Source: Acutalibacteraceae bacterium (GTDB lineage: Bacteria > Bacillota > Clostridia > Oscillospirales > Acutalibacteraceae). From it: a DNA stretch of 64,000 bases. The notes under the pieces were generated by a model. The model was not told the origin of the DNA and made no database searches. It was given only the letters and a program-made list of their open reading frames with translations. Every line of letters begins with the position of its first letter. The stretch's first letter is position 1. The DNA lies in assembly GCA_045599305.1 (NCBI GenBank), contig JAZRVU010000103.1, positions 173 through 64,172 on the forward strand, given 5' to 3'. The position numbers and the translations under genes are program-made. This document shows positions 1 to 64,000 of this stretch, piece by piece.

Positions 1-1235
1 CACACTTTCTTCAAATCCGCATTTTCTTTGGCCAACGGCAGATAACTGTCATTTTCAGTGCGGAGTTTGTAATTTTCCTCCCTGAGCTGCCGATTTTCTC
101 CGGCGATCTGATCAGCCCTGTCTTCTGCTTCCAACTGTTTTTGCTCTGCCTGCTGAGCAAAATCCAGCGCACTGTCCTCAGCGGTCTTCAACGCCTGCGA
201 ATGCTCTTTCTCCCGGCTTTCCAGTTCTTCGGTATGCTGTTGCTTCAATTCATCCAGTCGCTTTTGCCGAAGCAGCGCCTCCCGCTTCGCCCGGCAGTCC
301 TCCGTGCGGAACAGCCGTTCATAAAAGTGGGCATCCTGCGCGATGGCCCGACGGATCACGCCGATCACGTGCGCACAGCCCGCTTCGCGAATGTATTCGG
401 CGCTCAAAAAGCGATGCCGTTTCGCGTCCCGCGGCTGTGTCTCATCCACATTCGGATAGTACACCCGCAAAGCGCCGTTGTAACAGACATAGTCTTCCGG
501 ACAAGAATCGTTCATCTCATTGGTCACGTGCACATCGTCGGCGTAGTAGACCATCGCATTGCCGCCTACCGCGATCGCCAGTTTCATCGGATCGACCAAC
601 AGCGGTTCCTCCCCCTCTTTGTAGGAATTCCGGGGGCTGACATAGATATACGGCAAACTGCGCGCCGGGTCTTTTAACCGCTCCCAAAATGCCCCCCATT
701 CGCCCGGCAAAAGGCGGATCGGTGTCACGCTGGGGTAGTCGATCCCATCTTGGCAGATCAGTTCCGGGTCGTTCCACAGCTTCTCCACAATTTTCGGCAC
801 ACTCGGTGTCGGCTCTTCCTCACATTCCCCCACAAAACCGGGGCTGTCGCTGTAGGAAATGATGCAGGAGAAGATGGCTTTCCCGATCTCTACGGGTTCA
901 AACCCGATCTCCGTGATCCATTGGCGCGGTGCCACGCCGATTTTTGCTTTGGGTGACTCAATGATCTTGCAAGCCCAAAAATCTGCCGGAAAAGGTTGCT
1001 CAACACGGCAGTATTCCGAAAGCAGCATGATCCTCTTCCCCGTGATCTGCCTGCCGCTTTTCAGTTCCAACCATTCATGGATATCCGTCGTCAAGGCAGG
1101 ACTGCGGCGATTGTGCTTGTTCGTCATCCATTCCCGCACAAGAAGCACGATCTTCCACAGCAGATCCGTTTGCGGATCCCGTGCCTCCACCGTAAATCGG
1201 ATCTTATAAAACAAAGTTGCATACAAGTCTTTCAT
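1..1235 (-). CDS. Uncharacterised protein, N-terminal part only (at least 411 codons; the gene runs past the left window edge). Globular first ~300 aa, then a Glu/Lys/Gln/Leu-rich predicted coiled coil
   Basis: Hand translation of the reverse strand from ATG 1235-1233 (MKDLYATLFYKIRFTVEARDPQTDLLWKIV...) has no stop down to position 1. GGAAAGGAA SD-like motif ~10 nt upstream. Missing from the ORF track because no stop lies in the window. No family recognised. Confidence 0.6.
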   Translation of the reverse strand, partial: MKDLYATLFYKIRFTVEARDPQTDLLWKIVLLVREWMTNKHNRRSPALTTDIHEWLELKSGRQITGKRIMLLSEYCRVEQPFPADFWACKIIESPKAKIGVAPRQWITEIGFEPVEIGKAIFSCIISYSDSPGFVGECEEEPTPSVPKIVEKLWNDPELICQDGIDYPSVTPIRLLPGEWGAFWERLKDPARSLPYIYVSPRNSYKEGEEPLLVDPMKLAIAVGGNAMVYYADDVHVTNEMNDSCPEDYVCYNGALRVYYPNVDETQPRDAKRHRFLSAEYIREAGCAHVIGVIRRAIAQDAHFYERLFRTEDCRAKREALLRQKRLDELKQQHTEELESREKEHSQALKTAEDSALDFAQQAEQKQLEAEDRADQIAGENRQLREENYKLRTENDSYLPLAKENADLKKV

Positions 1236-1409
1236 GAAAAAGCTGTTCCTTTCCGTAAATAAATACACAATCGGCTCTTTTAAAGTATTTTTTTAAATAA
1301 TACCATTCTCGGAAGGTAATGTCAACAGGCGGCAGAAGATCCGAAGTCTTTGCCGGGAGCACCTCCTGCAAAAACTCGCTATTTTACATATTCACCTTGC
1401 TATTTTTTA

Positions 1410-1438
1410 TTGACAGATCAGCCATGCAGAGATAAAAT
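1410..1438 (+). promoter_or_regulatory. SigA-type promoter for the AraC-family gene
   Basis: TTGACA (1410-1415), 17-nt spacer, TAAAAT (1433-1438), in an AT-rich divergent intergenic region. Confidence 0.5.
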
Positions 1439-1475
1439 AGGCGAAGATAAAACGCCGCTGTGAGGTAAAAGCCTT

Positions 1476-2312
1476 ATGCACACGCTTTTTTATGACGCCG
1501 CTATTTTACCGACGGTCACCCTGCTGGGGAAAGATAACTCCCTGCTGCCGCACCGCAATATCCGCCGGGTGTCGGAGGATTATATTTTCTACTTTATCAC
1601 AAACGGTACGCTGCACTTTTCGGAGGGCGGGCGGGAGTACACGCTGAAAAAGGGCGACACCTTCCTGTTCGAGCCCGGCCTGCTGCATTATGGCACCGAA
1701 GACAGTTGTTACCAGTTATATTACATCCATTTCCGGCATCCGCACATCAGCGTGGATCAGCCATCCTTCCCGGAGTGCATGTCGATCGCCAAGCAGATGA
1801 GTTTTGAGGACGACGTGCATTTCCTGAAACTCTGCCAGTCGTTCGAGCGCATTCTGGAACAGCGCAGTTCCATGCTGGAGGGTTCTTCGGTGCTGACCGC
1901 CTGTGCGGCAGATGAGTTCTTCATCGAATTGGCGCGGCGGAGCGCTTTCCGTCAGGAGGGAGGCGGCACCCGCGGCGGAGGCGGCTACGCCCGCATCAGC
2001 GAGGTGATCGCCTATCTCAACCGACGCTACGCCTCCCCCATCAGCAGTGATAAGATCGAAAAAGATCTTTCCTATAATTTCGACTACCTGAATCAACTGT
2101 TCCGCCGTCATCTGGGCACGACCGTGTTCCGGATGCTGGAGGATATCCGCATGGAGAACGCGCAGAGGCTGCTGCTCACCAGTGATATGCCGCTCGCACA
2201 GATCGCCAAGGAGGTGGGATTCCGTGAAGAAAGTTATTTTTCGAAAGTTTTCAAAAAATCGACCGGGCTTTCTCCCTCCGATTATCGCAGCCGCGCTCTC
2301 AAAATGGATTGA
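1476..2312 (+). CDS. AraC family transcriptional regulator (N-terminal cupin-like sensor, C-terminal double HTH)
   Basis: C-terminus ...YLNQLFRRHLGTTVFRMLEDIRMENAQRLLLTSDMPLAQIAKEVGFREESYFSKVFKKSTGLSPSDYR is the classic AraC/XylS HTH signature. Confidence 0.9.
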   Translation: MHTLFYDAAILPTVTLLGKDNSLLPHRNIRRVSEDYIFYFITNGTLHFSEGGREYTLKKGDTFLFEPGLLHYGTEDSCYQLYYIHFRHPHISVDQPSFPECMSIAKQMSFEDDVHFLKLCQSFERILEQRSSMLEGSSVLTACAADEFFIELARRSAFRQEGGGTRGGGGYARISEVIAYLNRRYASPISSDKIEKDLSYNFDYLNQLFRRHLGTTVFRMLEDIRMENAQRLLLTSDMPLAQIAKEVGFREESYFSKVFKKSTGLSPSDYRSRALKMD

Positions 2313-2367
2313 CACGGATCTGCTGGCGATAGACACCCCGACAGGGCGGCTCTCGGTCTTTTCGCTG

Positions 2368-3660
2368 ATGCTGCCGATGCTGGCGGAATCGGTCAGCATC
2401 AACCTCATCAATACTATGAGCACCGCACTGCTCAGCAACTATTCCGACAGTGCCGCCGCAGCCAGCGCGGCAGTCGGGACGATCATCAGCATGGCGACGA
2501 TGGCGTTCTCGCTCATATCGGTCGGTGCCACCGTGATCGTCAGCCGGTTTCTGGGCGCCGGGGAAGACCGAAAAGCCTCGGCCGCCTCATGGACGGCCAT
2601 CCTGATGTGCACGCTGCTGGGGGCGATATGCGGCGGCGGGATGCTGCTCTTCTGCGACCCGCTTCTGGGCTTTCTGAATCTTCAGGGGCAGACGCTCGCA
2701 TACGCCGGCATCTATTTTAAGATCCGCTGCGCTTTTCTGCCGCTCAACGCCATCCTCTCGATCCTGATGGCGCAGATGCGCTGCTACGGCTATCCGAAAT
2801 ACACCTTTTACGCCTGCCTGATCCAAAGCCTGTCCAACTATCTGCTCTGCCTGTTCGTGCTGCGCTGCCCGCAGTATTCGCCGCTGGACGGCGTGACCGG
2901 GGTGGCCGCCGCCAATGTGGTCTGCCAGCTGATCGCCCTGCTCTTTCTGTGGGTCACCTTCCGCCGTCTGCGGCTGCACTTTACGACCCCGCAGTCATGG
3001 GACGAGGCACGGTCGTATATCCGCCAGATGGTCAAGATCGGCCTGCCGGGCGCCGTCACCTCCGGTTCTTATTCTCTGGGGCAGATGGTCACCACCTCTT
3101 TTGTGGCACAGTTGGGAGACGCGGCGCTTTCGGCCAAGGTGTATTACAGTTCCATCCTCTGCTACACCTATCTGTTCAGCGTCAACCTCGGCAACGCCAA
3201 CGCCCTGTTGGTGGGACGGCTGTGCGGCATGAAGGACTTTGACCGTGCCGACCGCATGACAAAACAGTTGGTCCGGCTGACCTCACCGGTCAATCTGCTG
3301 ATCTCGCTGGTCATTCTGGCTTTCCGCGTACCGCTGCTTTCGGCGTTCACCCAAAATCAGCAGATCATCGCCTGGGGCGCGGCCGTCATGCTCATCGACA
3401 TCATCGCCGAGCAGTCACGCGCCTTCAGCCAGATATACGAATACGGTCTGCGCGGCGCGGGGGATGTGAATTTTGCCATGGTGGGCACGATCATCTCCTG
3501 CTGGTGCTGCAGTATCGGTCTGGGATACCTGTTCGGCATCGTGTGCGGCTGGGGGATCATCGGCATATGGCTGGCCTGCTCGCTGGACGAGTTCATGCGG
3601 GCGGCGCTGACCGTGTGGCGCTGGAAAACGCAGAAATGGCGCACACTTTCGATCGGATAG
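2368..3660 (+). CDS. MATE family efflux transporter
   Basis: Polytopic hydrophobic protein of MATE length, with a typical N-terminal LMLPMLAESVSINLINTMSTALLS segment. The track ORF (from 2182) overlaps the AraC gene; start placed at the first in-frame ATG after the AraC stop, so it is uncertain. Confidence 0.8.
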   Translation: MLPMLAESVSINLINTMSTALLSNYSDSAAAASAAVGTIISMATMAFSLISVGATVIVSRFLGAGEDRKASAASWTAILMCTLLGAICGGGMLLFCDPLLGFLNLQGQTLAYAGIYFKIRCAFLPLNAILSILMAQMRCYGYPKYTFYACLIQSLSNYLLCLFVLRCPQYSPLDGVTGVAAANVVCQLIALLFLWVTFRRLRLHFTTPQSWDEARSYIRQMVKIGLPGAVTSGSYSLGQMVTTSFVAQLGDAALSAKVYYSSILCYTYLFSVNLGNANALLVGRLCGMKDFDRADRMTKQLVRLTSPVNLLISLVILAFRVPLLSAFTQNQQIIAWGAAVMLIDIIAEQSRAFSQIYEYGLRGAGDVNFAMVGTIISCWCCSIGLGYLFGIVCGWGIIGIWLACSLDEFMRAALTVWRWKTQKWRTLSIG

Positions 3661-3753
3661 ATAAACACAGTCGGCCTTGCCGTCGGGCTCCTACGCAATA
3701 ATGTGAGAAAATGAAGCAGTTGCAAACCTGCTTTGTGCATAAAGATAAAAAGG

Positions 3754-3792
3754 AAGTGGATGTAACGGATTCCGTTACATCCACTTGATTTT
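3754..3792 (+). terminator. Rho-independent terminator after the MATE gene
   Basis: Perfect 15-bp stem AAGTGGATGTAACGG / CCGTTACATCCACTT with a 3-nt loop, followed by GATTTTT. Confidence 0.7.
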
Positions 3793-3879
3793 TGGTGCGG
3801 GTAACAGGACTTGAACCTGCACAGCCTTGCGACCATTAGAACCTGAATCTAACGCGTCTGCCAATTCCGCCATACCCGC
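3793..3879 (-). tRNA. tRNA-Leu (anticodon CAG), CCA encoded
   Basis: Reverse strand reads GCGGGTA-TG-GCGGAATTGGCAGACGC-G-TTAGA-TTCAGGT-TCTAA-long variable arm-GCAGGTTCAAGTCCTGT-TACCCGC-ACCA. Cloverleaf folded by hand; 87 nt with a class II variable arm. Confidence 0.9.
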
Positions 3880-3911
3880 ATATCTATGCCACCGTTTCGG
3901 CGACGAGAATT

Positions 3912-3940
3912 ATTATATCGAATACCAACGGAAATGTCAA
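3912..3940 (-). promoter_or_regulatory. Consensus SigA promoter driving the tRNA-Leu gene
   Basis: On the reverse strand: TTGACA, 17 nt, TATAAT. The -10 ends ~30 nt upstream of the tRNA 5' end. Confidence 0.65.
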
Positions 3941-3992
3941 GGGATTTTTTCAAAAAAATGCAGCCTTTTTCAAAAAACTTTGGAAGGCGCCG

Positions 3993-4658
3993 TCAACCGG
4001 TGAGCTTGCGGCGCAATTCCTGCAGGATCACCCGCTCGCGCCGGGATACCTGCACCTGTGTCATGCCCAGCGCGTCCGCGGTGACCTGCTGCGTGCGATG
4101 CCGCAGATAGCGCAGTTCGATCAGGCGGCGGTCGCGCTCATCCAGTTCGGCCAGCACCTGCCGCAGCGCCAGTCGGTCGGTGATCTGTTCCTCCGGCGGG
4201 GCGACGGGCAGGTCGATCTGGTCGCCGCTCTCCCCGCTGCCGTCCTCCCATCGGGTGAGCGAGATCACCGGCAGCGAAGCACCGAATGCCTGTGCCGCCT
4301 GTGCCGGATCCACCCCCAGTGCGTCGGCCAGCTCATTCACCGTGGGTTCCCGCCCCTCGCGGGCAACGAACCGCTCCCGCTCGCGGGCAGCGCGCATGGA
4401 AAGCTCCTTGAGCGTCCGCCCCACTTTGACCGCGCCGCCGTCCCGGAACAGGCGGCGCATCTCTCCCATGATGACCGGCACGGCATAGGTGGAAAACCGC
4501 AGTCCCCGCCCTTCATCAAAGCCGTCCACAGCTTTGATAAGTCCCATGCAGCCGGCCTGCACCAGATCCTCATATTCCGCCCCGCGGCCGGAAAAGCGCC
4601 GGGCACAGGCGTGCACCAGCCCCATATTGTCGCAGACCTTTTTGTCCCGTTCGGTCAC
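3993..4658 (-). CDS. sigF: Sporulation sigma factor SigF (sigma-70 family, group 3)
   Basis: Region 2 (DLVQAGCMGLIKAVDGFD...FSTYAVPVIMGEMRR) and region 4 (LRYLRHRTQQVTADALGMTQVQVSRRE) are present. Third gene after spoIIAA/spoIIAB. GTG start overlaps the spoIIAB stop (GTGA). Confidence 0.9.
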   Translation of the reverse strand: MTERDKKVCDNMGLVHACARRFSGRGAEYEDLVQAGCMGLIKAVDGFDEGRGLRFSTYAVPVIMGEMRRLFRDGGAVKVGRTLKELSMRAARERERFVAREGREPTVNELADALGVDPAQAAQAFGASLPVISLTRWEDGSGESGDQIDLPVAPPEEQITDRLALRQVLAELDERDRRLIELRYLRHRTQQVTADALGMTQVQVSRRERVILQELRRKLTG

Positions 4659-5107
4659 GGCTTCGGCGCCTCACCCTCGCACGTTATGTATTTCTCCAGT
4701 GTGACCACCGTGCCCGCGCCCGGCTGCGATTTCACCCGCACCCGGTCACACAGGCTCTCCATGACCGAAAAGCCCAGACCGGAACGTTCTTCGCCGCCGG
4801 TGGTGAAAAGCGGCTCCCGCGCACGCTCCACGTCCTCGATGCCGCAGCCGTGATCCTGCACGCGGATGACCACCCGCCCGTTGGCATATGACCGGGCGGT
4901 GAGGATGATCTCCCCCACACGGTCGGGATAGGCGTGCACGACGCAGTTGGTGACCGCCTCCGACACCGCCGTGCGCACATCCACCAGTTCATCCACACGC
5001 GGATCCATCTGCGAGACGAACGCCGCCACCACCGCCCGCGCCAGGCTCTCGTTTTCCGAACGTCCCGGCAATACCAGTTTCAGTTCATTTTCGGCTTTGA
5101 CTCTCAT
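4655..5107 (-). CDS. spoIIAB: Anti-sigma F factor / serine protein kinase SpoIIAB
   Basis: NESLARAVVAAFVSQMDPRVDELVDVRTAVSEAVTNCVVHAY matches the SpoIIAB N-box region; G-box ...TTGGEERSGLGFSV. Start moved to ATG 5107 (GGGAGGAGGA SD; ATGA overlap with the spoIIAA stop). Confidence 0.9.
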   Translation of the reverse strand: MRVKAENELKLVLPGRSENESLARAVVAAFVSQMDPRVDELVDVRTAVSEAVTNCVVHAYPDRVGEIILTARSYANGRVVIRVQDHGCGIEDVERAREPLFTTGGEERSGLGFSVMESLCDRVRVKSQPGAGTVVTLEKYITCEGEAPKP

Positions 5108-5421
5108 CACATATCCTCCTCCCATATATCCAGCTTATCCAAGCCGGCCATCTGCATCATGCGGCGCACCCGTTCATTGGCCCGGCAGACCGTAAGAGTG
5201 CCGCCCAGCAGCCGCATCAGCCGGTATCGCCCCATCACCAGTCCCACGCCGGAGCTGTCCATGAAGGTCACCTCGCGAAAATCCAGCCGCAGCTGTCGGG
5301 GCGCCATCTGCTCGGCGGCGGTATCCACCTGCTCGCGCAGCTGCTGCGCCGTGTGGTGATCCAGTTCGCCGGACAGGCACGCCGTCAATACCTGATCGCC
5401 CCTTTTGAATTCGACTGCCAT
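5107..5421 (-). CDS. spoIIAA: Anti-sigma F factor antagonist SpoIIAA (STAS domain)
   Basis: 104-aa STAS protein with the phosphorylatable-serine motif FMDSSGVGLV. First gene of the spoIIA operon. Confidence 0.9.
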   Translation of the reverse strand: MAVEFKRGDQVLTACLSGELDHHTAQQLREQVDTAAEQMAPRQLRLDFREVTFMDSSGVGLVMGRYRLMRLLGGTLTVCRANERVRRMMQMAGLDKLDIWEEDM

Positions 5422-5444
5422 AGTATTTTCCGTCCTTTCCGCAA

Positions 5445-5478
5445 AAGAAAAAAGCCTCTATCCCATAGGATAAAGGCT
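5445..5478 (-). terminator. Rho-independent terminator after folC
   Basis: Reverse strand: AGCCTTTATCC-TATG-GGATAGAGGCT followed by TTTTTTC. Confidence 0.65.
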
Positions 5479-5508
5479 TGTCTTTGAAAATTTACGGGAA
5501 ATGTGTCG

Positions 5509-6777
5509 TCACTCCGCTTTTTTTAAAAGCGGACGGATGGCCGACGCGGTGTAGAAGGAGCCGCACACGATCAGCGGCTTCTCCCCCACAAGGTCACGGG
5601 CGAGCGTCAGCGCGGCGGCGGGGTCATCACACGCCCGCACATCGGCGACCGACACCTCACGAAACACAGCGGCCAGTTCTTCGGCTTTCATGGCGCGTTC
5701 CGACGGCGGGGTACAGCAGACGACCTCTGCCGCCGACGGCGCCAGCAGCGCGGCACAGGCGGCCACGTCTTTGTCACGCAGCATACCGATGAGCAGCGTG
5801 ACGGGTGCCAGCGGGCGTAGTGTCTCGGCCAGCACGGCCACCCCATGCGGATTATGCGCGCCGTCGATCAGGCAGAACGGCTTTCTGCAGAGCACCTCCT
5901 GCCGGGCGGGCAGTGTGGCGGCCGCCAGTCCGGCGTGCAGTGCCTCCTGCTCCACGGGATACCCACACTCTCCCAATGCGGCAAGTGTCTCCAGTGCGGT
6001 GAGGGCGTTGCCCACCTGAAACGCCCCGCCGAGCGGCAGCGTATAGGTCTCGCCCGCAAAAGTGAACACCGTCTCACCGGGCGCGGCCGAAACAAGCGCG
6101 GCGGCGCCCCGGTTGGGCTGCCGCACCGTCAGCCCCCGTGCGGCGGCGCAGGCATAAATCGCGGCCAGTGCCTCGGGGGACTGGTCCGGCGAGGTGACCA
6201 CCCTGCAGGGCGGCTTGATGATGCCGCACTTCTCCGTCGCGATCGCCTCCACCGTGTCGCCCAGAAAAGCCGTGTGGTCCAACGCCACGGGGGTCAGCAC
6301 CGCGGCCAGCGGCGGCGGGCAGACGTTGGTGGCGTCCAGTCGTCCCCCCATGCCGCATTCCAGCACGCATATATCCACCCGCTCGCGGGCAAAATACTCG
6401 AGTGTCAGCGCGGTGACCAGTTCGAACTCGGTCAGTTCCCCGCAATCCCCCATCTGCGCCTGCCGGTCGTACCACGCGCCCGTCATGGCGGCCAGCGTGT
6501 CGGCCGGGATGGGCGCACCGTCCACGGTAATGGTGTCCTCGATGGCCCCCACCGCGGGAGAGGCGTACAGGCCAGTGCGGTATCCAGCAACGGTCAGCGC
6601 CGACTGGATCATGCGGGCGGTGGAGCCTTTGCCGTTGGTGCCGGCCACATGGACGACCCGCAGACGGCGCTGCGGATCACCGCAAAGCGACATAGCCCGC
6701 TCCATGCGCGCAAGACCCGGGCAGATCCCGCGGCCGTGCAGCTGTGCCCGATAGGCGGCCGCGTCTTTCGGTGTCAT
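5509..6777 (-). CDS. folC: Bifunctional folylpolyglutamate synthase / dihydrofolate synthase
   Basis: Mur-ligase P-loop VAGTNGKGSTARMIQS and overall FolC layout. Start moved to ATG 6777 (AAAAAGGAG SD ~12 nt upstream). Confidence 0.9.
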   Translation of the reverse strand: MTPKDAAAYRAQLHGRGICPGLARMERAMSLCGDPQRRLRVVHVAGTNGKGSTARMIQSALTVAGYRTGLYASPAVGAIEDTITVDGAPIPADTLAAMTGAWYDRQAQMGDCGELTEFELVTALTLEYFARERVDICVLECGMGGRLDATNVCPPPLAAVLTPVALDHTAFLGDTVEAIATEKCGIIKPPCRVVTSPDQSPEALAAIYACAAARGLTVRQPNRGAAALVSAAPGETVFTFAGETYTLPLGGAFQVGNALTALETLAALGECGYPVEQEALHAGLAAATLPARQEVLCRKPFCLIDGAHNPHGVAVLAETLRPLAPVTLLIGMLRDKDVAACAALLAPSAAEVVCCTPPSERAMKAEELAAVFREVSVADVRACDDPAAALTLARDLVGEKPLIVCGSFYTASAIRPLLKKAE

Positions 6778-6843
6778 ATTCACAGCGAACGCTCCTTTTT
6801 GAAAAAAGGCTGCCGCACAGCGGCAGCCTTTAAATATCAATAT

Positions 6844-7833
6844 TTACAGATCGCGGAAAAGATCCTCCAGCGACACAGTCCCTTCCGGCTCTTTTGCCGC
6901 ATCGTCCGTTTCCCCGACCGCTTCGGCGGCATCTTCCGTCGTGGCGGAGGAAATATCATCAGCCCCGTCCGCCGAAGGTGTGTCGCTCTTCTCTTCCTTC
7001 CCGGCGCGGGGCGCACGGATGAGGAAGAAATAGGCTACCGCCGCCGCGCCGAGCAGCAGCACCACGCCGCCGATCATCAGCCACAGAGCCATCCCGTGAG
7101 GGAATCGGCTATGCGGCAAGGCGGCGCTCATCGCCGTGGTGGTCGTCTGGACTGCCACGATCTCCGTGATCTCGGCATCGGAGTGATCCGTTGTCGTTAA
7201 GGTCTGGCCTGTGGTACGCACCCGTGTGAACCCTTCGGCCGCCCGCGAAGGCGCCGTGTTGACCGGTTCTGTCGGTGTCTGGGTAACGACCGATGTGGGG
7301 GCCGTTGTGACAGCGACCGTGGTCGGTTTTGTCGTAGTGACCGGCTCAGTGCCAGTCGTTGTGTGCAGCACGACAGACGCCGCACAAGCAGCATACTTGA
7401 CTCCGCCGCTTTGGAATTCCTTTGTGGAACAATAGATCTCCATCGGCTCGGCATCGAATTTCAGCATCGCCGTACCCGATTTTCCGGCCACTTCGTTATA
7501 CTCCACGCCGTCTGCCACGATCCGGATCGGTGCACGGTTCACCGGCTCACCGTTTTCATCCGTCACACGCACCGTCAGACGTCCGTCCACGAACATCAGC
7601 CGCATCGAAGTGGACAGCACCACGATCTCGGGAGCAGTGGTCGTCTCCGGCTCCTCGGCAACGGTCGTCACAGGATCCTCGGCGGTCGTGGTCGGCTCCG
7701 GTTCCTCAGCAACGGTAGTTACCTCGCCGCCAGTGGTAGGATCCGCACCGTCGGTCGGCTCTTCCGCCGCCGCCGCAAAACCCATCACGGTCACCAGCAG
7801 GACACAGGCGAGCACAGAAAGCAAGCGTTTCAT
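6844..7833 (-). CDS. Hypothetical cell-surface protein: signal peptide, Thr/Pro/Glu-rich linkers, one beta-sandwich-like domain, C-terminal TM anchor
   Basis: MKRLLSVLACVLLVTVMGFAAAA signal; repeated VTTVAEEPE(P)TTTA segments; hydrophobic LWLMIGGVVLLLGAAAVAYFFLI near the C-terminus. No catalytic motif recognised. Confidence 0.6.
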   Translation of the reverse strand: MKRLLSVLACVLLVTVMGFAAAAEEPTDGADPTTGGEVTTVAEEPEPTTTAEDPVTTVAEEPETTTAPEIVVLSTSMRLMFVDGRLTVRVTDENGEPVNRAPIRIVADGVEYNEVAGKSGTAMLKFDAEPMEIYCSTKEFQSGGVKYAACAASVVLHTTTGTEPVTTTKPTTVAVTTAPTSVVTQTPTEPVNTAPSRAAEGFTRVRTTGQTLTTTDHSDAEITEIVAVQTTTTAMSAALPHSRFPHGMALWLMIGGVVLLLGAAAVAYFFLIRAPRAGKEEKSDTPSADGADDISSATTEDAAEAVGETDDAAKEPEGTVSLEDLFRDL

Positions 7834-7872
7834 TCTAACAGTCCTTCCAAAATCATACGGACACACGAGCGA

Positions 7873-8925
7873 TCATCGGTCGCCCATGAACAAAAGCCGC
7901 ACGATCTTCACACGGCGCATAAACGCCACTGAGATCAGCGAAAGTACCCAGATGAGCGGCGGAGCAAACAGGAACGACACGATCAGCGGTATGGATCGCA
8001 TCACTGGGACAAGCAGCAGATAAAACAGTTCAAACACGCCGTACATCCCCATCGAAAACTGTGCCATCGGCGGCAGCCATGGCGAAAACACCGTGGAACG
8101 GTCGAAATCGCGACAGACCATGAACAAAAAGATGCTCATCAGTATGATATTGGGCATATAGGCCTGGTAAAACACCACATTTGCTTCGCCGGCACTGTGG
8201 GTCATCAGTGCGGCACCGATCGCGGTGGCGATCACGCTGATACCGTAGCCGATCAGCATCAAGCGGCGGGACGGCCGCCATTCCGTGGTGAACAGCAGCC
8301 ACCCCAGCAACAGGTATCCGAGATAGCCGCCCAACGGATTGGCACTGCCGTAGGCGGGAAGCGCCAGATTCGGGAAAAGGCCCGAAAGGATCGGAAAAAA
8401 GGAATTGTAACCGATCCACAGGATCGTGGCATAAAGGATGAGCCCGCGCGGCGCATGCTGCACCAGCAGCCGCAAGAACGGCAAAAGCAGATATACCGCG
8501 ATCAGCAGATAGAACAGCCACAGATGCGGTGCGGCCGGCGTGTTCAGCAGCGACCGAAGCATATCCGCCGGCATGATCTGTTCGCCCATCGGCCCCTGCC
8601 ACAAAAAGCGGAACACCATATAGATCAGCGACCAGACAGCCAGCGGGATGAGCAGCATGAGCACCCGGTCACGCAGCACTTCCTTTAACGAAACAGAGCT
8701 TTCCTTTTCCAAAAGCAGTGCTCCGAGTCCCATCAGCAAAAGCGGCACGGCAAACTGCGTGGCGGCGCCGAACAGATTTGCCACATGCCACGAAAATGTG
8801 AGTACATGTCCGTCTGCTGCGCCCTGCTGGATCAGCAGGCCGCACACGGCGGAATAGACTACCGCCGCCATTCCGATCACACGGATGCGATCGAAACAGG
8901 CGACACGGGGTTTCTTCTGTTCCAT
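7873..8925 (-). CDS. Acyltransferase family 3 (OafA/YrhL-like) integral membrane protein
   Basis: N-terminal FDRIRVIGMAAVV motif typical of acyltransferase_3, and ~10 hydrophobic segments. Start at ATG 8925 with GGAAGGAG SD. Confidence 0.8.
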   Translation of the reverse strand: MEQKKPRVACFDRIRVIGMAAVVYSAVCGLLIQQGAADGHVLTFSWHVANLFGAATQFAVPLLLMGLGALLLEKESSVSLKEVLRDRVLMLLIPLAVWSLIYMVFRFLWQGPMGEQIMPADMLRSLLNTPAAPHLWLFYLLIAVYLLLPFLRLLVQHAPRGLILYATILWIGYNSFFPILSGLFPNLALPAYGSANPLGGYLGYLLLGWLLFTTEWRPSRRLMLIGYGISVIATAIGAALMTHSAGEANVVFYQAYMPNIILMSIFLFMVCRDFDRSTVFSPWLPPMAQFSMGMYGVFELFYLLLVPVMRSIPLIVSFLFAPPLIWVLSLISVAFMRRVKIVRLLFMGDR

Positions 8926-9153
8926 GAAATATCTCCTTCCGCAGAATATACCATTAAAAGTATAAAAAAATTCAGTTGCAAATACAATAGTCAAAATCGC
9001 CCAAGTTTCGGTGAGCGCGCATGTGCTTTTTGGCCAAATGTCTCTAATTTTTAAAAAAGTCGGCTTATGCCCTTGTAATCCTGCCGGAAGCGTGATATCC
9101 TGTTATGTGGACAGAACCGTCCCATGTGGGACAGTATTTGAGGAGGGAATCGG

Positions 9154-9795
9154 GTGTTTTTGCGTGACTTGTTTCTCTTCAATGGCCTGACACCGGAGGA
9201 GATCGCCGGCCTTATGGCCGATGCACCGCCGCGTGAATCTTTCGAAAAGGGCGCCGTGATCTACACGACCGACCGCTTTCGCCCCGCCATGGGCATCGTG
9301 CTGAAGGGCAGAGTGGAGGTGGTGCGCGGGCACGCGATCCTAAACCGTCTGGGCCCCGGCGAGGCGTTCGGCGCCGCCGCACTCTATGGCGAGGAGACGG
9401 AATATGTCAGCGAGGTGCGCGCCGCGACCGCGTGTGAGGTGCAGTTCCTGCCACAGGGGCTGCTCGACAGATGGATGCAGGCCGATCGCCGGATCACGGA
9501 AAACTACATCCGCTTTTTGTCGGATCGCATCCGCTTTTTAAACCGGCGCATCACCGCCTTTACCTGCGGCGATGCCGAGCGGCGGCTGCTTTTATGGCTG
9601 CGGCAGCACGCGGATGCAAGCGGTACCCTCGCACCGCCCCGCCGCATGACGGAACTGGCCCGGCAGTTGGATATCGGCCGCTCGAGCCTTTACCGCGCGC
9701 TGGACACGCTGGAACAGTCGGGGTTGATCCGGCGGGAGACAGACACATGGCAATTGACCGAAACGGAAAGGATGGGTAATGATGAAGCATATTAA
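9154..9795 (+). CDS. Crp/Fnr family transcriptional regulator
   Basis: N-terminal cNMP-binding-like beta-roll (LFLFNGLTPEEIAGL...GEAFGAAALY) and C-terminal HTH (MTELARQLDIGRSSLYRALDTLEQSGLI). GTG start preceded by GAGGAGGG. Confidence 0.85.
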   Translation: MFLRDLFLFNGLTPEEIAGLMADAPPRESFEKGAVIYTTDRFRPAMGIVLKGRVEVVRGHAILNRLGPGEAFGAAALYGEETEYVSEVRAATACEVQFLPQGLLDRWMQADRRITENYIRFLSDRIRFLNRRITAFTCGDAERRLLLWLRQHADASGTLAPPRRMTELARQLDIGRSSLYRALDTLEQSGLIRRETDTWQLTETERMGNDEAY

Positions 9796-10774
9796 AAGAA
9801 TAGCCGCTCTGCTTCTGGCGGCGGCGATGGCGTTTGCGGCCGTCGGGTGCGCCGGCAAAAGCGAGCCGCAGCCGGAGAAGCAGAAGACGGCGCTTTCGGT
9901 CGCCGGGATCGCCGGCCCCACCGGCATCGGTCTGGCGGGGCTGATAGCCGGGGACTATCGCTCCGACGATATCGACTACACCTTCACCGTGGCCACCTCA
10001 CCGGACGAGGTGGTGGGCAAATTCACCAGCGGTGAGGTGCAGATCGCCTCTGTCCCCACCAATCTGGCCGCCAAACTGTATAAAAAACTGAACGGCGAGG
10101 TGCAGATGCTGGCGATCAACACCGCGGGCGTGCTGTATATTCTGGAAAACGGCGACACCGTGCATACGATGGCCGACCTGCGCGGGCGCACCATCCTCTC
10201 CACCGGCGAGGGTGCCAATCCCGAATATGTGCTGCGGTATCTGCTGCGGCAGAACGGGCTGGACCCCGACCGGGACGTGACACTGGAATTCGTGGCGGAG
10301 AACAGCGAACTCATCACCAAACTCGCGACCGGCGCGGTCTCGGTCGCCATGGTGCCGGAGCCGGCCGTGACCACCGTGCTGGGCAAAAACGCCGATCTGC
10401 GCGTGGCACTGAGCATGGATGACGAGTGGAACGCCGTCTGTCCCGACAGCGGCATGCTGATGGGCTGTATCATCGCGAAAAAGAGTTTCATCGCCCAAAG
10501 CAAGGCGGCCGTCGACGCATTTTTGAAAGAGTACGCGGTGTCGGTCAAAATGGCCGAAAGTGACCCCGACACCGTGGCCGCGCTCTGCGAGGAACACGGC
10601 ATCACCGCCTCCGCCGCCGTGGCCAGGGCGGCCATTCCCCGCTGCAACCTCGTGTGTATCACGGGCGGCGAAATGAAAGACCGCATCGCGGGATATTATC
10701 ACATTCTGTATGAGGCCGACCCCACCGCCGTGGGCGGTGCCGTGCCGGCCGACGATTTCTACTATGAAGGATGA
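9779..10774 (+). CDS. ABC transporter substrate-binding lipoprotein (NMT1/THI5 - TauA/SsuA-like)
   Basis: Lipobox AAVGC after a signal peptide. Periplasmic-binding-protein type 2 pattern (GPTGIGLAGLI...) and genomic coupling to a NitT/TauT-type permease and ATPase. Confidence 0.8.
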   Translation: MMKHIKRIAALLLAAAMAFAAVGCAGKSEPQPEKQKTALSVAGIAGPTGIGLAGLIAGDYRSDDIDYTFTVATSPDEVVGKFTSGEVQIASVPTNLAAKLYKKLNGEVQMLAINTAGVLYILENGDTVHTMADLRGRTILSTGEGANPEYVLRYLLRQNGLDPDRDVTLEFVAENSELITKLATGAVSVAMVPEPAVTTVLGKNADLRVALSMDDEWNAVCPDSGMLMGCIIAKKSFIAQSKAAVDAFLKEYAVSVKMAESDPDTVAALCEEHGITASAAVARAAIPRCNLVCITGGEMKDRIAGYYHILYEADPTAVGGAVPADDFYYEG

Positions 10775-11546
10775 TCACAACACTTTGAAAAAATGGCTTT
10801 GGGCGGCGGGGGCCGCGCTGTTCTGGCTGGCAGCGTGGACTGCCGCGGCGCTGGCGGCGGGGCAGGAATTGCTGATCCCCACGCCGTGGCTCGTCGCGGC
10901 CACCCTGTGGAAGGACTGCCGCACCGCCGTCTTCTGGCAGGCGGCGGGCGCTTCATTATGCCGCATTCTCGCCGGCTTTGCCGCGGGAACGCTGCTCGGC
11001 AGTCTGCTCGCCATGCTGACGGCACGCTTTTCGGCGGCCGCGCAGTTGAGCCGGCCGATCCTGCACATCATCCGCGCCACGCCGGTGGCCTCCTTCATCA
11101 TTCTGGCGTTCGTGTGGCTGCGCACCGATGTGCTGCCCGCCTTCATCGCCTTTCTGATGGTGCTGCCGGTGGTGTGGGGCAACGTGGACAAGGGCGTGCG
11201 GCAGACCGACCCGCAGCTGATCGAAATGGCACGGGTATTCCGGCTGGGGCGGTGGCACACTTTTTGGCAGATCCGCGTCCCGTCGGTGATGCCCTATTTG
11301 CTCTCAGGGGCGACCACCGCGCTGGGGCTCGCATGGAAAGCGGGCATTGCGGCGGAGGTCATCTGCCGTCCCGCCTATTCCATCGGACGGCTGCTGCAGA
11401 CGGCCAAAAACCATCTGGAGACGGCCGAGGTATTTGCGCTGACGGCGGCAGTGATCCTGTTCAGCATCCTGCTCGAGCGGCTGCTGCTTTGGCTGGCCGG
11501 GCGGCTGCTGCACCGCTATAACGTCGGACAGGAGGTGGCGCCATGA
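10764..11546 (+). CDS. ABC transporter permease (NitT/TauT family)
   Basis: Six hydrophobic segments and an EAA-like loop (LIEMARVFRLGRWHTFWQIRVPSVMPYL). Start moved to ATG 10764, overlapping the SBP stop. Confidence 0.85.
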   Translation: MKDDHNTLKKWLWAAGAALFWLAAWTAAALAAGQELLIPTPWLVAATLWKDCRTAVFWQAAGASLCRILAGFAAGTLLGSLLAMLTARFSAAAQLSRPILHIIRATPVASFIILAFVWLRTDVLPAFIAFLMVLPVVWGNVDKGVRQTDPQLIEMARVFRLGRWHTFWQIRVPSVMPYLLSGATTALGLAWKAGIAAEVICRPAYSIGRLLQTAKNHLETAEVFALTAAVILFSILLERLLLWLAGRLLHRYNVGQEVAP

Positions 11547-12100
11547 TCGGGATGACACACATCGGCTTTTCTTACGGTGACCGGCCGATCCTGACAGATT
11601 TTTCCCTCACGCTGCCTCAAAAGGGCGTTCTCTGCCTCACCGGCTCCTCCGGCTGCGGCAAGACCACCGCGGCGCGGCTGCTGCTGGGACTGGAACGGCC
11701 GCAGAGCGGAACGCTCACCGGTGACCGCTCGGCACCGGCGGCGGTGTTTCAGGAGGATCGGCTGCTGCCGTGGCGCACGGCGCTGGAAAACGTGGCGCTG
11801 GTGTCGCCGAAAAAGGCAGAGGCTCTGCTTTCGGCGGTGGGACTACCGTCCGAAGCGTTTCAAAAACATCCCGCAGAGCTTTCGGGCGGGATGCGGCGGC
11901 GGGTGGCCATTGCCCGGGCACTGGCGGCCGACAGCCGCTTTCTGGTGCTGGACGAGCCCTTCACCGGGCTGGACGGCGACAGTCGTGCGGCCATCGCCGC
12001 GCTGATCAGAGAATACGCCGCCACGCGGCCGGTACTGCTCATCACCCATCAGCCGGAGGAGATCGACCTTCTGGGCGCAGACGTGATCAAAATGGGATAA
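11543..12100 (+). CDS. ABC transporter ATP-binding protein, unusually compact (185 aa)
   Basis: Walker A GSSGCGKTT, Q-loop FQEDRLLPW, signature LSGGMRRRV, Walker B FLVLDEPF, H-loop ITHQ. All motifs are present despite the short length. Confidence 0.85.
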   Translation: MIGMTHIGFSYGDRPILTDFSLTLPQKGVLCLTGSSGCGKTTAARLLLGLERPQSGTLTGDRSAPAAVFQEDRLLPWRTALENVALVSPKKAEALLSAVGLPSEAFQKHPAELSGGMRRRVAIARALAADSRFLVLDEPFTGLDGDSRAAIAALIREYAATRPVLLITHQPEEIDLLGADVIKMG

Positions 12101-12125
12101 GGCGGGGCTTTGCCCCGCCTTTTTC
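12101..12125 (+). terminator. Rho-independent terminator after the ABC operon
   Basis: GGCGGGGC-ttt-GCCCCGCC followed by TTTTTC. Confidence 0.7.
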
Positions 12126-12154
12126 TTGACTTTTTTCGCCGCATTTGACATAAT
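12126..12154 (+). promoter_or_regulatory. Candidate promoter of the GH95 gene
   Basis: TTGACT, 17 nt, CATAAT immediately after the terminator. Confidence 0.45.
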
Positions 12155-12163
12155 GAAAATGAG

Positions 12164-14362
12164 GTGAGCGCGATGACACACATCCTGCATCTGGAAAACC
12201 CCGCCGCCGAATGGGAGAATACCACCCCCGTCGGATGCGGCAATCTGGGTGCCGCGTTATACGGCACCGTGGCGGCCGAACGTATCCAATTGAACGAGGA
12301 ATGGATCTGGGCAGGCGGCCCTCCCTCTGCCTCTTCACCCGAATTGGGACGCAAAATGCGGGTGGCACGGGATATGCTGCTGCGCGGGGAAAACGACCGC
12401 GCCGATGAATGGGTGCAGAAAAATTTCAACGGTCTGTTCGGCGGTGTCGGCTCCTATGAAACGGCGGGCGAGCTGTGCATCGGCGTGCATCCGGACGACG
12501 CCTGCACCGCCTACTCCCGCGATCTGGATCTGCACAGCGGCGTGGCGTGCGTGCGATATCGCCGCGGCGGTGCCGCCTATGAGCGGGAACTGTTCGCCTC
12601 TTATCCCCGAAACGTGATCGTCTGCCGTCTGGCGGCGACAGGCGCCGCATTGGATCTGGATGCCACTTTCACCCGTGAGAGCGGACTGACCGGGCAGGAC
12701 TGGGCAGACGGCCGGCTCACGGTGCACGGGCAGACGACGGACGCCGCCCACCGTTTCACGGTACAGATACAGTTTCGTCCCGAAGGCGGCCATATAGAGT
12801 ATGACGCCGCAGAGGGGCGGGTGGGCATCCGCGGCGCCGCGGCCTGCGTATTCCTCATCGCCATCTGCACCGAGGGCAGTTCCCGCCGTCCCCTCCCGTG
12901 TCTGAACGACCTGCCGGACTATGAAGCCCTGCGGCGGGAGAGCGCGGCCGATGTGGCGGCGCTGATGCAGCGCAGCGCGATCGAACTGGGGGATGATTCC
13001 CGCGACGCCCTGCCGGTGAATGAGCGGTTGGCGGCGGTGAAAGCGGGTGCGTCCGACCCGACGCTCGCCGCACTCTATTTTGAATTCGGCAAGTATCTGC
13101 TGGTCGCCTCCGGCCGGCCGGGCACCCTGCCCGCCAATCTGCAGGGGGTGTGGAATCCCTACCTTCACGCACCGTGGAACAGCGACTACCACACCAACAT
13201 CAACCTGCAGATGAACTACTGGCCGTGCGAGGTGACGGGACTTTCGGAATGTGCCGCCCCGCTGTTCGACTATATGCTGCACACCCTGCTGCCGGTGGGG
13301 AAAGAGGTGGCGGCCGAGGGTTACGGCTGCGGCGGAACGGTACTGCATCATCTGAGCGACCCCTACGGCTTCAGCGCCCCGGCGGACGGCCCGTGGGGGC
13401 TGTGGCCGATGGGCGCGGCATGGCTGTGTTATCATCTGTGGGAGCATTGGCTGTTCGGCGGCGATGAGGACTTTTTGCGAAAGGCCGCCTATCCCTACAT
13501 CGCCGAAACGGTCACCTTCTTCCTCGATTACGTCACCGAAAAGGACGGGCGGCTGGTGTGGGGGCCCTCCGCCTCGCCGGAAAACGCCTATCTGTTCGGC
13601 GGCAGAGCCTGCCAGACCTGCCTGTGTCCCACCATGGACGTGGAACTGCTGGACGGGCTGTTCCGGATGTATATAGAAACGGAAAAGCGGCTCGGCATCG
13701 ACAAGGGCCGACAGGCGCGTGCCGAAGCGGCACTGAAAAAACTGCCGCCGCTCACCGTGGGGCGGTACGGACAGCTTTGCGAATGGGCTGAGGACTACGA
13801 AGAGGCCGAGCCGGGACATCGGCACATCTCCCACGCCTTTGCCCTCTACCCCGGCTTCACCATCACCAAAGAACAGACCCCCGCGCTCTTTGAGGCGGTG
13901 CGGGTCACGGTGGCACGGCGGCTGGCACACGGCGGCGGACACACCGGGTGGTCGGCCGCGTGGCTGGTGGCGCTGCAGGCGCATCTGCTGGACGGCGATG
14001 CCGCCGGCGAGGCACTGCACAAGCTGCTGACACAGTCCACCAAGGACAATCTCTTCGACTCCCACCCGCCCTTTCAGATCGACGGCAATCTCGGCGGCTG
14101 CGCCGCCATCGCGGAGATGCTGCTGCAAAGCCGTGACGGGCTCATCCGTCTGCTGCCCGCCCCGGCACCCGCATGGCAAAACGGCCGGTTTCGCGGCCTG
14201 ATGGCGCGCGGCGGCTTTGAGATCGACGCCGGGTGGGCAGACGGCCGCGTGCGCCGCATCACTGTGAAAGCGCATCGCGGCGGCGAGATCACGCTGCTGG
14301 TCAACGGGCAGAGGGTGCTCCTGACGCTTGCCGCAGGCGAGCGGCGCGAACTGGATTTTTGA
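12164..14362 (+). CDS. Glycoside hydrolase family 95 (alpha-L-fucosidase-type)
   Basis: N-terminal PVGCGNLGAALYGTVAAERIQLNEEWIWAGGP and central NLQGVWN...PWNSDYHTNINLQMNYWP match GH95 hallmark blocks. Confidence 0.85.
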   Translation: MSAMTHILHLENPAAEWENTTPVGCGNLGAALYGTVAAERIQLNEEWIWAGGPPSASSPELGRKMRVARDMLLRGENDRADEWVQKNFNGLFGGVGSYETAGELCIGVHPDDACTAYSRDLDLHSGVACVRYRRGGAAYERELFASYPRNVIVCRLAATGAALDLDATFTRESGLTGQDWADGRLTVHGQTTDAAHRFTVQIQFRPEGGHIEYDAAEGRVGIRGAAACVFLIAICTEGSSRRPLPCLNDLPDYEALRRESAADVAALMQRSAIELGDDSRDALPVNERLAAVKAGASDPTLAALYFEFGKYLLVASGRPGTLPANLQGVWNPYLHAPWNSDYHTNINLQMNYWPCEVTGLSECAAPLFDYMLHTLLPVGKEVAAEGYGCGGTVLHHLSDPYGFSAPADGPWGLWPMGAAWLCYHLWEHWLFGGDEDFLRKAAYPYIAETVTFFLDYVTEKDGRLVWGPSASPENAYLFGGRACQTCLCPTMDVELLDGLFRMYIETEKRLGIDKGRQARAEAALKKLPPLTVGRYGQLCEWAEDYEEAEPGHRHISHAFALYPGFTITKEQTPALFEAVRVTVARRLAHGGGHTGWSAAWLVALQAHLLDGDAAGEALHKLLTQSTKDNLFDSHPPFQIDGNLGGCAAIAEMLLQSRDGLIRLLPAPAPAWQNGRFRGLMARGGFEIDAGWADGRVRRITVKAHRGGEITLLVNGQRVLLTLAAGERRELDF

Positions 14363-14406
14363 AAAAGAAAAAGCCGCTTTCCCGTCAAACGGGAAAGCGG
14401 CTTTTG
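14363..14406. terminator. Bidirectional terminator between GH95 and rpsR
   Basis: AAAAAGCCGCTTTCCCG-tcaaa-CGGGAAAGCGGCTTTT, with A-run and T-run flanks. Confidence 0.75.
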
Positions 14407-14419
14407 ATGTGTTGACCAA

Positions 14420-14677
14420 TCAGTCGGCCACAAAGGGCAGCAGAGCGATCTGACGGGCACGCTTGATAGCGGTGGTCAGATCACGCTGATGACGGGCACA
14501 GGTGCCGGTCACACGGCGGGGCAGGATCTTCGCGCGCTCCGAGAGGAAGCGGCGCAGACGAGCGACATCTTTGTAGTCGATGTACTCGACCTTGTCCACG
14601 CAGAAGCTGCAGACCTTACGGCGACCTTTCCGCACGGGGCGGGCGGAGCGCTCGGCTCCTTCGGTTCTTTCAGCCAT
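14420..14677 (-). CDS. rpsR: 30S ribosomal protein S18
   Basis: [62 protein letters not shown]. Confidence 0.95.
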
Positions 14678-14713
14678 GACAATTCTCCTTTACAAAATCA
14701 ATGCAGTGCCGTT

Positions 14714-15190
14714 TCAGAACGGCAGGTCCTCGTCGCCCACGATCTCTTCGAAATCACCGGCGTTCGCGGTGGAGAAGGCGGGTTTCGACTCGGTGTAGGC
14801 GGGCTGCTGCGGCACGCCGAAGGCTGGTGCCGCGCCCTGCTGGCCATAATTGCTCTGGCCGCCGGCTGCATTTTTGGATTCACCGAACATCACGTTATCG
14901 GCCTGCACGCTGAAGGAGGTACGCTTGTTACCGTCCTTATCGGTGTAGGACTCGGAGTGGATGGAGCCCTGGATCACGACCATGGAGCCCTTGTGAAAAT
15001 AGCGGCTGACGAAATCGGCACGCTCTCTCCACGCCACGATGTTGATGAAGTCGGTCTGCTTCTCCTGGCCTTTCGGCTGGTAGTTGCGATCGACGGCAAT
15101 GCGGAACGAGCAGACAGAGACCCCGGAAGGCGTGGTGCGCAATTCGGGATCGGCCACCAGGCGGCCCATCAGGCATACGGAATTCAGCAT
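14714..15190 (-). CDS. ssb: Single-stranded DNA-binding protein
   Basis: OB-fold N-terminus MLNSVCLMGRLVADPELRTTPSGVSVCSFRIAV, Gly/Gln-rich tail, acidic C-terminal DEDLPF. Confidence 0.95.
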   Translation of the reverse strand: MLNSVCLMGRLVADPELRTTPSGVSVCSFRIAVDRNYQPKGQEKQTDFINIVAWRERADFVSRYFHKGSMVVIQGSIHSESYTDKDGNKRTSFSVQADNVMFGESKNAAGGQSNYGQQGAAPAFGVPQQPAYTESKPAFSTANAGDFEEIVGDEDLPF

Positions 15191-15205
15191 GATGACTCCT
15201 CCTGT

Positions 15206-15502
15206 TTACTGTTCCTTACGGATGACCATGGAACGCAGCACACCTTCCGTGATGTGACTGACACGCTCCAGCTCCGCGGGGAACTCCGGTGCGCTGACGA
15301 AATTGTAGAGCACATAGTAGCCCTCTTCTTCGTCGTTGATGAGATAGGCCAAGCGGCGCTTGCCCCATTCATCCACATCACCGAGTTCTGCGTTCTGCGC
15401 GATCAGGTTCTGGAATTTCTCCTTGATCGCCGCAATGCCGTCCTCGCCCAAAGTCACGGAAAACACGAGAACAGCCTCGTAGGATGCTTTAACTGTCGGC
15501 AT
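15206..15502 (-). CDS. rpsF: 30S ribosomal protein S6
   Basis: MPTVKASYEAVLVFSV...EWGKRRLAYLI. Start moved to ATG 15502 (GAGGAGG SD); the track ORF extends upstream artificially. Confidence 0.95.
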   Translation of the reverse strand: MPTVKASYEAVLVFSVTLGEDGIAAIKEKFQNLIAQNAELGDVDEWGKRRLAYLINDEEEGYYVLYNFVSAPEFPAELERVSHITEGVLRSMVIRKEQ

Positions 15503-15599
15503 TTTGGTACACCTCCTCACGGTCAAATGGCCCCGCATGAGACGGGGCAAGGAAGCACCCCGTAGGGTACTGTGGCGTGCGGAAAAATTACACGGCCAC
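15503..15599 (-). promoter_or_regulatory. Structured ~97-nt 5' UTR of rpsF; candidate S6:S18-binding rpsF leader
   Basis: GC-rich hairpins (GGGGTGCTTCCTTGCCCC; CCCCGTCTCATGCGGGG) lie between the predicted promoter and the SD. An rpsF leader motif is known in Firmicutes, but I cannot score it by eye. Confidence 0.3.
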
Positions 15600-15605
15600 C
15601 GATAC

Positions 15606-15634
15606 AGTATATCAGCCCTTTTGCGTTTCGTCAA
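15606..15634 (-). promoter_or_regulatory. Promoter of the rpsF-ssb-rpsR operon
   Basis: Reverse strand: TTGACG, 17 nt, TATACT. Confidence 0.55.
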
Positions 15635-15673
15635 GGGCTTTTTTGCAAAAAAACGGAAATTTTCGCCGATATG

Positions 15674-17971
15674 TCAGGCGTTGACCACCGTCACATCCAC
15701 ATTTTCGGGCTGCGGCGCCACCGTGACACGGGCGCTGCCCGACACGGTGACCGTCAGCCGGATGCGCCCGGCCTCACGCGCCCACGCCACCTGTACGCGC
15801 CCGCCGGGCGTGCAGTAGTGCCCTTCGGCGCGGTCGATCGCCGCCAAAAACACCGGTGCCACATCCACCCGCTCGGGATCGTCGTCGTCCGGGTTGGGCC
15901 GCAGGCCCGTCACCGTGCGCAGATACCACGCGGCGAGGTCGGCCAGGAAATGGTGATTATGCGACCCGATGCGCTCGCCCGGTGCCAAAAAGCGCTCCCA
16001 CACGGTAGTCTCCCCCCGCAGGATCATGTTGGCATAGGAGGGGTGCTGCGGCCGGGTGATGAGGCGATAGGCCAATTCCGCCTCGCCGTTTTCGGCCAGC
16101 ACACGGAACAGATACCGCAGGCCGAGGAAGCCGCAGTCGAACGCATCGCCGTTTTCGTGGATGAGTTCCACGAGTTTTTTGAAGGCGGCGGGGCGTTCCT
16201 CTTCGGGGAACAGGCCCAGCGCCAGACCCACCGCCTGCGAGGTCTGGCAGGGACGGTAGGTGGCCCGGTGATACCTTTCCGTGCGGCCGGCGGTGATGAC
16301 GCCGCCCTCGTCATATTCGGCGAGCAGCGCCTCACGGAATTCCGTGCGCCACACCTCGAATTCCTCCGCCGCGGCGGTATCCCCCACCGCGCGGGCCATC
16401 ACGGCGGCCATGCGGCACTCCTCCGAGAGGATGGCGGTGCAGCAGAAGCCCAGCGGCGAGGCATAGGCGTCGATCGGCGAATCCACGGGGATCCAGTCGC
16501 CGTAACCACACTCCACCACGCCGCGCTCGTCCCGCACCGAGCGGTAATAGGCGATATTGCGGCGGATGGCGGGCAGGTTATCGGTGATGACGGCAAGATC
16601 GCCGGTGTGGCGATAGACCTCATAGGGGAAGAAGGTGATGATGCTGTCCCAGATGGGCGTATTCGTCGGGATATTGGCCGAGGGCACCATTTCGGGAATG
16701 ATGCCGTTTTCACGCTGTGCCCGGCGCAGGCAGGCAAGCCAGTCCGCGAAGCAGCGCTCCGTCCCCCAGTTCATCAGATAATGCTCCGCCGAGATGGCGG
16801 CGTCGCCTGTCCAGCCGTTTTTCTCACGGGCGGGACAGTCGGTGAGCACATAAAACAGGTTGGACTCCTCACTGCGGATGCAGGCATCGTAGATCTGCTG
16901 CGTGAGAGGATCCGAGCAGGAGAAGCCGGCACGGCGGGGCACATCGTTGTGCAGCACCGCAAACTCCAGCAGATCGGGCGTGGCCTGTTCGGGCGTGATG
17001 CCGTAGACATAGCAGTAGCGGGCGCCGTGATAGGTGAAGGGCGGCCGCCAGGTCTCCTCCCCCTCCCCGCGGCAGATGTAGACGTCCCGCTGGCAGCAGC
17101 CGTCGGGATAGATGTCCACATTGGTATAATCCACGAAGCCTTCAAACAGCAGTTCGGAAAACTGCATCTCGATCTTCTGTCCGGGCGTGCCCTTGATGTG
17201 CAGCACCGGCACACCGGCAATATTCTCGCCGAAATCGTAGATATATCCGCCGGCAAGCGGTGTGCGGCCCATCACGGTGTCGCCGCCGTAGAGCAGGTGC
17301 GCCAGCGAATCGCGGATGCGGTACTCCCGCAGTCCGCCGGGCTCGACCCGCCTGGCACGCAGGCGGCGGATCTCCCGCACCGGCTCACAGGTGACGAAGC
17401 GCGGCTCACCGGCAGGGACGTCCGCCGTCAGCGGCGCGTGCCAGCCGTCGGCCGACGCTTCGGGGGTGCACCACGCCGGATCGACCAGCCGGGCATCGAA
17501 CAGGGTGCCGCAGCGGTAGTCGTTAAAGAGCAATGCCGAGGGGCGGCAGAGCATATCCGGTGCCGTGAAAGTGACACTGCCGCAGGTGACCTGCAGTGCC
17601 AGTGCGGGCGGGGCACAGCGGCGATCCTTATGATGCCAGATATCCCCGCCGATGGCATTCTGGAATCCGCTGCCCAGCAGCACGCCCAGCACGTTTTCCC
17701 CCTCTTTCAGGAAAGGCGAGAGGTCGTAGCGGTCATAGAACAGCACATCGTCGGGATTGTAGATGGACGGCACCAGTTCGCCGCGGGTGATGCGCTGCCC
17801 GTTCAAAAACAGCTCATAAAAGCCGGTGGAACAGAGCACGCATTCAGGAGCCTGCAGATCCTCGGCCGAAAGGGTAAAGGATTTCCGGAACACCGGCGCG
17901 GGGATCCCGTTGAGGAAATCGGGAAGCATGGGATTTTCCCACACAAAATCAGACGGAAACACGACGATCAC
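15674..17971 (-). CDS. Glycoside hydrolase family 78 (alpha-L-rhamnosidase)
   Basis: PVFRKSFTL near the N-terminus, FYELFLNGQRI, and catalytic-domain block DCPAREKNGWTGDA typical of GH78. The GTG start at 17971 is uncertain; ATG 17929 is an alternative. Confidence 0.85.
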   Translation of the reverse strand: MIVVFPSDFVWENPMLPDFLNGIPAPVFRKSFTLSAEDLQAPECVLCSTGFYELFLNGQRITRGELVPSIYNPDDVLFYDRYDLSPFLKEGENVLGVLLGSGFQNAIGGDIWHHKDRRCAPPALALQVTCGSVTFTAPDMLCRPSALLFNDYRCGTLFDARLVDPAWCTPEASADGWHAPLTADVPAGEPRFVTCEPVREIRRLRARRVEPGGLREYRIRDSLAHLLYGGDTVMGRTPLAGGYIYDFGENIAGVPVLHIKGTPGQKIEMQFSELLFEGFVDYTNVDIYPDGCCQRDVYICRGEGEETWRPPFTYHGARYCYVYGITPEQATPDLLEFAVLHNDVPRRAGFSCSDPLTQQIYDACIRSEESNLFYVLTDCPAREKNGWTGDAAISAEHYLMNWGTERCFADWLACLRRAQRENGIIPEMVPSANIPTNTPIWDSIITFFPYEVYRHTGDLAVITDNLPAIRRNIAYYRSVRDERGVVECGYGDWIPVDSPIDAYASPLGFCCTAILSEECRMAAVMARAVGDTAAAEEFEVWRTEFREALLAEYDEGGVITAGRTERYHRATYRPCQTSQAVGLALGLFPEEERPAAFKKLVELIHENGDAFDCGFLGLRYLFRVLAENGEAELAYRLITRPQHPSYANMILRGETTVWERFLAPGERIGSHNHHFLADLAAWYLRTVTGLRPNPDDDDPERVDVAPVFLAAIDRAEGHYCTPGGRVQVAWAREAGRIRLTVTVSGSARVTVAPQPENVDVTVVNA

Positions 17972-18040
17972 TTCCTGTATGTATCATTTGTACTCACTAT
18001 AGCATACTATGAGGAAAAGTCAATTCTTTTTTGCCCGCTC

Positions 18041-18069
18041 TTGACAATCCCGCGGCAAAAGTGTAGAAT
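18041..18069 (+). promoter_or_regulatory. Promoter of glpP (extended -10)
   Basis: TTGACA, 17 nt ending in TG, TAGAAT. Confidence 0.6.
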
Positions 18070-18092
18070 GGATACCTCAAGGAGGTGACGCC

Positions 18093-18653
18093 GTGACACG
18101 CTCGCAGTTGTGCGACCGTCTGGATCGCAGTCCCGTCATCGCGGCGGTACGCGCCGACCGGTTCCAAGAAGCGCTCGCCTCCCCCGCCGAGGTCATCTTC
18201 CGGCTGGATGCCAGCCTGCTCACCGTGCAGGAGGAGATCACGGCGGCTCATGCGGCCGGCAAAGCCATTCTGGTACACATGGATCTGGCCGAGGGCGTGG
18301 GGAAAGACCGTGCCGGCACGTCCTTTCTGGCCGCTGCCGGGGTGGACGGCATCATCAGCACCCGCGGCCAGCTCATCCGCTGTGCCAAAGAGTGCGGGCT
18401 GCTCACGGTACAGCGCTTTTTCGCGCTGGATTCGCAGGGGGTGGACACCATCCCGGAACTGATGCATTCCTCGCAGCCCGACCTGATCGAGATCATGCCC
18501 GGTGTGGTGGGCAAGGTCATCCGCCGGTTTGCCGCCGGTGCCGCACCGGTGATCGCCGGCGGCCTTGTGGAGACCAAAGAAGACGTCACCACCGCGCTGA
18601 GCTGCGGGGCGGCGGCGGTATCCACCGGCACGCCCGCACTGTGGTTTGTGTAA
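18093..18653 (+). CDS. glpP: Glycerol-3-phosphate responsive antiterminator GlpP
   Basis: 186 aa; PVIAAVR...VIFRL...ILVHMDL.EG..KD..G..FL....VDGIISTR...I..AK..GLL.VQRFF.LDS matches the GlpP family pattern. Confidence 0.85.
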   Translation: MTRSQLCDRLDRSPVIAAVRADRFQEALASPAEVIFRLDASLLTVQEEITAAHAAGKAILVHMDLAEGVGKDRAGTSFLAAAGVDGIISTRGQLIRCAKECGLLTVQRFFALDSQGVDTIPELMHSSQPDLIEIMPGVVGKVIRRFAAGAAPVIAGGLVETKEDVTTALSCGAAAVSTGTPALWFV

Positions 18654-18679
18654 TTTAGGGAGAAAAGGAGCAGACGCCC

Positions 18680-19342
18680 GTGTGGAAACCGGATTTTGAT
18701 ATGTGGCAGGTAGTGCTGCGCGCGATCCTGGCAGTGCTGGTCGGCGGAATCATCGGGATCGAGCGGGCTCGCCACGGACGTGCCGCCGGTATGCGCACCC
18801 ATATGCTGGTGTGTTTGGGTGCCGCTATGACCGCCATGACCGGCCTGTTTGTGCACGAGGTGCTGGGCATCACCGGTGACGTGTTCCGTATTCCGGCACA
18901 GGTCATCTCGGGAGTCGGCTTTCTGGGAGCCGGTGTCATCGTGCTCAAGCAGGGCGATGTGATCACCGGCCTTACCACGGCCGCCGGTGTGTGGGCTACC
19001 GGTGCCATCGGTGTGGCCATCGGTTACGGCTTCTATGTGGGAGCCCTTGCCGGTGTGCTTTTGCTGCTCATCTCACTTGTCTTTTTTTCCAAGCTGGAAA
19101 AGAACAGAAAAGATACCGATACGGTTTATGTGGAATTGGATTGCGCCGAGGCGGTCAATGAAGTGCTGGAGCAGATCAAAGCGGCCGTCGGCACCGCCTT
19201 TCATCTGCACATCGCCGCGCCGCACAGCGGCATCGCAGGTCATGTCGGCCTCACGCTGACGATGCGCGGACCATGCGCCTGCGATACGGCCGATTTGCTG
19301 AAAATCCCCCATGTTGCTTTTGCTATAGCCGAAGAAGCATAA
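18680..19342 (+). CDS. MgtC/SapB family membrane protein
   Basis: LRAILAVLVGGIIGIERARHGRAAGMRTHMLVCLGAAM is the MgtC signature; four to five TM segments plus a soluble C-terminal domain. Confidence 0.85.
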   Translation: MWKPDFDMWQVVLRAILAVLVGGIIGIERARHGRAAGMRTHMLVCLGAAMTAMTGLFVHEVLGITGDVFRIPAQVISGVGFLGAGVIVLKQGDVITGLTTAAGVWATGAIGVAIGYGFYVGALAGVLLLLISLVFFSKLEKNRKDTDTVYVELDCAEAVNEVLEQIKAAVGTAFHLHIAAPHSGIAGHVGLTLTMRGPCACDTADLLKIPHVAFAIAEEA

Positions 19343-19371
19343 CGCACAACTGAATATTCCGCAGAGAATTG

Positions 19372-19431
19372 GAGAACGGAAAAACACGGTGTCCCCCGAA
19401 GGGACGCCTGTTTTGCCGTTCTCTTTTTTTA
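19372..19431 (+). terminator. Intrinsic terminator in the leader of the flavoenzyme operon; probable GlpP antitermination target
   Basis: Outer stem GAGAACGG/CCGTTCTC enclosing inner stem GGTGTCCC-ccgaa-GGGACGCC, followed by TTTTTTTATTTTT, 27 nt before the GTG start at 19458. Confidence 0.7.
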
Positions 19432-19457
19432 TTTTTCATTGGAAAGGATGATCGTCT

Positions 19458-20888
19458 GTGTTTGATGTCATCATTGTCGGAGCCGGTGTGACCGGCGGTA
19501 TGCTTGCGCGGGAACTGTCCCGCTACACGCTGTCCGTCTGTCTGCTGGAAAAGGAGAACGATGTGGCCTGCGGTGCCTCCAAGGCGAACAGCGGCATCGT
19601 GCACGGCGGGTATGACCCCGAGCCGGGCACGCTGAAGGCGCAGTTGAATGCGGCCGGCGCGGAAAAACTGTTCGCAGCGGCAGAGGCGCTCTCGGTGCCC
19701 TGCCGCCGCAACGGCTCACTGGTGTGTGCCTTCGGGCCGCAGGAGGAACCGACGGTGCGGGCGCTGTATGAGCGGGGACTGCAAAATGGTGTGGCAGGAC
19801 TTTCCGTTATCAGCGGCGAGGAGGCCCGTGCGCTGGAGCCGGCGCTGTCGTCCGAAGTGACACTGGCGCTGCGGGTGCCCACCGCCGGGATCATCTGCCC
19901 CTATCAACTCACCGTGGCCGCGGTGGGCAACGCCATGGACAACGGCGTCGAGCTGCGCACGGGTTTTGCAGTGACGGCGATCGTCCGCACGGCGGAGGGC
20001 TTCACCGTCACCACCGCCGACGGCCGCACCGTGCAGGGGCGTTTTCTGCTCAACTGCGCCGGTGCCTACGCCGACCGGGTGGCCGCTCTGCTGGGGGACG
20101 ACGATTTCACCGTTATCCCGCGGGCGGGCGAATACCTGCTGCTGGACAAGGCCGAGGGCGCCCGGGTGAGCCACACGATATTTCAGGTGCCCACCAAGGA
20201 GGGCAAGGGGGTGCTGGTGACCCCCACGGCAGACGGCAATCTGCTGGTGGGCCCCACTGCCGCAGCGGTCGGATCGCCCGACCAAACCGACACCACCGCC
20301 GCCGGACTGGAGGCGGTGAAACGGCTGGCGGCGAAAAGTGTGCCGTCGGTGGATTTCGGGCAGGTCATCACCTCGTTTGGCGGGGTGCGCGCCTCGGAAA
20401 AGAGCGGCGACTTTTTCATCCGGGAGAGCCGCCGTGTCCCCCGTTTCGTGCACGTGGCGGCCATCGACTCGCCCGGTCTCACCTGCTGCGTGGCCATCGC
20501 GGAATACACGGCGGCGCTGCTTCGGCGGCTGGGGCTCGTGCTGCTCCCCAAGGCCGATTGGGACGGCACCCGTCCCGACACCCACGCCTTCCGGAAAATG
20601 AGCGATGAGGAACAAGACGCCTACATCACCGCCCATCCCGACTACGGGCGGATCGTCTGCCGCTGTGAGACGGTGAGCGAGGGCGAGATCCGTGACGCCA
20701 TCCGCCGCAATCCCCCGGCGCGGGATGTGGACGGGGTGAAGCGGCGCACCCGTTCCGGCATGGGTCGGTGTCAGGGCGGCTTCTGCACCCCCTATGTGAT
20801 GGCGCTGATCGCCGAGGAGACCGGTGTACCGATGGAGCAGGTGACCAAAAAAGGCCCCGGCACCGAACTGGTCACGGGCAGACTGTGA
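19458..20888 (+). CDS. FAD-dependent oxidoreductase, GlpA/GlpD-like glycerol-3-phosphate dehydrogenase with C-terminal BFD-like [2Fe-2S] domain
   Basis: Dinucleotide fold MFDVIIVGAGVTGG. C-terminal CRCETVSEGEIRDAI...RTRSGMGRCQGGFC. Downstream of glpP. Confidence 0.8.
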   Translation: MFDVIIVGAGVTGGMLARELSRYTLSVCLLEKENDVACGASKANSGIVHGGYDPEPGTLKAQLNAAGAEKLFAAAEALSVPCRRNGSLVCAFGPQEEPTVRALYERGLQNGVAGLSVISGEEARALEPALSSEVTLALRVPTAGIICPYQLTVAAVGNAMDNGVELRTGFAVTAIVRTAEGFTVTTADGRTVQGRFLLNCAGAYADRVAALLGDDDFTVIPRAGEYLLLDKAEGARVSHTIFQVPTKEGKGVLVTPTADGNLLVGPTAAAVGSPDQTDTTAAGLEAVKRLAAKSVPSVDFGQVITSFGGVRASEKSGDFFIRESRRVPRFVHVAAIDSPGLTCCVAIAEYTAALLRRLGLVLLPKADWDGTRPDTHAFRKMSDEEQDAYITAHPDYGRIVCRCETVSEGEIRDAIRRNPPARDVDGVKRRTRSGMGRCQGGFCTPYVMALIAEETGVPMEQVTKKGPGTELVTGRL

Positions 20889-20901
20889 GGAGGAGACAAA
20901 A

Positions 20902-22158
20902 ATGAGCATATGCGAACATGACATCGTGATCGTCGGCGGCGGCCCCGCCGGTATGGCGGCCGCCGTGGCGGCCCGGGACCGCGGTGTGACCGACGTGGTG
21001 ATCCTGGACAGAGAGGCGGATACGGGCGGCATCCTGCGGCAATGTATCCACAACGGCTTCGGCCTGCACAAACTGGGGCGGGAGTTGACCGGTCCGGAAT
21101 ACGCCGCCGTGTATCGGGAACAGGTGACCGCACGGCAAATCCCCGTTTTGTGTGAGACGACCGTGACCGCCCTCTCCCCCGACCGGGTGGTGACCGCCCG
21201 CAGCCGTGACGGCGTTCTGAAGATCCGCGCCGGTGCGGTGGTACTGGCCATGGGGTGTCGGGAACGCAGCCGCGGCGCGCTGAACATCCCCGGCACTCGT
21301 CCGGCCGGTGTTTTCTCCGCCGGCACGGCGCAGAAACTGATGAACTGCGCGGGCTGCATGGTGGGGCGTCGGGCGGTCATTCTCGGCTCGGGCGACATCG
21401 GGCTCATCATGGCACGGCGGCTGTCGCTGGAGGGGGCCCGGGTGGAGGCGGTGTGCGAGATCATGCCCTATTCCGGCGGTCTGGCCCGCAACATCGTGCA
21501 ATGTCTGGAGGATTTCGGCATCCCGCTCTTTTTGAGCACCACGGTGGCCGAGATCCACGGCACAGACCGGGTGGAGGGGGTCACCGTAGCCGCGGTGGAC
21601 GAGAAGCGGCAGATCCGCCCCGAAACGCGCCGCTTCATCCCCTGCGACACGCTGCTGCTCTCCTGTGGGCTGATCCCCGAAAACGAACTGACCCGTGCCG
21701 CCGGCATCCCGCTCGACCGGGTGACCGGCGGCGCGGCGGTGGACGAACACCGGCAGACTGCCGTGCCCGGCATCTTTGCCTGCGGCAATGTGCTGCAGGT
21801 GCATGATCTGGTGGACTATGTCTCCGACGAGGCGGAGATCGCCGGCTGCGGTGCGGCCGATTTCGTTTTGGGACGGCTGACCGGCGGGGACACCGTGCGC
21901 ACGGCGGCCGGGAACGGGGTGCGCTATGTGCTGCCGCAGCGTGTCCATCCGCAGAGCGGCGAGGACGTGTCCCTCTTCTGGCGGGTGACACAGCCGTTCG
22001 GGAAAGTGCGGTATACCGTGCGGGCGGGCGATACGGTGCTGGCCGCCGCCGTGCGGCCCAAGGCCGCGCCCGGCGAGATGGAAAAACTGACCGTGAAGGC
22101 CGAAAAACTGGCCGCCGTCACCGGCGATATCACGGTGGAACTGGAGGCGTTGACATGA
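20902..22158 (+). CDS. NAD(P)/FAD-dependent (pyridine nucleotide-disulfide family) oxidoreductase
   Basis: HDIVIVGGGPAGMAAA and a second Rossmann motif AVILGSGDIGLIMA. Confidence 0.8.
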   Translation: MSICEHDIVIVGGGPAGMAAAVAARDRGVTDVVILDREADTGGILRQCIHNGFGLHKLGRELTGPEYAAVYREQVTARQIPVLCETTVTALSPDRVVTARSRDGVLKIRAGAVVLAMGCRERSRGALNIPGTRPAGVFSAGTAQKLMNCAGCMVGRRAVILGSGDIGLIMARRLSLEGARVEAVCEIMPYSGGLARNIVQCLEDFGIPLFLSTTVAEIHGTDRVEGVTVAAVDEKRQIRPETRRFIPCDTLLLSCGLIPENELTRAAGIPLDRVTGGAAVDEHRQTAVPGIFACGNVLQVHDLVDYVSDEAEIAGCGAADFVLGRLTGGDTVRTAAGNGVRYVLPQRVHPQSGEDVSLFWRVTQPFGKVRYTVRAGDTVLAAAVRPKAAPGEMEKLTVKAEKLAAVTGDITVELEALT

Positions 22159-22502
22159 CACGCAAACTGACCTGCATCATCTGCCCGCGCGGCTGTGCCC
22201 TGAAAGTACAGGAGGAACACGGCGTCCTCACCGTCAGCGGTAATGCCTGCCCGAAGGGAAAACAATACGCCACAGACGAATGTACCCACCCGGTACGCAC
22301 TGTCACCTCCACCGTGCGGGTGAACGGGAGGCCGGACACCATGGTGAGCGTGAAGACCGCCGCGCCCGTGGCAAAGGATGATATTTTCAAGGTGATGGCG
22401 GCCATCCGGCAAGCCACCGCCGACCCGCCTGTGGCCATCGGCGACACGGTGCTTGCCGATGTATGCGGCACCGATATCGTGGCCACCGCAAATATTTTGT
22501 AA
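22155..22502 (+). CDS. DUF1667 domain protein (small Cys-rich partner of the two oxidoreductases)
   Basis: MTRKLTCIICPRGCALKV...SGNACPKGKQYA is the characteristic DUF1667 N-terminus; ATGA overlap with the preceding gene. Confidence 0.8.
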   Translation: MTRKLTCIICPRGCALKVQEEHGVLTVSGNACPKGKQYATDECTHPVRTVTSTVRVNGRPDTMVSVKTAAPVAKDDIFKVMAAIRQATADPPVAIGDTVLADVCGTDIVATANIL

Positions 22503-22726
22503 AAAAGGCGGCTCCGTCCGGTGGGGCAAGATAGGGATAAGTCGTCCGAAAATGCCTTTTTCGGATGCAACGCAGTTTTTGCGAGGAAAATTTTTTAGCA
22601 GAGCGAAGCAGAAAAACGCAGGAATACTGCCGTATTGCGAGGCTTTTCTGCAAGCGAGTGCAAAAATTTTGCCGCAAAAACCGATTTTTCCCTATCTTGT
22701 TCCGCCGAAAAGTGGAGCCGCCTTTT
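22503..22726. repeat. 224-bp inverted-repeat-bounded element (MITE-like insert or giant-loop terminator)
   Basis: AAAAGGCGGCTCC (22503-22515) pairs with GGAGCCGCCTTTT (22714-22726), and CAAGATAGGGA (22527-22537) pairs with TCCCTATCTTG (22689-22699). The interior is AT-richer, with its own small hairpins and a repeated TTGCGAGG word. Confidence 0.45.
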
Positions 22727-22727
22727 G

Positions 22728-22756
22728 TTGACTTTATCCGCCGCACATGGTAAAAT
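22728..22756 (+). promoter_or_regulatory. Promoter of the GH63-like gene
   Basis: TTGACT, 17 nt, TAAAAT, directly abutting the right arm of the element. Confidence 0.55.
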
Positions 22757-22787
22757 ATCGGTAATATCACCTGTAGGGGGAATTTCG

Positions 22788-24467
22788 ATGTATCCGAACG
22801 TATGGGGGCAGGGCGCCCTGTTCGCTTTTTCCGGCCTGGATGGCCGCAATACGCTGCAAAACAGTCTGTGCGGCCACTTGATGGGCGACCGTATCGGCAT
22901 CAGCTTCCGCTTCGGTGAAGCGGAGCTTTATCTGAGCCTGCACGGTGTGCGGGACATCACCTATCAGATCGTCGCCTCCGATATCATCGAGGGGAAGCTG
23001 AACGGCAGAGACTTCCTGTTCCTGTTCACGGATGAGTGCACCGTGAGCGGCTTCTGCCCGACCGACCTGGCACTGCCGATCTTCCGTGCCGACCGGCCGC
23101 AGGCGGCGGCGGACTATCGCTTTGCGCAGCGCGCCGACGGGAATGTCACCCGCTTCGCCCTCTCCTGCGGGGCCGACGCCGAGGCACGTGCCGATGCGGC
23201 GCTGACGGCCGATCCCATGCCCGTCGCGTCCGGACGGCTGGCATTTTATGACCGCATCCCGCTGCCGGCAAACGCCACCCCCGCCGAGCAGCGCACCTAT
23301 CTCAAGTGCTTTTCGGTGATGCGCTCGCAGGTCTACACGCCGGAGGGACGGTTCGGCCGCCGCTGGACGACGCCCGACCGTCTGCCGCACAAATATCTGT
23401 GGCTGTGGGACTCGGTCTTCCACTCGATGGGCAATGTGTTCATCGACCCGCAGCTCGCCTATGAGTCGATCCTGTCGGTGCTGGACACCCAGCAGGAGGA
23501 CGGCTTTATCCCCCACATGGCCACCCCCGACACCCAAAGCGATGTCACCCAGCCACCCGTGATCGCGTGGGGGCTGTGGGCGCTTTACGAGCGCACCGGC
23601 CGCACCGACTGGCTGCGGGAGACCTACGACCGTGCCAAGCGCTATCTCGCATGGGATGCGTGCAACCGGGACGATGACGACGACCTGCTGCCGGGATGGT
23701 ACATCGACCCGAGCGATCCGAACTGCCGCTGCGGCGAAAGCGGGATGGACAACTCCCCCCGCTTTGACGACGTGGTGCCGATGGACTGCATCGACTTCTC
23801 CTGCTTTTTGGCGCACGAATACACCTGCATGAGCCGCATCGCGGCGGTGCTGGGGCTGGAGGACGAGGCGACGGCCTTTTCCGCCCGCTTCGACGCCGTG
23901 GCCGCACAGATCAACGCCCTGCTCTATGACGAGACGGACGGCCGATATTATGACCGCGAAACGGGCAGCGGCAAATTGCGCCGGGTGCGGGCGGTCTCCG
24001 GCTTCCTGCCGCTGTTCGCGGGGGTCTGCTCGCCGCAGCAGGCGGCACGGCTGGCGGCCGATCTCAAAGACCCCGCCACCTTCGGCACCGCACTGGGGGT
24101 GCCCTCCATCGCGGTGAGCGACCCCACCTTCGGCAGCGATATGTGGCGCGGGCCGGTGTGGATCAACTATAACTACATGATCATACTGGGTCTGCGGCAA
24201 TACGGATATGAGGAACTGGCGGATGCGCTGACAGACGCCACGCTGGCCGCCATCACCGCCCGCTATGAGCAGGAGGGGGTCATCTACGAATACTATGACT
24301 GCCAAAATGCCGTCAGCCCCGCGCTCTTGAACCGCAAGGGCGCCGCCATCCGCCCCTATTCGCCCGGTGTGCGGATGGCCTCCATCCGCGATTACGGCTG
24401 GTCGTGCACCCTGTTCGTGCGTATGCTGGCAGAGCGCAGCGAGCGCCGCAGCGTAAAAAACGGTTAA
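22788..24467 (+). CDS. GH63-like / MGH1-like (alpha/alpha)6-barrel glycoside hydrolase
   Basis: Blocks [38 protein letters not shown] and [15 protein letters not shown] resemble GH63/GH37-type barrels. Start moved to ATG 22788 (AGGGGGA SD). Confidence 0.7.
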
Positions 24468-24523
24468 AAGCCGTCGGACATCCGGAACACGGACAGCATC
24501 TTGTGAAAGAAAGGATGACGGAT

Positions 24524-25183
24524 ATGGATATCCAAAAGATCTTAGCCGCGGTGGATCACACCCTGCTGGCCCCCACCGCTACATGGGAGGAGATCCGTGC
24601 GCTGTGCGACGACGGGATGCGGTATCACACCGCATCGGTCTGCATCCCCGCCGCCTTTGTGAAGGCGGCCAAGGAATATGTGGGTGACCGCCTGCCGGTC
24701 TGCACCGTCATCGGCTTTCCCACCGGCTACGCCACCACCGCCGCCAAGTGCTTCGAGGCGGCCGACGCCGTGAAGAACGGCGCCGATGAGGTGGATATGG
24801 TCATTCACATCGGCGCGCTCAAGGAAGGACGCGACGCGGACGTGACCGGGGAGATCCGTGCCGTGAAGGCCGCCTGCGACGGGCGCCTTCTGAAGGTCAT
24901 CGTGGAGACCTGCCTGCTCACCGAGGAAGAAAAGGTGCGCGCCTGCCATATCGTCTCCGCTTCCGGGGCAGACTATATCAAGACATCCACCGGCTTTTCC
25001 GCCGGCGGCGCCACCCGCGAGGACGTGGCGCTCTTTGCCGCCCATGTGGCACCGCATGTGAAGATCAAGGCCGCCGGCGGCATCGCGTCGCTGGCCGATG
25101 CCGAAGACTTTTTGGCGCTGGGCGCCGCGCGGCTTGGCACCAGCCGCATCGTGAAGATCGTCAAATCCGAAAACTTACTGTAA
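24524..25183 (+). CDS. deoC: Deoxyribose-phosphate aldolase
   Basis: [13 protein letters not shown]...ASVCIP...[10 protein letters not shown]...IKTSTGF (Schiff-base Lys context). Start chosen at ATG 24524 on SD spacing. Confidence 0.9.
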
Positions 25184-25196
25184 GGAGGAACCGACC

Positions 25197-25943
25197 GTGG
25201 CCCCTTTGTATCCCACCCCCCACATCAACGCCGCACCGCAGGATTTTTCCCGCACCGTTCTGATGCCGGGTGACCCGCTGCGCGCCAAGTTCATCGCCGA
25301 AAATTTCCTCACCGACGCCGTGCTCGTGAATAACGTGCGCGGCGTGCAGGGCTACACCGGCACCTACGCCGGCACGCGGGTGAGCGTGATGGCCAGCGGC
25401 ATGGGTATGCCCTCCATCGGCATCTATTCCCACGAGCTGTATACGGTGTTCGGCGTGGAAAACATCATGCGCATCGGCTCGGCCGGCGCGATGGATCCCC
25501 GCATCCATGTGCGGGACATCGTGATGGGGATGGGCGCCTGCACCAACTCCCGCTTCGCCCATCAGTATCACCTGCCCGGCACCTTCGCCCCCATCGCGAG
25601 CTACGGCATGCTCAAAACCTGCGCCGGCATCGCCGACGAAATGGGCGTGACCTATCACGTGGGCAATCTGCTCTCCTCCGACACCTTCTATTCCGATGAA
25701 ACCGATCTGCCCGCCGAGATGCGCGCCACCCCGCAATGGAGCAAGATGGGCGTGATGGCAGTGGAGATGGAGGCGGCGGCGCTGTATATGACCGCGGCGC
25801 GCTGCGGTAAAAACGCGCTGGCCATCTGCACCATTTCCGACCACCTGCTCACCGGCGAGGCCACCACGGCCGAAGAGCGGCAGAACTCCTTCACCGACAT
25901 GATGGAGCTGGCGCTCAAGACCGCCGCGGCACTGGAGAAATGA
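25197..25943 (+). CDS. deoD: Purine nucleoside phosphorylase, DeoD type
   Basis: TPHINA...VLMPGDPLRAKFIAE...GYTGTY.G..VSVM.SGMGMPS..IY..EL. Confidence 0.9.
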   Translation: MAPLYPTPHINAAPQDFSRTVLMPGDPLRAKFIAENFLTDAVLVNNVRGVQGYTGTYAGTRVSVMASGMGMPSIGIYSHELYTVFGVENIMRIGSAGAMDPRIHVRDIVMGMGACTNSRFAHQYHLPGTFAPIASYGMLKTCAGIADEMGVTYHVGNLLSSDTFYSDETDLPAEMRATPQWSKMGVMAVEMEAAALYMTAARCGKNALAICTISDHLLTGEATTAEERQNSFTDMMELALKTAAALEK

Positions 25944-25946
25944 CCT

Positions 25947-27107
25947 ATGAAACGTGTATTTCTGATCGTTCTGGACTCCTGCGGCATCGGTGAGGCACCG
26001 GATGCCGCCGCTTTCGGTGACCGCGACTGCAACACGCTGGGCCGCATCGCGACCTCGCCCCTTTTCGCCTGTGACACGGTGGCGCGGCTGGGGCTCGGGA
26101 ATGCGGACGGCGTGACCTGCGTGCCCCCGACCGACCGTCCAAAGGCGGCGGTGGCGCGGCTGCAGGAGCGCTCGGCCGGCAAGGACACCACCATCGGCCA
26201 CTGGGAGATCGCGGGCGTGGTCTCCCCCTCGCCGCTGCCCACCTATCCCGACGGTTTCCCGCCCGAGGTGATCGACGCGTTTGCCGCGGCCACCGGACGG
26301 GGCGTGCTGTGCAACAAGCCCTATTCCGGCACCGATGCCATCCGCGACTACGGCGAAGAGCATCTGACGACCGGCGACCTGATCGTCTACACCTCGGCCG
26401 ACAGCGTGTTCCAGATCGCGGCGCACGAGGAGATCGTGCCGGTGGAGCAGTTGTATGAATACTGCCGCATTGCCCGCAGGATCCTCACCGGCCGCCACGC
26501 GGTGGGACGCGTGATCGCCCGTCCCTTCATCGGGGAGCATCCCTTCACCCGCACCGCCAACCGGCACGACTTTTCACTCGAGCCGCCCCGCCCCACCCTG
26601 CTGGACGCCGTCTCGGCCGCCGGGCGGACGGTGTTCGCCGTGGGCAAGATCTCGGACATTTTTGCCGGGCGCGGCGTGACCGACCAGGTGTCCACCCACT
26701 CCAACGCCGAGGGCATGGCCGAGGCACTGAAAGCACAGGAGCGCGACTTCGAAGGGCTCTGCTTTGTCAATCTGGTGGACTTCGATATGCTGTTCGGCCA
26801 CCGGCAGGACGTGGACGGCTACGCCAATGCTTTTGCCGAATTCGACCGCTGGCTGCCGCAATTCCTTAAAAATATGCGTCCGGATGACCTGCTGATGGTC
26901 ACCGCCGACCACGGCTGTGACCCCGGCGACGCCCACACCGACCACTCGCGGGAATATGTCCCGTGGCTGATCGTCGGCAGCGCCGTGCGGCCGGTCAATC
27001 TCGGCACCCGCTCCACCTTTGCGGATATCGCCGCCACCGTGGCCGACTATCTCGGGGTGGATTTCTCCTGTGACGGCAGCAGCGTGCTGCCGCAGATCGT
27101 GAGGTGA
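25947..27107 (+). CDS. deoB: Phosphopentomutase
   Basis: MKRVFLIVLDSCGIGEAPDAAAFGD...VTADHGCDP. Confidence 0.9.
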   Translation: MKRVFLIVLDSCGIGEAPDAAAFGDRDCNTLGRIATSPLFACDTVARLGLGNADGVTCVPPTDRPKAAVARLQERSAGKDTTIGHWEIAGVVSPSPLPTYPDGFPPEVIDAFAAATGRGVLCNKPYSGTDAIRDYGEEHLTTGDLIVYTSADSVFQIAAHEEIVPVEQLYEYCRIARRILTGRHAVGRVIARPFIGEHPFTRTANRHDFSLEPPRPTLLDAVSAAGRTVFAVGKISDIFAGRGVTDQVSTHSNAEGMAEALKAQERDFEGLCFVNLVDFDMLFGHRQDVDGYANAFAEFDRWLPQFLKNMRPDDLLMVTADHGCDPGDAHTDHSREYVPWLIVGSAVRPVNLGTRSTFADIAATVADYLGVDFSCDGSSVLPQIVR

Positions 27108-27112
27108 ACGAC

Positions 27113-27520
27113 ATGACGGAAAAAGAACTGGCGGCGATGGCCGTGAAGGCCATGGAACGTGCCTATGCCCCCTATTCCGGCTACACGGTGGGAGCGGTCC
27201 TGCTGGGCGGATCCGGCAGGGTATACCTCGGGTGCAACATCGAAAACGCCTCCTACACCCCCACCGTCTGCGCCGAACGCACCGCCGTGTTCAAGGCCGT
27301 GAGCGAGGGGGAACGGTGCTTCACCATGCTGGCGGTGGCCGGCGGAAAAGGCGGAAAGGTCGAGGGCGCATTCCCGCCCTGCGGTGTCTGCCGACAGGTG
27401 CTGGCGGAATTTTGCCCGCCCGATTTTCCCGTACTGGTCTGTGACGGGCCGGACAGCTTTCAAAAATTCACCCTGTCCGAGCTGCTGCCCTTCGGATTCG
27501 GGCCGCAAAATCTGAACTGA
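27113..27520 (+). CDS. cdd: Cytidine deaminase
   Basis: Zinc motifs CAERTAVF and PCGVCRQVLAEF. ATG 27113 preferred over GTG 27104 on SD spacing. Confidence 0.9.
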   Translation: MTEKELAAMAVKAMERAYAPYSGYTVGAVLLGGSGRVYLGCNIENASYTPTVCAERTAVFKAVSEGERCFTMLAVAGGKGGKVEGAFPPCGVCRQVLAEFCPPDFPVLVCDGPDSFQKFTLSELLPFGFGPQNLN

Positions 27521-27521
27521 T

Positions 27522-27553
27522 GGCCGCATGAGGCGCATGAGGCGGCCGTTTTT
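27522..27553 (+). terminator. Terminator after the deo/cdd operon
   Basis: GGCCGC...GCGGCC stem enclosing a tandem CATGAGGCG CATGAGGCG, followed by GTTTTTGG. Confidence 0.6.
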
Positions 27554-27565
27554 GGCAATGACATC

Positions 27566-27594
27566 TTGATTTTTCAACACGGATATGCTATGAT
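27566..27594 (+). promoter_or_regulatory. Promoter of the metF-metH operon
   Basis: TTGATT, 17 nt ending in TGC, TATGAT. This leaves only ~30 nt of 5' UTR. Confidence 0.5.
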
Positions 27595-27627
27595 ATTTGG
27601 AATAGCAAACCGGACGGAGGCTCCTTT

Positions 27628-28509
27628 ATGAAACTGTCGACCCTGCTGGCACGCGACACGATGTCGCTGTCGTTTGAAGTATTCCCCCCGAAGACCGACA
27701 CGGCGTTTGAAAGTGTCAAGACCGCCACCGAAGAGATCGCCAAACTGCAGCCCGCTTTCATGAGCGTCACCTACGGTGCGGGCGGCGGCACCAGCCGCTA
27801 TACGCTGGAGATCGCGAAAAACATCCGCGAGCGCTACGGCGTGCCCACGCTGGCGCACCTCACCTGCGTCTCCTCCACCCGCGAAACGGTGAAGCAGAAG
27901 ATCGAGGAGATGCGGCAGGCGGGGATCGAAAACGTGATGGCGCTGCGCGGGGACCTCACGCCCGAACTGGCGCAGTCCGACCGCAGCGGCTGGGCCTATC
28001 ACCACGCCGTGGAACTGGTGCGGGAACTGAAAGAATCGGGCGCCGATTTCTGCATCGGCGGTGCCTGCTACCCCGAGATCCACCCCGAAAGTGCCGATCA
28101 GCGGGAGGACATCCGCTACCTGAAGGAAAAGGTGGATGCCGGCTGTTCGTTCTTGACCACGCAGATGTTTTTCGACAACAATCTGCTATACAATTTCCTC
28201 TACAAGATCCGGGAGGCCGGCATCACGGTGCCGATCATCCCCGGCGTGATGCCCATCACCAACGCCAAGCAGGTGGAGCGGGCGATCACCCTTTCCGGCT
28301 CCTTCATGCCGCAGCGCTTCAAAAATCTGGTGGACAAATTCGGCCACTCTCCCGCCGCCATGAAGCAGGCGGGCATCGCCTACGCCACCGATCAGATCAT
28401 CGACCTGTACGCCAACGGCATCAAAAATGTGCACGTCTACTCCATGAACAAGCCGGACGTGGCCGCCAGTATCTTACATAACCTCTCCGACATTCTGGGG
28501 GCACAATGA
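27628..28509 (+). CDS. metF: Methylenetetrahydrofolate reductase
   Basis: SFEVFPPKTD...VTYGAGG...HLTC...ALRGD family pattern. Confidence 0.9.
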   Translation: MKLSTLLARDTMSLSFEVFPPKTDTAFESVKTATEEIAKLQPAFMSVTYGAGGGTSRYTLEIAKNIRERYGVPTLAHLTCVSSTRETVKQKIEEMRQAGIENVMALRGDLTPELAQSDRSGWAYHHAVELVRELKESGADFCIGGACYPEIHPESADQREDIRYLKEKVDAGCSFLTTQMFFDNNLLYNFLYKIREAGITVPIIPGVMPITNAKQVERAITLSGSFMPQRFKNLVDKFGHSPAAMKQAGIAYATDQIIDLYANGIKNVHVYSMNKPDVAASILHNLSDILGAQ

Positions 28510-29087
28510 GCGCCCCCGTGATGGTGCGCACCTTCGATGCCCCGCCCTTTGACGGAGTCGAAGCGCTGCGTTATGCCCGCTGCCCTGTCCCCACCGATGA
28601 GGTAAAAGCCCTGCTGGCCGACTGCCGCCGGGAACTGGAGGGACAGCTCACCCCCCGTGTCTGCTGGTGCGAGACCGACACCGCGGCGCTCTTTGCACTG
28701 ACGGACGCGTCGGCCGACCTGCGGCGGCATCTGGCCGGATGCTCCCGGGCGGTGGTGTTCGCCGCCACGGTGGGGCTCGCGCCCGACCGGCTGATCACCC
28801 GCTACGGGCAGCTCTCCCCCGCCCGCGCCCTGATGCTGCAAGCCATCGGCACCGAGCGGGTGGAAGCCCTGTGCGACGCTTTCTGTGCCGGGCTGGCGGC
28901 CGACCGGCCTGCCGGGGTCACCGCGCGGTTCAGCCCCGGCTACGGCGACCTGCCGCTTGACACACAGCGCGATATCTTTGCGCTGCTCGACCCGTCCCGT
29001 CACATCGGGGTGACGCTCAACCAAAGTCTGCTCATGTCACCGAGCAAATCCGTCACGGCGATCGTCGGCATTCGGGACGACGCCTGA
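28506..29087 (+). CDS. Stand-alone methionine synthase activation (AdoMet-binding reactivation) domain protein
   Basis: C-terminal RFSPGYGDLPLDTQRDIFALLD...GVTLNQSLLMSPSKSVTAIVGI is typical of the vitamin-B12-dependent Met synthase activation domain. Lies between metF and metH. Confidence 0.8.
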   Translation: MSAPVMVRTFDAPPFDGVEALRYARCPVPTDEVKALLADCRRELEGQLTPRVCWCETDTAALFALTDASADLRRHLAGCSRAVVFAATVGLAPDRLITRYGQLSPARALMLQAIGTERVEALCDAFCAGLAADRPAGVTARFSPGYGDLPLDTQRDIFALLDPSRHIGVTLNQSLLMSPSKSVTAIVGIRDDA

Positions 29088-29113
29088 TTTTGTTTTTTTA
29101 AGGAGTATCTGCT

Positions 29114-31501
29114 ATGACGATCAAGGAATGGATGGCCGACCGCGTGCTGCTTCTAGACGGCGGCATCGGCACACTGCTGCAGGCGGCGGGTCTGCGCCCG
29201 GGTGAACTGCCCGAGCGGTGGAATCTCACCCGCCCCGAGACGGTGCAGGACATCCATCGTGCCTATTTAAAAGCCGGCAGCCGGGTCATCACCACCAACA
29301 CCTTCGGCGCCAACACGCTGAAATTCGAGCCGGAGGAACTAAAAGCCGTCGTTTCGGCCGCCGTGCAGAACGCGCGGACTGCCATAACGGCGAGCGGCGT
29401 CTCCCCCGCTTTTGTCGCGCTGGATATTGGCCCCACCGGCCGTCTGCTGCGCCCCTTCGGCGATCTCGACTTTGAAGAGGCGGTGGGCATCTTCGCCCAG
29501 ACGGTGCGGCTGGGCGCGGCGGCAGGTGCCGATCTGGTGCTGATCGAGACCATGAACGACAGTTATGAGACCAAGGCCGCCCTGCTGGCCGCCAAGGAGA
29601 ACTGTGATCTGCCGGTCTTCGTCTGCAACGCCTACGGTGAAGACGGCAAACTGATGACGGGTGCCTCCCCCGCCGCCATGGTGGCACTGCTGGAGGGGAT
29701 GGGCGCCGACGCGATCGGCGTCAACTGCTCCTTCGGCCCCGACAAACTGGAGGCGGTGACGGCAGAATATCTGCAGCACGCCTCGGTGCCGGTCATTCTC
29801 AAGCCCAACGCCGGTCTGCCCCGCAGTGAAAACGGACAGACTGTATTCGATATCGGCCCCGACGATTTTGCCGCCCAGATGGCCGCCGCGGTGACACGCG
29901 GCGTGCGGATGGCCGGCGGCTGCTGCGGCACCACGCCGGTGCACATCGCGGCACTGGCGCAGGCGGTGAGCGGTTTGCAGCCGCTGCCGCAGGCCGCCAA
30001 GACCGCCGTGTGCATCTCCTCCTTCGCCAAGACCGTCACCTTCGGTGAAAAGCCGGTGCTGATCGGTGAGCGCATCAACCCCACCGGCAAAAAGCGCCTC
30101 AAGCAAGCGCTGACAGAGGGCGACATGGCCTATGTGCTGTCGGAGGGGGTGCGTCAGCAGGAGCGCGGCGCCGAGGTACTGGACGTGAACGTGGGGGTGC
30201 CGGGGCTTGATGAACCGGCGCTGCTCACCCGCGCCGTGACCGAACTGCAGGCCGTGACCGAACTGCCGCTGCAGATCGACACCGCCGACCCCGCCGCCAT
30301 GGAGCGCGCGCTGCGCCGCTACAACGGCAAGGCGCTGGTCAATTCCGTCAACGGCAAGGCGGAAAGCATGGCCGCGGTGTTCCCGCTCATCCAAAAATAC
30401 GGCGGCGTGGTCATCGCGCTGACATTGGACGAAAACGGCATCCCCGCCACCGCCGACGGGCGCGTGGCGATCGCCGAAAAGATCTTGCGCACCGCCGCCA
30501 AATACGGCTTGGGCCGGCGCGACCTCATCTTCGACCCGCTCGCCATGCCGGTGAGTGCGGACAAGCACGCCGCCCTCGTCACGCTGGAGGCCCTGCGCCG
30601 CATCCGGGACGAACTGCACTGCCTCACCTCGCTGGGGGTATCGAACGTGTCGTTCGGCCTGCCCGCGCGCCCGGCGATCAACAGCGCTTTCTTCACCGCC
30701 GCCATGGAAAACGGCCTGGCGGCCGCTATTCTGAACCCTGATTCCGATGAAATGCTGCTCGCCTACCACACCTTCTGCGCCCTGCACGGGCTGGACGAGA
30801 ACTGTGCGGGATATATCGCGTTCTGCGAAGCCAAGGTGGACGTGCCCGCCGCCCCGAAAACCGAGGCAGAGCCGCCCTCCGGCTCCGCATTGCAGCGGGC
30901 GATCGTAAAGGGCTTGCGGGAGCAGGCCGGCGACGCCGCGGCCGCACTTCTGCAAAGCACCGATCCGCTCGCCCTCATCCGCGAGGAGATCATCCCCGCG
31001 CTGGACACCGTGGGACGTGGATTTGAGGCGAAGACCGTTTATCTGCCGCAGCTGCTGATGAGTGCCGAGGCCGCCGGCGCGGCTTTTGGCAAAGTGAAGG
31101 CCGCCATGGAGGCGACCCGCACTCCGGGCGCGACCCGCTGCCGCTTCGTGCTGGCCACCGTGCAGGGGGACATCCACGATATCGGCAAAAACATCGTGCG
31201 GCTGCTTTTGGAAAACTACGGCTTTGCCGTGACCGACCTCGGCCGGGACGTGCCGCCCGAAACGGTGGCCGAAACGGTGGTATCGCTGCACGCCCCGCTG
31301 GTAGGGCTGAGCGCCCTGATGACCACCACCGTCCCCGCCATGGAGGCGACCATCCGCCTGCTGCGCGAAAAGGCACCGTGGTGCCGGATCGTGGTGGGCG
31401 GCGCGGTGCTGACCGCCGAATACGCCGCCGCCATCGGCGCGGACAAATATGCCCGTGACGCGATGGAGACCCTGCGCTACGCCGAAGAAAACGACCGATA
31501 A
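29114..31501 (+). CDS. metH: Cobalamin-dependent methionine synthase lacking the activation domain
   Basis: Homocysteine S-methyltransferase N-terminus (LLLDGGIGT...GGCCGTTP), pterin-binding domain, and B12-binding DxHxxG motif GDIHDIGKN. Confidence 0.9.
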   Translation: MTIKEWMADRVLLLDGGIGTLLQAAGLRPGELPERWNLTRPETVQDIHRAYLKAGSRVITTNTFGANTLKFEPEELKAVVSAAVQNARTAITASGVSPAFVALDIGPTGRLLRPFGDLDFEEAVGIFAQTVRLGAAAGADLVLIETMNDSYETKAALLAAKENCDLPVFVCNAYGEDGKLMTGASPAAMVALLEGMGADAIGVNCSFGPDKLEAVTAEYLQHASVPVILKPNAGLPRSENGQTVFDIGPDDFAAQMAAAVTRGVRMAGGCCGTTPVHIAALAQAVSGLQPLPQAAKTAVCISSFAKTVTFGEKPVLIGERINPTGKKRLKQALTEGDMAYVLSEGVRQQERGAEVLDVNVGVPGLDEPALLTRAVTELQAVTELPLQIDTADPAAMERALRRYNGKALVNSVNGKAESMAAVFPLIQKYGGVVIALTLDENGIPATADGRVAIAEKILRTAAKYGLGRRDLIFDPLAMPVSADKHAALVTLEALRRIRDELHCLTSLGVSNVSFGLPARPAINSAFFTAAMENGLAAAILNPDSDEMLLAYHTFCALHGLDENCAGYIAFCEAKVDVPAAPKTEAEPPSGSALQRAIVKGLREQAGDAAAALLQSTDPLALIREEIIPALDTVGRGFEAKTVYLPQLLMSAEAAGAAFGKVKAAMEATRTPGATRCRFVLATVQGDIHDIGKNIVRLLLENYGFAVTDLGRDVPPETVAETVVSLHAPLVGLSALMTTTVPAMEATIRLLREKAPWCRIVVGGAVLTAEYAAAIGADKYARDAMETLRYAEENDR

Positions 31502-31504
31502 CCA

Positions 31505-31545
31505 ATACGCCCGCTCTTGTCGTTGGAGAGCGGGCGTGTATTTTA
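31505..31545. terminator. Bidirectional terminator between metH and the GH28-like gene
   Basis: ACGCCCGCTCT-loop-AGAGCGGGCGT followed by GTATTTTATT. Confidence 0.7.
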
Positions 31546-33057
31546 TTCCATGAAAATGTCCGTCACATCGGGGTCGTCCGGCACCTGCCACAGAGCGGTC
31601 TGTCTGGTGAGCGGCACCCCGTTCACGCTGATATCGGTGATGTGCACATCCGAGATCGTGGCACCCGGCACCTGCGACTCCACGCCGATCGGCACCGACG
31701 GGCGGCCGTCGGTCAGCGGGATGCGCTCGTCATAATACACGCGCACTCCGTCGACGGTGACGCCGTGCACGCACTGCTGCCGGATGCCGGTGAGATCCAA
31801 CCCTCCCAATGTATCGGGCACGCCCCAAACCGCGAGCGCCTCCCTCCCCCACGGGGAACAGCGCAGCCGGATCAGCCACGGTGTTGCCACGGTATCCTCG
31901 GCGCCGTAGATCATGTCATCCGTCTGCTGATAGACCTCTTTCGTATCAAAGGCATTATACTCCACCCGGATATCACGGAACACGATATCCGATATCTCGG
32001 CACAATTGCCGCTGTGGATATCCAGCGCCGTATTGCCCGCCCGCAGGATATCACAGTTCTCAAAGACGATGTCCCGCATGCGGCAGCAGAGCGTCTCCAC
32101 CCCCACCTCGCAGGTCTTGCCCCAGTCGCACCACAGGGTGCAGCCCTCGATGCGGATATCCACGTTGTCGGTGTCGGCATAGCGGAGAATGCCCTTGATG
32201 GTGACGGTGTCATCAAAGGAATGGATGAAAGAATGGCGGCAAAGGATGTGCTGGCAATTCACGATGTCCAGCCCGTCGGTGTTATACCGCCATTGGCCGA
32301 ACACCCGGATGTTGTCGAGCGTCACATCGGTGCAGTGGAACAGGTTGACGCACCACATAGCGGAATTGCGGAAGAGCACCCCTTCGATGCGCAGATTTTT
32401 GCAATCATAAAACTTCAGGTTGCCGTTGGTATACGCCTCATAAGCACCAGCCGAAAACCGCTCTTCACCGGAATCGTCCAGCAGACCGTTGCCGAAAATG
32501 CGGATGTTTTCGGCGTCTTCGGCAAACAGGCAGCCGAAGACCAGCGCGTCCTTATCCACATAGACGCTCTCGTTGCTGTGCAGGGTGATCTTCCCGGGCA
32601 TATGCACACCGGGACCGAAATAGTGGGTCACCGATGCCGGGTCGGGGCAAGGGATGGGGCGGCTGTTGAAGATGTAGAGGCAATGGTGATAGTCGTCCGT
32701 CTCCAACACGAAGTTGTCCTGCTGCGGCAGCACAAAGGTGATGATGCCGTTTTTCTCCGTCGGCACGATCCCTTTGGAATAGGGCTTGAGCAGTACCCGC
32801 TCGTGCGGACGGTGGGCGACCACCGAGAGGGTGACCGGCTCGTCGCTGACGATATTCACAAAGGCGGCCTCCTCCGACTGGTCGAAGGGGCGCTGATGGC
32901 CCGGCCACACCGTGTTGAAGGGATATTGGGAAATGCGGCAGGTGTACACCGGGATCTCCTCGCCGTTGAGATAGACCGTATAGTCGCCCGAGAGCGGCTC
33001 GCGGTACGCGAAAACGGATTTGGTGTACTCGTGTACGAATCGGGAAGCAGAAACCAT
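31543..33057 (-). CDS. GH28-like right-handed beta-helix glycosidase (polygalacturonase/rhamnogalacturonase type)
   Basis: NTDGLDI and FDDTVTIKG resemble the GH28 NTDG.D and DD..A.K blocks; repetitive beta-helix turn pattern. The GHG block was not seen, so family assignment is tentative. Confidence 0.6.
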   Translation of the reverse strand: MVSASRFVHEYTKSVFAYREPLSGDYTVYLNGEEIPVYTCRISQYPFNTVWPGHQRPFDQSEEAAFVNIVSDEPVTLSVVAHRPHERVLLKPYSKGIVPTEKNGIITFVLPQQDNFVLETDDYHHCLYIFNSRPIPCPDPASVTHYFGPGVHMPGKITLHSNESVYVDKDALVFGCLFAEDAENIRIFGNGLLDDSGEERFSAGAYEAYTNGNLKFYDCKNLRIEGVLFRNSAMWCVNLFHCTDVTLDNIRVFGQWRYNTDGLDIVNCQHILCRHSFIHSFDDTVTIKGILRYADTDNVDIRIEGCTLWCDWGKTCEVGVETLCCRMRDIVFENCDILRAGNTALDIHSGNCAEISDIVFRDIRVEYNAFDTKEVYQQTDDMIYGAEDTVATPWLIRLRCSPWGREALAVWGVPDTLGGLDLTGIRQQCVHGVTVDGVRVYYDERIPLTDGRPSVPIGVESQVPGATISDVHITDISVNGVPLTRQTALWQVPDDPDVTDIFME

Positions 33058-33114
33058 ATCTATGATCCTCCTTATTTATGCTGCCACCAGTATACCATGC
33101 GGCATCCAAAAAAT

Positions 33115-33161
33115 CTTTAGGCTATTCCGTCAATTCTTTAGGCTATTCGGTCATTCTTTGA
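33115..33161. repeat. Tandem ~21-bp direct repeats (candidate activator/operator site) in the GH28 / SGNH divergent region
   Basis: TCTTTAGGCTATTCCGTCAAT (33115-33135), TCTTTAGGCTATTCGGTCAT (33136-33155), then partial TCTTTG. Confidence 0.65.
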
Positions 33162-33169
33162 AAATTTCT

Positions 33170-33198
33170 TGCAAATCCACACCGATCGCGGTAAAATG
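33170..33198 (+). promoter_or_regulatory. Promoter of the SGNH hydrolase gene
   Basis: TTGCAA, 17 nt, TAAAAT. Confidence 0.5.
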
Positions 33199-33224
33199 AA
33201 AGAAAAAAACAGAGGTGTTTTTTT

Positions 33225-34301
33225 ATGAAAGATCTGTCTGCTTATTATATCTCCCGCCGGGCACTGTGGCACACGGCGCAGGCCATCCGCCGCAGTCACA
33301 TCACCGTGGGCTTCATCGGCGGCTCCATCACCGAGCCGGGCGGCGGCAAGCGCTGGTCGGAAAAGGTGATCAACTGGCTGGTGGAGACCTTCCCCGGGGT
33401 GGCGGTGGATGTGGAAAACGCCGCCAAAGGCGCCTCCGGCACCCTTGCGGGCATTCTATACATGGACGCGGACATTCTCCCGCGCGGGTGTGACCTCGTG
33501 TTCGTGGAAAGCGCCGTGAACGACCATGAGCCGGCCTTCGGCCCCTGCCGCGAGGGCGAACTGCGCCGTCTGCTGGCGGCCGACGCCTTTGACGTGGTGC
33601 TGACCTACACCTATCATCAGAGCATGTATAAAGATTTTCTGGACGGCGAACTGCCGCCCTCCATCCGCGATTGGGAGACGCTGGCCGAGCACTACCGGGT
33701 GTCGAGCGTGTTCATGTCCCGCTACGCCTTCGATCTGACGCTGCAGGGGAGCCTGCGGTGGGAGGAGTGGCTGCCCGACGGCCTGCATCCCGCACACGCC
33801 GGCAGCCGCCTGTATGCCGAGCCGGTCTGTGCGCTGCTGGCCGGGCAGATCGACACGGCGGCCGCCGAATCGATCCCCCTGCCCGCGCCGCTGCACCCCG
33901 GCCATTGGGAAAACACCCACCGTCTGCCGTGGGAGGCGGTCACCCGCCACGGCGCCTGGCGGCTGGAGCGCTTCCGCCGCCTGCCCTCGGTGGGACAGGT
34001 GATGTGCACCGCCTCCATGACCTCCCGCCTCACCTTCACTTTTGAGGGGCGCGGGCTAATCCTGCGCAAAACGGAAAATGCCCGCTGCGCCGGGTTCCGC
34101 CTGCTGATCGACGGCGAAGAACTAATAACAGATGCCGGTCCCATCCCCGATTGGGGACGCGATGCCGCCGACTGGGTGCGGGAATCCACCACCGGCGCCG
34201 TGCTGCCGGCCGGCCGCCACGAAGCGGAACTGATCCCGGTCTTTGCCGAAGGGCGGCTGGGGTGCCAGTTTGAACTGTGCGATATCGGCGTGATCGGATA
34301 A
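33225..34301 (+). CDS. SGNH/GDSL-type hydrolase (probable carbohydrate esterase) with C-terminal beta-sandwich domain
   Basis: Block I GFIGGSIT, block III ESAVND, block V PDGLHP.H. Confidence 0.7.
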   Translation: MKDLSAYYISRRALWHTAQAIRRSHITVGFIGGSITEPGGGKRWSEKVINWLVETFPGVAVDVENAAKGASGTLAGILYMDADILPRGCDLVFVESAVNDHEPAFGPCREGELRRLLAADAFDVVLTYTYHQSMYKDFLDGELPPSIRDWETLAEHYRVSSVFMSRYAFDLTLQGSLRWEEWLPDGLHPAHAGSRLYAEPVCALLAGQIDTAAAESIPLPAPLHPGHWENTHRLPWEAVTRHGAWRLERFRRLPSVGQVMCTASMTSRLTFTFEGRGLILRKTENARCAGFRLLIDGEELITDAGPIPDWGRDAADWVRESTTGAVLPAGRHEAELIPVFAEGRLGCQFELCDIGVIG

Positions 34302-34310
34302 ATACATCAA

Positions 34311-34348
34311 AAAGCCCGTGCTTCCCCAAGGGGAGCACGGGCTTTTGC
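34311..34348. terminator. Bidirectional terminator
   Basis: AAAAAGCCCGTGCTTCCCC-aa-GGGGAGCACGGGCTTTTGCTTT. Confidence 0.75.
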
Positions 34349-34349
34349 T

Positions 34350-34994
34350 TTATCCCACGAGATCCGGAGCAAGCAGCTGGATCGAGGTGATCGCGCCGTT
34401 TTCGCAATAGATCTCCATGCGGCGCTGGCCGTCATAGTAGATGTAGGCGAAATCGTACTCACTCTCATTGGGGCCGTACATCTCCTCGATCTCCTCCGGC
34501 TTGCTCTGCAGGCTGAGCCCCGTCACGGTGGCCGGCAGGTCACCCGTGTAGCCGTTGTCGCTCAATTCCACGGTAATGATCCTGCCGTTCAGCACCTGCA
34601 GTGTCATGCCGGTGAAATAATATTCGGTCACGTCCGCCGCGGCGAAGCAGCTGGGCACCTCATTGGCGGGAGCGGCCTGCGTGCCGAGCAGCGAGAGCAG
34701 GGGATCGATGCTGTCGCCCAGCGCGAACATCGTGCCGCGGTAGGTGATATGCATTTTTTCGCGCATGGTCTCAAAGTGCACGGCGGTGGTGGGTGCCGCC
34801 GTGGGTGCCTCGGTAGGCGCTTCGGTGGGCGCCGCCGTCGTCGGTGCCGTGGTCTGCTCCGGCAGGGTGGAGCCGGTGGTGGCGGCCGTGATGCGGCCGC
34901 TGTCGTCCGGGTCGGGTCTGTCATTGCCGCAGCCGGCAAGGCAGAGCATCAGGCAGGCGAGTGCCGCCAACAGACAAATCATTTTCTTTTTCAT
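34350..34994 (-). CDS. Hypothetical lipoprotein (last gene of the MBOAT operon)
   Basis: MKKKMICLLAALACLMLCLAGC lipobox, then a Thr/Ala/Pro linker and a ~130-aa globular domain. Confidence 0.7.
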   Translation of the reverse strand: MKKKMICLLAALACLMLCLAGCGNDRPDPDDSGRITAATTGSTLPEQTTAPTTAAPTEAPTEAPTAAPTTAVHFETMREKMHITYRGTMFALGDSIDPLLSLLGTQAAPANEVPSCFAAADVTEYYFTGMTLQVLNGRIITVELSDNGYTGDLPATVTGLSLQSKPEEIEEMYGPNESEYDFAYIYYDGQRRMEIYCENGAITSIQLLAPDLVG

Positions 34995-36418
34995 TTTTCA
35001 TTTCCTCCAAAATAAATCGTCCCGATATCGCCGCTGACGGCATCACCGGAAATCAGACAAACTGTGTATTCTCCCGCCGGCAGGTCGGCGCTGTTCAGCC
35101 ACAGCGAGAAGCCCGCGCCGGACACATCGCCGAGCAGATCCCGTTCCCAAATGGGAAAAGCCTCGAAGACCGCACTGCCGCCCTCGCCGGTCAACTGCAC
35201 GAACAGGCGGCCGTCCGCCCCCGTGAACGACTCGTCCACCGTGCCGTACAGGCGGATGGCGTACCCCTCGTCACGCATATACACCGCCGCCTCGCAGGCG
35301 ACCGTGCGGGCGGGGGCGATTCCCTCCCGCCGCGGCGCCATCATGTAGGGGGCGGTGGCGATGAGATCGCGCAGGTTGCGCTCGGCGATCTCATAGATCA
35401 TGTCGCTGCCCGCGCCCACCGCCGCCATTTCCGGGCGGGTGGTGCGCACGAAGGTCGCGGTGTCGTAGGCGTCGATGAGGAAGGGCAGCAGCGCCCGCCC
35501 GAAGGAATCACGCACCATATAGAGGGACGACCCGTCGGTCGGGGTCAGCTTCGCGGTCTTGATGCGGTGGTCGTTTTCCTCGCGGTCGCTCATGAACACC
35601 GCAAGCTGTGCCGCGGTATCGGTCACGCCGGCGGGATAGGTGAAGCGAAACGGGGCGTGGACGATGTCCAGCACATATTGCTTATCATACACGGCCGCGG
35701 CCGGATAGAGCAGTTTATCGAGGTCGCCCTGCCAGGAATACTCTGCCGTATAGGCGGCGCCGTCGTGCGGGTCGTGTGCCTTGCCGAGTGCGTCCATCAT
35801 GGCGTTGCAGCCCAACAGTGCGCCGAGATTGTTCCAATGGGTGTCGCGCTTGTGATAGGTGGTGAGGGCGGTGTTGGCCAGCACGGGCAGCAGATCGGCA
35901 CACCGCACCCCCTGCGCCTCGGCCGCCGCCAGCAGACGGGAGAGGTCGCTTTCGGCCGTCCGGCGGTAGCGGGCGGGCATATGGTCCCCGTAGACGGAAT
36001 TCTTATTGGGCACCGGTGCAAAGAGGAAGCGGCCGCCTGCGGCCTCCACGTGCTCCTGCAAAAGCGACAGGGTCACGGCGGCGGCCTGCACCTCGTGCGC
36101 CGTCATCGGGTCCTGCCCGATATAGTCCGGCACGGTGTCCTCATAGAACACCCACCCGTCCCGACCGGTGACGACATTCGCCGCCGGTGAGGCGAGCACA
36201 CGGCTTTTCACGAAGTCCGCGCCGGTGATCAGCTGCGAGCGAAACGGCAGCGCCTCACCGAACCATGTGTCAAATTCCTCAAAAAAAGCGGTGTTCACGC
36301 CGTCCTCTGTGATCGGCGACGGCGGCGCAGACGCACCGAAAAAGGGGAAAGCGAGCAAAAACACGCCGCACACGCCGAAAAAGAGCACGCAGAACAATAT
36401 CTTTGCCGGTTTACTCAC
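34991..36418 (-). CDS. DHHW / AlgX-AlgJ-like SGNH-fold protein (extracytoplasmic partner of the MBOAT acyltransferase)
   Basis: N-terminal TM anchor; the KRDTHWNNLGA motif corresponds to the D-x-H-W signature; translationally coupled between the MBOAT and lipoprotein genes. Confidence 0.75.
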   Translation of the reverse strand: MSKPAKILFCVLFFGVCGVFLLAFPFFGASAPPSPITEDGVNTAFFEEFDTWFGEALPFRSQLITGADFVKSRVLASPAANVVTGRDGWVFYEDTVPDYIGQDPMTAHEVQAAAVTLSLLQEHVEAAGGRFLFAPVPNKNSVYGDHMPARYRRTAESDLSRLLAAAEAQGVRCADLLPVLANTALTTYHKRDTHWNNLGALLGCNAMMDALGKAHDPHDGAAYTAEYSWQGDLDKLLYPAAAVYDKQYVLDIVHAPFRFTYPAGVTDTAAQLAVFMSDREENDHRIKTAKLTPTDGSSLYMVRDSFGRALLPFLIDAYDTATFVRTTRPEMAAVGAGSDMIYEIAERNLRDLIATAPYMMAPRREGIAPARTVACEAAVYMRDEGYAIRLYGTVDESFTGADGRLFVQLTGEGGSAVFEAFPIWERDLLGDVSGAGFSLWLNSADLPAGEYTVCLISGDAVSGDIGTIYFGGNEK

Positions 36419-36433
36419 GGTCGCCGCCCCCTT

Positions 36434-37837
36434 TCAAAAACGGAAATAGATGAACGGATCATAGTCGCCCGACACCAGACACAGCACGCAAAGCAGGAAG
36501 ATGAGCAGCGTGCCCGCCGCCGTCACATAGGCGGTGACAGACGCGGCACGGCCGTCGGCCAGACGCCGCAGTTTTGGTGCGACCGGCAGCGAAAACACCG
36601 CCGCCAGCGCCAGTGCCAGCACGAACGCGGGCGAAAACCGCGCCAGCACCGCCGCTGTCATGCCGCTGCTCCCCGCCGCGGCACCGCACATCCTGCCAAG
36701 CAGCGAAAAGCCCTGCGAAAGGGTGTCCGCCCTGAACAGCACAAAGGTGAGGGTCACGACCAGCAGTGTATACACATGGCCGAACGGCCGGAACCACTTT
36801 TTTTCGGTGGGGATGATACCGCAGCCCTCCAACAGCATGAGCGCGCCGTGCAGCAGTCCCCACACGATGAAGGTGAGGTTGGCGCCATGCCACAGGCCGG
36901 TGAGGAAAAACACGATCAGGCGGTTCAGATCGGCACGGGCCTTGCCCCGGCGGTTGCCGCCCAGCGGGATGTAGACGTACTCCCGAAACCAGGTGGAAAG
37001 CGAGATATGCCAGCGCCGCCAGAAATCTTTTAAGGAGCAGGCGGTGTAGGGATAGCAGAAGTTTTCCTTGAAATCGAATCCGAAGATACAGCCGAGGCCG
37101 ATGGCCATATCGCTGTAGCCGGAAAAATCATAGAAGATCTGGAACAGGTAGCACACCGCGCCGACCCACGCCGAAAACGCGCCGATCTCCCCCACCGGCG
37201 CATCGAACACCAGATCGGCCACCAGACCCATCTGATCGGCGATCAGCACCTTTTTGCCCAGTCCCACGATGAAGCGGGAGACCCCGCGGAACACGCGGTC
37301 GGCGGTGAAATCCCGGTGATACAGCTGCGGCGCGATATCGTGGTATTTCACGATCGGCCCGGCAATGAGCTGCGGGAAGAACGAAATGTACAGGAACACC
37401 GTGAGCAGATCGCGCTGCACCGTGTCGCGATCACGGTAGACGTCGATCACATAGCTGAGTCCCTGAAAGGTGAAAAAGGAAATGCCGATGGGCAGCCGGA
37501 TGACCGGCACCGGCACCGAAAGCGCCGTGACGGCATTGAAGGTGGTGACCAGAAAACCGAGATATTTGAACACGAACAACAGGCCGATATTCAGCACGAT
37601 CGCCGCAGCCACAGCCGCTTTGGCGTATTTTTCATGTGTGCAGGCGCGGCCGAGCAGATAGTTTCCCACGATGGAGCCGATCATCAGCAGCACGGCCAGC
37701 GGCTCACCGAAGGCATAGAACAGAAGGCTGGCGCACACCAGCAGCACATTGCGCGCCGTCTGACTGCGGATGACCCAATAGAGCAGGAAGGTCACCGGCA
37801 GGAACAAAAACAAAAACACAAGGGAACTGAAGGTCAT
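36434..37837 (-). CDS. MBOAT family O-acyltransferase (AlgI/DltB-like)
   Basis: MTFSSLVFLFLFLPV N-terminus, ISFFTFQ..SY.ID.YR, and FWRRWHISLS.W.R.Y.YIPLGG with the conserved His. Start moved to ATG 37837 (GGAGGA SD). Confidence 0.9.
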   Translation of the reverse strand: MTFSSLVFLFLFLPVTFLLYWVIRSQTARNVLLVCASLLFYAFGEPLAVLLMIGSIVGNYLLGRACTHEKYAKAAVAAAIVLNIGLLFVFKYLGFLVTTFNAVTALSVPVPVIRLPIGISFFTFQGLSYVIDVYRDRDTVQRDLLTVFLYISFFPQLIAGPIVKYHDIAPQLYHRDFTADRVFRGVSRFIVGLGKKVLIADQMGLVADLVFDAPVGEIGAFSAWVGAVCYLFQIFYDFSGYSDMAIGLGCIFGFDFKENFCYPYTACSLKDFWRRWHISLSTWFREYVYIPLGGNRRGKARADLNRLIVFFLTGLWHGANLTFIVWGLLHGALMLLEGCGIIPTEKKWFRPFGHVYTLLVVTLTFVLFRADTLSQGFSLLGRMCGAAAGSSGMTAAVLARFSPAFVLALALAAVFSLPVAPKLRRLADGRAASVTAYVTAAGTLLIFLLCVLCLVSGDYDPFIYFRF

Positions 37838-37899
37838 GACATCCTCCGAATGTGCCCGCAGCGCGGGCGTTCTGTAATTATCATACCACAACGGGAAAC

Positions 37900-37946
37900 A
37901 AAAGTAAAGGAAAAGAGGTGCCGCACAGCCGTGCGGCACCTCTTTT
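37900..37946 (-). terminator. Terminator after the giant dockerin gene
   Basis: Perfect 15-bp stem AAAGAGGTGCCGCAC / GTGCGGCACCTCTTT with a 4-nt loop; T-rich tract on the reverse strand. Confidence 0.7.
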
Positions 37947-38008
37947 GAGAGACTGTTATGAATTACGCTTTCGGGAACGGCGGGGGGCGGATCCCCCTGC
38001 TGAGGAAA

Positions 38009-41000
38009 TTACGCCTTCGGGAATTCTGTAATTTTCTTCGCGTAGAGCTGCAGGATCAGGCGGGCGTCGGTGGAATCGACCTTGCCGTCACCGTTGACAT
38101 CCGCCATACCGGTGTTGAGGTCGCCCTCACCGATCTTCTTCGCATAGTACTGCAGGATGAGGCGGGCGTCGGTCGAGTCGATCTTGCCGTCGCCGTTCAC
38201 ATCACCGGGCGTACCGAAGCTGCTCTCGGTGCTGTAGGTGACGAACACATAGTCGATCGTAGCCGCAGAAGCCGTCACGGGCTCTTCGGATTCCACCATG
38301 TCCGCCATCACGGTGATGAGCAGGGCGTCGATCGCGCCGAGGCCGGCGAACTTGCTGTCGAAAGCGAGTTTTTCGCTCGAGGCGACCTCGCCGTACTCGT
38401 CATCCAGCAGATAGACGGTGTAGGTAGGCGCTGCAGGATCGCGCAGATCCAACTCCACGGCCAGACGGTACCAGACGTTCTTATCAAAGCTGCCGATCTT
38501 GACCTCGCTGCCGTTCTTCATCACCAGCACATCGCCGGTCTGCGTGAAGGCGGCCACCGTCACGGTGTGCTTGGCATCGTCGGTCAGCATGAACACCATG
38601 CGGCTGTAATCGCCTTCGCGGAGTTCTTTCACATTGATGCGCGATTCCAGACGGTAGAGCGAATCCTCGCGGCCGGAGGCGATACCCAGATCGGTAGCAT
38701 TGATGCCCGCCGAGATAGAGTCGCCGCCGACGGTCAGATTGACCACACCGCGGGAAGCCTGCACCTCGGAACCGATGGGCTGGAACTGTGCCTTGGTATC
38801 CTTCACGTCGTAGCTCGTGAAAGCGTTGGTGAAGAGCACGGTGGAGTTGGCCGGCATGGTCGCGTTGGAGGGCGCATCCCAGGCCATGACACGGTAGACG
38901 ATGTTATCGAAGGTGCCGTACTCGTCGCTCTTTTCGATGGGCACCCAGAACAGGGCACCGTTGAAGTTCACGTTTTCGGGGTTCGTCTCCGTTGCGGCGG
39001 GGAAGTTGACCACCGCACGGCTGTAGTAACTGATCTGCGATGCCAGCACATTGATGCGGCCGTTTTCGCCCGTGCGGGAGAAATCGGTAGCGTAACTATA
39101 ACTGCCGGCAGTGTACGGGCTGGCCTTGTGCAGCAGGCCGTACATATTCAGGGTGCCGTTTTCGATGTTGTAGCAGACATCCGGGTTGGCCCAGTTGAGG
39201 ATACCGTAGAAATTGACCTCGCTATCCATATCTTCGCCGAAGTGGATATAGTTGATCTCCTTTTCGACATCCTCGCCGATGATGTTGAAGGCCGTCAGCT
39301 CGGTGTTGATGAATTCCACCTTCTCGGTGGCCAGGAAGTCCAGCGAAACGCGCACATGGTCCACGCCCTGGCCGACCAGCAGCGCATTGGCCGCGCCGGT
39401 CTCCTCAGCCACGAACTGCACGCCGATCTCGCCGTTGTAGTTGAAGCCGTTGAGCAGCACTTCGTTTTCCACATCGCCGAGCTGCACGACGACCATCTGG
39501 TTCTGCACCAGGTTGTAATAGGACATACGGAAGGTATCGAAATCCTCGGGCAATTTGGTCCAGAAGCCGTAGCCTTCGGTTTCGCCCGACTGCAGAGCCG
39601 CGCCGCTGCTGTGGCAGTTGCGGACGAGGCCGTCAGTGCTGCCGCCGCCTATGCGCAGCATATTCTTGAGGCAGTTGCCGAACAGGGAATCCACATAGTG
39701 TCTGTCGCAGCGCACGCTCATCAGGTCCACGCCGTTCCAGCCGTTGCGCAGCGACACGTTGACGATGTAGATGTCCTCGCCCTCACCGCGGATGGCATAG
39801 GGATATTCGATCCACTCGCCCTCGCTGTACTGCTCCGGCCAATCGAACACGATGCCGCGCATGCCGCTCTTTGCCTTCATGATGAAGGCGGGGGTGCCTT
39901 CGGGCTCACCGGCACCGGCATAAAGCTGGAAGATCGTGCCGCACTGATAGGGCAGGCGATAATAGTCGCAGGCGCCGAGCAGCTGCACACCGGTGGGAAT
40001 GGTGATGGAATCGGCGGAATCCAGACGGTAATGGCCGGCGGGCAGGAAGAGGGTGCCGCCGCCCTTGGAGGCTGCCAGGTCGATCTGTGCCTGCAGCGCC
40101 GCCGTCACATCCGTCTCGCCGGTGCTGTCCAGAGCAGCGAAGCCCTCGGTGGTACCGGAGATGTAGACCGCATCGTTTTCGGGCTTATAGGAGCGATAGG
40201 CAGCCTGTTCGGGAGTCAGCTTCGGGATCTCGGGCAGGCCGAGCTCCGCGGGATCGTCCGCAGAGGGGCAGAACGCCTTGTTGTCCACCGCCATGGGCTT
40301 GCCATCGGCGGTGCAGTTGTGCTGCAGAACAGCGCCCAGAGTGCCGTTCTTCAGCGCGAAGACGGGGGCTTCGCCCTTGAAGACGTTATCCGCCGCGATG
40401 AGCCAGCCGTTGGAGACTTCCACCGCGCCGTTTTCGATCGTGTTGGAGAGCATGTAGAAGTAGGCCGCCTGCTGAGCCGAGATCGCCGCGCCGGTCGCGT
40501 CGATGGTGCTGTCGATCAGCTCGAAGGTCCCGTAGGGATGCTCGCCCTTGCCCAGCCACAGACCGCTCTGGCAGCCGATGAACTTCGCATCGGTCACCAT
40601 TTCGCCGCTGTCGCCGATGGTCTCCACATAGATACCGGTGTTGCAATGGTCAAAGGTGACATCGTAGCACTGGCCGTTGGGCGAGGCCGCGCCGTCGGGC
40701 AGATTGGAATAGGCGAACAGCATACCGGTGGCATAGCCCGTGAACTTGGCCCGATAGAGATAGGACCAGTCGATACGGCGGACAATGAAGCCGGTGGCGC
40801 TGTTATAGATGTAGACACGCAGGTCTTCCGCCTCTTCGTCCGAAACGGGGGCACCCGGCAGACCGGAATTGATCCAGTATTCGGGCGAGAAGTTGATGTT
40901 CTCCCAACGGGCGATATCGCCGATGGCGTCCATATCCACACCGGTGAGCAGCGGCGTGCCGTAAATGTTCATCAGGTTGGGGGAACGCTCGATCCGGGGA

Positions 41001-42745
41001 TCATGCGTGACACCGATGTAGGAGTTGACGAAGGTGACGTTCTTGAGATGGGTATGTTCGCCCATACTGACCGTTCTGGGATAGGGCACCAGATCCGTCA
41101 GGCTCTGTTCCGGATACCAGAAAGCCACATTGGAGATCATGGAGGTCGACTTCATCTTGATGAAGGGCGCACCGTCCACATTATCGCGGTTGCCGTAGAC
41201 CTCGAACACCGTGCCGTCGATGGCGGGATGCTCGTCGGGGTTCTGCCAGTCGCCGCAGATGGTGACACCGGTGGGCAGGATCAGGTCGCCGTCGAAGCGA
41301 TAGTGGCCGGCGGGGACATACACCGTACCGCCGCCCGCCATCGACATCGCGTCGCACAGGCTCTGCAGGACAGGCGTGTAGTCGACGATGTCCTTCATGT
41401 TGTGCTCTTGCATGTAGGTCACGAGGTTGTAGCCGCTCACCACGACATCATCATCGTAGAAGCCCTCGGGCGCATCGACCACCTCATAGGTGGGCGGATC
41501 GGCGTCGAAGGAGCCGTCGCCGAGCATGCCAGCCTCGTCGTTGGGGATCTTCTCGGTGAGGTCGACCACGCAGATGTTGCAGATCTTCATCGTCGCGGAA
41601 AGGCCGACGAAGTTGCCGGAATTCGTGATCATATAGATACGCATGAAGTTGATGGCGGAGGGGTCGAAATCATATTCCCCCGTCACCTTATCCATACGCT
41701 TCTGGAAATTGCCGAGGTCGATCTGGCAGCGGTTCCACTGCCCTTCAAAGAACTTGAGCTGCGTGGTCTGGCCGGTAAGCTCCTGGCTGTCCCAGCTGCC
41801 GCCGCTGCAAAGCTCGATCTGGCCGGATATATTGCCTTTCGTGATACCATCCACCAGTTTGCTGTCGCCGGAAAGGTAGAGGTCAAACTGCAGTGCCAGT
41901 TTGCCCAGACCGATGCCGGTCGCCTTGGTAACATCCTTTTCGGGGTAGCCGTACTGGGTCAGATCCAAACTGCAGGCGATATTGTTGTCCCGCTCGAGGA
42001 ACCCGCCGGTATCGGTGACGGTGCGGTTGCCGGTGATCTTCAGCGGCAGTTTTTCCAGCACTTCGTAACTGGTATAGACGAGCGGCTTCTTCTTGAAGAC
42101 GCCCAGCGGATCCTCTTCTTCGGAGGGGGCTTCCTTGGTCAGATCGACAATGCGCACGGCCGTGACCTTGACGGTGGCGGACTTGCCCACGAACTCCGAG
42201 GAGAAAGCGTTGATGTACATTCTGAAATAGTTGATGTTGGCGGGATTGAAATCGTATTTGAGGGAATTCTTATCCTGCCGCTTGGAAAACATGGTCAGGT
42301 CCGCGACACAGCGGTTCCACTGGCCGTTCTTCCATTTGAGGATATTCGACTCACCGGTCAGTTCCTGATTATCGTTGGTACCGCCGCTGGTCAGCTCGAC
42401 CTGGCCGTGGATCTTCGAGTTGATCTCATTGACCAGCGCATCATCGCCGTCGATAAACAGGTCGAACTGCACGCCCAGTTTGCCCGCCGCGATCTCCACC
42501 GCAGCCTTGGTCTGATCGGGCGTACCGTAGCCGAACTTGGTCAGATCGATGGCATCGAGACCGATGCCCACCGAAAACAGATCACCGGCCTCGGTCACCG
42601 TATAGGTACCGTCCAGATCGTAATACAGTTCCGCAAGCACATAGCCGTTTTCGGCAGCCGCCTGCACAAAGCAGGGCCCTGCGAAAGGAAGCATGATGCA
42701 CAGGCACAGGAACAGGGAAAGCAGTCGTTTTTTCACGGTCATCAT
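38009..42745 (-). CDS. Secreted 1578-aa multidomain enzyme: signal peptide, two tandem ~185-aa CBM-like modules, two GH55-like beta-helix domains with pectate-lyase-3-type N-terminal motifs, lectin-like region, C-terminal type I dockerin
   Basis: Signal KKRLLSLFLCLCIMLPFAGPCFVQAAA. Duplicated module (GKL..QFDL...G(Q)(V/I)EL.SGG...QELTG...GQWNRC..DL..F.KR.DK...YDF.P..IN..R.Y). GGGTVYVPAGHYRF and GGGTLFLPAGHYRL motifs ~420 aa apart. The start may be the GTG at 42736 (MKKRLL). Confidence 0.85.
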   Translation of the reverse strand: MMTVKKRLLSLFLCLCIMLPFAGPCFVQAAAENGYVLAELYYDLDGTYTVTEAGDLFSVGIGLDAIDLTKFGYGTPDQTKAAVEIAAGKLGVQFDLFIDGDDALVNEINSKIHGQVELTSGGTNDNQELTGESNILKWKNGQWNRCVADLTMFSKRQDKNSLKYDFNPANINYFRMYINAFSSEFVGKSATVKVTAVRIVDLTKEAPSEEEDPLGVFKKKPLVYTSYEVLEKLPLKITGNRTVTDTGGFLERDNNIACSLDLTQYGYPEKDVTKATGIGLGKLALQFDLYLSGDSKLVDGITKGNISGQIELCSGGSWDSQELTGQTTQLKFFEGQWNRCQIDLGNFQKRMDKVTGEYDFDPSAINFMRIYMITNSGNFVGLSATMKICNICVVDLTEKIPNDEAGMLGDGSFDADPPTYEVVDAPEGFYDDDVVVSGYNLVTYMQEHNMKDIVDYTPVLQSLCDAMSMAGGGTVYVPAGHYRFDGDLILPTGVTICGDWQNPDEHPAIDGTVFEVYGNRDNVDGAPFIKMKSTSMISNVAFWYPEQSLTDLVPYPRTVSMGEHTHLKNVTFVNSYIGVTHDPRIERSPNLMNIYGTPLLTGVDMDAIGDIARWENINFSPEYWINSGLPGAPVSDEEAEDLRVYIYNSATGFIVRRIDWSYLYRAKFTGYATGMLFAYSNLPDGAASPNGQCYDVTFDHCNTGIYVETIGDSGEMVTDAKFIGCQSGLWLGKGEHPYGTFELIDSTIDATGAAISAQQAAYFYMLSNTIENGAVEVSNGWLIAADNVFKGEAPVFALKNGTLGAVLQHNCTADGKPMAVDNKAFCPSADDPAELGLPEIPKLTPEQAAYRSYKPENDAVYISGTTEGFAALDSTGETDVTAALQAQIDLAASKGGGTLFLPAGHYRLDSADSITIPTGVQLLGACDYYRLPYQCGTIFQLYAGAGEPEGTPAFIMKAKSGMRGIVFDWPEQYSEGEWIEYPYAIRGEGEDIYIVNVSLRNGWNGVDLMSVRCDRHYVDSLFGNCLKNMLRIGGGSTDGLVRNCHSSGAALQSGETEGYGFWTKLPEDFDTFRMSYYNLVQNQMVVVQLGDVENEVLLNGFNYNGEIGVQFVAEETGAANALLVGQGVDHVRVSLDFLATEKVEFINTELTAFNIIGEDVEKEINYIHFGEDMDSEVNFYGILNWANPDVCYNIENGTLNMYGLLHKASPYTAGSYSYATDFSRTGENGRINVLASQISYYSRAVVNFPAATETNPENVNFNGALFWVPIEKSDEYGTFDNIVYRVMAWDAPSNATMPANSTVLFTNAFTSYDVKDTKAQFQPIGSEVQASRGVVNLTVGGDSISAGINATDLGIASGREDSLYRLESRINVKELREGDYSRMVFMLTDDAKHTVTVAAFTQTGDVLVMKNGSEVKIGSFDKNVWYRLAVELDLRDPAAPTYTVYLLDDEYGEVASSEKLAFDSKFAGLGAIDALLITVMADMVESEEPVTASAATIDYVFVTYSTESSFGTPGDVNGDGKIDSTDARLILQYYAKKIGEGDLNTGMADVNGDGKVDSTDARLILQLYAKKITEFPKA
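38012..38209 (-). other. Type I dockerin module (two Ca-binding repeats)
   Basis: DVNGDGKIDSTDARLILQYYAKK ... DVNGDGKVDSTDARLILQLYAKK. The duplication is also visible at DNA level (38060-38100 vs 38162-38205). Confidence 0.9.
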
Positions 42746-42773
42746 TCCTTTACAAGTTTTTCGGTTTGATTAC

Positions 42774-42802
42774 AGTATACTCGCCGCAAAAACGCAGTGC
42801 AA
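42774..42802 (-). promoter_or_regulatory. Promoter of the giant dockerin gene
   Basis: Reverse strand: TTGCAC, 17 nt, TATACT. Confidence 0.5.
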
Positions 42803-42947
42803 TGGAATTTTTCGCCCAAAAAATGGACAAAAATTTACAGTGAACAAATTTCCAGCCGGCTTTTTGTGAAAAATGACACACCCCCCCTGTAAGAAAATTC
42901 AGCATGACATTGTGAAACAAAGGCGATTTTGCGGCGGCGGATAAATC

Positions 42948-42993
42948 AACCGAGCCGGAAACAGGGCGTTTTTGCCCTGATCCCGGCTCGGTT
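42948..42993 (-). terminator. Terminator after the AraC-family gene
   Basis: AACCGAGCCGG / CCGGCTCGGTT outer stem with inner CAGGGC-gttttt-GCCCTG; GATTTAT on the reverse strand. Confidence 0.6.
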
Positions 42994-43029
42994 TCAAATG
43001 ATTGCTTTTCGTTCGCGCCGCCCTGTATT

Positions 43030-43866
43030 TTACAGTTTCTCCGCGCTCTGCCGCTGATCCACATATTGCGAAGGCGATACGCCCATATATTTTTTAAATG
43101 TTTTACTGAAATGATAAATATCGGTAAAACCGAGCAGCTGCGCGATCTCTCCGATCGAATATTCCTCGTCCGAAAAAAGCAGCTGCTTTGCTTTTTCGAT
43201 GCGGTAATGCTGACGGAACTGGACCGGGCTTTCTCCGCTGTATTCGGTAAAAAGGCGACGGAAATAGCAGACACTCACGCCGGCGCTTTCCGCGATCTCG
43301 GCAATGCTCAGATGGCTGCCCTCCTCCAACAGTTCGATCGCGGGCAGGATGAGGGCGTATTTCTTTTTGACGGTGCGGCGCTTTTGTTTCTGGCAAACGG
43401 CGGAAAGCAGCTTATAGATACATGCCTGCATCTCCGGGATGCAAACGACATTTTTCCCGAATTCCTCTGCCGCCCGTTCGATCTGCTCCGCCATGACCGA
43501 ATCGACATTTTTGATGCAGACGATCGGTTTATCCACGGGGATGATATCCTCCAGATCGTGGTCGTATAACTGGAAATGCATCACATAGGTATCCTCTTTG
43601 TCCAGATTCGTTTCATGAAACTCCACCACATATTCGGAGCCCTTCGGGGTGTAGATCAACTGGTTCCTTTCGATCTCAAGCACATTCCCCTCACGGTCAG
43701 TCACGGTCCCGCTGCAGTTTTTGAACCACAAAAGCGTGTGCGAGATCTTCGGATGCTTGAGGCTGTTATAAACGCTGCCTCTCGCGGCCCAATACTGCGG
43801 CTTCACAATGGGTTCCGACAAAAAGAAGTCGGTATTGTAAAGTTTTTCAAACGGTATCTTTTTCAC
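43030..43866 (-). CDS. AraC family transcriptional regulator, divergent from the carbohydrate locus
   Basis: C-terminal IAESAGVSVCYFRRLFTEYSGESPVQFRQHYRIEKAKQLL...IGEIAQLLGFTDIYHFSKTFKKYMGVSPSQY. Start moved to GTG 43866 (GGAAAGGATGG SD 7 nt upstream); the track ORF begins at 43938. Confidence 0.85.
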   Translation of the reverse strand: MKKIPFEKLYNTDFFLSEPIVKPQYWAARGSVYNSLKHPKISHTLLWFKNCSGTVTDREGNVLEIERNQLIYTPKGSEYVVEFHETNLDKEDTYVMHFQLYDHDLEDIIPVDKPIVCIKNVDSVMAEQIERAAEEFGKNVVCIPEMQACIYKLLSAVCQKQKRRTVKKKYALILPAIELLEEGSHLSIAEIAESAGVSVCYFRRLFTEYSGESPVQFRQHYRIEKAKQLLFSDEEYSIGEIAQLLGFTDIYHFSKTFKKYMGVSPSQYVDQRQSAEKL

Positions 43867-43992
43867 GGGGTGACCATCCTTTCCGTTTTTGGGCTCACAG
43901 TCCGCGCATAGTATAGCACACTTTTTCTCATTTTGCACGTTTTTTACAAATTTTTTTACTTTTTTAACATTTAAAAAAGCCGTCGGACGTGG

Positions 43993-43998
43993 TACAAT
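43993..43998 (+). promoter_or_regulatory. Extended -10 element (TGgTACAAT) of the locus promoter
   Basis: TGGTACAAT ~30 nt upstream of ATG 44028; weak -35 TTTAAA at 17-nt spacing; AT-rich upstream tract. Confidence 0.45.
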
Positions 43999-44027
43999 GC
44001 AGATAAATATATTGGGGAGGGTCCACT

Positions 44028-45434
44028 ATGCTCGATTACAAAGTGAAAATCGGTCTTGTTGCCATGCGCCGCAATGCCACCGATCGGCCGAAGGGCACTT
44101 TTCTGACTTGGTATTCCGCCGAACAGCGCGGAAAGAGATTCACCGAATACATAGAAAAGAATTTTACAAACGAAAATGTGACCTTTGTGGATAATAAAGG
44201 GATCGGCATTGCCGACCTGGTGTTTGACGATGCCACCGCCAAAGAGACGGTCGCCCGCTTCAAAGCCGAGGAGGTCGACGCGGTCTTCATCATCAACTGC
44301 AACTTCGGGAACGAGGAAGCCGCCGCCGACATTGCGAAAGCGCTCGGCAAGCCCGTCCTGCTGTGGGCGCCGCTCGACGATGAATATTATGTAGACGGTA
44401 TGCGTCCGACCGATTCGCAATGCGGCCTGTTCGGGGTGTCCCGCCAGATGCAGCGGTTCCATATCCCGTTTTCCCACCTGCCCTGCTGCCGTGTGGAAAG
44501 CGAAGAATTCAAATCGGGCTTCGATTCCTTCGTCCGTGTGGCCTGCATGGTCAAAAACTTTACGGGGATGCGCATCGGTCAGGTAGGTCTTCGCCCCGGC
44601 CCCTTCTTCTCGGTCATTTGGAACGAGGGCGAGCTGATGGAAAAATTCGGCGTCAAGATCATCCCGATCAACTTTGCCATGATCGAACAGCGCATGAACG
44701 CCGTTCTGGAGGAAAACCCCGCCGAAAAGCAGGAGATCGCCGATTACATTTTAGCCAACTACAAATTGGATGACCTGACCCCGCAATATGTGGACCGCAT
44801 GGCGGCGCTGACCGTGATGTATAAGCGGCTGTTTGCGGAATTCGATCTGGATGTCATTTCGGCGGAATGCTGGACGGCAACGCCGATCATGTTCAACGGT
44901 CTCGCGCCCTGCACGGTTTACGGGCTGCTCAACGACATGGGATATCTCGTGTCCTGCGAAAGCGATATGCATTGCGTCATGACCATGGCTCTGCTCAAAT
45001 GCGCCACGCTCGGCAAGGGCAAGCCGCTGTTCGGTGAATTCACCGTCCGTCACCCCGAAAACCGCAACGCCGAGCTGCTGTGGCACTGCGGGCCGTTCCC
45101 GCTTTCGCAGAAGGCGGCGAGCGGCACCGACAGCACGGCACGGCTCGTCAACCAGCGCTCGTGGTTCCGTGCCAAGGACGGCACCTACACCGTGGCCCGC
45201 ATGGATCAGGAAAGCGGCAACTATATGATCCTGCCGCTCATCTGCCGCACCACCGAAGGGCCGCAGACTCACGGCACCTATATCTGGGGTGAATTCGAAG
45301 ACCTGCAGGCGGTCGAAGACCGTTTGCTGGACGGCCCGTACATCCACCATTTCGTCGAGATGGAGGGCGACTGGCGAAAAGAGATCGCCGAATTCTGCAA
45401 ATACTTCCCCAACCTCAAAGTTGATAAAATGTAA
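44028..45434 (+). CDS. L-fucose/L-arabinose isomerase family protein (FucI-like)
   Basis: KIGLVAMRR...AEEVDAVFIINCNFGNEEAAADIAKALGKPVLLWA...SQCGLFG...ECW...SCESD...: architecture and length typical of the FucI/AraA-like superfamily. Confidence 0.8.
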   Translation: MLDYKVKIGLVAMRRNATDRPKGTFLTWYSAEQRGKRFTEYIEKNFTNENVTFVDNKGIGIADLVFDDATAKETVARFKAEEVDAVFIINCNFGNEEAAADIAKALGKPVLLWAPLDDEYYVDGMRPTDSQCGLFGVSRQMQRFHIPFSHLPCCRVESEEFKSGFDSFVRVACMVKNFTGMRIGQVGLRPGPFFSVIWNEGELMEKFGVKIIPINFAMIEQRMNAVLEENPAEKQEIADYILANYKLDDLTPQYVDRMAALTVMYKRLFAEFDLDVISAECWTATPIMFNGLAPCTVYGLLNDMGYLVSCESDMHCVMTMALLKCATLGKGKPLFGEFTVRHPENRNAELLWHCGPFPLSQKAASGTDSTARLVNQRSWFRAKDGTYTVARMDQESGNYMILPLICRTTEGPQTHGTYIWGEFEDLQAVEDRLLDGPYIHHFVEMEGDWRKEIAEFCKYFPNLKVDKM

Positions 45435-45449
45435 AAAGGAGAAAACACC

Positions 45450-46886
45450 ATGCAATACCAGATGAATGAATTCCTGTTTTCCATGATCCTCACCGAACTG
45501 GAAGATGCCGTCGGCAAGGACCACTGCTCGACCCGTGCCATCGACAAGGTGACGCACAGTGTCGACTATTACTGGCTGTCCCGTATGTGGGCAGACCGCG
45601 GCTGCCGGATGCCCGAGGCGGACTTTATCGTCTGCCCCGAAAATGCGCAGGAGGTCTCCAAGGTCCTCAAGATCGCCAACTATTACAAGATCCCCGTGAC
45701 CACCTGGGGCGCCGGCGGCGGTACACAGGGCGGTGCCATCCCGGTCTGCGGCGGCATCATCCTCGATACCAAGCGCATGAACAAGATCTATGAGGTCAAC
45801 ACCGACAGCATGTATATCGAATGCGGCACCGGTGCGATCTACAAGCATATCGAATGGGCGGCGAACGAGGTCGGCAAAGCGACCATGCACTATCCCTCTT
45901 CCCTGACCTGCTCGACTGTCGGCGGATTTTTGGCACACCGCGGTATCGGTGTCTGCTCGACTAAGTATGGCAAGATCGACGACATGGTGCTGCAGATGGA
46001 GGTCGTTCTGCCCAACGGCGATATCATCAACACGTCCTCCGCGCCGAAGCACGCCGCCGGCCCCGATCTGAACCAGATCTTCATCGGTTCCGAGGGCACT
46101 CTGGGCATCATCACCAAAGCGCAGATCCGCATCTTCGACCAGCCCGAAGAACGCCGCTTCCGCGGGTTCCTGTTCCAGGATATGACCGGCGCATTCAAGG
46201 CCTCCCGCGAACTGCTGCAGAAATTCAAGCCGTCTGTCATGCGGCTTTACGATGAAGCCGAAACCGCTTCGCTGATCAAAAAGATCGTCGGCGTCGAGCG
46301 CAAAGGCGCGTTCATGAACGTGGCTTACGAGGGTGTCAGGGAAATGGTCGAGGTCGAGGAGAAGATCCTGCTCGACACCTTCAAAAAGTACGGCGCCGAA
46401 GACCTCGGCGACGAGTACGGCAAAAAGTGGTGGGACGAGAAGATCACCTTCTTCTATCCGGGCCACATGATGGATATCCCGCAGATGTTCGGCACCATGG
46501 ACACCATCGCCCCCTACGACAAGATCGAGGAGATCTACTGGGCGATGAAGGAAGCCATCGAGACCAATTTCCCGCAGGCAAAATTCATTGCGCACTTCTC
46601 GCATTGGTATGAGTGGGGCGCCATGGTGTACGACCGCTTTATCGTGGAGGGCAAGGATGTGCCCGAAGACCCGGTGGAGGCACTGCGCCTGCATCAGGAG
46701 ATCTGGACCTGCGGTGTCCGCACCGCATTGGCACACGGCGGCGTGGTCAACGACCACCACGGTGTCGGCATCAAGCTCGGCCGCCTGATGAAGGAGCAGT
46801 ACGGCCCGGCCATGCAGGTCTTTGAGGGATTGAAGAAGCAGTTAGACCCGAACGGCATCATGAACCCCTTCAAACTCGGCCTTTAA
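45450..46886 (+). CDS. FAD-linked oxidase (GlcD / AGPS-like, FAD_binding_4 family)
   Basis: VCPENAQEVSKVLKIANYYKIPVTTWGAGGGTQGGAIPVCGGIILDTKRMNKI is the PCMH-type FAD-binding block; C-terminal GGVVNDHHGVG. Confidence 0.85.
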   Translation: MQYQMNEFLFSMILTELEDAVGKDHCSTRAIDKVTHSVDYYWLSRMWADRGCRMPEADFIVCPENAQEVSKVLKIANYYKIPVTTWGAGGGTQGGAIPVCGGIILDTKRMNKIYEVNTDSMYIECGTGAIYKHIEWAANEVGKATMHYPSSLTCSTVGGFLAHRGIGVCSTKYGKIDDMVLQMEVVLPNGDIINTSSAPKHAAGPDLNQIFIGSEGTLGIITKAQIRIFDQPEERRFRGFLFQDMTGAFKASRELLQKFKPSVMRLYDEAETASLIKKIVGVERKGAFMNVAYEGVREMVEVEEKILLDTFKKYGAEDLGDEYGKKWWDEKITFFYPGHMMDIPQMFGTMDTIAPYDKIEEIYWAMKEAIETNFPQAKFIAHFSHWYEWGAMVYDRFIVEGKDVPEDPVEALRLHQEIWTCGVRTALAHGGVVNDHHGVGIKLGRLMKEQYGPAMQVFEGLKKQLDPNGIMNPFKLGL

Positions 46887-46908
46887 TATTTTCGGGAGGT
46901 ATGCTATA

Positions 46909-47997
46909 ATGATTATGTCGGAAAAATCCAAGCAGCATGTCGATTCCTGCCGCTTTTGCTGGATGTGCCACCATATCTGTCCGATCGGCAATGCCACCGG
47001 CCAGGAGAGAAACACCGCCAGAGCCAGAGCGCTCGGCATTTCGCTCGTCAACCGCGAAGCCATCGAGCTGGACGAGATCATGGATAACATCTATGAATGT
47101 GCGACCTGCGGCGGCTGTGTAGAGATCTGCAACACCGGCTGGGATCCGGTCATGTTCACCAAGGAGACCCGTCTGCAGGCGGCGCTGGAGGGGAAACTTC
47201 CCGAATACATCCGGAATATGGTGGGCAACTGCCTTGAAACGGGCAATGCCTACGGCAAGACCGAACTGTGCGGCGACCTTTCTGCCGCCATCAAGGCACA
47301 TCAGGCCAAGACCGACACCCTGCTGGTACTGGGCGCGGATGCGCGGTTCATGCAGTGCCGGCAGGGGCTGAAAGCCATCGCCGTGCTGGAAAAAGCGGGC
47401 GTACCGTTCACCGTTCTGGCCGACGAACCGGCGACCGGCGCACAACTGGACTTTTTGATCGGTGCCGCCAACGAGACCAAGGAGCAGATGAGCCGGGCGG
47501 CCGATGTTTTCGGCGGCTACAAGACAGTCGTCCTCTATGACCCCGACGACGCGAAAGCCGTCAAACAGACCTACCGGGAATACGGCGTGGAACTGAACAC
47601 CTCCGCCGTGACCTATACCTCTTTCTTGGCTTCGCTTATCAAGAGCGGCGCCCTGAAAGCCGAAAACTCCGGTAAGAAGGTCGTTTTCCAGGATCCCTAT
47701 CAATTGGCGCGCGATCTGGAAGAGACCGAAGACGCCCGCGAGATCATCAAGGCATTCGCCGAACTGAACGAAATGCTGCTCAACCGCAGAGAGACCGTTT
47801 GGGCGGGCAATATCCTGATGGCGCAGTATCTCCCCTCCGTCATCCTGAAGGTCGCCGAACGCCGCATCTTCAATGCGGCCAGCATCGGTGCCGACACCAT
47901 CGTCACCGCCGGCATTTCGGAATATGCGGCGCTCAAAAACGTTGACCAGTCCGCCGTCCGGATCCTCTCTCTCGAAGACCTGATCCTCGGCGAATAA
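46909..47997 (+). CDS. (Fe-S)-binding protein, GlcF/GlpC-like, partner of the FAD-linked oxidase
   Basis: Two ferredoxin-type motifs, CRFCWMCHHICP and CATCGGCVEIC, followed by a CCG-like C-terminal half. Confidence 0.8.
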   Translation: MIMSEKSKQHVDSCRFCWMCHHICPIGNATGQERNTARARALGISLVNREAIELDEIMDNIYECATCGGCVEICNTGWDPVMFTKETRLQAALEGKLPEYIRNMVGNCLETGNAYGKTELCGDLSAAIKAHQAKTDTLLVLGADARFMQCRQGLKAIAVLEKAGVPFTVLADEPATGAQLDFLIGAANETKEQMSRAADVFGGYKTVVLYDPDDAKAVKQTYREYGVELNTSAVTYTSFLASLIKSGALKAENSGKKVVFQDPYQLARDLEETEDAREIIKAFAELNEMLLNRRETVWAGNILMAQYLPSVILKVAERRIFNAASIGADTIVTAGISEYAALKNVDQSAVRILSLEDLILGE

Positions 47998-48008
47998 AGG
48001 AGAACACC

Positions 48009-48848
48009 ATGTTAGTCAATTTGCAGTATGTGTTGGATCTGGCGGAAAAAGGCAATTTCTGCATTCCCGCATTCAATGTTTACAACATGGAGACCGCCAT
48101 GGGCGTCGTCAAGGCGGCGGAAGAAATGCACGCCCCCATCATCATGCAGGTCTATCCGCGCCTGATGAAGGAGGAAGCGGGATATTTCCTGGCGCCCGTT
48201 GTCAAGGCGGCGGCCCAAAAGGCCGGCGTGCCGATCTGTTTCCATCTGGATCACGGGCCGTCGGAATTGGAGACCACCCGTTCACTGCGCTGGGGCGCGA
48301 CCGGTATCATGCTCGACGGGTCGACCCTGCCGTTTGAAGAAAACATCGCCCTCACCAAGCGGGTCGTCGATACCTGCAGCTATGTCGGCGTCGGCGTCGA
48401 GGGCGAGCTCGGCCACGTCGGCACGACCAAGGACGATGAGATGGACGAATTCACCACCCCCGCCGATGCCAAACGGTTCGTCGAAGAGACCGGCGTGGCC
48501 TGCCTTGCCGTTGCGGTCGGTACCGCACACGGCAGATACAAAAAGCCGCCGAAGCTCGATATCGAACGCATCGAAGCCATCCGCAAGGCCACGAACAATA
48601 CCGCCCTCGTTCTGCACGGCGGCTCGGGCGTTCCGGATGAGGAGATCCGTCGGGCAGTCAAGGCGGGCATCCGCAAGATGAATTTTGCCACCGACATCTG
48701 CTATGCGTTCCTCGACTGCTGTCTGGAAGAACTGCAAAAGCCCGATCGGGCCATCGCGGTGGACAACTTCATGAAGAAGCCGATCGAAGCGGTCAAAAAC
48801 TTCTGCATCACAAGGATCTCCCTTGTCGGTGCCGACGGAAAGGCGTAA
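48009..48848 (+). CDS. Class II ketose-bisphosphate aldolase (FbaA/GatY/KbaY/IolJ family)
   Basis: IPAFNVYNMET...APIIMQV...HLDHG...GVEGELG...HGGSG...KMNFATD. Confidence 0.85.
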   Translation: MLVNLQYVLDLAEKGNFCIPAFNVYNMETAMGVVKAAEEMHAPIIMQVYPRLMKEEAGYFLAPVVKAAAQKAGVPICFHLDHGPSELETTRSLRWGATGIMLDGSTLPFEENIALTKRVVDTCSYVGVGVEGELGHVGTTKDDEMDEFTTPADAKRFVEETGVACLAVAVGTAHGRYKKPPKLDIERIEAIRKATNNTALVLHGGSGVPDEEIRRAVKAGIRKMNFATDICYAFLDCCLEELQKPDRAIAVDNFMKKPIEAVKNFCITRISLVGADGKA

Positions 48849-48852
48849 AGTT

Positions 48853-49764
48853 ATGAACGAGATCGTAGGCATCGGCGCGTGCGTGATGGATACGCTCATC
48901 ACCGTTCCGCATTATCCTGCCGAGGACACCAAACTGCGTGCGACCGGCAGCAAGCCCGCCGGAGGCGGCCCCGTGGCAACGGGGCTCGTTGCCGCAAGCA
49001 AGCTGGGATGCGCGGCCGGCTATATCGGGGTACTGTCGGAGGACGCCGGCGGAAAATTTCTGATCGAAGATTTCAAAAAGTACGGTGTTTCGACCGAAAA
49101 CGTCACGACCGTTTCGGGCAGGCGCTCGTTCACCTCGGTGATCTGGCTGAGCGCCGAAACGACCAGCCGCACCTGTGTGTTCGACAAGGGCGATCTGCCG
49201 CCGCTCACCCTCACCGAAGCCCAGAAAGAGGCGATCGCAAACGCGAGACTCTTGATGATCGACGGCAACGAAATGGATGCCGCCGAGGAGGCGTGCCAAA
49301 TCGCCCGCCAGTCGGGCACCAAGGTGCTTTACGATGCCGGCGGACTGTATGCCGGGGTGGAACGGCTGCTTCCCCTTGCCGACTTCCTGATCCCCTCCAA
49401 AGAGTTCGCGCTCGGCCACACCGGCTGCCGCACGGTGGAAAAGGCCGCCGAAAAGCTTTACCGGACGTATTCCCCCGAAGCGGTAGTGATCACCTGCGGG
49501 AAAGACGGCGGCGTGCTGTACGACGGGAAAGAACTGTACCGCTATCCGATCTATCCCGCCGAAGTGGTGGATTCCAACGGCTCGGGCGATGTGTTCCACG
49601 GCGCGTTTGCCGCAGGCTTCATCAAAGGCTTCGACACCAGAAAGTGCTGCCATTTTTCGAGCGCCGTTTCGGGGCTCAAATGCACGGGCATCGGTGCACG
49701 AGAAAGCGTCCCCGCATTTGATACGGTCAAAAAATATATGAAGGAGAATGGTTATGAACTTTAA
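48853..49764 (+). CDS. PfkB family sugar (phosphate) kinase
   Basis: N-terminal IVGIGACVMD, GGGPVATG, and C-terminal DSNGSGDVFHGAF anion-hole motif. Start moved to ATG 48853. Confidence 0.85.
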   Translation: MNEIVGIGACVMDTLITVPHYPAEDTKLRATGSKPAGGGPVATGLVAASKLGCAAGYIGVLSEDAGGKFLIEDFKKYGVSTENVTTVSGRRSFTSVIWLSAETTSRTCVFDKGDLPPLTLTEAQKEAIANARLLMIDGNEMDAAEEACQIARQSGTKVLYDAGGLYAGVERLLPLADFLIPSKEFALGHTGCRTVEKAAEKLYRTYSPEAVVITCGKDGGVLYDGKELYRYPIYPAEVVDSNGSGDVFHGAFAAGFIKGFDTRKCCHFSSAVSGLKCTGIGARESVPAFDTVKKYMKENGYEL

Positions 49765-50548
49765 AAAGGCATACGTTCCCGCCAAAGGGTACACGCCGAT
49801 CTGCAAGATCGGTGAATGCTCCTTGAAGAAACTGGAATTCGGTATCATCGAATTGGATGCCGGCGAAACGCAGGATTTTTACACCGAAGACAAAGAGGTG
49901 GCCTTTATCCTGCTGGAAGGCCACTGTGACGTTGCTTTTGACGGACAAAAGTGGAAAGACATCGGTAACCGTCAAACGGTTTTCGAGAATCGCAAAGCGG
50001 AATGCTTCTATATGCCGCGTGAGCAGGAACTGCTGATCATCGCCCGCGACCATCTCAAGATCGCGGTCTGCGGCACGCCGGTCGCGGAAAAGACCGAGCC
50101 GCAGGTGCTGCGTGAAGATCATGCCGTACTGAAATTGCTGGGCGAGCCGCCGTATCAGCGCGAAACGAGTTTTCTTGTCGACGGAAATTCCAACGCCAAG
50201 GTGCTCACTATCGGCGAGGCCTACTGCACCGAGGGCAACTGGGCGGGCTTCCCGCCGCACAAGCACGACGAGGACAACATGCCCAAGGAGTGCATTGCCG
50301 AAGAGATCTACTATTTCCTGTTCGAGCCCAAGCAGGGCTTCGGTGTTCAGTGCCTTTACACCTCGGACGGCACGGTGGATGAAGCCTACCGCGTCAAAAA
50401 CGATGAATTGGTGGAATTTCCGTACGGATATCACACCACCGTATCGACCCCCGGCTATCAGACCTATTTCCTGTGGCTGATGGCGGGTGATTATCAGGGC
50501 TTCAACCGCAGCAGTGACCCCGAACATGAATGGATAGAAAAACGGTGA
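49754..50548 (+). CDS. KduI/IolB family cupin isomerase, IolB-like (5-deoxy-glucuronate isomerase-type)
   Basis: GNWAGFPPHKHDEDNMPKECIAEEIYYF resembles the IolB metal/cupin block; ~264 aa. Confidence 0.7.
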   Translation: MNFKKAYVPAKGYTPICKIGECSLKKLEFGIIELDAGETQDFYTEDKEVAFILLEGHCDVAFDGQKWKDIGNRQTVFENRKAECFYMPREQELLIIARDHLKIAVCGTPVAEKTEPQVLREDHAVLKLLGEPPYQRETSFLVDGNSNAKVLTIGEAYCTEGNWAGFPPHKHDEDNMPKECIAEEIYYFLFEPKQGFGVQCLYTSDGTVDEAYRVKNDELVEFPYGYHTTVSTPGYQTYFLWLMAGDYQGFNRSSDPEHEWIEKR

Positions 50549-50552
50549 TCCT

Positions 50553-50597
50553 GCGGGGGGGAGATATGCCGCCCGCATATCTCCCCCGCATTTTTTA
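50553..50597 (+). terminator. Intrinsic terminator-like hairpin inside the locus
   Basis: GCGGGGG(GG)AGATATGC-cgccc-GCATATCTCCCCCGC followed by ATTTTTTAC, between the IolB-like and DUF4867-like genes. Confidence 0.6.
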
Positions 50598-50617
50598 CAT
50601 AAAGGAAGGAAAGAACG

Positions 50618-51271
50618 ATGACATTTCAGGAATTGAAAGAGAAAAATCCGCAGATCGCACTCTACCCTGTCGACAGCGAAGAATTCCGGTCTTTCGGCCG
50701 GGTCCTGCAGGGCTTTGACGCGGCGGAAATTTTAAAGACGGCCAAAACCATTCCGGCTCCCGACAGCGGTTCGGTCTATGTCGCACGGGAGCCGCGCTTT
50801 GAAGACCTCGCCATCGCCAAGGAGATCACCGACCGCTGCTTCGGCGAACTGCCGACCCAGATCGGCTACTGCTGGGGACACAACAGCTTTTTGAACGCCA
50901 CCGAATGGCACACGTCGAGCGAGATCAACATTGCCATCACCCCGCTCGTGCTGGTTTTGGGGCATCGTTGGGACATCCGGGACGGGTGGATCGACGCCGC
51001 CGATTTCAAGGCGTTTTACCTGCCCGCGGGCACCGTGGCGGAGGTGTATGCCACCTCGCTGCATTTCTGCCCCTGTGAGGTGGAGCCGAGTGGGTTCGGC
51101 TGTGTGGTCGCGCTCCCCGAAGGCACCAACACGCCCCTTTCCGGCGAAGCGGCAGACAAACTGCTGTTCTGCAAGAACAAGTGGCTTCTGGCGCACTGCG
51201 AAAACACGGGTCTGATCGCGCGCGGCGCCGTTGCGGGCATCCGCGGTGTCAATTACCGAATCAACTATTGA
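50618..51271 (+). CDS. DUF4867-like protein (ureidoglycolate-lyase/cupin-like fold suspected)
   Basis: ~217 aa; the N-terminus ...LKEKNPQIALYPVDSEEFRSFGRVL matches my recollection of DUF4867 proteins found in sugar operons. Recognition from memory only. Confidence 0.5.
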   Translation: MTFQELKEKNPQIALYPVDSEEFRSFGRVLQGFDAAEILKTAKTIPAPDSGSVYVAREPRFEDLAIAKEITDRCFGELPTQIGYCWGHNSFLNATEWHTSSEINIAITPLVLVLGHRWDIRDGWIDAADFKAFYLPAGTVAEVYATSLHFCPCEVEPSGFGCVVALPEGTNTPLSGEAADKLLFCKNKWLLAHCENTGLIARGAVAGIRGVNYRINY

Positions 51272-51281
51272 GGGTACTGCT

Positions 51282-52751
51282 ATGAAATATCTGCTCGGCA
51301 TCGACTTCGGCGGCGGTTCTTCCAAAGCCACCCTTCTGAACACCGAAGGAAACATCGCTGCGGAAAGCACGGTGGAATATCCGACCCTGCATCCGACCTC
51401 GGACGGCTGCGAACAGTCCCCAGAAGACTGGATCGCGGCTCTGTGCCGGAACTGCCGCACCCTGCTCAAAGACTCCGGCATTTCTGCCGGGGATATTCTG
51501 GCAGTCGCCGTGGATTCGGCGACCCATACGAGTCTGGTGTGCGACGAAAACTTCAGGCCGCTGCGCCGTGCCATCCACTGGACCGATTCCCGCTCCCGCA
51601 CGCAGGCGAACCGTTTGCTCAGCGCCGCGGGCGAGCAGATCTTTCAAAAGACATTTCACAAACCCGACACCATCTGGACTTTGCCGCAGCTTTTATGGCT
51701 CAAAGAAAACGAGCCGGAGGTTTTCGAAAAGATCCGGTACCTCTTTTTTGAAAAGGATTTCATTCGCTTTTTCCTGACCGGCGTTTTCTGCACCGATTAT
51801 ATCGAAGCCGAGGGCTCCATGCTCTTCGACTGCAACAAGATGGCGTGGGATACCGAACTGTGCGTACTTTGCGGCATCCGTCCCGACTGCCTGCCGCCGC
51901 TCAAGGCACCGACCGATATCATCGGCAGGGTCACGAAAGCCGCGGCAAAAGAAACGGGGCTCGAAGAGGGCACCCCCGTTATCTGCGGCACGACCGACAC
52001 CGTCATGGAGGTCTTTGCCTCGGGTGCCGTGCAGCCGCAGGACGTCACGGTCAAGCTGGCCACGGCCGGACGGATCTGTGTCATCACCGACCGCCCCTAC
52101 CCTAACCGTCATCTGGTCAACTATTCCCACATCGCGCCGGGACTCTGGTACCCCGGCACCGCCACCAAAGCGGCGGCATCGAGTTACCGCTGGTTCCGCG
52201 ACACCTTCGGCGGGACTTACCGGGAGCTGGACGACCTGACAAAGGATATCCCCATCGGCTGCGAGGGGCTCATCTACCACCCGTATCTCAACGGCGAACT
52301 GACCCCCTATGCCGATCCGATGCTTTGCGGCAGCTTCACCGGCATCCGTTCGACCCACACCAAAGGACATTTTGCCAAGGCCGTTATGGAGGGCGTGAGC
52401 CTCTCCCTTCTGGACAGCAAGATCCTGCTTGACAGCATCGGTATCCCCTATCAGCCGCAGGCGACCCTCATCGGCGGCGGCTCCAAGGGCAGAAAATGGG
52501 CACAGATCACGGCAGATATGCTGGATATGGCCCTGCAGATCACCGAAAACGCCGATTCCTCATTCGGCTCATGCATGCTGGCGGGCATTGCCGTCGGCGT
52601 TTTTGCCGATGCGAAGGATGCCGTCGCGAAATGTGTCAAACCGTTGGACACCATCCGCCCCGTTTCCCGGAACACCGAGGCATATCACAAGATCTTCGGT
52701 GAATACAAAAAGATACACGATGCTTTGGCACCGATTTATGATGCAAGATGA
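51282..52751 (+). CDS. FGGY family carbohydrate kinase (xylulokinase-like)
   Basis: MKYLLGIDFGGGSSKATLL, ...HWTDSR..., C-terminal GGGSKG. Start moved to ATG 51282. Confidence 0.85.
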   Translation: MKYLLGIDFGGGSSKATLLNTEGNIAAESTVEYPTLHPTSDGCEQSPEDWIAALCRNCRTLLKDSGISAGDILAVAVDSATHTSLVCDENFRPLRRAIHWTDSRSRTQANRLLSAAGEQIFQKTFHKPDTIWTLPQLLWLKENEPEVFEKIRYLFFEKDFIRFFLTGVFCTDYIEAEGSMLFDCNKMAWDTELCVLCGIRPDCLPPLKAPTDIIGRVTKAAAKETGLEEGTPVICGTTDTVMEVFASGAVQPQDVTVKLATAGRICVITDRPYPNRHLVNYSHIAPGLWYPGTATKAAASSYRWFRDTFGGTYRELDDLTKDIPIGCEGLIYHPYLNGELTPYADPMLCGSFTGIRSTHTKGHFAKAVMEGVSLSLLDSKILLDSIGIPYQPQATLIGGGSKGRKWAQITADMLDMALQITENADSSFGSCMLAGIAVGVFADAKDAVAKCVKPLDTIRPVSRNTEAYHKIFGEYKKIHDALAPIYDAR

Positions 52752-54133
52752 AAATAACCGTATGTATTCGGCAGGGACAAGACGGTGAGATCAATCCGTT
52801 TGACGCCTGTGCCTATGAAGAAGCCCTGAAAATCCATAATGCGGAGATCACCCTTTTAAGCATGGGTGTCCCCGCGACCAAAGATTTTTTGCTGAAGCTG
52901 ACCCGTCTGGGTGCCGCAAACGCCGTTTTGCTGACCGATCCCGCCTTTGCGGGAGCCGACACACTGGCGACCGCGTATACGCTTTCGCTGGCGATCAGAC
53001 GGCTTGAGCCGGATCTGGTCTTTTGCGGGCGGCAAACGCTGATCGGCGATACGGCACAGACCGCACCGATGCTGGCGGAAATGATCGGCTATCACCTCAT
53101 CACCAATGCCATGTCGGTCACCTGCGCGCAGGAGCGCATCTGCTGCGAGACCCGCGATGAGGGAACGGTCTGCGCCGATTTTCCCGCACTGGTCACCGTG
53201 GAGCGCATCAACACGCTGCGTCTGCCGTCCATTTTCTCCAGGATCGGGACGGTCGAGACCCTGACGGCAGCCGATCTCGGCGCCGATCTGTCCCGATGCG
53301 GCCTCGCCGGCTCCCCGACAAGGGTGCTTGAAAGCCGGGAAAACCAGTCCGGCAAACGGAAATGCACCTTTATCGAACTGCACGAGTTGCCCGGGATCAT
53401 TCGGCAAAGCGCCGCCCGGGCGGCAACGCGCTCCGATTTCGTTTCGGGCAGCAGCGCCAAACTGAAGCGGGTCTTCACGGTCGGCACCGCGCCGCTCGGA
53501 TTTGCCCAAACGGTCAGCGATGATATCACGGTGATCGAGCCGACCTCAAAAGAGGAGATCGCCGCCGTCATCCGCCAAGAGAGACCGAACGCGGTTTTGT
53601 GGGGCAGTGACAGCAAAAGCAAACGCACGGCCGCACAGGTCGCCGCCATGCTCGGGCTGGGGCTGTGTGCCGACTGCACCTCCCTTGAAACCGACGGCGA
53701 CACTCTTTTCATGGTGCGCCCTGCCCTTTCGGGCAGCGTGATCGCCAAGATCAAAAGTCTGACCCGCCCCGCCATGGCGACGGTGCGCACCACGCAGAAC
53801 GGATTCAAGGACATCACGGTTTGTGTCGGGTACGGCGCAAAAGAGTATGTAAATCAGGTGACCGCCTTTGCCGAAAAACTCGGTGCCGATCTGGCAGCGA
53901 CCCGCAAAGCGGTAGACTGCGATCTGATACCCTACGCCTGCCAGGTCGGGCTGACGGGAAAGACCGTTGCCCCGCCCGTCTATATCGCGGTCGGCGTTTC
54001 GGGGGCAGTCCATCACCTGGTCGGTATGCAGAGAGCCGGCACGGTGATCGCCGTGAACAGCGACAAAAACGCGCCGATCTTCGACTATGCCGATTTCGGA
54101 CTTGTTTTGTCCGATTTGAGTAAACTTCTCTGA
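52748..54133 (+). CDS. Fused, shortened electron transfer flavoprotein (EtfB-like N-terminal half + EtfA-like C-terminal half)
   Basis: Residues 1-~200: MKITVCIRQ...INPFDACAYEEAL...FAGADTLATAYTL...CGRQTLIGDTAQTAPMLAE...GSPTRV (EtfB). Residues ~245-461: ...AAQVAAMLGLGLCADCTSLE...RPALSGSVIA...ATVR... and VYIAVGVSGAVHHLVGMQRAGTVIAVNSDKNAPIFDYADFGLV (EtfA FAD domain). ATGA overlap with the kinase stop. Confidence 0.8.
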   Translation: MKITVCIRQGQDGEINPFDACAYEEALKIHNAEITLLSMGVPATKDFLLKLTRLGAANAVLLTDPAFAGADTLATAYTLSLAIRRLEPDLVFCGRQTLIGDTAQTAPMLAEMIGYHLITNAMSVTCAQERICCETRDEGTVCADFPALVTVERINTLRLPSIFSRIGTVETLTAADLGADLSRCGLAGSPTRVLESRENQSGKRKCTFIELHELPGIIRQSAARAATRSDFVSGSSAKLKRVFTVGTAPLGFAQTVSDDITVIEPTSKEEIAAVIRQERPNAVLWGSDSKSKRTAAQVAAMLGLGLCADCTSLETDGDTLFMVRPALSGSVIAKIKSLTRPAMATVRTTQNGFKDITVCVGYGAKEYVNQVTAFAEKLGADLAATRKAVDCDLIPYACQVGLTGKTVAPPVYIAVGVSGAVHHLVGMQRAGTVIAVNSDKNAPIFDYADFGLVLSDLSKLL

Positions 54134-54137
54134 CAGG

Positions 54138-54188
54138 AAAACGGGTCAAAAGCAGGGTTCCCCCTGCTTTTGACCCGTTTGCGTTTTT
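54138..54188. terminator. Bidirectional terminator closing the locus
   Basis: 19-bp stem AAACGGGTCAAAAGCAGGG / CCCTGCTTTTGACCCGTTT followed by GCGTTTTTAT. Confidence 0.8.
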
Positions 54189-54190
54189 AT

Positions 54191-55390
54191 CTATGCCGCG
54201 TCCTTCTGTTCGTTTTCGCCCGCCACGCTTTGAGCCGTCTCCAGCATAGTCTCGGCAAAAATGGCATATCCCCTTGTCGGATCGTTCACCAGCACATGGG
54301 TGACGGCGCCCACCAGTTTGCCGTTTTGCACGATGGGGCTGCCGCTCATCCCCTGCACGATACCGCCGGTGCGGTGCAGCAATTCGGGATCGGTCACGGT
54401 GATATCCATGTCCTGCTCCCCGCCGCAGCGCACCTTGGTGATCTGCACATCGTACCACTGCGGACCGGTGTCATCCAGCGTACAGCACAGTTGTGCCGGG
54501 CCGGTCACCACCTCCTGCCGGGGTGCCACCGTGATCCACTCGCCTGTTTTTTGCGGCGCGCGCAGTCGACCGTAGACGCCGGTCGCGCCGTTGACGGTCA
54601 GCGTGCCGTAACAGGCGCCGTCGAAGCCGCCGCAGAGTTCGCCTGCGTCGCCGCTGACGCCGCGGGTGATGCTGTAGATGCGGGCCGGCACGATCTCACC
54701 GCTGGCGATCGGCAGTACCTCGCCGGTGTCGGCGTCACAGATGGGGTGACCCAGCCCGGCAAACGCGCCGGTCGCCGGCACGGTGAAGGTCACGGTACCG
54801 ATACCGGCAGAGCTGTCCCGCACCCAAAGCCCTGCCTTATACCGTCCTTCGCCCGCCGACATCACGGCCGCGAAACGCACCGTGGCCGTCACCCCGTCGC
54901 GCCGCACACGCAGCGTCATCGGCTGTCCGTTTGAACGCTCCACCAGTGCGGCCACCTCGCCCTTGGTGGTGACCGTCTGCCCGTTGATGCTCTCGATCAC
55001 GTCGCCCGCGCGGACGCCCGCATCCTGTGCCGGATGACGGCAGCCGCCGGCGGCGTCCACATCGGTGAGTCCCACCACCAGCACCCCGCTGGTGTAAAGT
55101 TTCATGCCGAACACCTCGCCGCCCAACAGCACTTCCATATCGTCTGCCCGGTGCACCGACACCTGCTTGACCGGAAAAACACCGAGCAATTTCACCGTGG
55201 CGCCGAACTCCGCCGCATCGGCCGCCACCGCTTCGCTTTCGGCCGTGAGCGGTGCCGACAGCCGCAGGCTGTCATCGCCGGCCACCACATACGCCGACGG
55301 CACCTGCGCGGCATAAAAACCGACACCGACCTGCACCGCCAGGCAAAGCGGTGTCAGCACCGCGCAAAGCCGCCGAAAAAATCCTTTCAT
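54191..55390 (-). CDS. spoIVB: SpoIVB peptidase (stage IV sporulation signalling serine protease, S55)
   Basis: PDZ-like segment (AGVRAGDVIESINGQTV) and catalytic-domain end GMSGSPIVQNGKLVGAVTHVLVNDPTRGYAIFAETM. Start moved to ATG 55390. Confidence 0.85.
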   Translation of the reverse strand: MKGFFRRLCAVLTPLCLAVQVGVGFYAAQVPSAYVVAGDDSLRLSAPLTAESEAVAADAAEFGATVKLLGVFPVKQVSVHRADDMEVLLGGEVFGMKLYTSGVLVVGLTDVDAAGGCRHPAQDAGVRAGDVIESINGQTVTTKGEVAALVERSNGQPMTLRVRRDGVTATVRFAAVMSAGEGRYKAGLWVRDSSAGIGTVTFTVPATGAFAGLGHPICDADTGEVLPIASGEIVPARIYSITRGVSGDAGELCGGFDGACYGTLTVNGATGVYGRLRAPQKTGEWITVAPRQEVVTGPAQLCCTLDDTGPQWYDVQITKVRCGGEQDMDITVTDPELLHRTGGIVQGMSGSPIVQNGKLVGAVTHVLVNDPTRGYAIFAETMLETAQSVAGENEQKDAA

Positions 55391-55542
55391 CTCTCCCTCG
55401 CCCCCTTTGTCCCGGCAGCGTTTTTTCAAAAAAAGACGATGTCAGGACAGGATTACTGTTCCACCGGCTGGCGCGGATATTTGTCGGTTTTGCAGGAAAC
55501 CGACGCAAAAAACGGCAGAGAGAAAATTTTTTTGAAAAAATT

Positions 55543-56724
55543 TCAGCCGATCTGCGCGCGCAGCGCCTCGGCCGGGTGCAGGGCCGCCGCACGGCGCGCG
55601 GGATACCACCCGAACACGCCGCCCAGCAGCACCGTGACCGTCCACACCAGACAGAGACGTCCCCACGGCATCACCGGCGTCAGCCCGAAAAGCGCCAGTC
55701 CGCCCGCCCCGACCGCCGCACCCACGACGATCCCGGCGGTGGCGCCGCCGGCCGCCAGAAGCAATGACTCGGTCAGAAATTCCGCCATGATGCGCCGATG
55801 GGTGGCGCCCAGTGCCTGCTTGATGCCGATTTCCCGCACCCGCTCGTTCACGGCAGTGAGCAGAGAGGTGAGCATCCCGGTGCCCGCCACCACCAGCGAC
55901 ACGGCGGAAACGGCGGTGAGCACCCAGCTCACCACGTCCAGTATACGCGTGAGGCGGCCGCGCTGGGCGGCCAGATCCTCCGCGGCAAAACGATCCGTCT
56001 CGCCGGTGCTGCGCTCCAGCGCGGCGATCACCTGCCGGCGCACCGTTTCGGTGCGGTCGTCCCCTGCCAGCTGCACGGCGATCTGAGTAAAGTTCTGCTT
56101 GCCGCTCACCTCCTGCAGGGTGGTATAGGGAAGATAGACCAGCCCCGAAAGATAGCCGCTGACGCTTTGCAGCAGGCTGCTGCCCGCCTTGGCCACGCCG
56201 ACCACCCGCAGGGTGAGGGTGGTCTCCCCCACCGACAGTGCCAGCGACCGCCCCACGGCATTGCTGCTGCCGTAGGCGGCAATGGCGACCGCCTCGTCCA
56301 CCACGCACACCGGTGCGCCGGCGCGGATATCGCTTTCGCGGAACAGCCGTCCGGCGGCGGTCTCCAGCGCCACCACCTGATGAGCGCCCGCGTCGATACC
56401 GCCGACATAGGCGGTAAAGGTGTAGTCGCCCAGCGTGCCCTGACCGCCCACCGTCACTAGCGGCATGGCCGCCTGCACGCCGTTCACCGACCGGATGGCG
56501 GACAGGCAATTTTCGTCCAGTATCTCGCCGGACACCGCCGAGACCGAGAGTCCCTGCAGCCCCATGCTCTGCAGTTCGCCGCTCACCGCATCCGCACCGG
56601 CGGCACCCACCAGCGTCACCAGTGTGACCATCCATACCCCGATGAGCACGCCCCCCGCCGTCAGCAGTGCCCGTCCACGGCGGCGGGCGATATGACGGCA
56701 GGCACTGCGGATCACCTCACCCAT
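55543..56724 (-). CDS. ABC transporter permease, FtsX/MacB type
   Basis: TM1, then a large extracytoplasmic domain, then three C-terminal TMs with the FtsX block ERVREIGIKQALGATHRRIMAEFLTESLLL. Confidence 0.85.
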   Translation of the reverse strand: MGEVIRSACRHIARRRGRALLTAGGVLIGVWMVTLVTLVGAAGADAVSGELQSMGLQGLSVSAVSGEILDENCLSAIRSVNGVQAAMPLVTVGGQGTLGDYTFTAYVGGIDAGAHQVVALETAAGRLFRESDIRAGAPVCVVDEAVAIAAYGSSNAVGRSLALSVGETTLTLRVVGVAKAGSSLLQSVSGYLSGLVYLPYTTLQEVSGKQNFTQIAVQLAGDDRTETVRRQVIAALERSTGETDRFAAEDLAAQRGRLTRILDVVSWVLTAVSAVSLVVAGTGMLTSLLTAVNERVREIGIKQALGATHRRIMAEFLTESLLLAAGGATAGIVVGAAVGAGGLALFGLTPVMPWGRLCLVWTVTVLLGGVFGWYPARRAAALHPAEALRAQIG

Positions 56725-57400
56725 GCTGTGCCTCCACCCGCACCCGCGTCCCGTTACGCGACACGGCGGCGGGATCGTCGATCAGCCAGTCTCCGGGCTC
56801 TACCCCCTTGCTGATCCATACGCCTTCGGACAGTTCATCCGCCACCGTCACGTCCGCACGCAATGCGCGGCCGTTTTTCAGTAAATAGACGTATTCCCGC
56901 CCGTCATCGTCTGCCATGAGCGCCTCATACGGGATGATGACCCCGTCGGCGCTGCCCACGCAGATGCCGGCACGGGCCGACAACCCACATTTCAGGGAGG
57001 CGTCTGCGGCATCCAGACCAATCACGGCGTCCACCACCGTGCTGCCGGCCGGATTCTGATAGGCCGCGGCCCCCAACGCCACCACCGTGCCGGTGTAGGA
57101 GGCCGCCGAAAAAGCGGCGCCGGTCACCGTGACCCGCTGTCCCACCGCCACCTGACGAAGCCGTCCCTCCGGCACGGCGACACGCACCTGCACCTTCGTT
57201 TTCCCGTTGGCCGAAACGGCCTGTACCGCCGCCGTGGCCGCCTCTACCCTACCGCTCGCCTGCACCGTCTGCTCCACGTGCTGTGTGGCCACACGGGTGA
57301 CCGTTACCTGCGGTACATTGCTGCCCGCCGCCCGGCCGATGAGCCACGCCGCCAGCGACAGCACCGCCGTGACCGCCGTGAGCCAAATGTATTTTTTCAT
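56717..57400 (-). CDS. HlyD/MacA-like periplasmic adaptor (short, membrane-anchored)
   Basis: N-terminal TM (KKYIWLTAVTAVLSLAAWL) and beta-barrel-type C-terminus (...IPYEALMADDDGREYVYLLKNGRALRADVTV...); overlaps the FtsX-type permease start. Confidence 0.65.
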   Translation of the reverse strand: MKKYIWLTAVTAVLSLAAWLIGRAAGSNVPQVTVTRVATQHVEQTVQASGRVEAATAAVQAVSANGKTKVQVRVAVPEGRLRQVAVGQRVTVTGAAFSAASYTGTVVALGAAAYQNPAGSTVVDAVIGLDAADASLKCGLSARAGICVGSADGVIIPYEALMADDDGREYVYLLKNGRALRADVTVADELSEGVWISKGVEPGDWLIDDPAAVSRNGTRVRVEAQHG

Positions 57401-57498
57401 CTGCCCGCCCTCTTTCACATTCGTCGCTTTAGTATTCGACTAAAGGCACCGAATATCCCCCAAAAGAAAAAGCGGCGCACACTTTCGATCGGATAAAT

Positions 57499-57532
57499 GC
57501 AAAAAAACTGCCCCGGCGGGCAGCTTTTTTGC
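57499..57532. terminator. Bidirectional terminator
   Basis: GCAAAAAAACTGCCC-cggc-GGGCAGCTTTTTTGC. Confidence 0.7.
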
Positions 57533-57541
57533 ATTTTACAA

Positions 57542-58294
57542 TTACAGAGTGCGGTCACGGTGCATATATTCCGTCGGGGTCATGCCCGTCGCCGCCTTGA
57601 ACATACGCCTAAAAAACGACGCCGAACAGAAATTCAGCCGCTCACAAATCGCGTCCTCGGTGTATCCGTCCCGCAGCAGAAAAGCGGCTTTCCGGATGCG
57701 GACGGCATTTTTATATTGGATGGGCGTCTGCCCCGTCTGCTGCTTGAACACGCTGTAAAAGCGCGACTCGGACAGATGGCACAGCCTCGCCAGCGCTTCG
57801 ACGCGGATATTCTCCGTGCAATGCGCGTGCAGGTATTCAATGGCGGGATCGACACTGCCCGGCTCCCGCTGCACCTCTCCGCCCAGCCGTTCTTCACAGA
57901 CGGCGAGCAGTGCAAAGCAGCACGCCAGCCCGCCCAGGTGCGACGGCCCCTCCAGCGCTTTATCCAACTGCACAAAGCGTTCGGTCAGATCATCACACGG
58001 CACCGCCCGCACCCCGCCGCCGCGGATATGCAGCAAGTCGGGCGAAAACTCCAGAACATAAAACGCCGCGCCGCTCTCCCCCTGCCAGCGCAGTTCATAG
58101 GGGGTATCGGGCGGAATGTAGATCAGGGTGTCGGGGCCGCAGGATCGTTCCTCCCCTCCGCCGATCACGCAGCTGCCCGCCATGAGCCAGCGCAGCTGCG
58201 CGAAGCCGAAGCCGCGCTCAGTTTTGCAGATATGGCCGTCATCGACGGTGTGATGATCAAGTTCACAGCGCTCCCAAACCGTTTCCTGCGGCAT
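57542..58294 (-). CDS. AraC family transcriptional regulator
   Basis: C-terminal HLSESRFYSVFKQQTGQTPIQYKNAVRIRKAAFLL...EDAICERLNFCSASFFRRMFKAATGMTPTEY. Start moved to ATG 58294 (GGGAGTGA SD). Confidence 0.85.
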   Translation of the reverse strand: MPQETVWERCELDHHTVDDGHICKTERGFGFAQLRWLMAGSCVIGGGEERSCGPDTLIYIPPDTPYELRWQGESGAAFYVLEFSPDLLHIRGGGVRAVPCDDLTERFVQLDKALEGPSHLGGLACCFALLAVCEERLGGEVQREPGSVDPAIEYLHAHCTENIRVEALARLCHLSESRFYSVFKQQTGQTPIQYKNAVRIRKAAFLLRDGYTEDAICERLNFCSASFFRRMFKAATGMTPTEYMHRDRTL

Positions 58295-58410
58295 GCGTAT
58301 CACTCCCATATGTCAGTAGGATCGTGTCCCCCGCAAGACAGTATACCATCTTGTTTTTTACCTGTCAATCCCGTATCCGGCTGCTGACGCGGGAGCCTGC
58401 AATTTGTCTC

Positions 58411-58439
58411 TTGACAATTCGGTCACAACGTGATATGCT
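58411..58439 (+). promoter_or_regulatory. Promoter of the thrS T-box leader
   Basis: TTGACA, 17 nt, TATGCT. Confidence 0.65.
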
Positions 58440-58445
58440 GATACC

Positions 58446-58694
58446 AAACGTTGATGGGGACGGGAATCGCCGTCGGTCCGGCCAAAGAGAGTGCTGTCAT
58501 CGGCTGAAAGCAGCGCAGGGATCAGGACACGATCACCCCTACCACCCCGGAGCTCGCACCAAAACGGCACCGCCCTCATGGTGTGACGGCTGACCTCGTT
58601 ACCGGTCGCTTGAGGGCGGTACTGCCGCCGAATCAAGGGTGGAACCACGTGGAATTTTGCCGCGTCCCTTACGGGATGCGGCTTTTTTATTTTC
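58446..58694 (+). promoter_or_regulatory. T-box riboswitch leader (threonine-specific by context)
   Basis: AGAGAG stem-I motif (~58487). Conserved T-box sequence AATCAAGGGTGGAACCACGTGG (58631-58652). Terminator GCCGCGTCCC-ttac-GGGATGCGGC + TTTTTTATTTT (58659-58694). Candidate specifier ACC-A at 58541-58544. Confidence 0.85.
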
Positions 58695-58710
58695 AAAAGG
58701 AGTGACTATC

Positions 58711-60648
58711 ATGCTGAACATCACCTTAAAAGGCGGCGACGTGAAAGCGGTGGCGGAGAACACCACCATCGACGCGCTCTGCCGCGAAATTTCCATGGGA
58801 CTGTACCGCAACGCCTGCGCCGCGCGGCTGAACGGCAAGGTCGTTGACCTGCGCACCGCGCTGACCGCCGACGGCGAACTGGAGATCCTCACCTTCACCG
58901 ATCCCGACGGCGCATGGGCCTACCGCCACACCGCTTCGCATATTCTGGCACAGGCGGTGCGTCATCTCTTCCCCGAGGTGAAGTTGGCCATCGGCCCGGC
59001 GGTGGACAACGGTTTCTATTACGACTTTGACCGCGAGACCCCCTTCACCCCCGAAGACCTCACCAAGATCGAGGACGAGATGCGTGCCATCGCCAAGCAG
59101 GCGCTGCCCATCGAAGCGTTTGAACTTTCGGTGGACGAGGCGCGCGCGCTGATGAAGGACGAGCCCTACAAACTGGAACTGATCGAGGAGCACGCCGGCA
59201 AGGGCGAGACGATCAAATTCTACCGTCAGGGCGATTTCACCGATCTGTGCGCCGGCCCGCACCTGCCGGATACCGGCTATGTCAAGGCGGTGAAACTCAC
59301 CTCCTGCACCGGTGCCTACTGGCGCGGCAACGAAAAGAACAAAATGCTGCAGCGCATCTACGGCACCGCTTTCCCGAAGAAGAGCGAGCTGGAGGAATAC
59401 CTGCTGCAGGTGGAAGAGGCCAAAAAGCGTGACCACAACAAGCTCGGCCGTGAACTGGAACTGTTCACCACCTCGGACGTGATCGGGCAGGGTCTGCCCA
59501 TCATGCTGCCCAAGGGCGCCCGCATCATCCAGCTGCTGCAGCGCTTTGTGGAGGATGAGGAACAGCGCCGCGGCTGGCAGCTCACCAAGACCCCCTTCAT
59601 GGCCAAGAGTGACCTTTACAAGATCTCCGGCCACTGGGATCATTATCTTGACGGGATGTTCGTGCTGGGTGACCCGGAAAAGGACGACGAGGTCTTTGCG
59701 CTGCGTCCCATGACCTGCCCGTTCCAGTATCAGGCGTATCTCAACCGCGCCCGTTCCTACCGCGACCTGCCGCTGCGCTATAACGAGACCTCCACTCTCT
59801 TCCGCAACGAGGCGAGCGGCGAGATGCACGGCCTCATCCGCGTGCGTCAATTCACCATTTCGGAAGGCCACCTGATGTGCCTGCCCGAACAGTTGGAGGA
59901 GGAGTTCAAGGGCTGTCTGGAACTCGCCATCTTCATGCTCAAGACGCTCGGCCTTTACGAAGACGTGTCCTACCGCTTCTCGCAGTGGGATCCGAATGAC
60001 CGTGCCAAATATATCGGCACCGATGAGCAGTGGGACGAGGCGCAGGGCATGATGAAGCGCATCCTCGACCATCTGGAGATCCCCTACAAGATCGGTATCG
60101 GCGAGGCCGCTTTCTACGGCCCGAAGCTGGACATCCAGATCAAGAACGTCCACGGCAAGGAAGACACCCTTATCACCATCCAGATCGACCAGATGCTGGC
60201 GGAAAAGTTCGGCATGGAATACACCGACCGCGACGGCAGCAAGAAGAACCCCTATATCATCCACCGCACCTCCATCGGCTGCTATGAGCGCACGCTGGCG
60301 CTGCTGATCGAAAAATACGCCGGTGCGTTCCCGATGTGGCTGGCGCCCGAGCAGGTGCGTGTCATGCCCATCACCGACAAGCAGGCCGATTTCGCCAAGT
60401 CGGTGAGCGACCGTCTGCGTGCCGCCGGTCTGCGGGTGGAGACCGATCTGCGCAACGAAAAGATCGGCTACAAGATCCGCGAGGCACAGATGCAGAAGGT
60501 GCCGTATATGCTCGTGGTGGGCGACAAGGAAATGGAACAGAACGGCGTGGCCGTGCGCGCCCGCGGCGAGGGCGACCTGGGCACCATGCCGGTGGAGGAC
60601 TTCCTCGCACGGGCACTCGACGAGGTGGCCACCAAGGTCATCAAGTGA
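58711..60648 (+). CDS. thrS: Threonine--tRNA ligase
   Basis: TGS domain start MLNITLKGGDV...; HTASHILAQAV; class II motifs (...FRNEASGEMHGLIRVRQFT..., ...GEAAFYGPKLD...). Start moved to ATG 58711 (AAGGAG SD). Confidence 0.95.
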   Translation: MLNITLKGGDVKAVAENTTIDALCREISMGLYRNACAARLNGKVVDLRTALTADGELEILTFTDPDGAWAYRHTASHILAQAVRHLFPEVKLAIGPAVDNGFYYDFDRETPFTPEDLTKIEDEMRAIAKQALPIEAFELSVDEARALMKDEPYKLELIEEHAGKGETIKFYRQGDFTDLCAGPHLPDTGYVKAVKLTSCTGAYWRGNEKNKMLQRIYGTAFPKKSELEEYLLQVEEAKKRDHNKLGRELELFTTSDVIGQGLPIMLPKGARIIQLLQRFVEDEEQRRGWQLTKTPFMAKSDLYKISGHWDHYLDGMFVLGDPEKDDEVFALRPMTCPFQYQAYLNRARSYRDLPLRYNETSTLFRNEASGEMHGLIRVRQFTISEGHLMCLPEQLEEEFKGCLELAIFMLKTLGLYEDVSYRFSQWDPNDRAKYIGTDEQWDEAQGMMKRILDHLEIPYKIGIGEAAFYGPKLDIQIKNVHGKEDTLITIQIDQMLAEKFGMEYTDRDGSKKNPYIIHRTSIGCYERTLALLIEKYAGAFPMWLAPEQVRVMPITDKQADFAKSVSDRLRAAGLRVETDLRNEKIGYKIREAQMQKVPYMLVVGDKEMEQNGVAVRARGEGDLGTMPVEDFLARALDEVATKVIK

Positions 60649-60660
60649 CGGAGGTCGGTC

Positions 60661-61578
60661 ATGCTGCACAATGATAAACTGTGGGGGGTCAACCTGCACA
60701 ACCGGGACTACCCCTCCTACCGTCCGAACATGGACGAAGCCATCCGGCTCGCGGCCGAGATGGGCAGCACCGTCTGCCGCTTCGACTACACCCCCGTCAA
60801 TGAGGATATGCTCGCCTACACCCGCGAGGTGATCCGCAAGTGTCACGACCGCGGCATGAAGCTGATGCTGGTCTGCGGCCACCTCTTCAAAACGGAGGAG
60901 CAGATCGCCCAAAGCATCGAGTATATCTCCACCCATCTGGCGGGCGAGGCGGATTTCTTCCAGTTGTTCAATGAGACGGATATCTACTGCTCCCGCACCG
61001 ACGATGGGTTTTACGATATTTCCGACCCGACGGGCATGAGCGACGGCTACTACAACCCCGCCCGTGTGGCAGAGGTGGTGCCGAAGATGAAGCTGGCACT
61101 GGAGATCTTCCGCCGCAACGCGCCGGACGCCCGGCTGATCGTCAATATCGGCTCCCGCCACTTCCCCATGCTCGACCGCTATGTCGAGGCGGGGCTGAAA
61201 TGGGACATCATCGCCTTTGATATCTACGATCTGGCCAAGTGGGATCACCACGCCTTCTTTTGCGATATGGAGGCGCGCTACCCCGGCTATGATTTCATGG
61301 TGGTGGAGTGCAACTATCCCGCCAACGACGGTCCTTTCACCGAGGCGGCACAGGCCGAGTGGGTAGAGTCCTTTGCCCGTATCATGGACGACTACCGTTC
61401 CGAGCGGATGCTGGGTGTCATCTTTTATGAACTGTTCGACCAGCCCAATCTTCAAAAAGGGCGGGAGGGCTGGTATGGCGAGGCACATTTCGGACTGGTA
61501 CACATGGGTGACGATTTCGTCCCCGCACAGCCCAAAGAGTCCTATCGCCGCCTGCAGGCCATGCTGAAAAAAGACTGA
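60661..61578 (+). CDS. Uncharacterised TIM-barrel, clan GH-A-like glycosidase-fold protein co-transcribed with thrS
   Basis: Candidate acid/base LFNETD and nucleophile VVECNY spaced ~115 aa apart, as in clan A glycosidases. GGAGG SD 12 nt after the thrS stop. Family not recognised. Confidence 0.5.
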   Translation: MLHNDKLWGVNLHNRDYPSYRPNMDEAIRLAAEMGSTVCRFDYTPVNEDMLAYTREVIRKCHDRGMKLMLVCGHLFKTEEQIAQSIEYISTHLAGEADFFQLFNETDIYCSRTDDGFYDISDPTGMSDGYYNPARVAEVVPKMKLALEIFRRNAPDARLIVNIGSRHFPMLDRYVEAGLKWDIIAFDIYDLAKWDHHAFFCDMEARYPGYDFMVVECNYPANDGPFTEAAQAEWVESFARIMDDYRSERMLGVIFYELFDQPNLQKGREGWYGEAHFGLVHMGDDFVPAQPKESYRRLQAMLKKD

Positions 61579-61630
61579 CAAAGCAAAACAGCACCGGGTC
61601 AGACGCCGAGTGTTCCAAAGGACACCCGGC

Positions 61631-61790
61631 GAACGATGTGTTCCACTGCGTGGAACGTGATGTGCCTTACGGCGTGATGTTCGTCTGTGACGAGTGATGT
61701 GCGCCTCGACGGCGCGTGAGTGGAACACGTCACATCACTTTGCGGCACAACCGCAAAACATCACTATGGCGAAGCCATAACATCACTAAA
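61631..61790. repeat. Mirror-symmetric array of seven GTGATGT/ACATCAC heptamers, each adjacent to a different short perfect hairpin
   Basis: Top strand: (C)GATGTG 61635, GTGATGT 61657, 61674, 61694. Bottom strand (as ACATCAC): 61732, 61758, 61780. Hairpins: TTCCAC/GTGGAA, GCC/GGC, CGTC/GACG, GCGCC/GGCGC (centre, 61701-61715), CGTG/CACG, TTGCGG/CCGCAA, TATGGC/GCCATA. Confidence 0.7.
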
Positions 61791-61804
61791 CACTTTCAAA
61801 AAGC

Positions 61805-61847
61805 AAAAAACAGACTGATATTTTGATTTATCAGTCTGTTTTTGTTT
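61805..61847. terminator. Bidirectional terminator shared by the thrS operon and aconitase
   Basis: AAAAAACAGACTGATA-ttttgatt-TATCAGTCTGTTTTTGTTT. Confidence 0.8.
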
Positions 61848-61910
61848 ATAAGTGTGCACTTACTCACCACATAGGTGGCGTTTGTGCTTTAAACGGCTTT
61901 TTATGTCCGC

Positions 61911-63845
61911 TTATTTATTCTGTTCGCGTGTGTAGTCCAGCAGGCCGCCCGCCAGCAGCATGGCGATCTGCCGCTCGGAGAAGGAGGCGTTGAGCGGGTA
62001 TTCCTCGCCGGTGGTCTCATTTTTCAGCGTCACGGCCTCGCCCGCGGCGATACGGCGGCGCACATCCGGCAGACAGAGGGTGTCGCCCAGCGAAATGCGG
62101 TCATAGTCCGCTTCGTTTTGGAATGTGAGCGGGAGGATGCCGGCATTGATGAGGTTGGCCACGTGGATGCGGGCAAACGACTTCACGACGACCGCCTTGA
62201 TCCCCAGATAGAGCGGCGCGAGCGCGGCATGCTCACGCGAGCTGCCCTGCCCGTAATTGGCGCCGCCCACAATGATGCCGGCACCGGCCGCCTTGCAGCG
62301 GGCGGGGAACTCCGGATCGCAGCGCACGAAGCAATGCTCCGAAATGGCGGGGATGTTGGAGCGCAGCGGCAGGATCTTGGCACCGGCGGGCATGATGTGA
62401 TCGGTGGTGATGTTGTCCCCCACCTTCAAAAGCACGTCCGCACGGATGGTGTCGGCCAGCGGCGCGGTGGCGGGGAACGGCTTGATGTTCGGGCCGCGCA
62501 GGATCTCCACCTTGTCCATATCCTCCACCGGTGCGGGCGGGAGGATCATGTTATCGTTGATGAGGAAATGTGCCGGCAGGGACACCGCAGGGGCGTTACC
62601 CATGGTGCGCGGATCGGTGAAGACACCGGTCAACGCGGACACCGCCGCCGTTTCGGGGCTGACAAGGTAGACCTGCCCGTCCGCCGTACCGGAGCGGCCC
62701 TCGAAATTGCGGTTGAAGGTGCGCAGCGACACACCCGCCGAATTGGGCGACTGACCCATGCCGATGCAGGGGCCGCAGGCGCATTCCAGCACACGGGCGC
62801 CCGCGGCGATGATATCCGCCAGCGCACCGCATTCGGCCAGCATATTATACACCTGTTTGGAGCCGGGCGCGATGGCGAGGCTCACATCCGGATGCACGGT
62901 TTTGCCCTTGAGGATGGCGGCGACCTTCAGCATATCCGAAAGGGACGAGTTGGTGCAGGAGCCGATGCAGCACTGATCCACCTTTTTGCCCGCGAGCGAC
63001 GCGACCGGCTTCACATTGTCGGGCGAATGGGGGCAGGCGGCCAGCGGCTCCAGCGAGGACAGGTCGATGGTGACCACCTCGTCATACACAGCGTCCGCAT
63101 CCGCCGAAAGGGCGACCCAGTCGGCCTCGCGCCCCTGTGCCGCCATGAACGCACGGGTGACCTCGTCGGAGGGGAACACCGAGGTGGAAGCGCCCAACTC
63201 GGCACCCATATTGGTGATGGTGGCACGCTCCGGCACCGAGAGGGTCTTGACCCCTTCGCCGCCGTATTCGATGATCTTGCCCACGCCGCCCTTCACAGAC
63301 AGACGGCGCAGCACCTCCAGAATGATGTCCTTCGCGGCGACCCACGGACGCAGTGCGCCGGTGAGTTCCACCCGCACCATTTTGGGATAGGTGATGTAAT
63401 AGGTGCCGCCGCCCATGGCCACGGCCACGTCCAGACCGCCCGCGCCGAACGCCAGCATACCGATGCCGCCGCCGGTGGGGGTGTGGCTGTCGGAGCCGAT
63501 CAGCGTTTTGCCGGGGATACCGAACCGCTCCAGATGCACCTGATGGCAGATGCCGTTGCCGGGACGGGAGAAGAAAAGCCCGTGCTTTTTGCACACCGAC
63601 TGGATGTAGCGGTGGTCGTCCGCGTTTTCGAAGCCGGTCTGCAGGGTGTTATGGTCGATATAGGCCACCGAAAGCTCCGTTCTGACACGGGGCACCCCCA
63701 TCGCCTCAAACTCCAGATACGCCATCGTGCCGGTGGCGTCCTGTGTCAGCGTCTGGTCGATGCGCAGCCCGATCTCGCTGCCGGCAGTCATTTCGCCGCA
63801 GACAAGGTGCGACGCGATCAGTTTTTGTGCAATGGTGTAGCCCAT
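61911..63845 (-). CDS. Aconitate hydratase (644-aa clostridial-type aconitase)
   Basis: MGYTIAQKLIASHL...IDQTLTQDATG...; Fe-S ligand contexts GSDSHT, IGSCTN, CGPCIG; swivel domain ...GANYGQGSSREHAA. Confidence 0.9.
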   Translation of the reverse strand: MGYTIAQKLIASHLVCGEMTAGSEIGLRIDQTLTQDATGTMAYLEFEAMGVPRVRTELSVAYIDHNTLQTGFENADDHRYIQSVCKKHGLFFSRPGNGICHQVHLERFGIPGKTLIGSDSHTPTGGGIGMLAFGAGGLDVAVAMGGGTYYITYPKMVRVELTGALRPWVAAKDIILEVLRRLSVKGGVGKIIEYGGEGVKTLSVPERATITNMGAELGASTSVFPSDEVTRAFMAAQGREADWVALSADADAVYDEVVTIDLSSLEPLAACPHSPDNVKPVASLAGKKVDQCCIGSCTNSSLSDMLKVAAILKGKTVHPDVSLAIAPGSKQVYNMLAECGALADIIAAGARVLECACGPCIGMGQSPNSAGVSLRTFNRNFEGRSGTADGQVYLVSPETAAVSALTGVFTDPRTMGNAPAVSLPAHFLINDNMILPPAPVEDMDKVEILRGPNIKPFPATAPLADTIRADVLLKVGDNITTDHIMPAGAKILPLRSNIPAISEHCFVRCDPEFPARCKAAGAGIIVGGANYGQGSSREHAALAPLYLGIKAVVVKSFARIHVANLINAGILPLTFQNEADYDRISLGDTLCLPDVRRRIAAGEAVTLKNETTGEEYPLNASFSERQIAMLLAGGLLDYTREQNK

Positions 63846-63876
63846 GGGGATCCCTCCGAAAAATCAATATATCCAT

Positions 63877-63905
63877 ATTATACTCAAAACGCCGCCGTTT
63901 GTAAA
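63877..63905 (-). promoter_or_regulatory. Promoter of the aconitase gene
   Basis: Reverse strand: TTTACA, 17 nt, TATAAT, ~30 nt upstream of the GGAGGGA SD. Confidence 0.55.
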
Positions 63906-64000
63906 GCCCCGCCGGGCAATTTTTCGCAGTAAAGCACAATCATAACCACCGGCAAAGCCGGTGGTTTGCTCTGCGGCTGTAAGCCGCTGATGCTGGCGGG

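What the first reader, a model, noticed from the sequence alone, without database searches (positions are those of the whole stretch)
43030..54133. AraC-linked ten-gene carbohydrate locus with an enzyme combination I cannot map to a described pathway
Nine genes on one strand are flanked by a divergent AraC regulator and a very strong bidirectional terminator. In order they encode a FucI-like aldose-ketose isomerase, a GlcD/AGPS-like FAD oxidase, a GlcF/GlpC-like FeS protein, a class II ketose-bisphosphate aldolase, a PfkB kinase, an IolB-like cupin isomerase, a DUF4867-like protein, an FGGY kinase and a fused ETF. Two partial readings are possible. (a) The IolB/PfkB/class II aldolase trio mimics the lower myo-inositol branch (IolB-IolC-IolJ), but IolG, IolE, IolD and IolA are absent. 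(b) Isomerase + FGGY kinase + PfkB kinase + class II aldolase resembles a tagatose/ketose-1,6-bisphosphate route. Under this reading the flavin/FeS/ETF module would replace the usual NAD-dependent polyol or hydroxy-acid dehydrogenase. Neither reading uses all the genes, and no transporter is encoded. An ETF-coupled (possibly low-potential or confurcating) oxidation embedded in a sugar or polyol pathway of an anaerobe would be new biochemistry.
Basis: partly seen in the sequence, partly recalled or inferred. Interest (0 to 1): 0.7.

Follow-up and report, generated by a model that had tools for sequence, protein, structure and literature searches.

The report
Conserved sugar operon with ETF-linked flavoenzyme
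This is a real nine-gene sugar-breakdown operon, kept together in hundreds of uncultured gut Clostridia species, that joins ordinary isomerase, kinase and aldolase steps to an uncharacterised flavoenzyme wired to an electron-transfer flavoprotein; no described pathway accounts for it.

Summary
A divergent AraC regulator, nine co-oriented genes and a 19-bp-stem terminator lie at the stated coordinates.

The gene set is co-conserved. Relatives of the first gene occur in 432 species genomes, and the 80 loci kept are all gut Clostridia MAGs. Of 48 loci long enough to judge, 39 carry all seven core partners in order. A 'Bacilli' MAG carries the same set in a different order. Accidental juxtaposition is excluded.

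I corrected several labels:
- The 'GlcD-like oxidase' is an AGPS/YgcU-type flavoprotein. It has the AGPS Arg, Tyr and His-His residues and lacks the D-lactate-dehydrogenase metal triad.
- The FeS protein has two 4Fe-4S motifs but no CCG domain.
- The isomerase is closest in fold to L-arabinose isomerase.
- The closest solved relative of the PfkB kinase is sulfofructose kinase.
- Most species use an RpiR regulator rather than AraC.

New context: YgcU-type flavoproteins sit beside an FGGY kinase in E. coli (ygc cluster), Ilyobacter, Enterococcus, Bacillus and alphaproteobacteria. They often come with ETF or a glycerol-3-phosphate antiterminator. None has been characterised.

Best reading, order of steps inferred: isomerase, ketose 1-kinase and aldolase give DHAP plus a short aldehyde. 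IolB-like isomerase, FGGY kinase and the flavoprotein/FeS/ETF complex then salvage that aldehyde. The substrate is unknown.

The parts
43030..43938 (-). AraC-family regulator, divergent from the operon. The codon model prefers a start giving 43030-43866.
   Evidence: HTH_18 and HTH_AraC hits. An orthologue sits upstream in 21 of 66 species loci, and an RpiR-type regulator takes its place in 38.
43939..44027 (.). 89-bp divergent intergenic region with sigma-70-like hexamers on the + strand
   Evidence: Promoter-like sites at 43943-43970 and 43970-43998. These are consensus matches only.
44028..45434 (+). Aldose-ketose isomerase of the AraA/FucI/SftI superfamily; a compact family without a Pfam model
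   Evidence: No Pfam hit, and SftI 92 bits against a cut-off of 700. The AF2 model (pTM 0.76) matches L-arabinose isomerases at TM 0.72 and FucI at 0.64. E311, E337, H353 and H440/H441 are invariant. Identity is 80-90% across 80 species loci. Only 153 representatives at 50% identity reach E<=1e-30 among 1.84 billion.
45450..46886 (+). AGPS/YgcU-type FAD protein, the presumed substrate-converting subunit of the redox module
   Evidence: FAD_binding_4 + FAD-oxidase_C. The best PDB sequence and fold matches are alkyl-DHAP synthases. It has R265 (MRLYD), SHWY and DHHGVG like AGPS, not the GH.GDGN.H / GEHG motifs of D-LDH. It is 30% identical to E. coli YgcU, 42% to a Mesorhizobium homologue, and 84-97% to operon orthologues.
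46909..47997 (+). Soluble protein with two 4Fe-4S motifs and a Cys-poor C-terminal domain of about 250 aa
   Evidence: CRFCWMCHHICP and CATCGGCVEIC motifs are conserved in 13 orthologues. There is no CCG motif and no Pfam CCG hit. It is always adjacent to the FAD gene in both gene orders.
48009..48848 (+). Class II (metal-dependent) ketose-phosphate aldolase
   Evidence: PF01116 at 292 bits. The TIGR00167 subfamily scores 253, above its cut-off of 215.6, but no equivalog cut-off is reached. PDB matches: AgaY 183 bits, FBA 181, KbaY 179, YdjI 165.
48853..49764 (+). Ribokinase-family (PfkB) sugar kinase, probably a ketose 1-kinase
   Evidence: PfkB domain. Best solved relative is sulfofructose kinase YihV at 110 bits, followed by ribokinases and ketohexokinases at 72-82, and an IolC-like protein at 60. 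It is 28% identical to YihV over the full length, and orthologues reach 36%. Orthologues are 54-76% identical.
49748..50548 (+). IolB-type cupin isomerase (aldehyde to hydroxy-ketone)
   Evidence: PF04962 at 231 bits. TIGR04378 scores 217.4, above its cut-off of 205. PDB 2qjv, an IolB-like protein, scores 113 bits. Orthologues fall into two groups, 75-87% and 36-42% identical.
50557..50587 (+). Internal terminator-like hairpin followed by a U-run, between the IolB-like and DUF4867 genes
   Evidence: 13 pairs, -28.2 kcal/mol, z = -4.7. About half of the related loci have a structured spacer here. This is also where the mutarotase, DUF4867 or permease genes are inserted.
50618..51271 (+). DUF4867 metal-binding cupin (SftX/SqvB family), an accessory gene
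   Evidence: PF16161 at 238 bits. It is 42.5% identical to B. megaterium SqvB (PDB 9GYY), and all four metal ligands are kept. It is present in 30 of 66 operon-carrying species loci. The family's function is unknown (PMC11968277).
51282..52751 (+). XylB-like FGGY kinase, the functional partner of the flavoprotein
   Evidence: FGGY_N and FGGY_C domains. The XylB model scores 357, below its cut-off of 380. It is 38% identical to the FGGY kinase next to the Mesorhizobium YgcU-type gene. The FGGY-flavoprotein adjacency appears in 9 unrelated taxa.
52748..54133 (+). Fused EtfB-EtfA electron-transfer flavoprotein (461 aa)
   Evidence: Two ETF stretches plus ETF_alpha. The N-terminal half matches EtfB and the C-terminal half matches EtfA of Bcd-Etf, CarDE and LctBC at 99-111 bits, and Paracoccus ETF at 96 bits. 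Its start overlaps the FGGY stop codon.
54139..54180 (.). Strong intrinsic terminator shared by convergent genes
   Evidence: 19-bp stem, -34.7 kcal/mol, z = -8.4. It has an A-run before and a U-run after, and lies between the ETF stop (54133) and the spoIVB stop (54191).

Best explanation
This is one catabolic operon for a free aldose-type sugar, probably released from plant or host glycans. It runs in two rounds around a single class II aldolase.

Round 1 works like fructolysis or (sulfo-)EMP:
1. A mutarotase, in some species, supplies the right anomer.
2. The AraA/SftI-type isomerase makes the ketose.
3. The ribokinase-family kinase phosphorylates it at C1.
4. The class II aldolase releases DHAP plus a short hydroxy-aldehyde.

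Round 2 salvages that aldehyde:
1. The IolB-type cupin isomerises it to a hydroxy-ketone.
2. The XylB-like FGGY kinase makes a phosphate ester that resembles DHAP or glycerol-3-phosphate.
3. The AGPS/YgcU-type flavoprotein converts this ester into a glycolytic triose phosphate.

The flavoprotein is wired through the two-cluster FeS protein to the fused EtfBA. Electrons pass to or from NAD(H)/ferredoxin, in the manner of the lactate dehydrogenase-Etf complex. DUF4867 is a dispensable helper.

Shown: the gene identities, the conservation of the set, the FAD-FeS, aldolase-PfkB and FGGY-ETF pairings, the cross-phylum flavoprotein-FGGY link, and the AGPS-type active-site residues.

Inferred: the order of steps, which kinase serves which isomerase, the direction of electron flow, and the substrate.
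For: Operon integrity:
- 39 of 48 species loci with enough sequence carry all seven core partners in order.
- A 'Bacilli' MAG carries the same set reshuffled into two blocks: FAD-FeS-IolB-mutarotase-FGGY-ETF and aldolase-PfkB-isomerase. These are the two modules proposed here.

Round 1:
- The isomerase has an AraA-like fold and invariant Glu/Glu/His/His.
- The closest solved relatives of the PfkB kinase are ketose 1-kinases, YihV and ketohexokinase.
- The aldolase is a class II enzyme of the AgaY/FBA/YdjI type.
- A mutarotase is present in 19 loci.

Round 2:
- The IolB model is passed.
- YgcU-type flavoproteins are adjacent to FGGY kinases in E. coli, Mesorhizobium (42% and 38% identity to ours), Paracoccus, Labrenzia, B. 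thuringiensis, Enterococcus, Ilyobacter, Microbacterium and a 'Eubacteriales' MAG.
- A glycerol-3-phosphate-type antiterminator accompanies them in E. coli, Enterococcus and two MAG loci. This points to a phosphorylated glycerol-like ligand.
- The AGPS-type Arg/Tyr/His-His residues and the AGPS-like fold fit a DHAP-like substrate.
- ETF is co-encoded in E. coli, Ilyobacter and here.
- The composition of flavoprotein, 4Fe-4S and ETF parallels LctBCD.
Against: - No enzyme was assayed and no substrate is identified.
- Published neighbourhoods pair DUF4867 with FucI-type isomerases and FGGY kinases, and FGGY-DUF4867 fusions exist. In iol operons IolB feeds a PfkB kinase. The alternative pairing (isomerase with FGGY, IolB-like with PfkB) is therefore equally natural.
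- For a plain hexose the C3 product, glyceraldehyde, needs no flavoprotein.
- NagA/NagB-like and PMI-like insertions suggest a ketohexose-6-phosphate hub. This scheme does not use one.
- The similarity to YihV is only 28%.
- Whether the ETF carries a second, bifurcating FAD was not tested.
Confidence: 0.4

Rival explanations
1. Tagatose (ketohexose-bisphosphate) hub. Galactose is isomerised to tagatose and phosphorylated. A hexitol such as galactitol is phosphorylated by the FGGY kinase and oxidised by the flavoprotein/ETF to a ketose phosphate. GalNAc-6-P enters through NagA/NagB-like enzymes. The PfkB kinase then makes the 1,6-bisphosphate, and the aldolase gives DHAP + GAP.
For: - NagA (TIGR00221 scores 257, above its cut-off of 225) and a NagB-like gene are inserted at two different points of the operon in 7-8 species. 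Elsewhere they sit next to GH123 beta-N-acetylgalactosaminidase.
- Isomerase-only loci lie beside GH2, GH4 alpha-galactosidase, GH3 and GH123.
- The isomerase has an AraA-like fold.
- The best PDB match of the aldolase is AgaY/KbaY.
- RpiR regulators carry phosphosugar-binding SIS domains.
- The FGGY + flavoprotein pair resembles GlpK + GlpD.
Against: - The PfkB kinase is not of the LacC/FruK/Pfk-2 type. TIGR03168 gives only a 42-bit partial hit.
- The IolB-like enzyme has no role.
- NAD-dependent hexitol-phosphate dehydrogenases normally suffice.
- The aldolase scores about equally for FBA and tagatose-bisphosphate aldolase.
- The NagA/NagB-like genes are absent from most loci.
Confidence: 0.17
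2. Complete breakdown of sulfoquinovose, or another 6-substituted 6-deoxyhexose. The upper steps follow sulfo-EMP: isomerase, kinase and class II aldolase give DHAP + sulfolactaldehyde. The IolB-like enzyme and the FGGY kinase turn that into a 1-sulfo analogue of DHAP. The AGPS-type flavoprotein removes the substituent by flavin-N5 chemistry and yields a second triose phosphate.
For: - The only NCBIfam hit of the isomerase is SftI.
- DUF4867 is 42.5% identical to the sulfoglycolytic SqvB.
- The best solved relative of the PfkB kinase is sulfofructose kinase.
- A class II aldolase is used in sulfo-EMP2.
- A mutarotase is present in 19 loci.
- The natural AGPS substrate is a 1-substituted DHAP (established knowledge).
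- Oscillospiraceae and Acutalibacteraceae dominate rumen yihQ carriers (PMC13219744).
Against: - No sulfoquinovosidase, sulfolactaldehyde reductase, YihS/YihT homologue or sulfonate/sulfite exporter occurs in any of the roughly 85 loci.
- The GH31 next to isomerase-only loci is not YihQ-type.
- The SftI score is 92 against a cut-off of 700.
- A substitution reaction would not need ETF.
- The glycosidases near isomerase-only loci act on galacto-configured sugars, not gluco-configured ones.
Confidence: 0.1
3. EMP-like hexuronate pathway. Galacturonate or glucuronate is isomerised to the keto-uronate and phosphorylated at C1. Cleavage gives DHAP + tartronate semialdehyde. The IolB-like enzyme makes hydroxypyruvate, a kinase makes 3-phosphohydroxypyruvate, and the flavoprotein/ETF reduces it to 3-phosphoglycerate, possibly with bifurcation.
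For: - It uses all eight core proteins in one line.
- IolB/KduI enzymes, IolC/YdjH-type kinases and IolJ/YdjI-type aldolases act on carboxylate-bearing sugars (established knowledge; YdjI scores 165 bits).
- Pectinase-type neighbours lie in this window (GH28 and a dockerin-bearing pectate-lyase-fold protein).
- An AEC-family anion permease is inserted in 4 species.
- kduI/kduD lie next to the Ilyobacter module.
Against: - The flavoprotein lacks the metal triad that 2-hydroxy-acid dehydrogenases of this fold use.
- No hydroxypyruvate kinase is known.
- The pectinase neighbours are not conserved in other species.
- The mutarotase and NagA/NagB-like insertions do not fit.
Confidence: 0.1
4. Truncated myo-inositol lower pathway. 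IolB, a PfkB kinase and a class II aldolase convert 5-deoxy-glucuronate to DHAP + malonate semialdehyde. The other genes supply 5-deoxy-glucuronate by an unknown route.
For: The IolB equivalog cut-off is passed (217, above 205). The aldolase is of the same Pfam family as IolJ, and the kinase of the same family as IolC.
Against: - The IolC model scores 93 against a cut-off of 300, and the IolC-like PDB entry ranks last.
- No iolG, iolE, iolD or iolA gene occurs in any locus.
- There is no enzyme for malonate semialdehyde.
- The isomerase, FGGY kinase and redox module remain unexplained.
Confidence: 0.05
5. Accidental juxtaposition of two or three unrelated operons.
For: A terminator-like hairpin lies inside the locus at 50557-50587. 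The isomerase also occurs alone in about 10 loci.
Against: - The same gene set is kept in 39 of 48 informative species loci and in a second gene order in another class.
- Reading frames overlap or abut.
- The ETF and its flavoprotein lie on opposite sides of the hairpin.
Confidence: 0.03

Closest known systems
E. coli ygc cluster (ygcW-ygcU, ygcE, ygcQR, ygcNO, ygcP) and its relatives in Ilyobacter, Bacillus and Enterococcus
   Same: It has a YgcU/AGPS-type flavoprotein (30% identical over the full length), an FGGY kinase and a dedicated ETF. It is likewise uncharacterised.
   Different: Those clusters add an SDR, an MFS transporter and often a GlpP antiterminator, and in E. coli FixCX-like proteins. 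They lack the isomerases, the PfkB kinase and the aldolase. Here the ETF is fused, and a two-cluster FeS protein replaces FixCX.
Lactate dehydrogenase-Etf complex (LctBCD, Acetobacterium woodii, PDB 7qh2)
   Same: It combines a dehydrogenase of the same FAD fold with EtfAB and a 4Fe-4S ferredoxin module. LctB, LctC and LctD are all among the PDB matches.
   Different: LctD is a metal-dependent D-2-hydroxy-acid dehydrogenase, and ours has AGPS-type residues instead. In LctBCD the FeS domain is fused to EtfA. Here it is a separate protein and EtfB-EtfA are fused. Confurcation is untested here.
Alkyl-dihydroxyacetone-phosphate synthase (AGPS)
   Same: It is the best sequence and fold match (TM 0.84). 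The catalytic Arg, Tyr and two of the three loop His residues are conserved.
   Different: AGPS is non-redox, needs no ETF, has an N-terminal extension of about 200 aa, and works on lipids. Ours sits in a sugar operon with ETF and FeS partners.
Sulfo-EMP / sulfo-EMP2 sulfoglycolysis
   Same: The logic is mutarotase, isomerase, ketose 1-kinase and aldolase. A DUF4867 partner is present, and the best matches are SftI, YihV and SqvB.
   Different: There is no sulfoquinovosidase, sulfolactaldehyde reductase or dehydrogenase, or exporter. All similarities are remote (28-42% identity, or 92 bits against a cut-off of 700).
IolB-IolC-IolJ branch of myo-inositol catabolism, and YdjH/YdjI
   Same: An IolB-type isomerase, a PfkB kinase and a PF01116 aldolase are encoded side by side.
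   Different: There are no upstream iol genes and no IolA. The kinase is not IolC-like.
Tagatose-6-phosphate / GalNAc (aga) pathway
   Same: It has a class II aldolase closest to AgaY/KbaY, a PfkB-family kinase, and NagA/NagB-like genes in some species.
   Different: The kinase subfamily differs. The pathway has no LacAB or AgaS. Our operon has an extra isomerase, an extra kinase and a redox module.

Membership tests
AraA/FucI/SftI isomerase superfamily | Three-domain AraA/FucI fold | tested here: met
   The AF2 model (pLDDT 66, pTM 0.76) matches L-arabinose isomerases at TM 0.72 (E 1e-15) and FucI at TM 0.64. The C-terminal domain is modelled poorly.
AraA/FucI/SftI isomerase superfamily | Mn-binding and catalytic Glu, Glu, His, His | tested here: inconclusive
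   E311, E337, H353 and H440/H441 are invariant in 11 orthologues. Their spacing matches E. coli AraA E306/E333/H350/H450, which I recall from memory. I made no residue-level superposition.
Sulfoquinovose isomerase SftI (NF048012) | Curated whole-protein cut-off of 700 bits | tested here: not met
   92 bits. No Pfam PF02952 hit. An orthologue scores 17 bits against a cut-off of 29.
GlcD / D-lactate / D-2-hydroxy-acid dehydrogenases | FAD_binding_4 + FAD-oxidase_C architecture | tested here: met
   121 and 80 bits.
GlcD / D-lactate / D-2-hydroxy-acid dehydrogenases | His-His-Glu metal site (GH.GDGN.H and GEHG motifs) | tested here: not met
   The alignment to mouse D-LDH shows HFSHWYEWG and NDHHGVG at these positions. 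TIGR00387 scores 194 against a cut-off of 568.
AGPS | Catalytic Arg, Tyr and HHH loop | tested here: inconclusive
   The Arg (MRLYD) and Tyr (SHWY) are present. The loop reads DHH, so two of three His are kept. Other YgcU-type proteins have HHH.
AGPS | Non-redox acyl/alkyl exchange on acyl-DHAP | not testable with these tools
   This needs an enzyme assay. Co-encoded ETF and FeS proteins argue for net electron transfer.
YgcU-type flavoproteins (uncharacterised) | Full-length homology and adjacency to an FGGY kinase | tested here: met
   30% identity to YgcU (E 5e-58) and 42% to the Mesorhizobium homologue. An FGGY neighbour is present in every context examined.
GlcF/GlpC/HdrD-type FeS subunits | Two 4Fe-4S ferredoxin motifs | tested here: met
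   CxxCxxCxxxCP and CxxCxxCxxxC are conserved.
GlcF/GlpC/HdrD-type FeS subunits | Cysteine-rich CCG domains | tested here: not met
   No PF02754 hit. The C-terminal 250 aa contain no conserved Cys.
IolB (5-deoxy-glucuronate isomerase) | TIGR04378 equivalog cut-off | tested here: met
   217.4, above 205.
IolB (5-deoxy-glucuronate isomerase) | Context with iolG/E/D upstream and iolA downstream | tested here: not met
   None occurs in any locus.
IolC (5-dehydro-2-deoxygluconokinase) | TIGR04382 cut-off of 300 | tested here: not met
   93.5 bits. The IolC-like entry 2qcv scores 60 bits, below YihV at 110.
Class II ketose-bisphosphate aldolases | PF01116 and the TIGR00167 subfamily cut-off | tested here: met
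   292 bits, and 253 above the cut-off of 215.6. No FBA- or tagatose-specific equivalog cut-off is reached.
Xylulokinase XylB | TIGR01312 cut-off of 380.25 | tested here: not met
   357.1 bits.
Bifurcating ETF | EtfB domain, EtfA domain I and the FAD domain all present | tested here: met
   Two ETF stretches plus ETF_alpha. Matches cover EtfB and EtfA of 5ol2, 6fah, 7qh2 and 4kpu.
Bifurcating ETF | Second (bifurcating) FAD and NADH site instead of AMP | not tested
   Scores against bifurcating ETFs (99-111 bits) and canonical ETFs (82-96 bits) are too close to decide.
Sulfo-EMP sulfoglycolysis | Sulfoquinovosidase, sulfolactaldehyde reductase or dehydrogenase, and sulfonate exporter in the cluster | tested here: not met
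   tblastn with YihQ, YihR, YihS, YihT and YihU finds nothing relevant in about 85 loci.

The most novel reading that the evidence does not exclude
The AGPS-type flavoprotein does new chemistry on a DHAP-like phosphate ester that the IolB-like isomerase and the FGGY kinase make from the aldolase's C3 product. There are two versions. In the first, it removes a substituent (for example the sulfonate of a sulfo-DHAP analogue) by flavin-N5 covalent catalysis. Sulfoquinovose, or another 6-substituted hexose, would then be converted wholly into triose phosphates inside one anaerobe. In the second, it is an electron-confurcating dehydrogenase for a glycerol-phosphate analogue. Either version would also assign a function to the E. 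coli ygc cluster family.
Probability: 0.12. Interest if true: 0.9.

Novelty: new variant of a known kind. Interest (0 to 1): 0.62.

Why it matters
Relatives of the first gene of the operon occur in 432 species-level genomes, and the 80 loci examined are all uncultured gut and rumen Clostridia. These groups dominate fibre-fed animals, and their carbon sources are poorly known.

The operon couples standard sugar-splitting steps to a flavoprotein family (YgcU/AGPS-type) that has no known function in any bacterium, E. coli included. Here that flavoprotein comes with a dedicated FeS/ETF wire.

Finding the substrate would:
- define a new catabolic route;
- give the first function for the ygc-type module;
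- show whether flavin-based electron confurcation or bifurcation is used inside a carbohydrate pathway.

Tried and rejected
- A first codon-usage gene caller trained on pooled loci mis-called antisense ORFs. I replaced it with per-locus training.
- The PfkB column used a wrong-frame query (48879), so its 28-42% identities are invalid. The correct values are 54-76%.
- The exact-sequence look-up of the isomerase found nothing.
- phmmer and a profile search of the isomerase against PDB sequences found nothing. Only the fold search worked.
- I tested whether the 374-aa hypothetical protein next to the Mesorhizobium flavoprotein is a Cys-less homologue of the FeS protein. BLAST gave E 0.05 and hhalign gave probability 7.6%. 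This is unresolved.
- Literature searches for DUF4867, ygcU and ygc genes, AGPS + ETF, sulfolactaldehyde + ETF, and ETF + FGGY + aldolase found no functional description.
- PMC5626958, which I recalled as the ETF classification paper, is not held.
- Rfam found no riboswitch or leader RNA in the locus.
- I considered several chemical routes and dropped them as unsound or as leaving most genes idle. These were: hydroxylation of acetol phosphate from 6-deoxy sugars; a 5-ketofructose bisphosphate route; heptose or octose substrates; oxidative cleavage of the MurNAc lactyl ether; and opening of the 1,5-anhydrofructose ring.

Full report
**1. What is in the sequence**

The ORF list shows a minus-strand gene at 43030-43938 and nine plus-strand genes from 44028 to 54133. 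Their reading frames abut or overlap.

- an AraC-type HTH regulator;
- a 468-aa protein with no Pfam hit, whose only NCBIfam hit is sulfoquinovose isomerase SftI (92 bits, cut-off 700);
- a FAD_binding_4/FAD-oxidase_C protein;
- a Fer4_8 protein;
- a class II aldolase (PF01116, 292 bits);
- a PfkB kinase;
- a KduI/IolB cupin that passes the IolB equivalog cut-off (217, above 205);
- DUF4867;
- an FGGY kinase just under the XylB cut-off (357, below 380);
- a 461-aa protein carrying EtfB-type and EtfA-type domains.

Orthologues and a per-locus codon model place the PfkB start at 48853 and the FGGY start at 51282.

The terminator at 54139-54180 has a 19-bp stem (-34.7 kcal/mol, z = -8.4). It lies between the ETF gene and a convergent spoIVB gene. 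A second, weaker terminator-like hairpin sits inside the locus at 50557-50587 (-28.2 kcal/mol).

The flanks hold pectinase-type and housekeeping genes and no transporter. Rfam finds no regulatory RNA.

**2. Is it one unit?**

A scan of one genome per species found 432 genomes with a relative of the isomerase. The 80 best are all uncultured gut or rumen Clostridia MAGs, labelled Oscillospiraceae, Acutalibacteraceae, Faecousia or 'Ruminococcus'.

I called and clustered genes in these loci. Of 48 loci with at least 10.5 kb downstream of the isomerase, 39 carry the flavoprotein, FeS protein, aldolase, PfkB kinase, IolB-like protein, FGGY kinase and ETF in the same order. Six show none of these downstream, and in one of those six the block lies upstream instead.

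Identities to the window proteins are high:
- isomerase 80-86% and flavoprotein 84-97%;
- PfkB kinase 54-76%.

The PfkB values printed came from a wrong-frame query and should be ignored.

A MAG labelled 'Bacilli' has the same gene set in another order: FAD-FeS-IolB-mutarotase-FGGY-ETF-aldolase-PfkB-isomerase. It sits next to an ABC sugar transporter. Keeping the set through a reshuffle is strong evidence of a functional unit.

The regulator is not conserved. Of 66 species loci, 38 have a divergent RpiR (HTH_6 + SIS) regulator and 21 have AraC. DUF4867 is present in only 30 of the 66.

Other genes are inserted in some species:
- an aldose 1-epimerase (19 loci);
- NagA plus a remote NagB-like gene (7-8 loci, at two different positions);
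- an AEC-family permease (4 loci);
- a PMI-like cupin (3 loci).

**3. The isomerase**

Sequence searches against PDB find nothing. An AlphaFold model (pLDDT 66, pTM 0.76, weak C-terminal domain) matches L-arabinose isomerases at TM 0.72 and L-fucose isomerases at TM 0.64.

E311, E337, H353 and H440/H441 are invariant. Their spacing matches the metal and catalytic residues of E. coli AraA, which I recall from memory. I did not check this by superposition.

The family is small. Among 1.84 billion representatives at 50% identity, 153 reach E<=1e-30.

In about ten loci the isomerase occurs without the operon. There it lies beside GH2, GH31, a GH4 alpha-galactosidase, a GH3 whose best hit is an L-arabinopyranosidase, GH123 beta-N-acetylgalactosaminidase, and M20 deacylases. 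This hints at a galacto-configured substrate.

**4. The flavoprotein is AGPS/YgcU-type**

Its best PDB sequence matches are alkyl-DHAP synthases, ahead of D-lactate dehydrogenase, glycolate oxidase and LctD.

The printed alignments are informative. Where D-LDH has its metal and catalytic motifs (GH.GDGN.H and GEHG), the window protein has HFSHWYEWG and NDHHGVG. These match AGPS (SHTY/TQTY and HHHG). The AGPS arginine (IRL.D) is present as MRLYD.

A model built on 19 homologues (pLDDT 76) has mammalian AGPS as its top 29 fold matches (TM 0.84). D-LDH follows at TM 0.80.

The protein is 30% identical over its whole length to E. coli YgcU. It is 42% identical to a Mesorhizobium plasmid protein. 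Arg, the H.SH motif, Tyr and the HH pair are invariant across nine such proteins.

It is therefore unlikely to be a 2-hydroxy-acid oxidase. The conserved residues suit a carbonyl- or hydroxyl-bearing phosphate or anionic substrate of the DHAP or glycerol-phosphate kind. This last point is inference.

**5. A recurring flavoprotein-kinase module**

In every context I opened, the YgcU-type gene lies next to an FGGY kinase:

| Organism | Neighbours of the flavoprotein gene |
|---|---|
| E. coli | ygcW (SDR), ygcU, ygcS, ygcR/ygcQ (ETF), ygcP (G3P-type antiterminator), ygcN/ygcO, yqcE, ygcE (FGGY) |
| Mesorhizobium | FGGY (38% identical to ours), flavoprotein, hypothetical protein, LacI, ABC transporter |
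| Paracoccus | GlpD-like, flavoprotein, FGGY, aldehyde dehydrogenase |
| Labrenzia | LacI, flavoprotein, FGGY, ABC transporter, glycerol dehydrogenase, SDR |
| B. thuringiensis | oxidoreductase, flavoprotein, sugar kinase, MFS |
| Enterococcus gilvus | glycerol dehydrogenase, G3P antiterminator, FGGY, flavoprotein |
| Ilyobacter | SDR, flavoprotein, FGGY, MFS, EtfB, EtfA, with kduI/kduD nearby |
| Microbacterium | flavoprotein, hypothetical protein, glpK, glpD |
| 'Eubacteriales' MAG and an unassigned metagenome contig | SDR or Fe-ADH, flavoprotein, FGGY, G3P antiterminator |

I found no paper that assigns a function to any of these.

I infer that the FGGY kinase and the flavoprotein act in sequence on a glycerol-like compound, and that ETF is the redox partner.

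**6. The other proteins**

FeS protein. It has two classical 4Fe-4S motifs. Its C-terminal domain of about 250 aa has no conserved cysteine, so there is no CCG domain.

ETF. Its N-terminal half aligns with EtfB and its C-terminal part with EtfA of Bcd-Etf, CarDE, LctBC and the Acidaminococcus ETF (99-111 bits). It also aligns with canonical ETFs (82-96 bits). I could not decide whether it is a bifurcating type. Fused ETFs, including a bifurcating one, have been described (PMC12042025).

PfkB kinase. Its closest solved relative is sulfofructose kinase YihV (110 bits; 28% identity, up to 36% in orthologues). Ribokinases and ketohexokinases follow. An IolC-like protein ranks last, and LacC/FruK-type kinases do not appear.

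Aldolase. It scores about equally against AgaY/KbaY, class II FBA and YdjI.

DUF4867. It is 42.5% identical to B. megaterium SqvB, with all four metal ligands kept. The function of this family is unknown despite a crystal structure. It is known to neighbour FucI-type isomerases and FGGY kinases (PMC11968277).

**7. Most likely mechanism**

Three lines of evidence suggest two modules:
- the conserved pairings FAD-FeS, aldolase-PfkB and FGGY-ETF in both gene orders;
- the block structure of the reshuffled operon;
- the cross-phylum kinase-flavoprotein link (section 5).

The first module is isomerase, ketose 1-kinase and class II aldolase. It splits an aldose into DHAP and a short hydroxy-aldehyde, as in fructolysis or sulfo-EMP.

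The second module is the IolB-type isomerase, the FGGY kinase and the flavoprotein/FeS/ETF complex. It turns that aldehyde into a second triose phosphate, with a redox step passed through ETF. The architecture of that step parallels lactate dehydrogenase-Etf.

I give this 0.4. The step order, the kinase assignments, the electron direction and the substrate are all inferred. The opposite kinase pairing is plausible from DUF4867 neighbourhoods and from iol operons. A plain hexose would not need the flavoprotein.

**8. Rivals**

- Tagatose or ketohexose-bisphosphate hub fed by galactose, a hexitol and GalNAc (0.17). The NagA/NagB-like insertions, the GH123, GH2 and GH4 neighbours, and the AraA-like fold support it. 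The kinase subfamily and the idle IolB-like gene weaken it.
- Complete sulfoquinovose-type pathway with AGPS-like removal of the C6 substituent (0.10). The SftI, YihV and SqvB resemblances support it. The absence of any sulfoquinovosidase, sulfolactaldehyde enzyme or exporter in about 85 loci weakens it.
- EMP-like hexuronate route ending in reduction of phosphohydroxypyruvate (0.10). It uses all genes, but it conflicts with the missing hydroxy-acid metal site.
- Truncated inositol branch (0.05).
- Chance juxtaposition (0.03). The comparative data contradict it.

**9. Verdict**

The locus is a conserved, uncharacterised catabolic operon.

It is a new variant of a known kind: a sugar operon built from known enzyme families. 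Its redox module belongs to a widespread flavoprotein family with no assigned function. The ETF coupling is not unique to this locus, and fused ETFs are already known.

Interest is 0.62. The operon is abundant in gut Clostridia, experimentally tractable, and offers a route to a function for the E. coli ygc cluster. No surprising chemistry has yet been demonstrated.

Noticed in passing
window 37958-42769 (+) and 38009-42745 (-): Two nearly full-length ORFs overlap on opposite strands. The codon model and Pfam favour the minus-strand gene (1578 aa, pectate-lyase/RHGA-like fold plus a C-terminal type I dockerin). This implies a cellulosome-type organism. The 1603-aa plus-strand ORF has no Pfam hit and is probably a shadow ORF.
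   Followed up: partly
window 31543-37939: A GH28, a GDSL-type esterase, an AlgX/DHHW SGNH protein and an MBOAT acyltransferase are clustered here. The set looks like a polysaccharide O-acetylation or pectin-related group. These neighbours are not conserved next to the operon in other species.
   Followed up: partly
window 50557-50587 and the same spacer in related loci: A terminator-like hairpin follows the IolB-like gene. About half of the related loci have a structured spacer of 50-280 nt at this point. It is also the site where the mutarotase, DUF4867 or AEC permease genes are inserted.
   Followed up: partly
L069 3170-19434: A different cluster surrounds the same isomerase family. It holds a TIM-like protein, an FGGY kinase, two MFS transporters, a second SftI-like isomerase, a fructose-6-phosphate aldolase/transaldolase, the isomerase, an M20 deacylase, a GH3, an AraC regulator, a NagB-like gene, NagA and GH123. 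The layout is reminiscent of the sulfo-transaldolase pathway.
   Followed up: partly
L088 (Paracoccus jeotgali plasmid) 6166-15568: A YgcU-type flavoprotein sits with a GlpD-like dehydrogenase, an FGGY kinase, an aldehyde dehydrogenase, an Fe-alcohol dehydrogenase, enoyl-CoA hydratases and a CoA-binding protein. This would fit catabolism of a glyceryl ether with AGPS-like ether cleavage. This is speculation.
   Followed up: no
L098 3983-8916: Next to the reshuffled operon lie an ABC sugar transporter with a 509-aa binding protein and three proteins (112, 762 and 307 aa) with no Pfam family. These could be unrecognised glycan-processing enzymes and might reveal the substrate.
   Followed up: partly
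P0183, P0158: Flavoproteins 83-84% identical to the window protein are labelled as coming from a Planctomycetia MAG and a Bacilli MAG. This means either horizontal spread of the operon or mis-binned or mis-classified MAGs. Only the Bacilli locus was inspected.
   Followed up: partly
window 22788-31501: This stretch holds an MGH1/GH63-like glycosidase, a deoC-pnp-deoB-like nucleoside catabolic trio, MTHFR, a short protein with a methionine-synthase activation domain, and a MetH lacking that domain. Methionine synthase therefore appears to be split.
   Followed up: no

Follow-up and report, generated by a model that had tools for sequence, protein, structure and literature searches.

A compact single-chain ETF of probable bifurcating-type descent, encoded with an AGPS-like flavoenzyme and an Fe–S protein in an Acutalibacteraceae bacterium

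ETFs are textbook heterodimers, and among models of electron bifurcation that rely on flavins alone the bifurcating ETFs are the simplest. In the window analysed here, a stretch of 64,000 nucleotides from an Acutalibacteraceae bacterium (contig JAZRVU010000103.1), a gene for a protein of 461 aa raises the question of whether both ETF subunits can be carried, in trimmed form, on one chain, and of what type such an ETF would be. The reading favoured here, with a probability of about 0.6, is that this protein is a functional single-chain ETF derived from the bifurcating-type ETFs, in which EtfB is fused to a following EtfA and the whole is cut to ~460 aa. That the ORF product is a real fused ETF is nearly certain.

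Profile searches found both ETF families on this chain, in agreement with the initial annotation, which placed EtfB motifs in the first ~200 residues and EtfA motifs thereafter: PF01012 (ETF) matches residues 4–176 plus a second stretch (E 2.7e-50) and PF00766 (ETF_alpha) matches residues 355–428 (E 4e-24). In phmmer searches against the PDB, residues 5–207 map to EtfB chains (e.g., LctB 25–242, E 3.5e-28), residues 262–348 to EtfA domain I (5ol2_A 73–161), and residues 359–460 to EtfA domain II (5ol2_A 216–316), the best PDB sequence matches being all bifurcating ETFs. Judged by sequence comparison, the ETF matches of the protein lie far above chance level. An ETF fold is likewise predicted with high confidence by the AF2 model (pLDDT 92.2, pTM 0.87), whose top structural matches are ETF chains without exception, with TM-scores, normalised to target length, of 0.71–0.73 against 4kpu_B, 7qh2_B, and 5ol2_B. 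Along the chain, domain III is followed by the SPT anchor, the EtfB arm, a 15-aa tether, a short domain I, a 9-aa linker, and domain II (Table 1). The tether is variable in sequence and shows the lowest pLDDT of the model (67–71). The C-terminal FAD block recorded earlier, VSGAVHHLVGM...VAVNSDKNAPIF, is present, its previous spelling VAINSDKNAPIF being one letter off.

Table 1. Positions in the window of the compact ETF gene, its parts, and its neighbours.
Feature	Position	Strand	Basis
AGPS/GlcD-like FAD enzyme, 478 aa, putative partner	45450..46886	+	domain content, neighbourhood conservation
2x[4Fe-4S] protein, 362 aa, putative partner; GlcF/TfrB-like C-terminal region	46909..47997	+	domain content, neighbourhood conservation
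FGGY (XylB-like) kinase gene, translationally coupled to ETF gene	51282..52751	+	
Compact single-chain ETF, whole ORF, P0001, 461 aa	52748..54133	+	translation, Pfam
EtfB-type domain III, aa 1-198	52748..53341	+	alignments to LctB, 4kpu_B, 5ol2_B, and split/long fused ETFs; AF2
PAFAGADTLATA, aa 65-76: RxFxG remnant (here PxFxG) and GADTxAT threonines T72/T75	52940..52975	+	
IGDTAQTAP, aa 99-107, Bf-FAD recognition 'zipper'	53042..53068	+	alignment, family conservation
GSPTRV, aa 188-193, SPT anchor of EtfB arm	53309..53326	+	family conservation
Retained EtfB arm, aa 199-225	53342..53422	+	AF2, alignment
Fusion tether between EtfB arm and EtfA domain I, aa 226-240	53423..53467	+	conservation, AF2
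Trimmed EtfA domain I, aa 241-346, with GLCADCT, EtfA hairpin, and invariant R324	53468..53785	+	
Domain I-II linker, 9 residues, aa 347-355	53786..53812	+	alignments, AF2
EtfA domain II (ET-FAD domain), aa 356-461, with R386, T403, and H423	53813..54130	+	
Intrinsic-terminator-like hairpin, 19-bp stem and T run, closing operon	54139..54180	+	

One indel could in general join adjacent etfB and etfA genes, and a fusion of this kind might therefore reflect an assembly or sequencing error, or a decaying pseudogene that merges the two. The translation is free of stops throughout, and the ATG of the ETF gene shares an ATGA with the TGA that ends the FGGY kinase gene at 52748–52751, an overlap that had been noted before. 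In related genomes, a single open frame passes through the junction in 46/46 complete orthologous loci from independent MAGs, and a sequencing-derived fusion is refuted because the orthologues keep one frame. Moreover, conservation among close homologues continues across the arm and the junction, the AF2 confidence is high, and the family forms a clade with an SH-aLRT of 100, all of which reduces an artefact or pseudogene to a negligible probability. The best 120 homologues measure 455–468 aa and include one 96%-identical copy from another assembly, and homologues of 450–470 aa number in the thousands.

The compact family constitutes this one clade of genes from gut and rumen Clostridia, and its sister group comprises a split ETF, found in a genome of the same family (G016), together with fused relatives of 541–577 aa. 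A single origin of all short fused ETFs was considered and rejected, as the core compact clade does not include P0192/P0224 or P0248. No description of a compact fused ETF or of its operon was found in the literature searched. The compact fused ETF is a widespread, previously undescribed family, full-length fused ETFs being already known.

In comparison with split ETFs and long fused ones, four elements are lost, namely the protrusion, a part of domain I, the linker joining domain I to domain II, and the C-terminal helix, and the single chain is ~130 aa shorter than the ETF heterodimer. Two of these losses had been recognised in the initial annotation and are borne out by alignment. The segment preceding INPFD corresponds to the 'EtfB protrusion' as termed by Demmer et al. 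2017 (PMC5691135), of which ~20 aa are deleted between residues 9 and 10, i.e., between CIRQ and GQDGEINPFD. For EtfA domain I, the missing part is N-terminal: alignment to split ETFs shows that ~45 aa are lost on this side, and the second half alone aligns. On the other hand, the EtfB C-terminal arm, previously believed missing, is present as a beta-bridge (207–208) and a helix (211–225) with pLDDT ~89–93 in the AF2 model, and its alignment partner in split EtfBs is their arm. The largest functional deletion, absent from the earlier description, is that of ~43 aa in the domain I–II linker, where nine residues (347–355) replace ~50 of conventional EtfA. A role in guiding the ~80-degree swing of domain II has been proposed for the protrusion of EtfB and for the long linker that precedes this domain (PMC5691135). 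With both of them gone, bifurcation may lack the conformational gating that it needs.

The flavin and nucleotide sites were assessed by conservation in 96 representatives sharing <80% identity. The motif GADTxAT is conserved (D 100%, T 96%, T 100%), its threonines being T72 (96%) and T75 (100%) within the GADTLAT of this protein. By our own count on the 4kpu_B alignment, and on the assumption that the numbering of R. palustris coincides with that of A. fermentans, T72/T75 presumably correspond to T94/T97 of R. palustris. T94/T97 of R. palustris ETF are needed for Bf-FAD, and mutating them leads to the AMP form (PMC8958531). GDTAQ is conserved as well (G 98%, D 94%, T 100%, A 79% or G 20%, Q 100%), within a zipper that reads IGDTAQTAP here and DGDTAQVGP in the Bf-FAD recognition stretch of bifurcating ETFs (PMC9232219, PMC8958531). 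The first Asp of DGDTAQ, 100% conserved in bifurcating and canonical ETFs alike (PMC8958531), is Ile in this protein and Asp in 44% of the family. The canonical-ETF signature DDDxNQ was not found in the 96 representatives. SPT, which anchors the EtfB arm (PMC9232219), is retained (S 99%, P 97%, T 100%). In RxFxG, F (86%) and G (99%) are kept and the Arg position is Pro here, the family showing K (41%), P (18%), R (10%), and S (9%); since this Arg is not kept, the protein may bind NAD(H) differently or no longer.

On the EtfA side, R324 is 100% conserved in the representatives and aligns with R136 of 5ol2_A, i.e., it is the equivalent of Cd R136, Afe R146, and Aw R205, the Arg of EtfA that forms a hydrogen bond with N5 of the Bf-flavin. 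In domain II, R386 (99%), T403 (97%), and H423 (100%) are conserved, next to a family-specific Q to H change at 422. The spacing of R386, T403, and H423 equals that of the human flavin-contact trio alphaR249/T266/H286. The functional meaning of the conserved ETF motifs has been described elsewhere (PMC9232219, PMC8958531, PMC5691135). Given that the bifurcating-type signatures are largely conserved, the compact ETF probably binds two FADs, as far as its residues indicate. Eight Cys residues are invariant among its close homologues; a metal or Fe–S site built from conserved cysteines was dropped, since C133 occurs in 20/39 and C184 in 27/39 diverse members.

The compact ETF gene is almost always the last of one conserved operon, although one orthologue (L064) stands alone without it. 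Carriers of the operon in the genome scan were all MAGs, Faecalimonas and Acetatifactor MAGs among them. In the window, an AGPS/GlcD-type FAD enzyme, a Fer4 protein, and the ETF form one co-directional gene string. Among loci with at least 8.6 kb of upstream sequence, the AGPS-like and Fe–S genes both lie upstream of the ETF gene in 33/36, two of the three exceptions running off the flank. The layout had been likened to the lactate dehydrogenase–EtfAB arrangement, and the recurrence of this GlcD-superfamily gene in the 33/36 loci sustains the likeness. The more specific proposal of a GlcD/GlcF-type dehydrogenase holds in part: a GlcD-family gene is there, but it is nearer to AGPS, and the supposed GlcF lacks the CCG cysteines. 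The flavoenzyme carries FAD_binding_4 and FAD-oxidase_C domains, shows a median amino-acid identity of 93% across families, and is closer to AGPS (alkyl-DHAP synthase, E 3e-41) than to GlcD or LctD (E 1e-28 to LctD). Identity as a true GlcD was rejected, the glcD equivalog scoring 194 bits where its cut-off stands at 568, as was that of the Fe–S protein as a true GlcF, whose CCG-domain cysteines are all lost. All eight invariant Cys of the Fe–S protein fall within its two CxxCxxCxxxC motifs, and no Cys outside them is conserved. Searches of the host genome itself returned a single ETF_alpha gene and a single FAD-oxidase_C gene, and they found no gene for an acyl-CoA dehydrogenase. Genes for PFOR, Rnf, and [FeFe]-hydrogenase are present and, thus, ferredoxin metabolism exists in the host. 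The compact ETF is very likely the dedicated partner of the AGPS-like/Fe–S pair.

In the mechanism proposed for this ensemble, the ET-FAD would reside in domain II and a Bf-type FAD at the interface of domains III and I, in contact with R324, T72/T75, and G100–Q104, and a nicotinamide nucleotide would still react beside the SPT anchor. The AGPS-like enzyme would oxidise a sugar-derived intermediate, probably phosphorylated, and deliver electrons one at a time to the ET-FAD in the mobile domain II, from which they would pass to the Bf-FAD and then to NAD+. The Fe–S protein would stand in for the N-terminal ferredoxin domain of LctC/CarE-type EtfA and link ferredoxin to the Bf-FAD, which the loss of the EtfB protrusion would expose. 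The ensemble might then confurcate, as Ldh-EtfAB does, or run backwards as a bifurcating reductase. Ferredoxin-coupled confurcation or bifurcation by the compact ETF is a tentative proposal, held at somewhat less than even odds. It is doubtful, going further, that the ETF, the AGPS-like enzyme, and the Fe–S protein make up a new flavin-based confurcating or bifurcating complex of sugar catabolism, in which an ETF of ~50 kDa bifurcates without protrusion or long linker. If true, this would be the minimal natural bifurcating ETF, and either the protrusion and the long linker would be dispensable or gating would differ, e.g., by a restricted swing on the 9-residue hinge.

The same parts could be wired differently. 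A two-FAD ETF that does not bifurcate would act as a simple NAD(H)-linked wire connecting the AGPS-like flavoenzyme with the nucleotide, without involvement of ferredoxin. The Fe–S protein would take the part that FixX plays in FixABCX, as an electron relay between the FAD of the dehydrogenase and the ET-FAD. Close relatives of bifurcating ETFs that do not themselves bifurcate have been documented (PMC9232219, PMC12630350), the best NCBIfam match of the protein, far below cut-off, is the ETF subunit of the non-bifurcating acryloyl-CoA reductase of Clostridium propionicum, and gating of bifurcation has been ascribed to elements lost here, the protrusion and the long linker (PMC5691135). Nevertheless, the Bf-site residues other than the first zipper Asp are conserved as strongly as in true bifurcating ETFs, and an anaerobe without quinones or acyl-CoA dehydrogenase would have little use for a route over flavin and ETF, except where the couple is too positive to reduce NAD+ directly, and there a ferredoxin co-donor would be thermodynamically needed. 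Such a wire is, on balance, unlikely, yet it deserves consideration. Markedly less probable is a carrier of canonical style with one FAD, whose second site would hold AMP or be structural, shuttling electrons from the AGPS-like enzyme to the Fe–S protein and on to ferredoxin or hydrogenase. The strong trimming, which suggests that functions were lost, would suit this carrier, as would the poor conservation of the first zipper Asp and of the Arg of RxFxG. However, it is at odds with the absence of DDDxNQ and the retention of GDTAQ and GADTxAT with both threonines, the mutation of which is what turns a bifurcating ETF into the AMP form (PMC8958531), and ET-FAD potentials of ~0 to -130 mV are far too positive for ferredoxin reduction (PMC8958531).

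A functional single-chain ETF of bifurcating-type descent would bear on how these proteins are gated. The compact family represents a natural deletion experiment, in which elements credited by current models with steering and gating the domain swing are removed and most signature residues of both flavin sites are kept, so that the flavin content, the potentials, and the ferredoxin dependence of the compact ETF bear directly on swing and gating models. It is ~130 aa smaller than fused full-length ETF, which was first characterised in 2025 and put forward as a robust single-chain module for use in devices (PMC12042025). In addition, the family serves as a marker of an orphan sugar operon found widely among Clostridia of the gut and rumen.

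Among known systems, SaETF of Sulfolobus acidocaldarius is a monomeric bifurcating-type ETF for which two FADs have been shown (PMC12042025, 2025). Like the compact ETF, it carries EtfB and then EtfA on one chain, with bifurcating-type residues at the flavin sites and an added tether that brings the connections between domain II and the base to three. However, SaETF is of full size with three complete domains, whereas the compact ETF has 461 aa, four deletions, and a separate clade. The SaETF study surveyed fused homologues of 592–656 aa only, and these neighbour acyl-CoA dehydrogenases, FixCX, or ETF-QO (PMC12042025), unlike the compact ETF with its AGPS-like and Fe–S genes. The confurcating lactate dehydrogenase Ldh-EtfAB (LctBCD) of Acetobacterium woodii (PDB 7qh2; PMC9232219) resembles the present system in that the genes of a bifurcating-type ETF accompany that of a GlcD-superfamily FAD dehydrogenase and an Fe–S relay is part of the system. 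In sequence as in structure, the best matches of the compact ETF include LctB and LctC, and the SPT and Arg–N5 motifs and, but for its first Asp, the DGDTAQ-type motif are common to both. Nevertheless, LctB and LctC are separate subunits that possess the EtfB protrusion and the long linker absent here, and LctC bears an N-terminal [4Fe–4S] ferredoxin domain, whereas the clusters reside here on a separate protein of 362 aa.

The uncharacterised ygc cluster of Escherichia coli K-12 (ygcN-O-P-Q-R-S-U-W, yqcE, ygcE) also combines an AGPS-like FAD dehydrogenase and an FGGY kinase with an ETF pair, YgcR/YgcQ. YgcU is 30% identical to the AGPS-like enzyme over its full length (E 5e-58), and YgcE matches the FGGY kinase (E 2e-29). 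However, YgcR/YgcQ are split and only weakly similar to the compact ETF (E 4e-8 and 2e-15), YgcR is devoid of GDTAQ and GADTxAT, and the cluster has the FixCX-like YgcN/O instead of a GlcF-like Fe–S protein. The split ETF of the sister group, encoded in a genome of the same family (G016:C32, locus L094), belongs to a homologous operon of AGPS-like enzyme (58% identity), Fe–S protein (36%), EtfB and EtfA, IolB (78%), and FGGY kinase (51%). There, EtfB (258 aa) and EtfA (304 aa) are encoded by separate, overlapping genes, and the pair keeps the protrusion and the domain I–II linker, while its domain I is already shortened.

The compact single-chain ETF, in which an EtfB part is followed by an EtfA part, is a real feature, encoded by one open reading frame whose ATG overlaps the stop codon (TGA) of the FGGY kinase gene that precedes it (gcaagATGAaaata). 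Both the overlap and the joining of EtfB and EtfA parts in one frame had been described in the initial annotation, and both hold. In Pfam, the ETF domain PF01012 is matched in two stretches (E 2.7e-50) and the ETF_alpha FAD-binding domain PF00766 at residues 355-428 (E 4e-24). The same two-way split is obtained with NCBIfam, EtfB-type models covering residues 5-198 and EtfA-type models 355-459, all far under their equivalog cut-offs. Against PDB chains, phmmer aligns residues 5-207 with EtfB (LctB 25-242), 262-348 with the second half of EtfA domain I (5ol2_A 73-161) and 359-460 with EtfA domain II (5ol2_A 216-316), and the best matches are all bifurcating (Bcd-EtfAB, CarCDE, Ldh-EtfAB, FixABCX-type and A. 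fermentans ETF).

A fusion derived from sequencing or assembly would, as the initial annotation pointed out, be betrayed by orthologues in which a stop or frameshift splits it. Such breaks are absent: when one genome was scanned for each species, 79 loci were obtained, and the frame is unbroken over the whole match in 46 of the 46 complete compact-type loci, which rules out an artefact. These come from MAGs of Acutalibacteraceae, Oscillospiraceae, Ruminococcaceae, Lachnospiraceae, Faecousia and other Clostridia, and from one Planctomycetia MAG. Moreover, a large protein collection holds 4729 matches, and the 120 best of these all measure 455-468 aa, are 62-96% identical and contain the two Pfam domains; a few bear only the name "FAD-binding protein". 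Among 50%-identity representatives, searched exhaustively, about 35 full-length clusters of 450-501 aa have the compact architecture (one alignment stretch over residues 1-454), and longer fused ETFs (540-710 aa) make up over 100 further clusters.

The chain layout was derived from the DSSP string of an AlphaFold2 model, built on a 39-sequence alignment (mean pLDDT 92.2, pTM 0.87), and from alignments to split ETFs of related genomes and longer fused ETFs. Foldseek searches with this model returned ETF chains only; matches to EtfB chains had TM-scores of 0.71-0.73, normalised to the target.

Positions of the compact ETF gene, its protein segments and associated operon features (nucleotides of the window or residues of the protein)
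Feature	Position	Strand	Remarks
Operon genes ahead of the ETF gene	44028-52751		
AGPS/GlcD-like flavoenzyme gene	45450-46886	+	
Fe–S protein gene	46909-47997	+	
Terminator-like hairpin	50557-50587		strong; 13-bp stem and T run; between IolB and DUF4867 genes
Compact ETF ORF	52748-54133	+	461 codons, uninterrupted
Hairpin	54139-54180		19-bp stem and T run; 3' of compact ETF gene
Domain III	residues 1-198		
SPT anchor	residues 188-193		
EtfB arm	residues 199-225		beta-bridge 207-208, helix 211-225
Tether	residues 226-240		15 residues, variable, lower confidence
Shortened domain I	residues 241-346		
Domain I-II linker	residues 347-355		9 residues
Domain II	residues 356-461		

The EtfB C-terminal arm, believed missing in the initial annotation, is thus present in the predicted secondary structure and conserved in the alignments. 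Compared with conventional ETFs and long fused ones, four segments are absent. The first is a stretch of about 20 residues straight after the first strand (CIKQ[...]G..NP.D), which Demmer et al. (PMC5691135) defined as the EtfB protrusion. In addition, EtfA domain I lacks about 45 residues on its N-terminal side, the domain I-II linker about 43 and the C-terminal helix about 10. In human ETF, the protrusion region bears betaTyr16, which packs on the ET-flavin.

Conservation was measured on 96 compact-family representatives below 80% identity. In domain II, R386, T403 and H423 are 97-100% conserved and spaced like the classical ET-flavin contacts. R324, invariant in the family, aligns with R136 of C. 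difficile EtfA, the arginine that hydrogen-bonds flavin N5, and the SPT anchor is likewise kept (S 99%, P 97%, T 100%). In the GADTxAT motif (D 100%, T 96%, T 100%), the threonines are, by our own count on the 4kpu_B alignment, T94 and T97 of R. palustris ETF, whose mutation yields an AMP-containing one-FAD protein (PMC8958531). The zipper reads GDTAQ (G 98%, D 94%, T 100%, A 79% or G 20%, Q 100%), the DGDTAQ type being bifurcating and DDDxNQ canonical (PMC8958531), and mutation of this stretch strips b-FAD from Ldh-EtfAB (PMC9232219). At the level of sequence, therefore, the experimentally defined elements of the bifurcating FAD site are kept. There are also deviations: the first zipper Asp is Ile in this protein (44% Asp across the family), the Arg of the RxFxG NAD-motif is Pro (family: K 41%, P 18%, R 10%, S 9%), and the family shows a Q-to-H change in GISGA(V)HH. 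The compact ETF thus probably binds two FADs (a probability of about 0.7), while nucleotide binding is likely retained, possibly in modified form.

The ETF gene ends a co-directional string, divergent from an AraC regulator gene, in the order SftI/FucI-like isomerase, AGPS/GlcD-like FAD enzyme, Fe–S protein, class II ketose-bisphosphate aldolase, PfkB kinase, IolB (over the TIGR04378 cut-off), DUF4867, FGGY (XylB-like) kinase and ETF. IolB, PfkB and the aldolase resemble IolB/C/J of the lower inositol pathway, and are accompanied by two putative aldose-ketose isomerases (DUF4867 and a weak SftI-like match that scores 92 bits where the cut-off is 700) and the XylB-like kinase; IolG/E/D genes were not found within the operon, nor was a described pathway fitting it found in the literature search. 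Among the 36 compact-ETF loci whose upstream flank spans 8.6 kb or more, the AGPS-like and Fe–S genes are both present in 33, two of the three exceptions merely running off the flank, and FGGY, PfkB and IolB in 35. The third exception (locus L064, 9920-11359, 50% identity) is a true stand-alone gene, flanked by primase/sigma-70 genes on one side and an LRR protein gene on the other, with no operon genes found inside 10 kb. In one orthologous locus (L013/L014, 11456-15099), the ETF gene is followed by genes for a PFL-like glycyl-radical enzyme (661 aa) and a radical-SAM activase.

The GlcD/GlcF-type dehydrogenase initially annotated at this locus stands only in part. A FAD enzyme and an Fe–S gene are indeed in the operon, but among solved structures the flavoenzyme is closest to alkyl-DHAP synthases (E 3e-41), with D-lactate dehydrogenases and LctD (E 1e-28) coming behind. 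The Fe–S protein has two invariant CxxCxxCxxxC motifs (eight invariant Cys). Its C-terminal region (about 280 aa) shares homology with TfrB and LdhH, both CCG-domain proteins. No conserved cysteine was found in that region, so that the CCG-type cluster sites appear lost, which rules out a GlcF/HdrD-type catalytic subunit and argues for a two-cluster relay. The flavoenzyme has a median amino acid identity of 93% over 34 loci (orthologues in L012-L072), well above the 58-80% of the other operon genes, and in the Planctomycetia MAG it is 83% identical against 39-56% for the remaining operon proteins, which points to unusual constraint or recent spread.

The genome (1.98 Mb, 97% complete) contains a single gene each for ETF_alpha and FAD-oxidase_C, and none was found for an acyl-CoA dehydrogenase; genes for PFOR, Rnf and [FeFe]-hydrogenase are present. 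Thus, the sole ETF and the sole possible GlcD-type partner share one operon in a ferredoxin-based anaerobe. A same-order genome encodes a 686-aa acyl-CoA dehydrogenase-EtfB fusion (L005, G037:C14, 172-3240), with Acyl-CoA_dh N, M and C domains, then the ETF domain, and a separate EtfA gene directly after. In the mechanism proposed here, the AGPS-like enzyme would oxidise a sugar-derived intermediate, and the ET-FAD of domain II would take the electrons singly and carry them to Bf-FAD, which would reduce NAD+. Like lactate/pyruvate in Ldh-EtfAB, the substrate couple may lie too positive for NAD+, in which case reduced ferredoxin would be needed as co-donor, with the Fe–S protein as its putative adaptor. 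Two-FAD ETFs that do not bifurcate also exist, which we count against bifurcation. The lack of the protrusion and long linker also counts against it, because a role in guiding and gating the domain swing has been proposed for both (PMC5691135). Protrusion loss may help ferredoxin co-donation, since in Ldh-EtfAB the protrusion shields b-FAD from external ferredoxin (PMC9232219).

A maximum-likelihood tree was built from 103 ETFs, comprising compact, mid-length fused and long fused proteins as well as split pairs (concatenated). In it, the core compact family forms one clade (28 rows, SH-aLRT 100), whose sister (SH-aLRT 98) comprises 541-577-aa fused proteins and one split pair from G016, a genome of the same family. 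Long fused ETFs (580-650 aa, Thermoplasmata included) come next, and ordinary split ETFs lie on the opposite side. A single origin of all short fused ETFs is ruled out, since P0192, P0224 and P0248 fall outside the core clade; shortening therefore occurred more than once. The overlapping G016 genes (EtfB 258 aa, EtfA 304 aa) belong to an operon (L094, G016:C32, 5267-9519, minus strand) with the AGPS-like enzyme (58% identity), Fe–S protein (36%), IolB (78%) and FGGY kinase (51%). This pair retains the protrusion and linker while domain I is already short, which suggests that the ETF was reduced step by step in a lineage associated with this dehydrogenase type. Nested among fused ETFs, the pair may represent secondary fission or a surviving pre-fusion form. 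The compact gene is absent from eight of eight same-genus genomes and only one other genome of the family has it (G013, 54% identity), a patchy occurrence that fits an accessory, horizontally mobile operon.

As a minimal ETF supplied by nature, the compact protein lends itself to tests of bifurcation models, and its family marks an orphan gut-bacterial pathway. No paper on this family was found in the literature search. Fused EtfB-EtfA proteins are already known from SaETF of Sulfolobus acidocaldarius, purified with two FADs in 2025 (PMC12042025), whose homologue survey was restricted to 592-656 aa (PMC12042025), a range that leaves the compact family outside. In LctC and CarE the ferredoxin adaptor is an N-terminal domain, whereas here a separate Fe–S protein would play this role. 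A distant analogue is the E. coli ygc cluster, where YgcU, 30% identical to the flavoenzyme, is accompanied by FixCX-like proteins, an FGGY kinase and an ETF that is both split and divergent.

Follow-up and report, generated by a model that had tools for sequence, protein, structure and literature searches.

A mirrored heptamer–hairpin array of the Gut-1 type in a convergent spacer of an Acutalibacteraceae genome, an orphan of PF05635-linked arrays and a candidate docking site for an Avd-like pentamer

Introduction

Gut-1 (RF01706) has been in Rfam since 2010 and is known only as found in human gut metagenomes. Its consensus consists of hairpins parted by the heptamer GUGAAAU (Rfam RF01706; PMC2864571), with seed members varying between GUGAAAU and GUGAUAU. 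The published record comprises its occurrence in human-gut environmental sequence and its standing as a candidate sRNA, graded 'Y' for RNA, i.e. likely RNA (Weinberg et al. 2010, PMC2864571). The proteins of PF05635/TIGR02436, annotated as 23S rRNA intervening-sequence proteins and Avd-like, are widespread and functionally obscure outside DGRs. In the literature on PF05635, TIGR02436 and Gut-1 we found no published function and no link of one to another.

The stretch of DNA analysed here (the window; 64,000 nucleotides of one contig from an Acutalibacteraceae bacterium) contains a mirrored array of GTGATGT words and short hairpins that is a member of the Gut-1-type family in the broad sense. 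Both the window array and Gut-1 combine short GC hairpins with an R-U-G-A-W-R-U heptamer and come from gut Clostridia, and canonical Gut-1 members share a genome with the window array. The window word is GUGAUGU, unlike the GUGAAAU or GUGAUAU of Gut-1. The Rfam model describes one half-array of 77 nt and omits the dyad, the X/X' repeat, the multicopy behaviour and the link to PF05635; Rfam classes Gut-1 as an sRNA, whereas the evidence presented here leans to DNA. The Rfam model thus covers just half of the element and possibly describes the wrong molecule.

Four further systems share parts of this design. REP/BIME elements of Enterobacteria are likewise multicopy intergenic palindromes, often found at gene 3' ends and in convergent spacers, clustered and in both orientations; in REP elements, however, the palindrome is conserved, whereas in the arrays the palindrome is free, the linker word is constant and there is no RAYT, and the arrays are laid out as two mirrored blocks rather than as the alternating units of REP/BIME. 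TRAP is a ring that reads 11 (G/U)AG repeats in RNA, set apart by 2–3-nt spacers. The likeness to TRAP would lie in a homo-oligomeric ring facing a regularly spaced short word per subunit, with binding predicted here by analogy; unlike TRAP, the arrays have hairpins as spacers, 7-nt words, four to five words per half and, perhaps, DNA as the substrate.

DGR targets make use of GC hairpins whose loops are of the G..A kind and which are extruded when the DNA is supercoiled; Avd is a component of these systems (PMC3240598). Target hairpin and array are alike in their free-sequence GC stems, in G...A loops on one strand and in strand-specific function, and DGR systems and the array family both include an Avd-type pentameric four-helix-bundle protein, PF05635 resembling Avd (PMC10053308). 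The DGR target is a single hairpin of 7–10 bp with a GRNA tetraloop, whereas the array strings together many 3–7-bp hairpins with GNA triloops and interleaved words (Guo et al. 2011, PMC3240598); Avd is not known to bind the DGR hairpin. Finally, in the 23S rRNA intervening sequence with S23p (PF05635), e.g. in Coxiella, a PF05635 ORF sits in a small, structured, apparently selfish insert (PMC4990558). The common ground is a stable-RNA neighbourhood, the S23p insert lying in rRNA and the arrays downstream of tRNA genes; the intervening sequence, however, lies inside rRNA and is excised by RNase III, and no heptamer–hairpin array is described for it (PMC4990558).

Results

Layout of the array in the window

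The array lies in a 332-bp spacer (61579–61910) between convergent genes. Its parts and flanks are as follows, the words having been located by direct reading.

60661–61578, plus strand: upstream flank, a 305-aa ORF (ORF305) that follows thrS (58639–60648); no Pfam match
61583–61787, plus strand: whole repeat unit, comprising 5' GC hairpin, left half, centre and right half
61604–61631, plus strand: 5' GC-rich hairpin CGCCGAGTGTTCC / GGACACCCGGCG, without T-run; belongs to the repeat unit and is common to the copy on contig C60
61633–61639, plus strand: degenerate first heptamer H0, ACGATGT
61640–61656, plus strand: hairpin A, GTTCCAC tgc GTGGAAC; perfect, with two compensatory pairs in five copies (helix 1)
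61657–61700, plus strand: left half-array, three GTGATGT alternating with GCC/GGC, then TCGTC/GACGA
61657–61663, 61674–61680 and 61694–61700, plus strand: left-half words GTGATGT
61664–61673, plus strand: hairpin GCC/GGC, perfect
61681–61693, plus strand: hairpin TCGTC/GACGA, perfect
61701–61715, plus strand: hairpin D, GCGCC tcgac GGCGC, perfect; the unit that ends the left half
61716–61731, plus strand: dyad centre, contains X'
61732–61786, plus strand: right half-array, three ACATCAC alternating with TTTGCGG/CCGCAAA, then TATGGC/GCCATA
61732–61738, 61758–61764 and 61780–61786, plus strand: right-half words ACATCAC
61739–61757, plus strand: hairpin TTTGCGG/CCGCAAA, perfect
61765–61779, plus strand: hairpin TATGGC gaa GCCATA, perfect
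61799–61894, unstranded: bidirectional intrinsic terminator (stem 61805–61847) with ~50 bp, from a terminator scan
61911–63845, minus strand: downstream flank, convergent gene of the aconitase family (PF00330, E 6e-110)

The mirror array is a genuine, non-fortuitous element. GTGATGT occurs 21 times on the two strands of the window against 6.3 expected, six exact words fall inside 130 bp (Poisson P ~6e-15), and the fold has a z-score of about −7.9 against shuffles on either strand. The local stems are 3–7 bp long and change in sequence from unit to unit. At the left end, word X (GATGTGTTCCAC, 61635–61646), made up of H0 and the 5' arm of hairpin A, is complementary to X' (GTGGAACACGTC, 61720–61731), which duplicates the 3' arm of hairpin A. 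In the five GTGATGT-type copies described below, the resulting long-range X:X' helix of 12 bp is 98% paired and carries two compensatory pairs; it is supported equally well as hairpin A, so an alternative pairing at the left end of the array is conserved. Hairpin D (helix 7) is 100% paired in the same copies, with one compensatory pair. In copies linked to a tRNA or to a gene, the slot of the GC hairpin at 61604–61631 is taken by an intrinsic terminator.

The initial annotation of this locus had placed GTGATGT at 61657, 61674 and 61694 and ACATCAC at 61732, 61758 and 61780, within a 332-bp convergent intergenic region running from the thrS side to aconitase, and on these points it reads correctly. 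The degenerate copy it reported at 61635 exists, as ACGATGT starting at 61633. Six of the hairpins it assigned unit by unit are perfect and differ from one another, as it said, whereas the seventh, CGTG/CACG, is not conserved in other copies; and the centre, which it had set at the hairpin 61701–61715, lies instead at 61716–61731. Its view that the element is not a terminator, a REP element or a CRISPR array is borne out by the missing T-runs, the free palindromes and the 7-nt repeats. A CRISPR array, with direct repeats of at least 23 nt and unique non-palindromic spacers, was rejected, the repeats here being 7 nt long and in both orientations and the spacers being palindromes of 10–19 nt. 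Absent from that annotation are the catalogued family, Rfam Gut-1 (RF01706), the homology of the hairpins from copy to copy, and the origin of the window copy as an offshoot of a gene-linked array.

Transcriptional setting

Promoter prediction across the spacer (61579–61910) returned none, and the stem at 61805–61847 is the sole terminator-like site in the spacer that fits a real terminator. The window array therefore probably lies in the 3' UTR of the plus-strand thrS–ORF305 transcript, a placement that the initial annotation had deduced from its position upstream of the bidirectional terminator and that the terminator and promoter predictions make probable. On the plus strand no T-run comes after any of the array hairpins, so this mark of an intrinsic terminator is missing.

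A compound terminator or an mRNA-stabilising 3' structure unique to this locus would suit the convergent spacer, the position of the array upstream of a bidirectional terminator and the very stable fold (z = −7.9). We nevertheless consider this role very improbable: the array hairpins have no T-run on the plus strand, the element also occurs promoter-proximally, in leaders and downstream of tRNA, and the invariant heptamers would serve no purpose in a terminator. An independent sRNA gene was also rejected, as the window spacer has no predicted promoter and a downstream terminator is present in some family members only.

Copies in the genome and selection on words and stems

When a 171-bp segment was used as the BLAST query against the window's assembly (1.98 Mb, 122 contigs), four further copies were recovered at 79–88% identity, on contigs C60, C8, C79 and C108; in BLASTN, the window locus (L001) is 87% identical over 207 bp to C60 and 81–85% identical to C8, C79 and C108. 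Word-based scans brought the number of arrays in the genome to 11, and these fall into three word classes: a TGATG class on C108, C8, C60, C79 and C103 (the window contig), with a half-array on C26; an ATGAAG class on C2, C4 and C13; and a GTGAAAT class on C19 and C64. Homology to the C60 copy spans 61583 to 61894 and takes in both the 5' GC hairpin and the bidirectional terminator, the latter with ~50 bp being duplicated together with the array (L001 1675–1770 versus L002 1743–1834, 78%). Nearly the entire 332-bp spacer is therefore one duplicated module. The genes around the five GTGATGT copies are mutually unrelated.

In alignment, the five GTGATGT-type copies show 75–87% pairwise identity, and their invariant columns are distributed unevenly: 30/30 in the heptamer cores, 40/66 in the stems and 1/25 in the loops. 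Eight compensatory pairs, with both sides changed, were found in the five copies, all within local hairpins. Hairpin cells are paired in 95% of cases, compared with 25–52% when the partners are slid; the covariation score of 0.18 was attained in none of 500 shuffles, and slid controls yielded 0–1 two-sided pairs. The words and the stem pairing are under selection, and the hairpins of the different copies are homologous, not specific to the window locus. A nested pairing of left with right heptamers, forming a four-way-junction ladder, is the minimum-free-energy fold, yet it shows zero compensatory changes in the five copies, and its end positions vary uncompensated. One-orientation half-arrays exist in the family, so the words need no complementary partner; the nested pairing was rejected as a requirement, though it may occur as one conformation.

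Relation to Rfam Gut-1 and design of the arrays in relatives

The left half (61655–61727) matches RF01706 with 26.9 bits (E 0.0017) in a permissive scan, below the gathering cut-off of 50 bits, and the right half gave no RF01706 match on the minus strand. The arrays on C19 and C64 score 76.8 and 63.1 bits, both above the cut-off. Like Gut-1, the window array has at least three short hairpins parted by an RUGAWRU heptamer, in this case GUGAUGU, and its hairpins are supported by covariation (the eight two-sided pairs above). The flanks of the original Gut-1 Stockholm alignment themselves show a mirrored half, e.g. GUGAUAU three times followed by AUAUCAC four times, as well as an upstream terminator.

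Among 61 relatives scanned with RF01706, matches were found in 33 genomes, 20 of which have matches above the cut-off, with at most 35 matches per genome. The family is thus carried by relatives, recurs within the genome and has compensated hairpins, in line with what the initial annotation anticipated for an element that is not fortuitous. The matches form convergent plus/minus pairs ~20 nt apart, which indicates that the dyad is the general form; many lie at contig ends. The words are lineage-specific (GTGAAAT, GTGATAT, GTGAAGT, GTGATGT, ATGAAAT and others), and across the family the right half always uses the reverse-complemented word. The first word equivalent to H0 is AACGAAAT, AACTAAGT or TCAATGATAT in other members, the X / X' design is also present in canonical Gut-1 arrays, e.g. 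AAATCCACCC ... GGGTGGATTT, and hairpin TATGGCgaaGCCATA is found again in arrays of other genomes that have different heptamers.

Roughly half of the dyad arrays (23 of 45) follow a tRNA or tmRNA gene at a distance of 36–105 nt; all of these tRNAs point toward the array, with a terminator in between. In arrays other than the window copy, a terminator and its T-run end 2–3 nt ahead of the first word. The half-arrays of genome G039 end 5–20 nt ahead of a ribosome-binding site, so close that they must lie in mRNA leaders.

Dispersed intergenic copies, units composed of a hairpin beside a conserved short word, the presence of units in both orientations and the folding evidence for single-stranded DNA given below would all suit an element of the REP/BIME kind whose movement depends on a RAYT or IS200-type Y1 transposase, with hairpin and word recognised on single-stranded DNA. 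However, this genome lacks PF01797 (Y1_Tnp), as do the array-rich genomes G039, G048, G001 and G006; among the 61 genomes PF01797 is present in 15 of the 33 with Gut-1 and in 10 of the 28 without, showing no association; and REP hairpins are conserved in sequence whereas the array hairpins are not. We regard this origin as extremely improbable and rejected the RAYT/REP model.

Linkage of the arrays to PF05635/TIGR02436 genes

Gut-1 and PF05635 co-occur across the 61 genomes. Of these, 25 have both and 25 have neither, while 8 have Gut-1 without PF05635 and 3 have PF05635 without Gut-1, which gives an odds ratio of 26 (p 4e-7); when each genus is represented by a single genome, p is 5e-6. The eight Gut-1 genomes that are without PF05635 have few Gut-1 matches each, and where PF05635 occurs alone the protein belongs to a divergent clade that has no arrays. 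A mirrored word array lies directly upstream in 19 of 30 PF05635 loci, and a sigma-70-like promoter begins −1 to +8 nt past the last word in 12 of 18 gene-linked arrays. The order of this parent layout is terminator, array, promoter and PF05635/TIGR02436 gene. The genes downstream of PF05635 are mutually unrelated, with an ASCH-like gene appearing three times; a conserved operon partner was rejected on the grounds that the neighbours vary.

In the present genome, the GTGATGT parent is on C108 and comprises the array, TTTACT-17-TATAAT, an RBS and a PF05635/TIGR02436 ORF that is truncated by the contig end at residue 77. On C2 the order is tRNA, terminator, ATGAAG array and a second PF05635 gene, whose protein matches PDB 2RLD, a five-chain entry, with E 9e-32. 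The window copy departs from the parent form: it is flanked by ORF305 and the aconitase gene and has neither a PF05635 gene nor a predicted promoter, which makes it an orphan. Its word is identical to that of the C108 parent array, GTGATGT. The window copy is an ordinary family member, a gene-less duplicate in a 3' spacer. Three other orphans, on C8, C79 and C64, have no gene but still show a remnant of the promoter module. For the GTGAAAT arrays on C19 and C64 there is no matching gene within the assembly; in G030, the word of the sampled orphans differs from that of its single PF05635-linked array; and in other genomes the agreement between orphan words and the resident parent word is mixed, with the Rfam-sampled loci biased to GUGAAAU and GUGAUAU.

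Orphans of this kind could be no more than relics. In such a scheme, the terminator–array–promoter–gene cassette spreads or duplicates and then loses its gene, leaving a selfish or neutral dispersed repeat (MITE-like or a decayed cassette) with incidental effects such as protection of mRNA 3' ends. The patchy distribution with many copies at contig ends, the unrelated flanking genes, the relic promoter modules without a gene on C8, C79 and C64, the duplication of almost the whole 332-bp spacer at C60 and the location of half of the dyad arrays downstream of tRNA genes, typical of inserted elements, are consistent with this account, as is the presence of PF05635 ORFs in the 23S rRNA intervening sequence, called a selfish element (PMC4990558). 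Orphans that have diverged by 13–25%, however, retain 30/30 heptamer-core columns and compensated stems, which points to continuing selection, or to gene conversion, rather than to decay. Moreover, the search turned up neither a transposase nor clear terminal inverted repeats or a clear target-site duplication. No empty site was recovered either: within the genus, ORF305 and aconitase do not stay syntenic, and a metagenome scan gave just a 30% relative. We judge a dispersed repeat without function to be improbable.

Co-variation of word and protein

Close homologues of the C108 protein (80 sequences, 77–95% identical, from named rumen and gut Clostridia MAGs) were compared together with their upstream DNA. 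At least four TGATG/CATCA words lie upstream in 67 of the 69 species whose homologue came with enough upstream DNA. An A at word position 1 accompanies a K/R-E/D-N N-terminus (22/22 arrays), a G at this position accompanies serine at that third N-terminal position (45/45), and a C at word position 7 accompanies the sequence IIELVK (11/12 arrays). The C108 protein itself, with an SES N-terminus and IINLVK, is of the type that pairs with GTGATGT, the word of the window, in this set of 69 species. Protein identity is 65.8% between same-word and 50.7% between different-word proteins (permutation p<0.0002), and paralogues within one genome are less similar than same-word proteins across bacterial families. 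The array is linked to the PF05635 gene and co-varies with it. On these sequence patterns, a small four-helix-bundle ring protein probably reads the 7-base word. Since gene and array adjoin, shared descent confounds the co-variation of word and protein.

Folded DNA or RNA

Stem-pair statistics were drawn from 174 distinct hairpins with 1018 stem pairs, 982 of which are Watson–Crick and 15 of which are G·T or A·C; G·U accounts for ~1.5% of stem pairs. The loops are nearly always C(TNC)G on the GTGAxxT strand and C(GNA)G or C(GNNA)G on the opposite strand, the latter being the type of stable DNA mini-hairpins (review PMC13037366). UUCG RNA tetraloops were rejected as an interpretation of the common CTTCG loops, which are TTC triloops closed by C-G and not cUUCGg. 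In gene-oriented arrays read on the plus strand, the left half contains 0 G·T and 4 A·C pairs and the right half 7 G·T and 0 A·C; pooled, 23 wobble pairs fall on the GNA-loop strand against 3 on the other. This bias suggests that folding takes place on the minus strand in the left half and on the plus strand in the right half, and both of these strands run 5' to 3' outward from the centre. Because the favoured strand differs between the halves, no single transcript presents both of them favourably. Parent arrays, furthermore, lie between terminator and promoter, outside every predicted transcript. The few G·U pairs, the C(GNA)G loops and this placement together lead us to conclude that the evidence favours folded DNA over an sRNA. 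Among the roles suggested in the initial annotation, an iterated protein-binding site fits best and can now be tied to an Avd-like gene; for the protein-titrating RNA that it also proposed, the base-pair statistics, the loops and the placement of the parents point to folded DNA instead.

Some copies must be transcribed, namely the window copy as 3' UTR and, in G039, the half-arrays that form mRNA leaders. As a structured RNA, made here as the thrS–ORF305 3' UTR and at other loci as a leader or through read-through transcription, the array might bind an Avd-like pentamer or another RNA-binding protein through single-stranded heptamers. The left half does fit the Gut-1 covariance model, the hairpin covariation is strong, Weinberg et al. 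rated Gut-1 'Y' for RNA, and Avd-family proteins act with RNA in DGRs (PMC10053308). The placement of the window array between a stop codon and the sole fitting terminator, with no predicted promoter, and that of the G039 half-arrays in leaders are also as expected of an RNA, and the wobble asymmetry of 23 versus 3, which signifies that one strand matters, is compatible with RNA too. Against an RNA stand the parent arrays, which have a strong terminator on one side and the promoter of the gene itself on the other and are not reached by any predicted transcript; the scarcity of G·U among the stem pairs; loops that are GNA triloops rather than UNCG or mostly GNRA tetraloops; the switch of the wobble-tolerant strand between halves; a terminator that follows the array in some copies only; and a dyad design that is typical of DNA sites. 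On balance, we consider a structured RNA rather unlikely.

A DGR was rejected as well: no reverse transcriptase was found (PF00078 is unmatched in the genome) and no TR/VR pair was seen.

Discussion

We propose, with a probability of about one half, that 61583–61787 is an orphan Gut-1-type dyad array that serves as a docking array for a cognate Avd-like pentamer, likely as folded DNA. From the patterns described above we infer protein binding, action at the level of DNA and a regulatory effect of the array. The parent array spans the stretch from an intrinsic terminator, which often belongs to a tRNA gene, to the −35 box of the PF05635/TIGR02436 gene. Its hairpins may extrude from the double helix, leaving the words displayed as evenly spaced short linkers that could be read by the subunits of the cognate ring protein. 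The hairpins would then be mere spacers, which would explain why the stem sequence drifts while pairing is retained. In each half, the folded strand would be the one that reads hairpin(GNA loop)-ACATCAC, i.e. minus on the left and plus on the right. The parent copy could thereby act as a promoter-proximal operator or docking platform, in the form of folded or cruciform DNA, and orphans such as the window copy would be additional docking sites rather than free-standing sRNAs.

Several observations bear on the DNA docking model from the other side. The short stems, of 3–7 bp, count against cruciform extrusion. Avd works with RNA in DGRs, and the Rfam authors graded Gut-1 as likely RNA. Eight genomes have Gut-1 matches but no PF05635 gene.

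More broadly, Gut-1-type arrays and stand-alone Avd-like pentamers might together form an unrecognised two-part, structure-dependent and programmable system of protein–DNA recognition in gut and rumen Clostridia, a possibility that we raise tentatively. If this were true, a 7-nt code that differs between lineages, and in which word positions 1, 5, 6 and 7 change together with particular protein residues, would be shown on single-stranded linkers between extruded DNA mini-hairpins and read outward from the dyad centre. Parent arrays would then control the protein's own promoter, and the dozens of orphans would be extra chromosomal docking sites.

The analysis ties Gut-1 to PF05635, so that every orphan array gains a candidate partner, a testable word-to-residue correspondence and a specific structural hypothesis, in which the words link hairpins extruded from DNA. 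The arrays also account for many contig breaks and for many of the 'ornate' intergenic palindromes in MAGs of Oscillospirales-type Clostridia.

Promoter-like and terminator modules flanking the arrays

Three of the orphan arrays in the genome of the window (G000), which lack the PF05635 gene for an Avd-like four-helix-bundle protein, adjoin a common module. Two of these arrays are of the GTGATGT type (contigs C8 and C79) and one is of the GTGAAAT type (C64).

Module adjoining three orphan arrays: GGAAATTATATATAATTTCC followed by CTGCTTG(C/A)TA..CATGAGACAAA (loci L003 and L004)
C8:34900-34975
C79:6140-6210
C64:131-190

On C108, where a GTGATGT array lies directly upstream of the PF05635 gene, the promoter and 5' UTR of that gene align with the module, which therefore looks like a relic promoter that remained after PF05635 was lost. 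A related word, GACAAAAMCACCTGCC, is found again at the opposite end of the C8 copy.

The terminator that separates the tRNA gene from the array has the conserved apical sequence TTTGTCTACCAGACAAA.

Terminator with apical TTTGTCTACCAGACAAA
L094 1243-1272 (G000 C2); also in loci L096, L104, L105, L108, L019 and L097

Retention of this apex across differing genomes, bacterial families and tRNA species suggests that the terminator may travel with the array–gene cassette rather than being part of the tRNA gene.

A promoter-like word is likewise conserved; it lies immediately upstream of the array's terminator hairpin on C4, with no intervening tRNA, and downstream of the array on C13 and at locus L033. 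This word could be a tRNA promoter that remained after a deletion, or a promoter reading into the array.

Promoter-like word ATTGTGCTATTTCGT(A/C)GTATAAT
G000 C4:12180-12256
G000 C13:35192-35260
L033

Genes neighboring the arrays

Upstream of the window array, a 305-aa ORF (60661–61578) had no Pfam match; it has two tandem paralogues on C36 (8319–9662; 67% DNA identity), and its homologues in several genomes of the genus are not syntenic with aconitase. In three genomes (L109, L106 and L112), the ORF immediately 3' of the PF05635 gene starts MKL..PFEMIK.G.KTIELRL.DEKR, and its product looks ASCH-like from this sequence; outside these loci, the gene downstream of PF05635 is unrelated.

Word repertoire, unit turnover and a second repeat family

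The array at L091 (relative G038, C6) lies after the PF05635 gene, downstream of its stop codon, and not before it, and is built on a word outside the RTGAxxT pattern (four copies of GCTAAAT, then three of ATTTAGC). Further words are GCGATAT, TGTAATC, GTTATGA and AGTTATA; the array word repertoire is therefore broader than the Rfam model is able to pick up. In the copy on C60 (L002 1662–1740), two units that the window copy lacks are inserted after the last heptamer common to both and ahead of the terminator; one of them carries the long hairpin TTGCCCCATATCGCTTGCgcaGCAAGCGATATGGGGCAA. Whole units are thus gained or lost by arrays.

In relatives G039 and G008, heptamer–hairpin arrays alternate with, or have beside them as an insertion, repeats of a further family whose words include GACTGAGGGAGGG ... 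CCCTCCCTCCGTC; at L011 this family lies between two half-arrays.

Second repeat family
L011 1700-1950
L015 1700-1850
L016 1600-1800
L018 1600-1800
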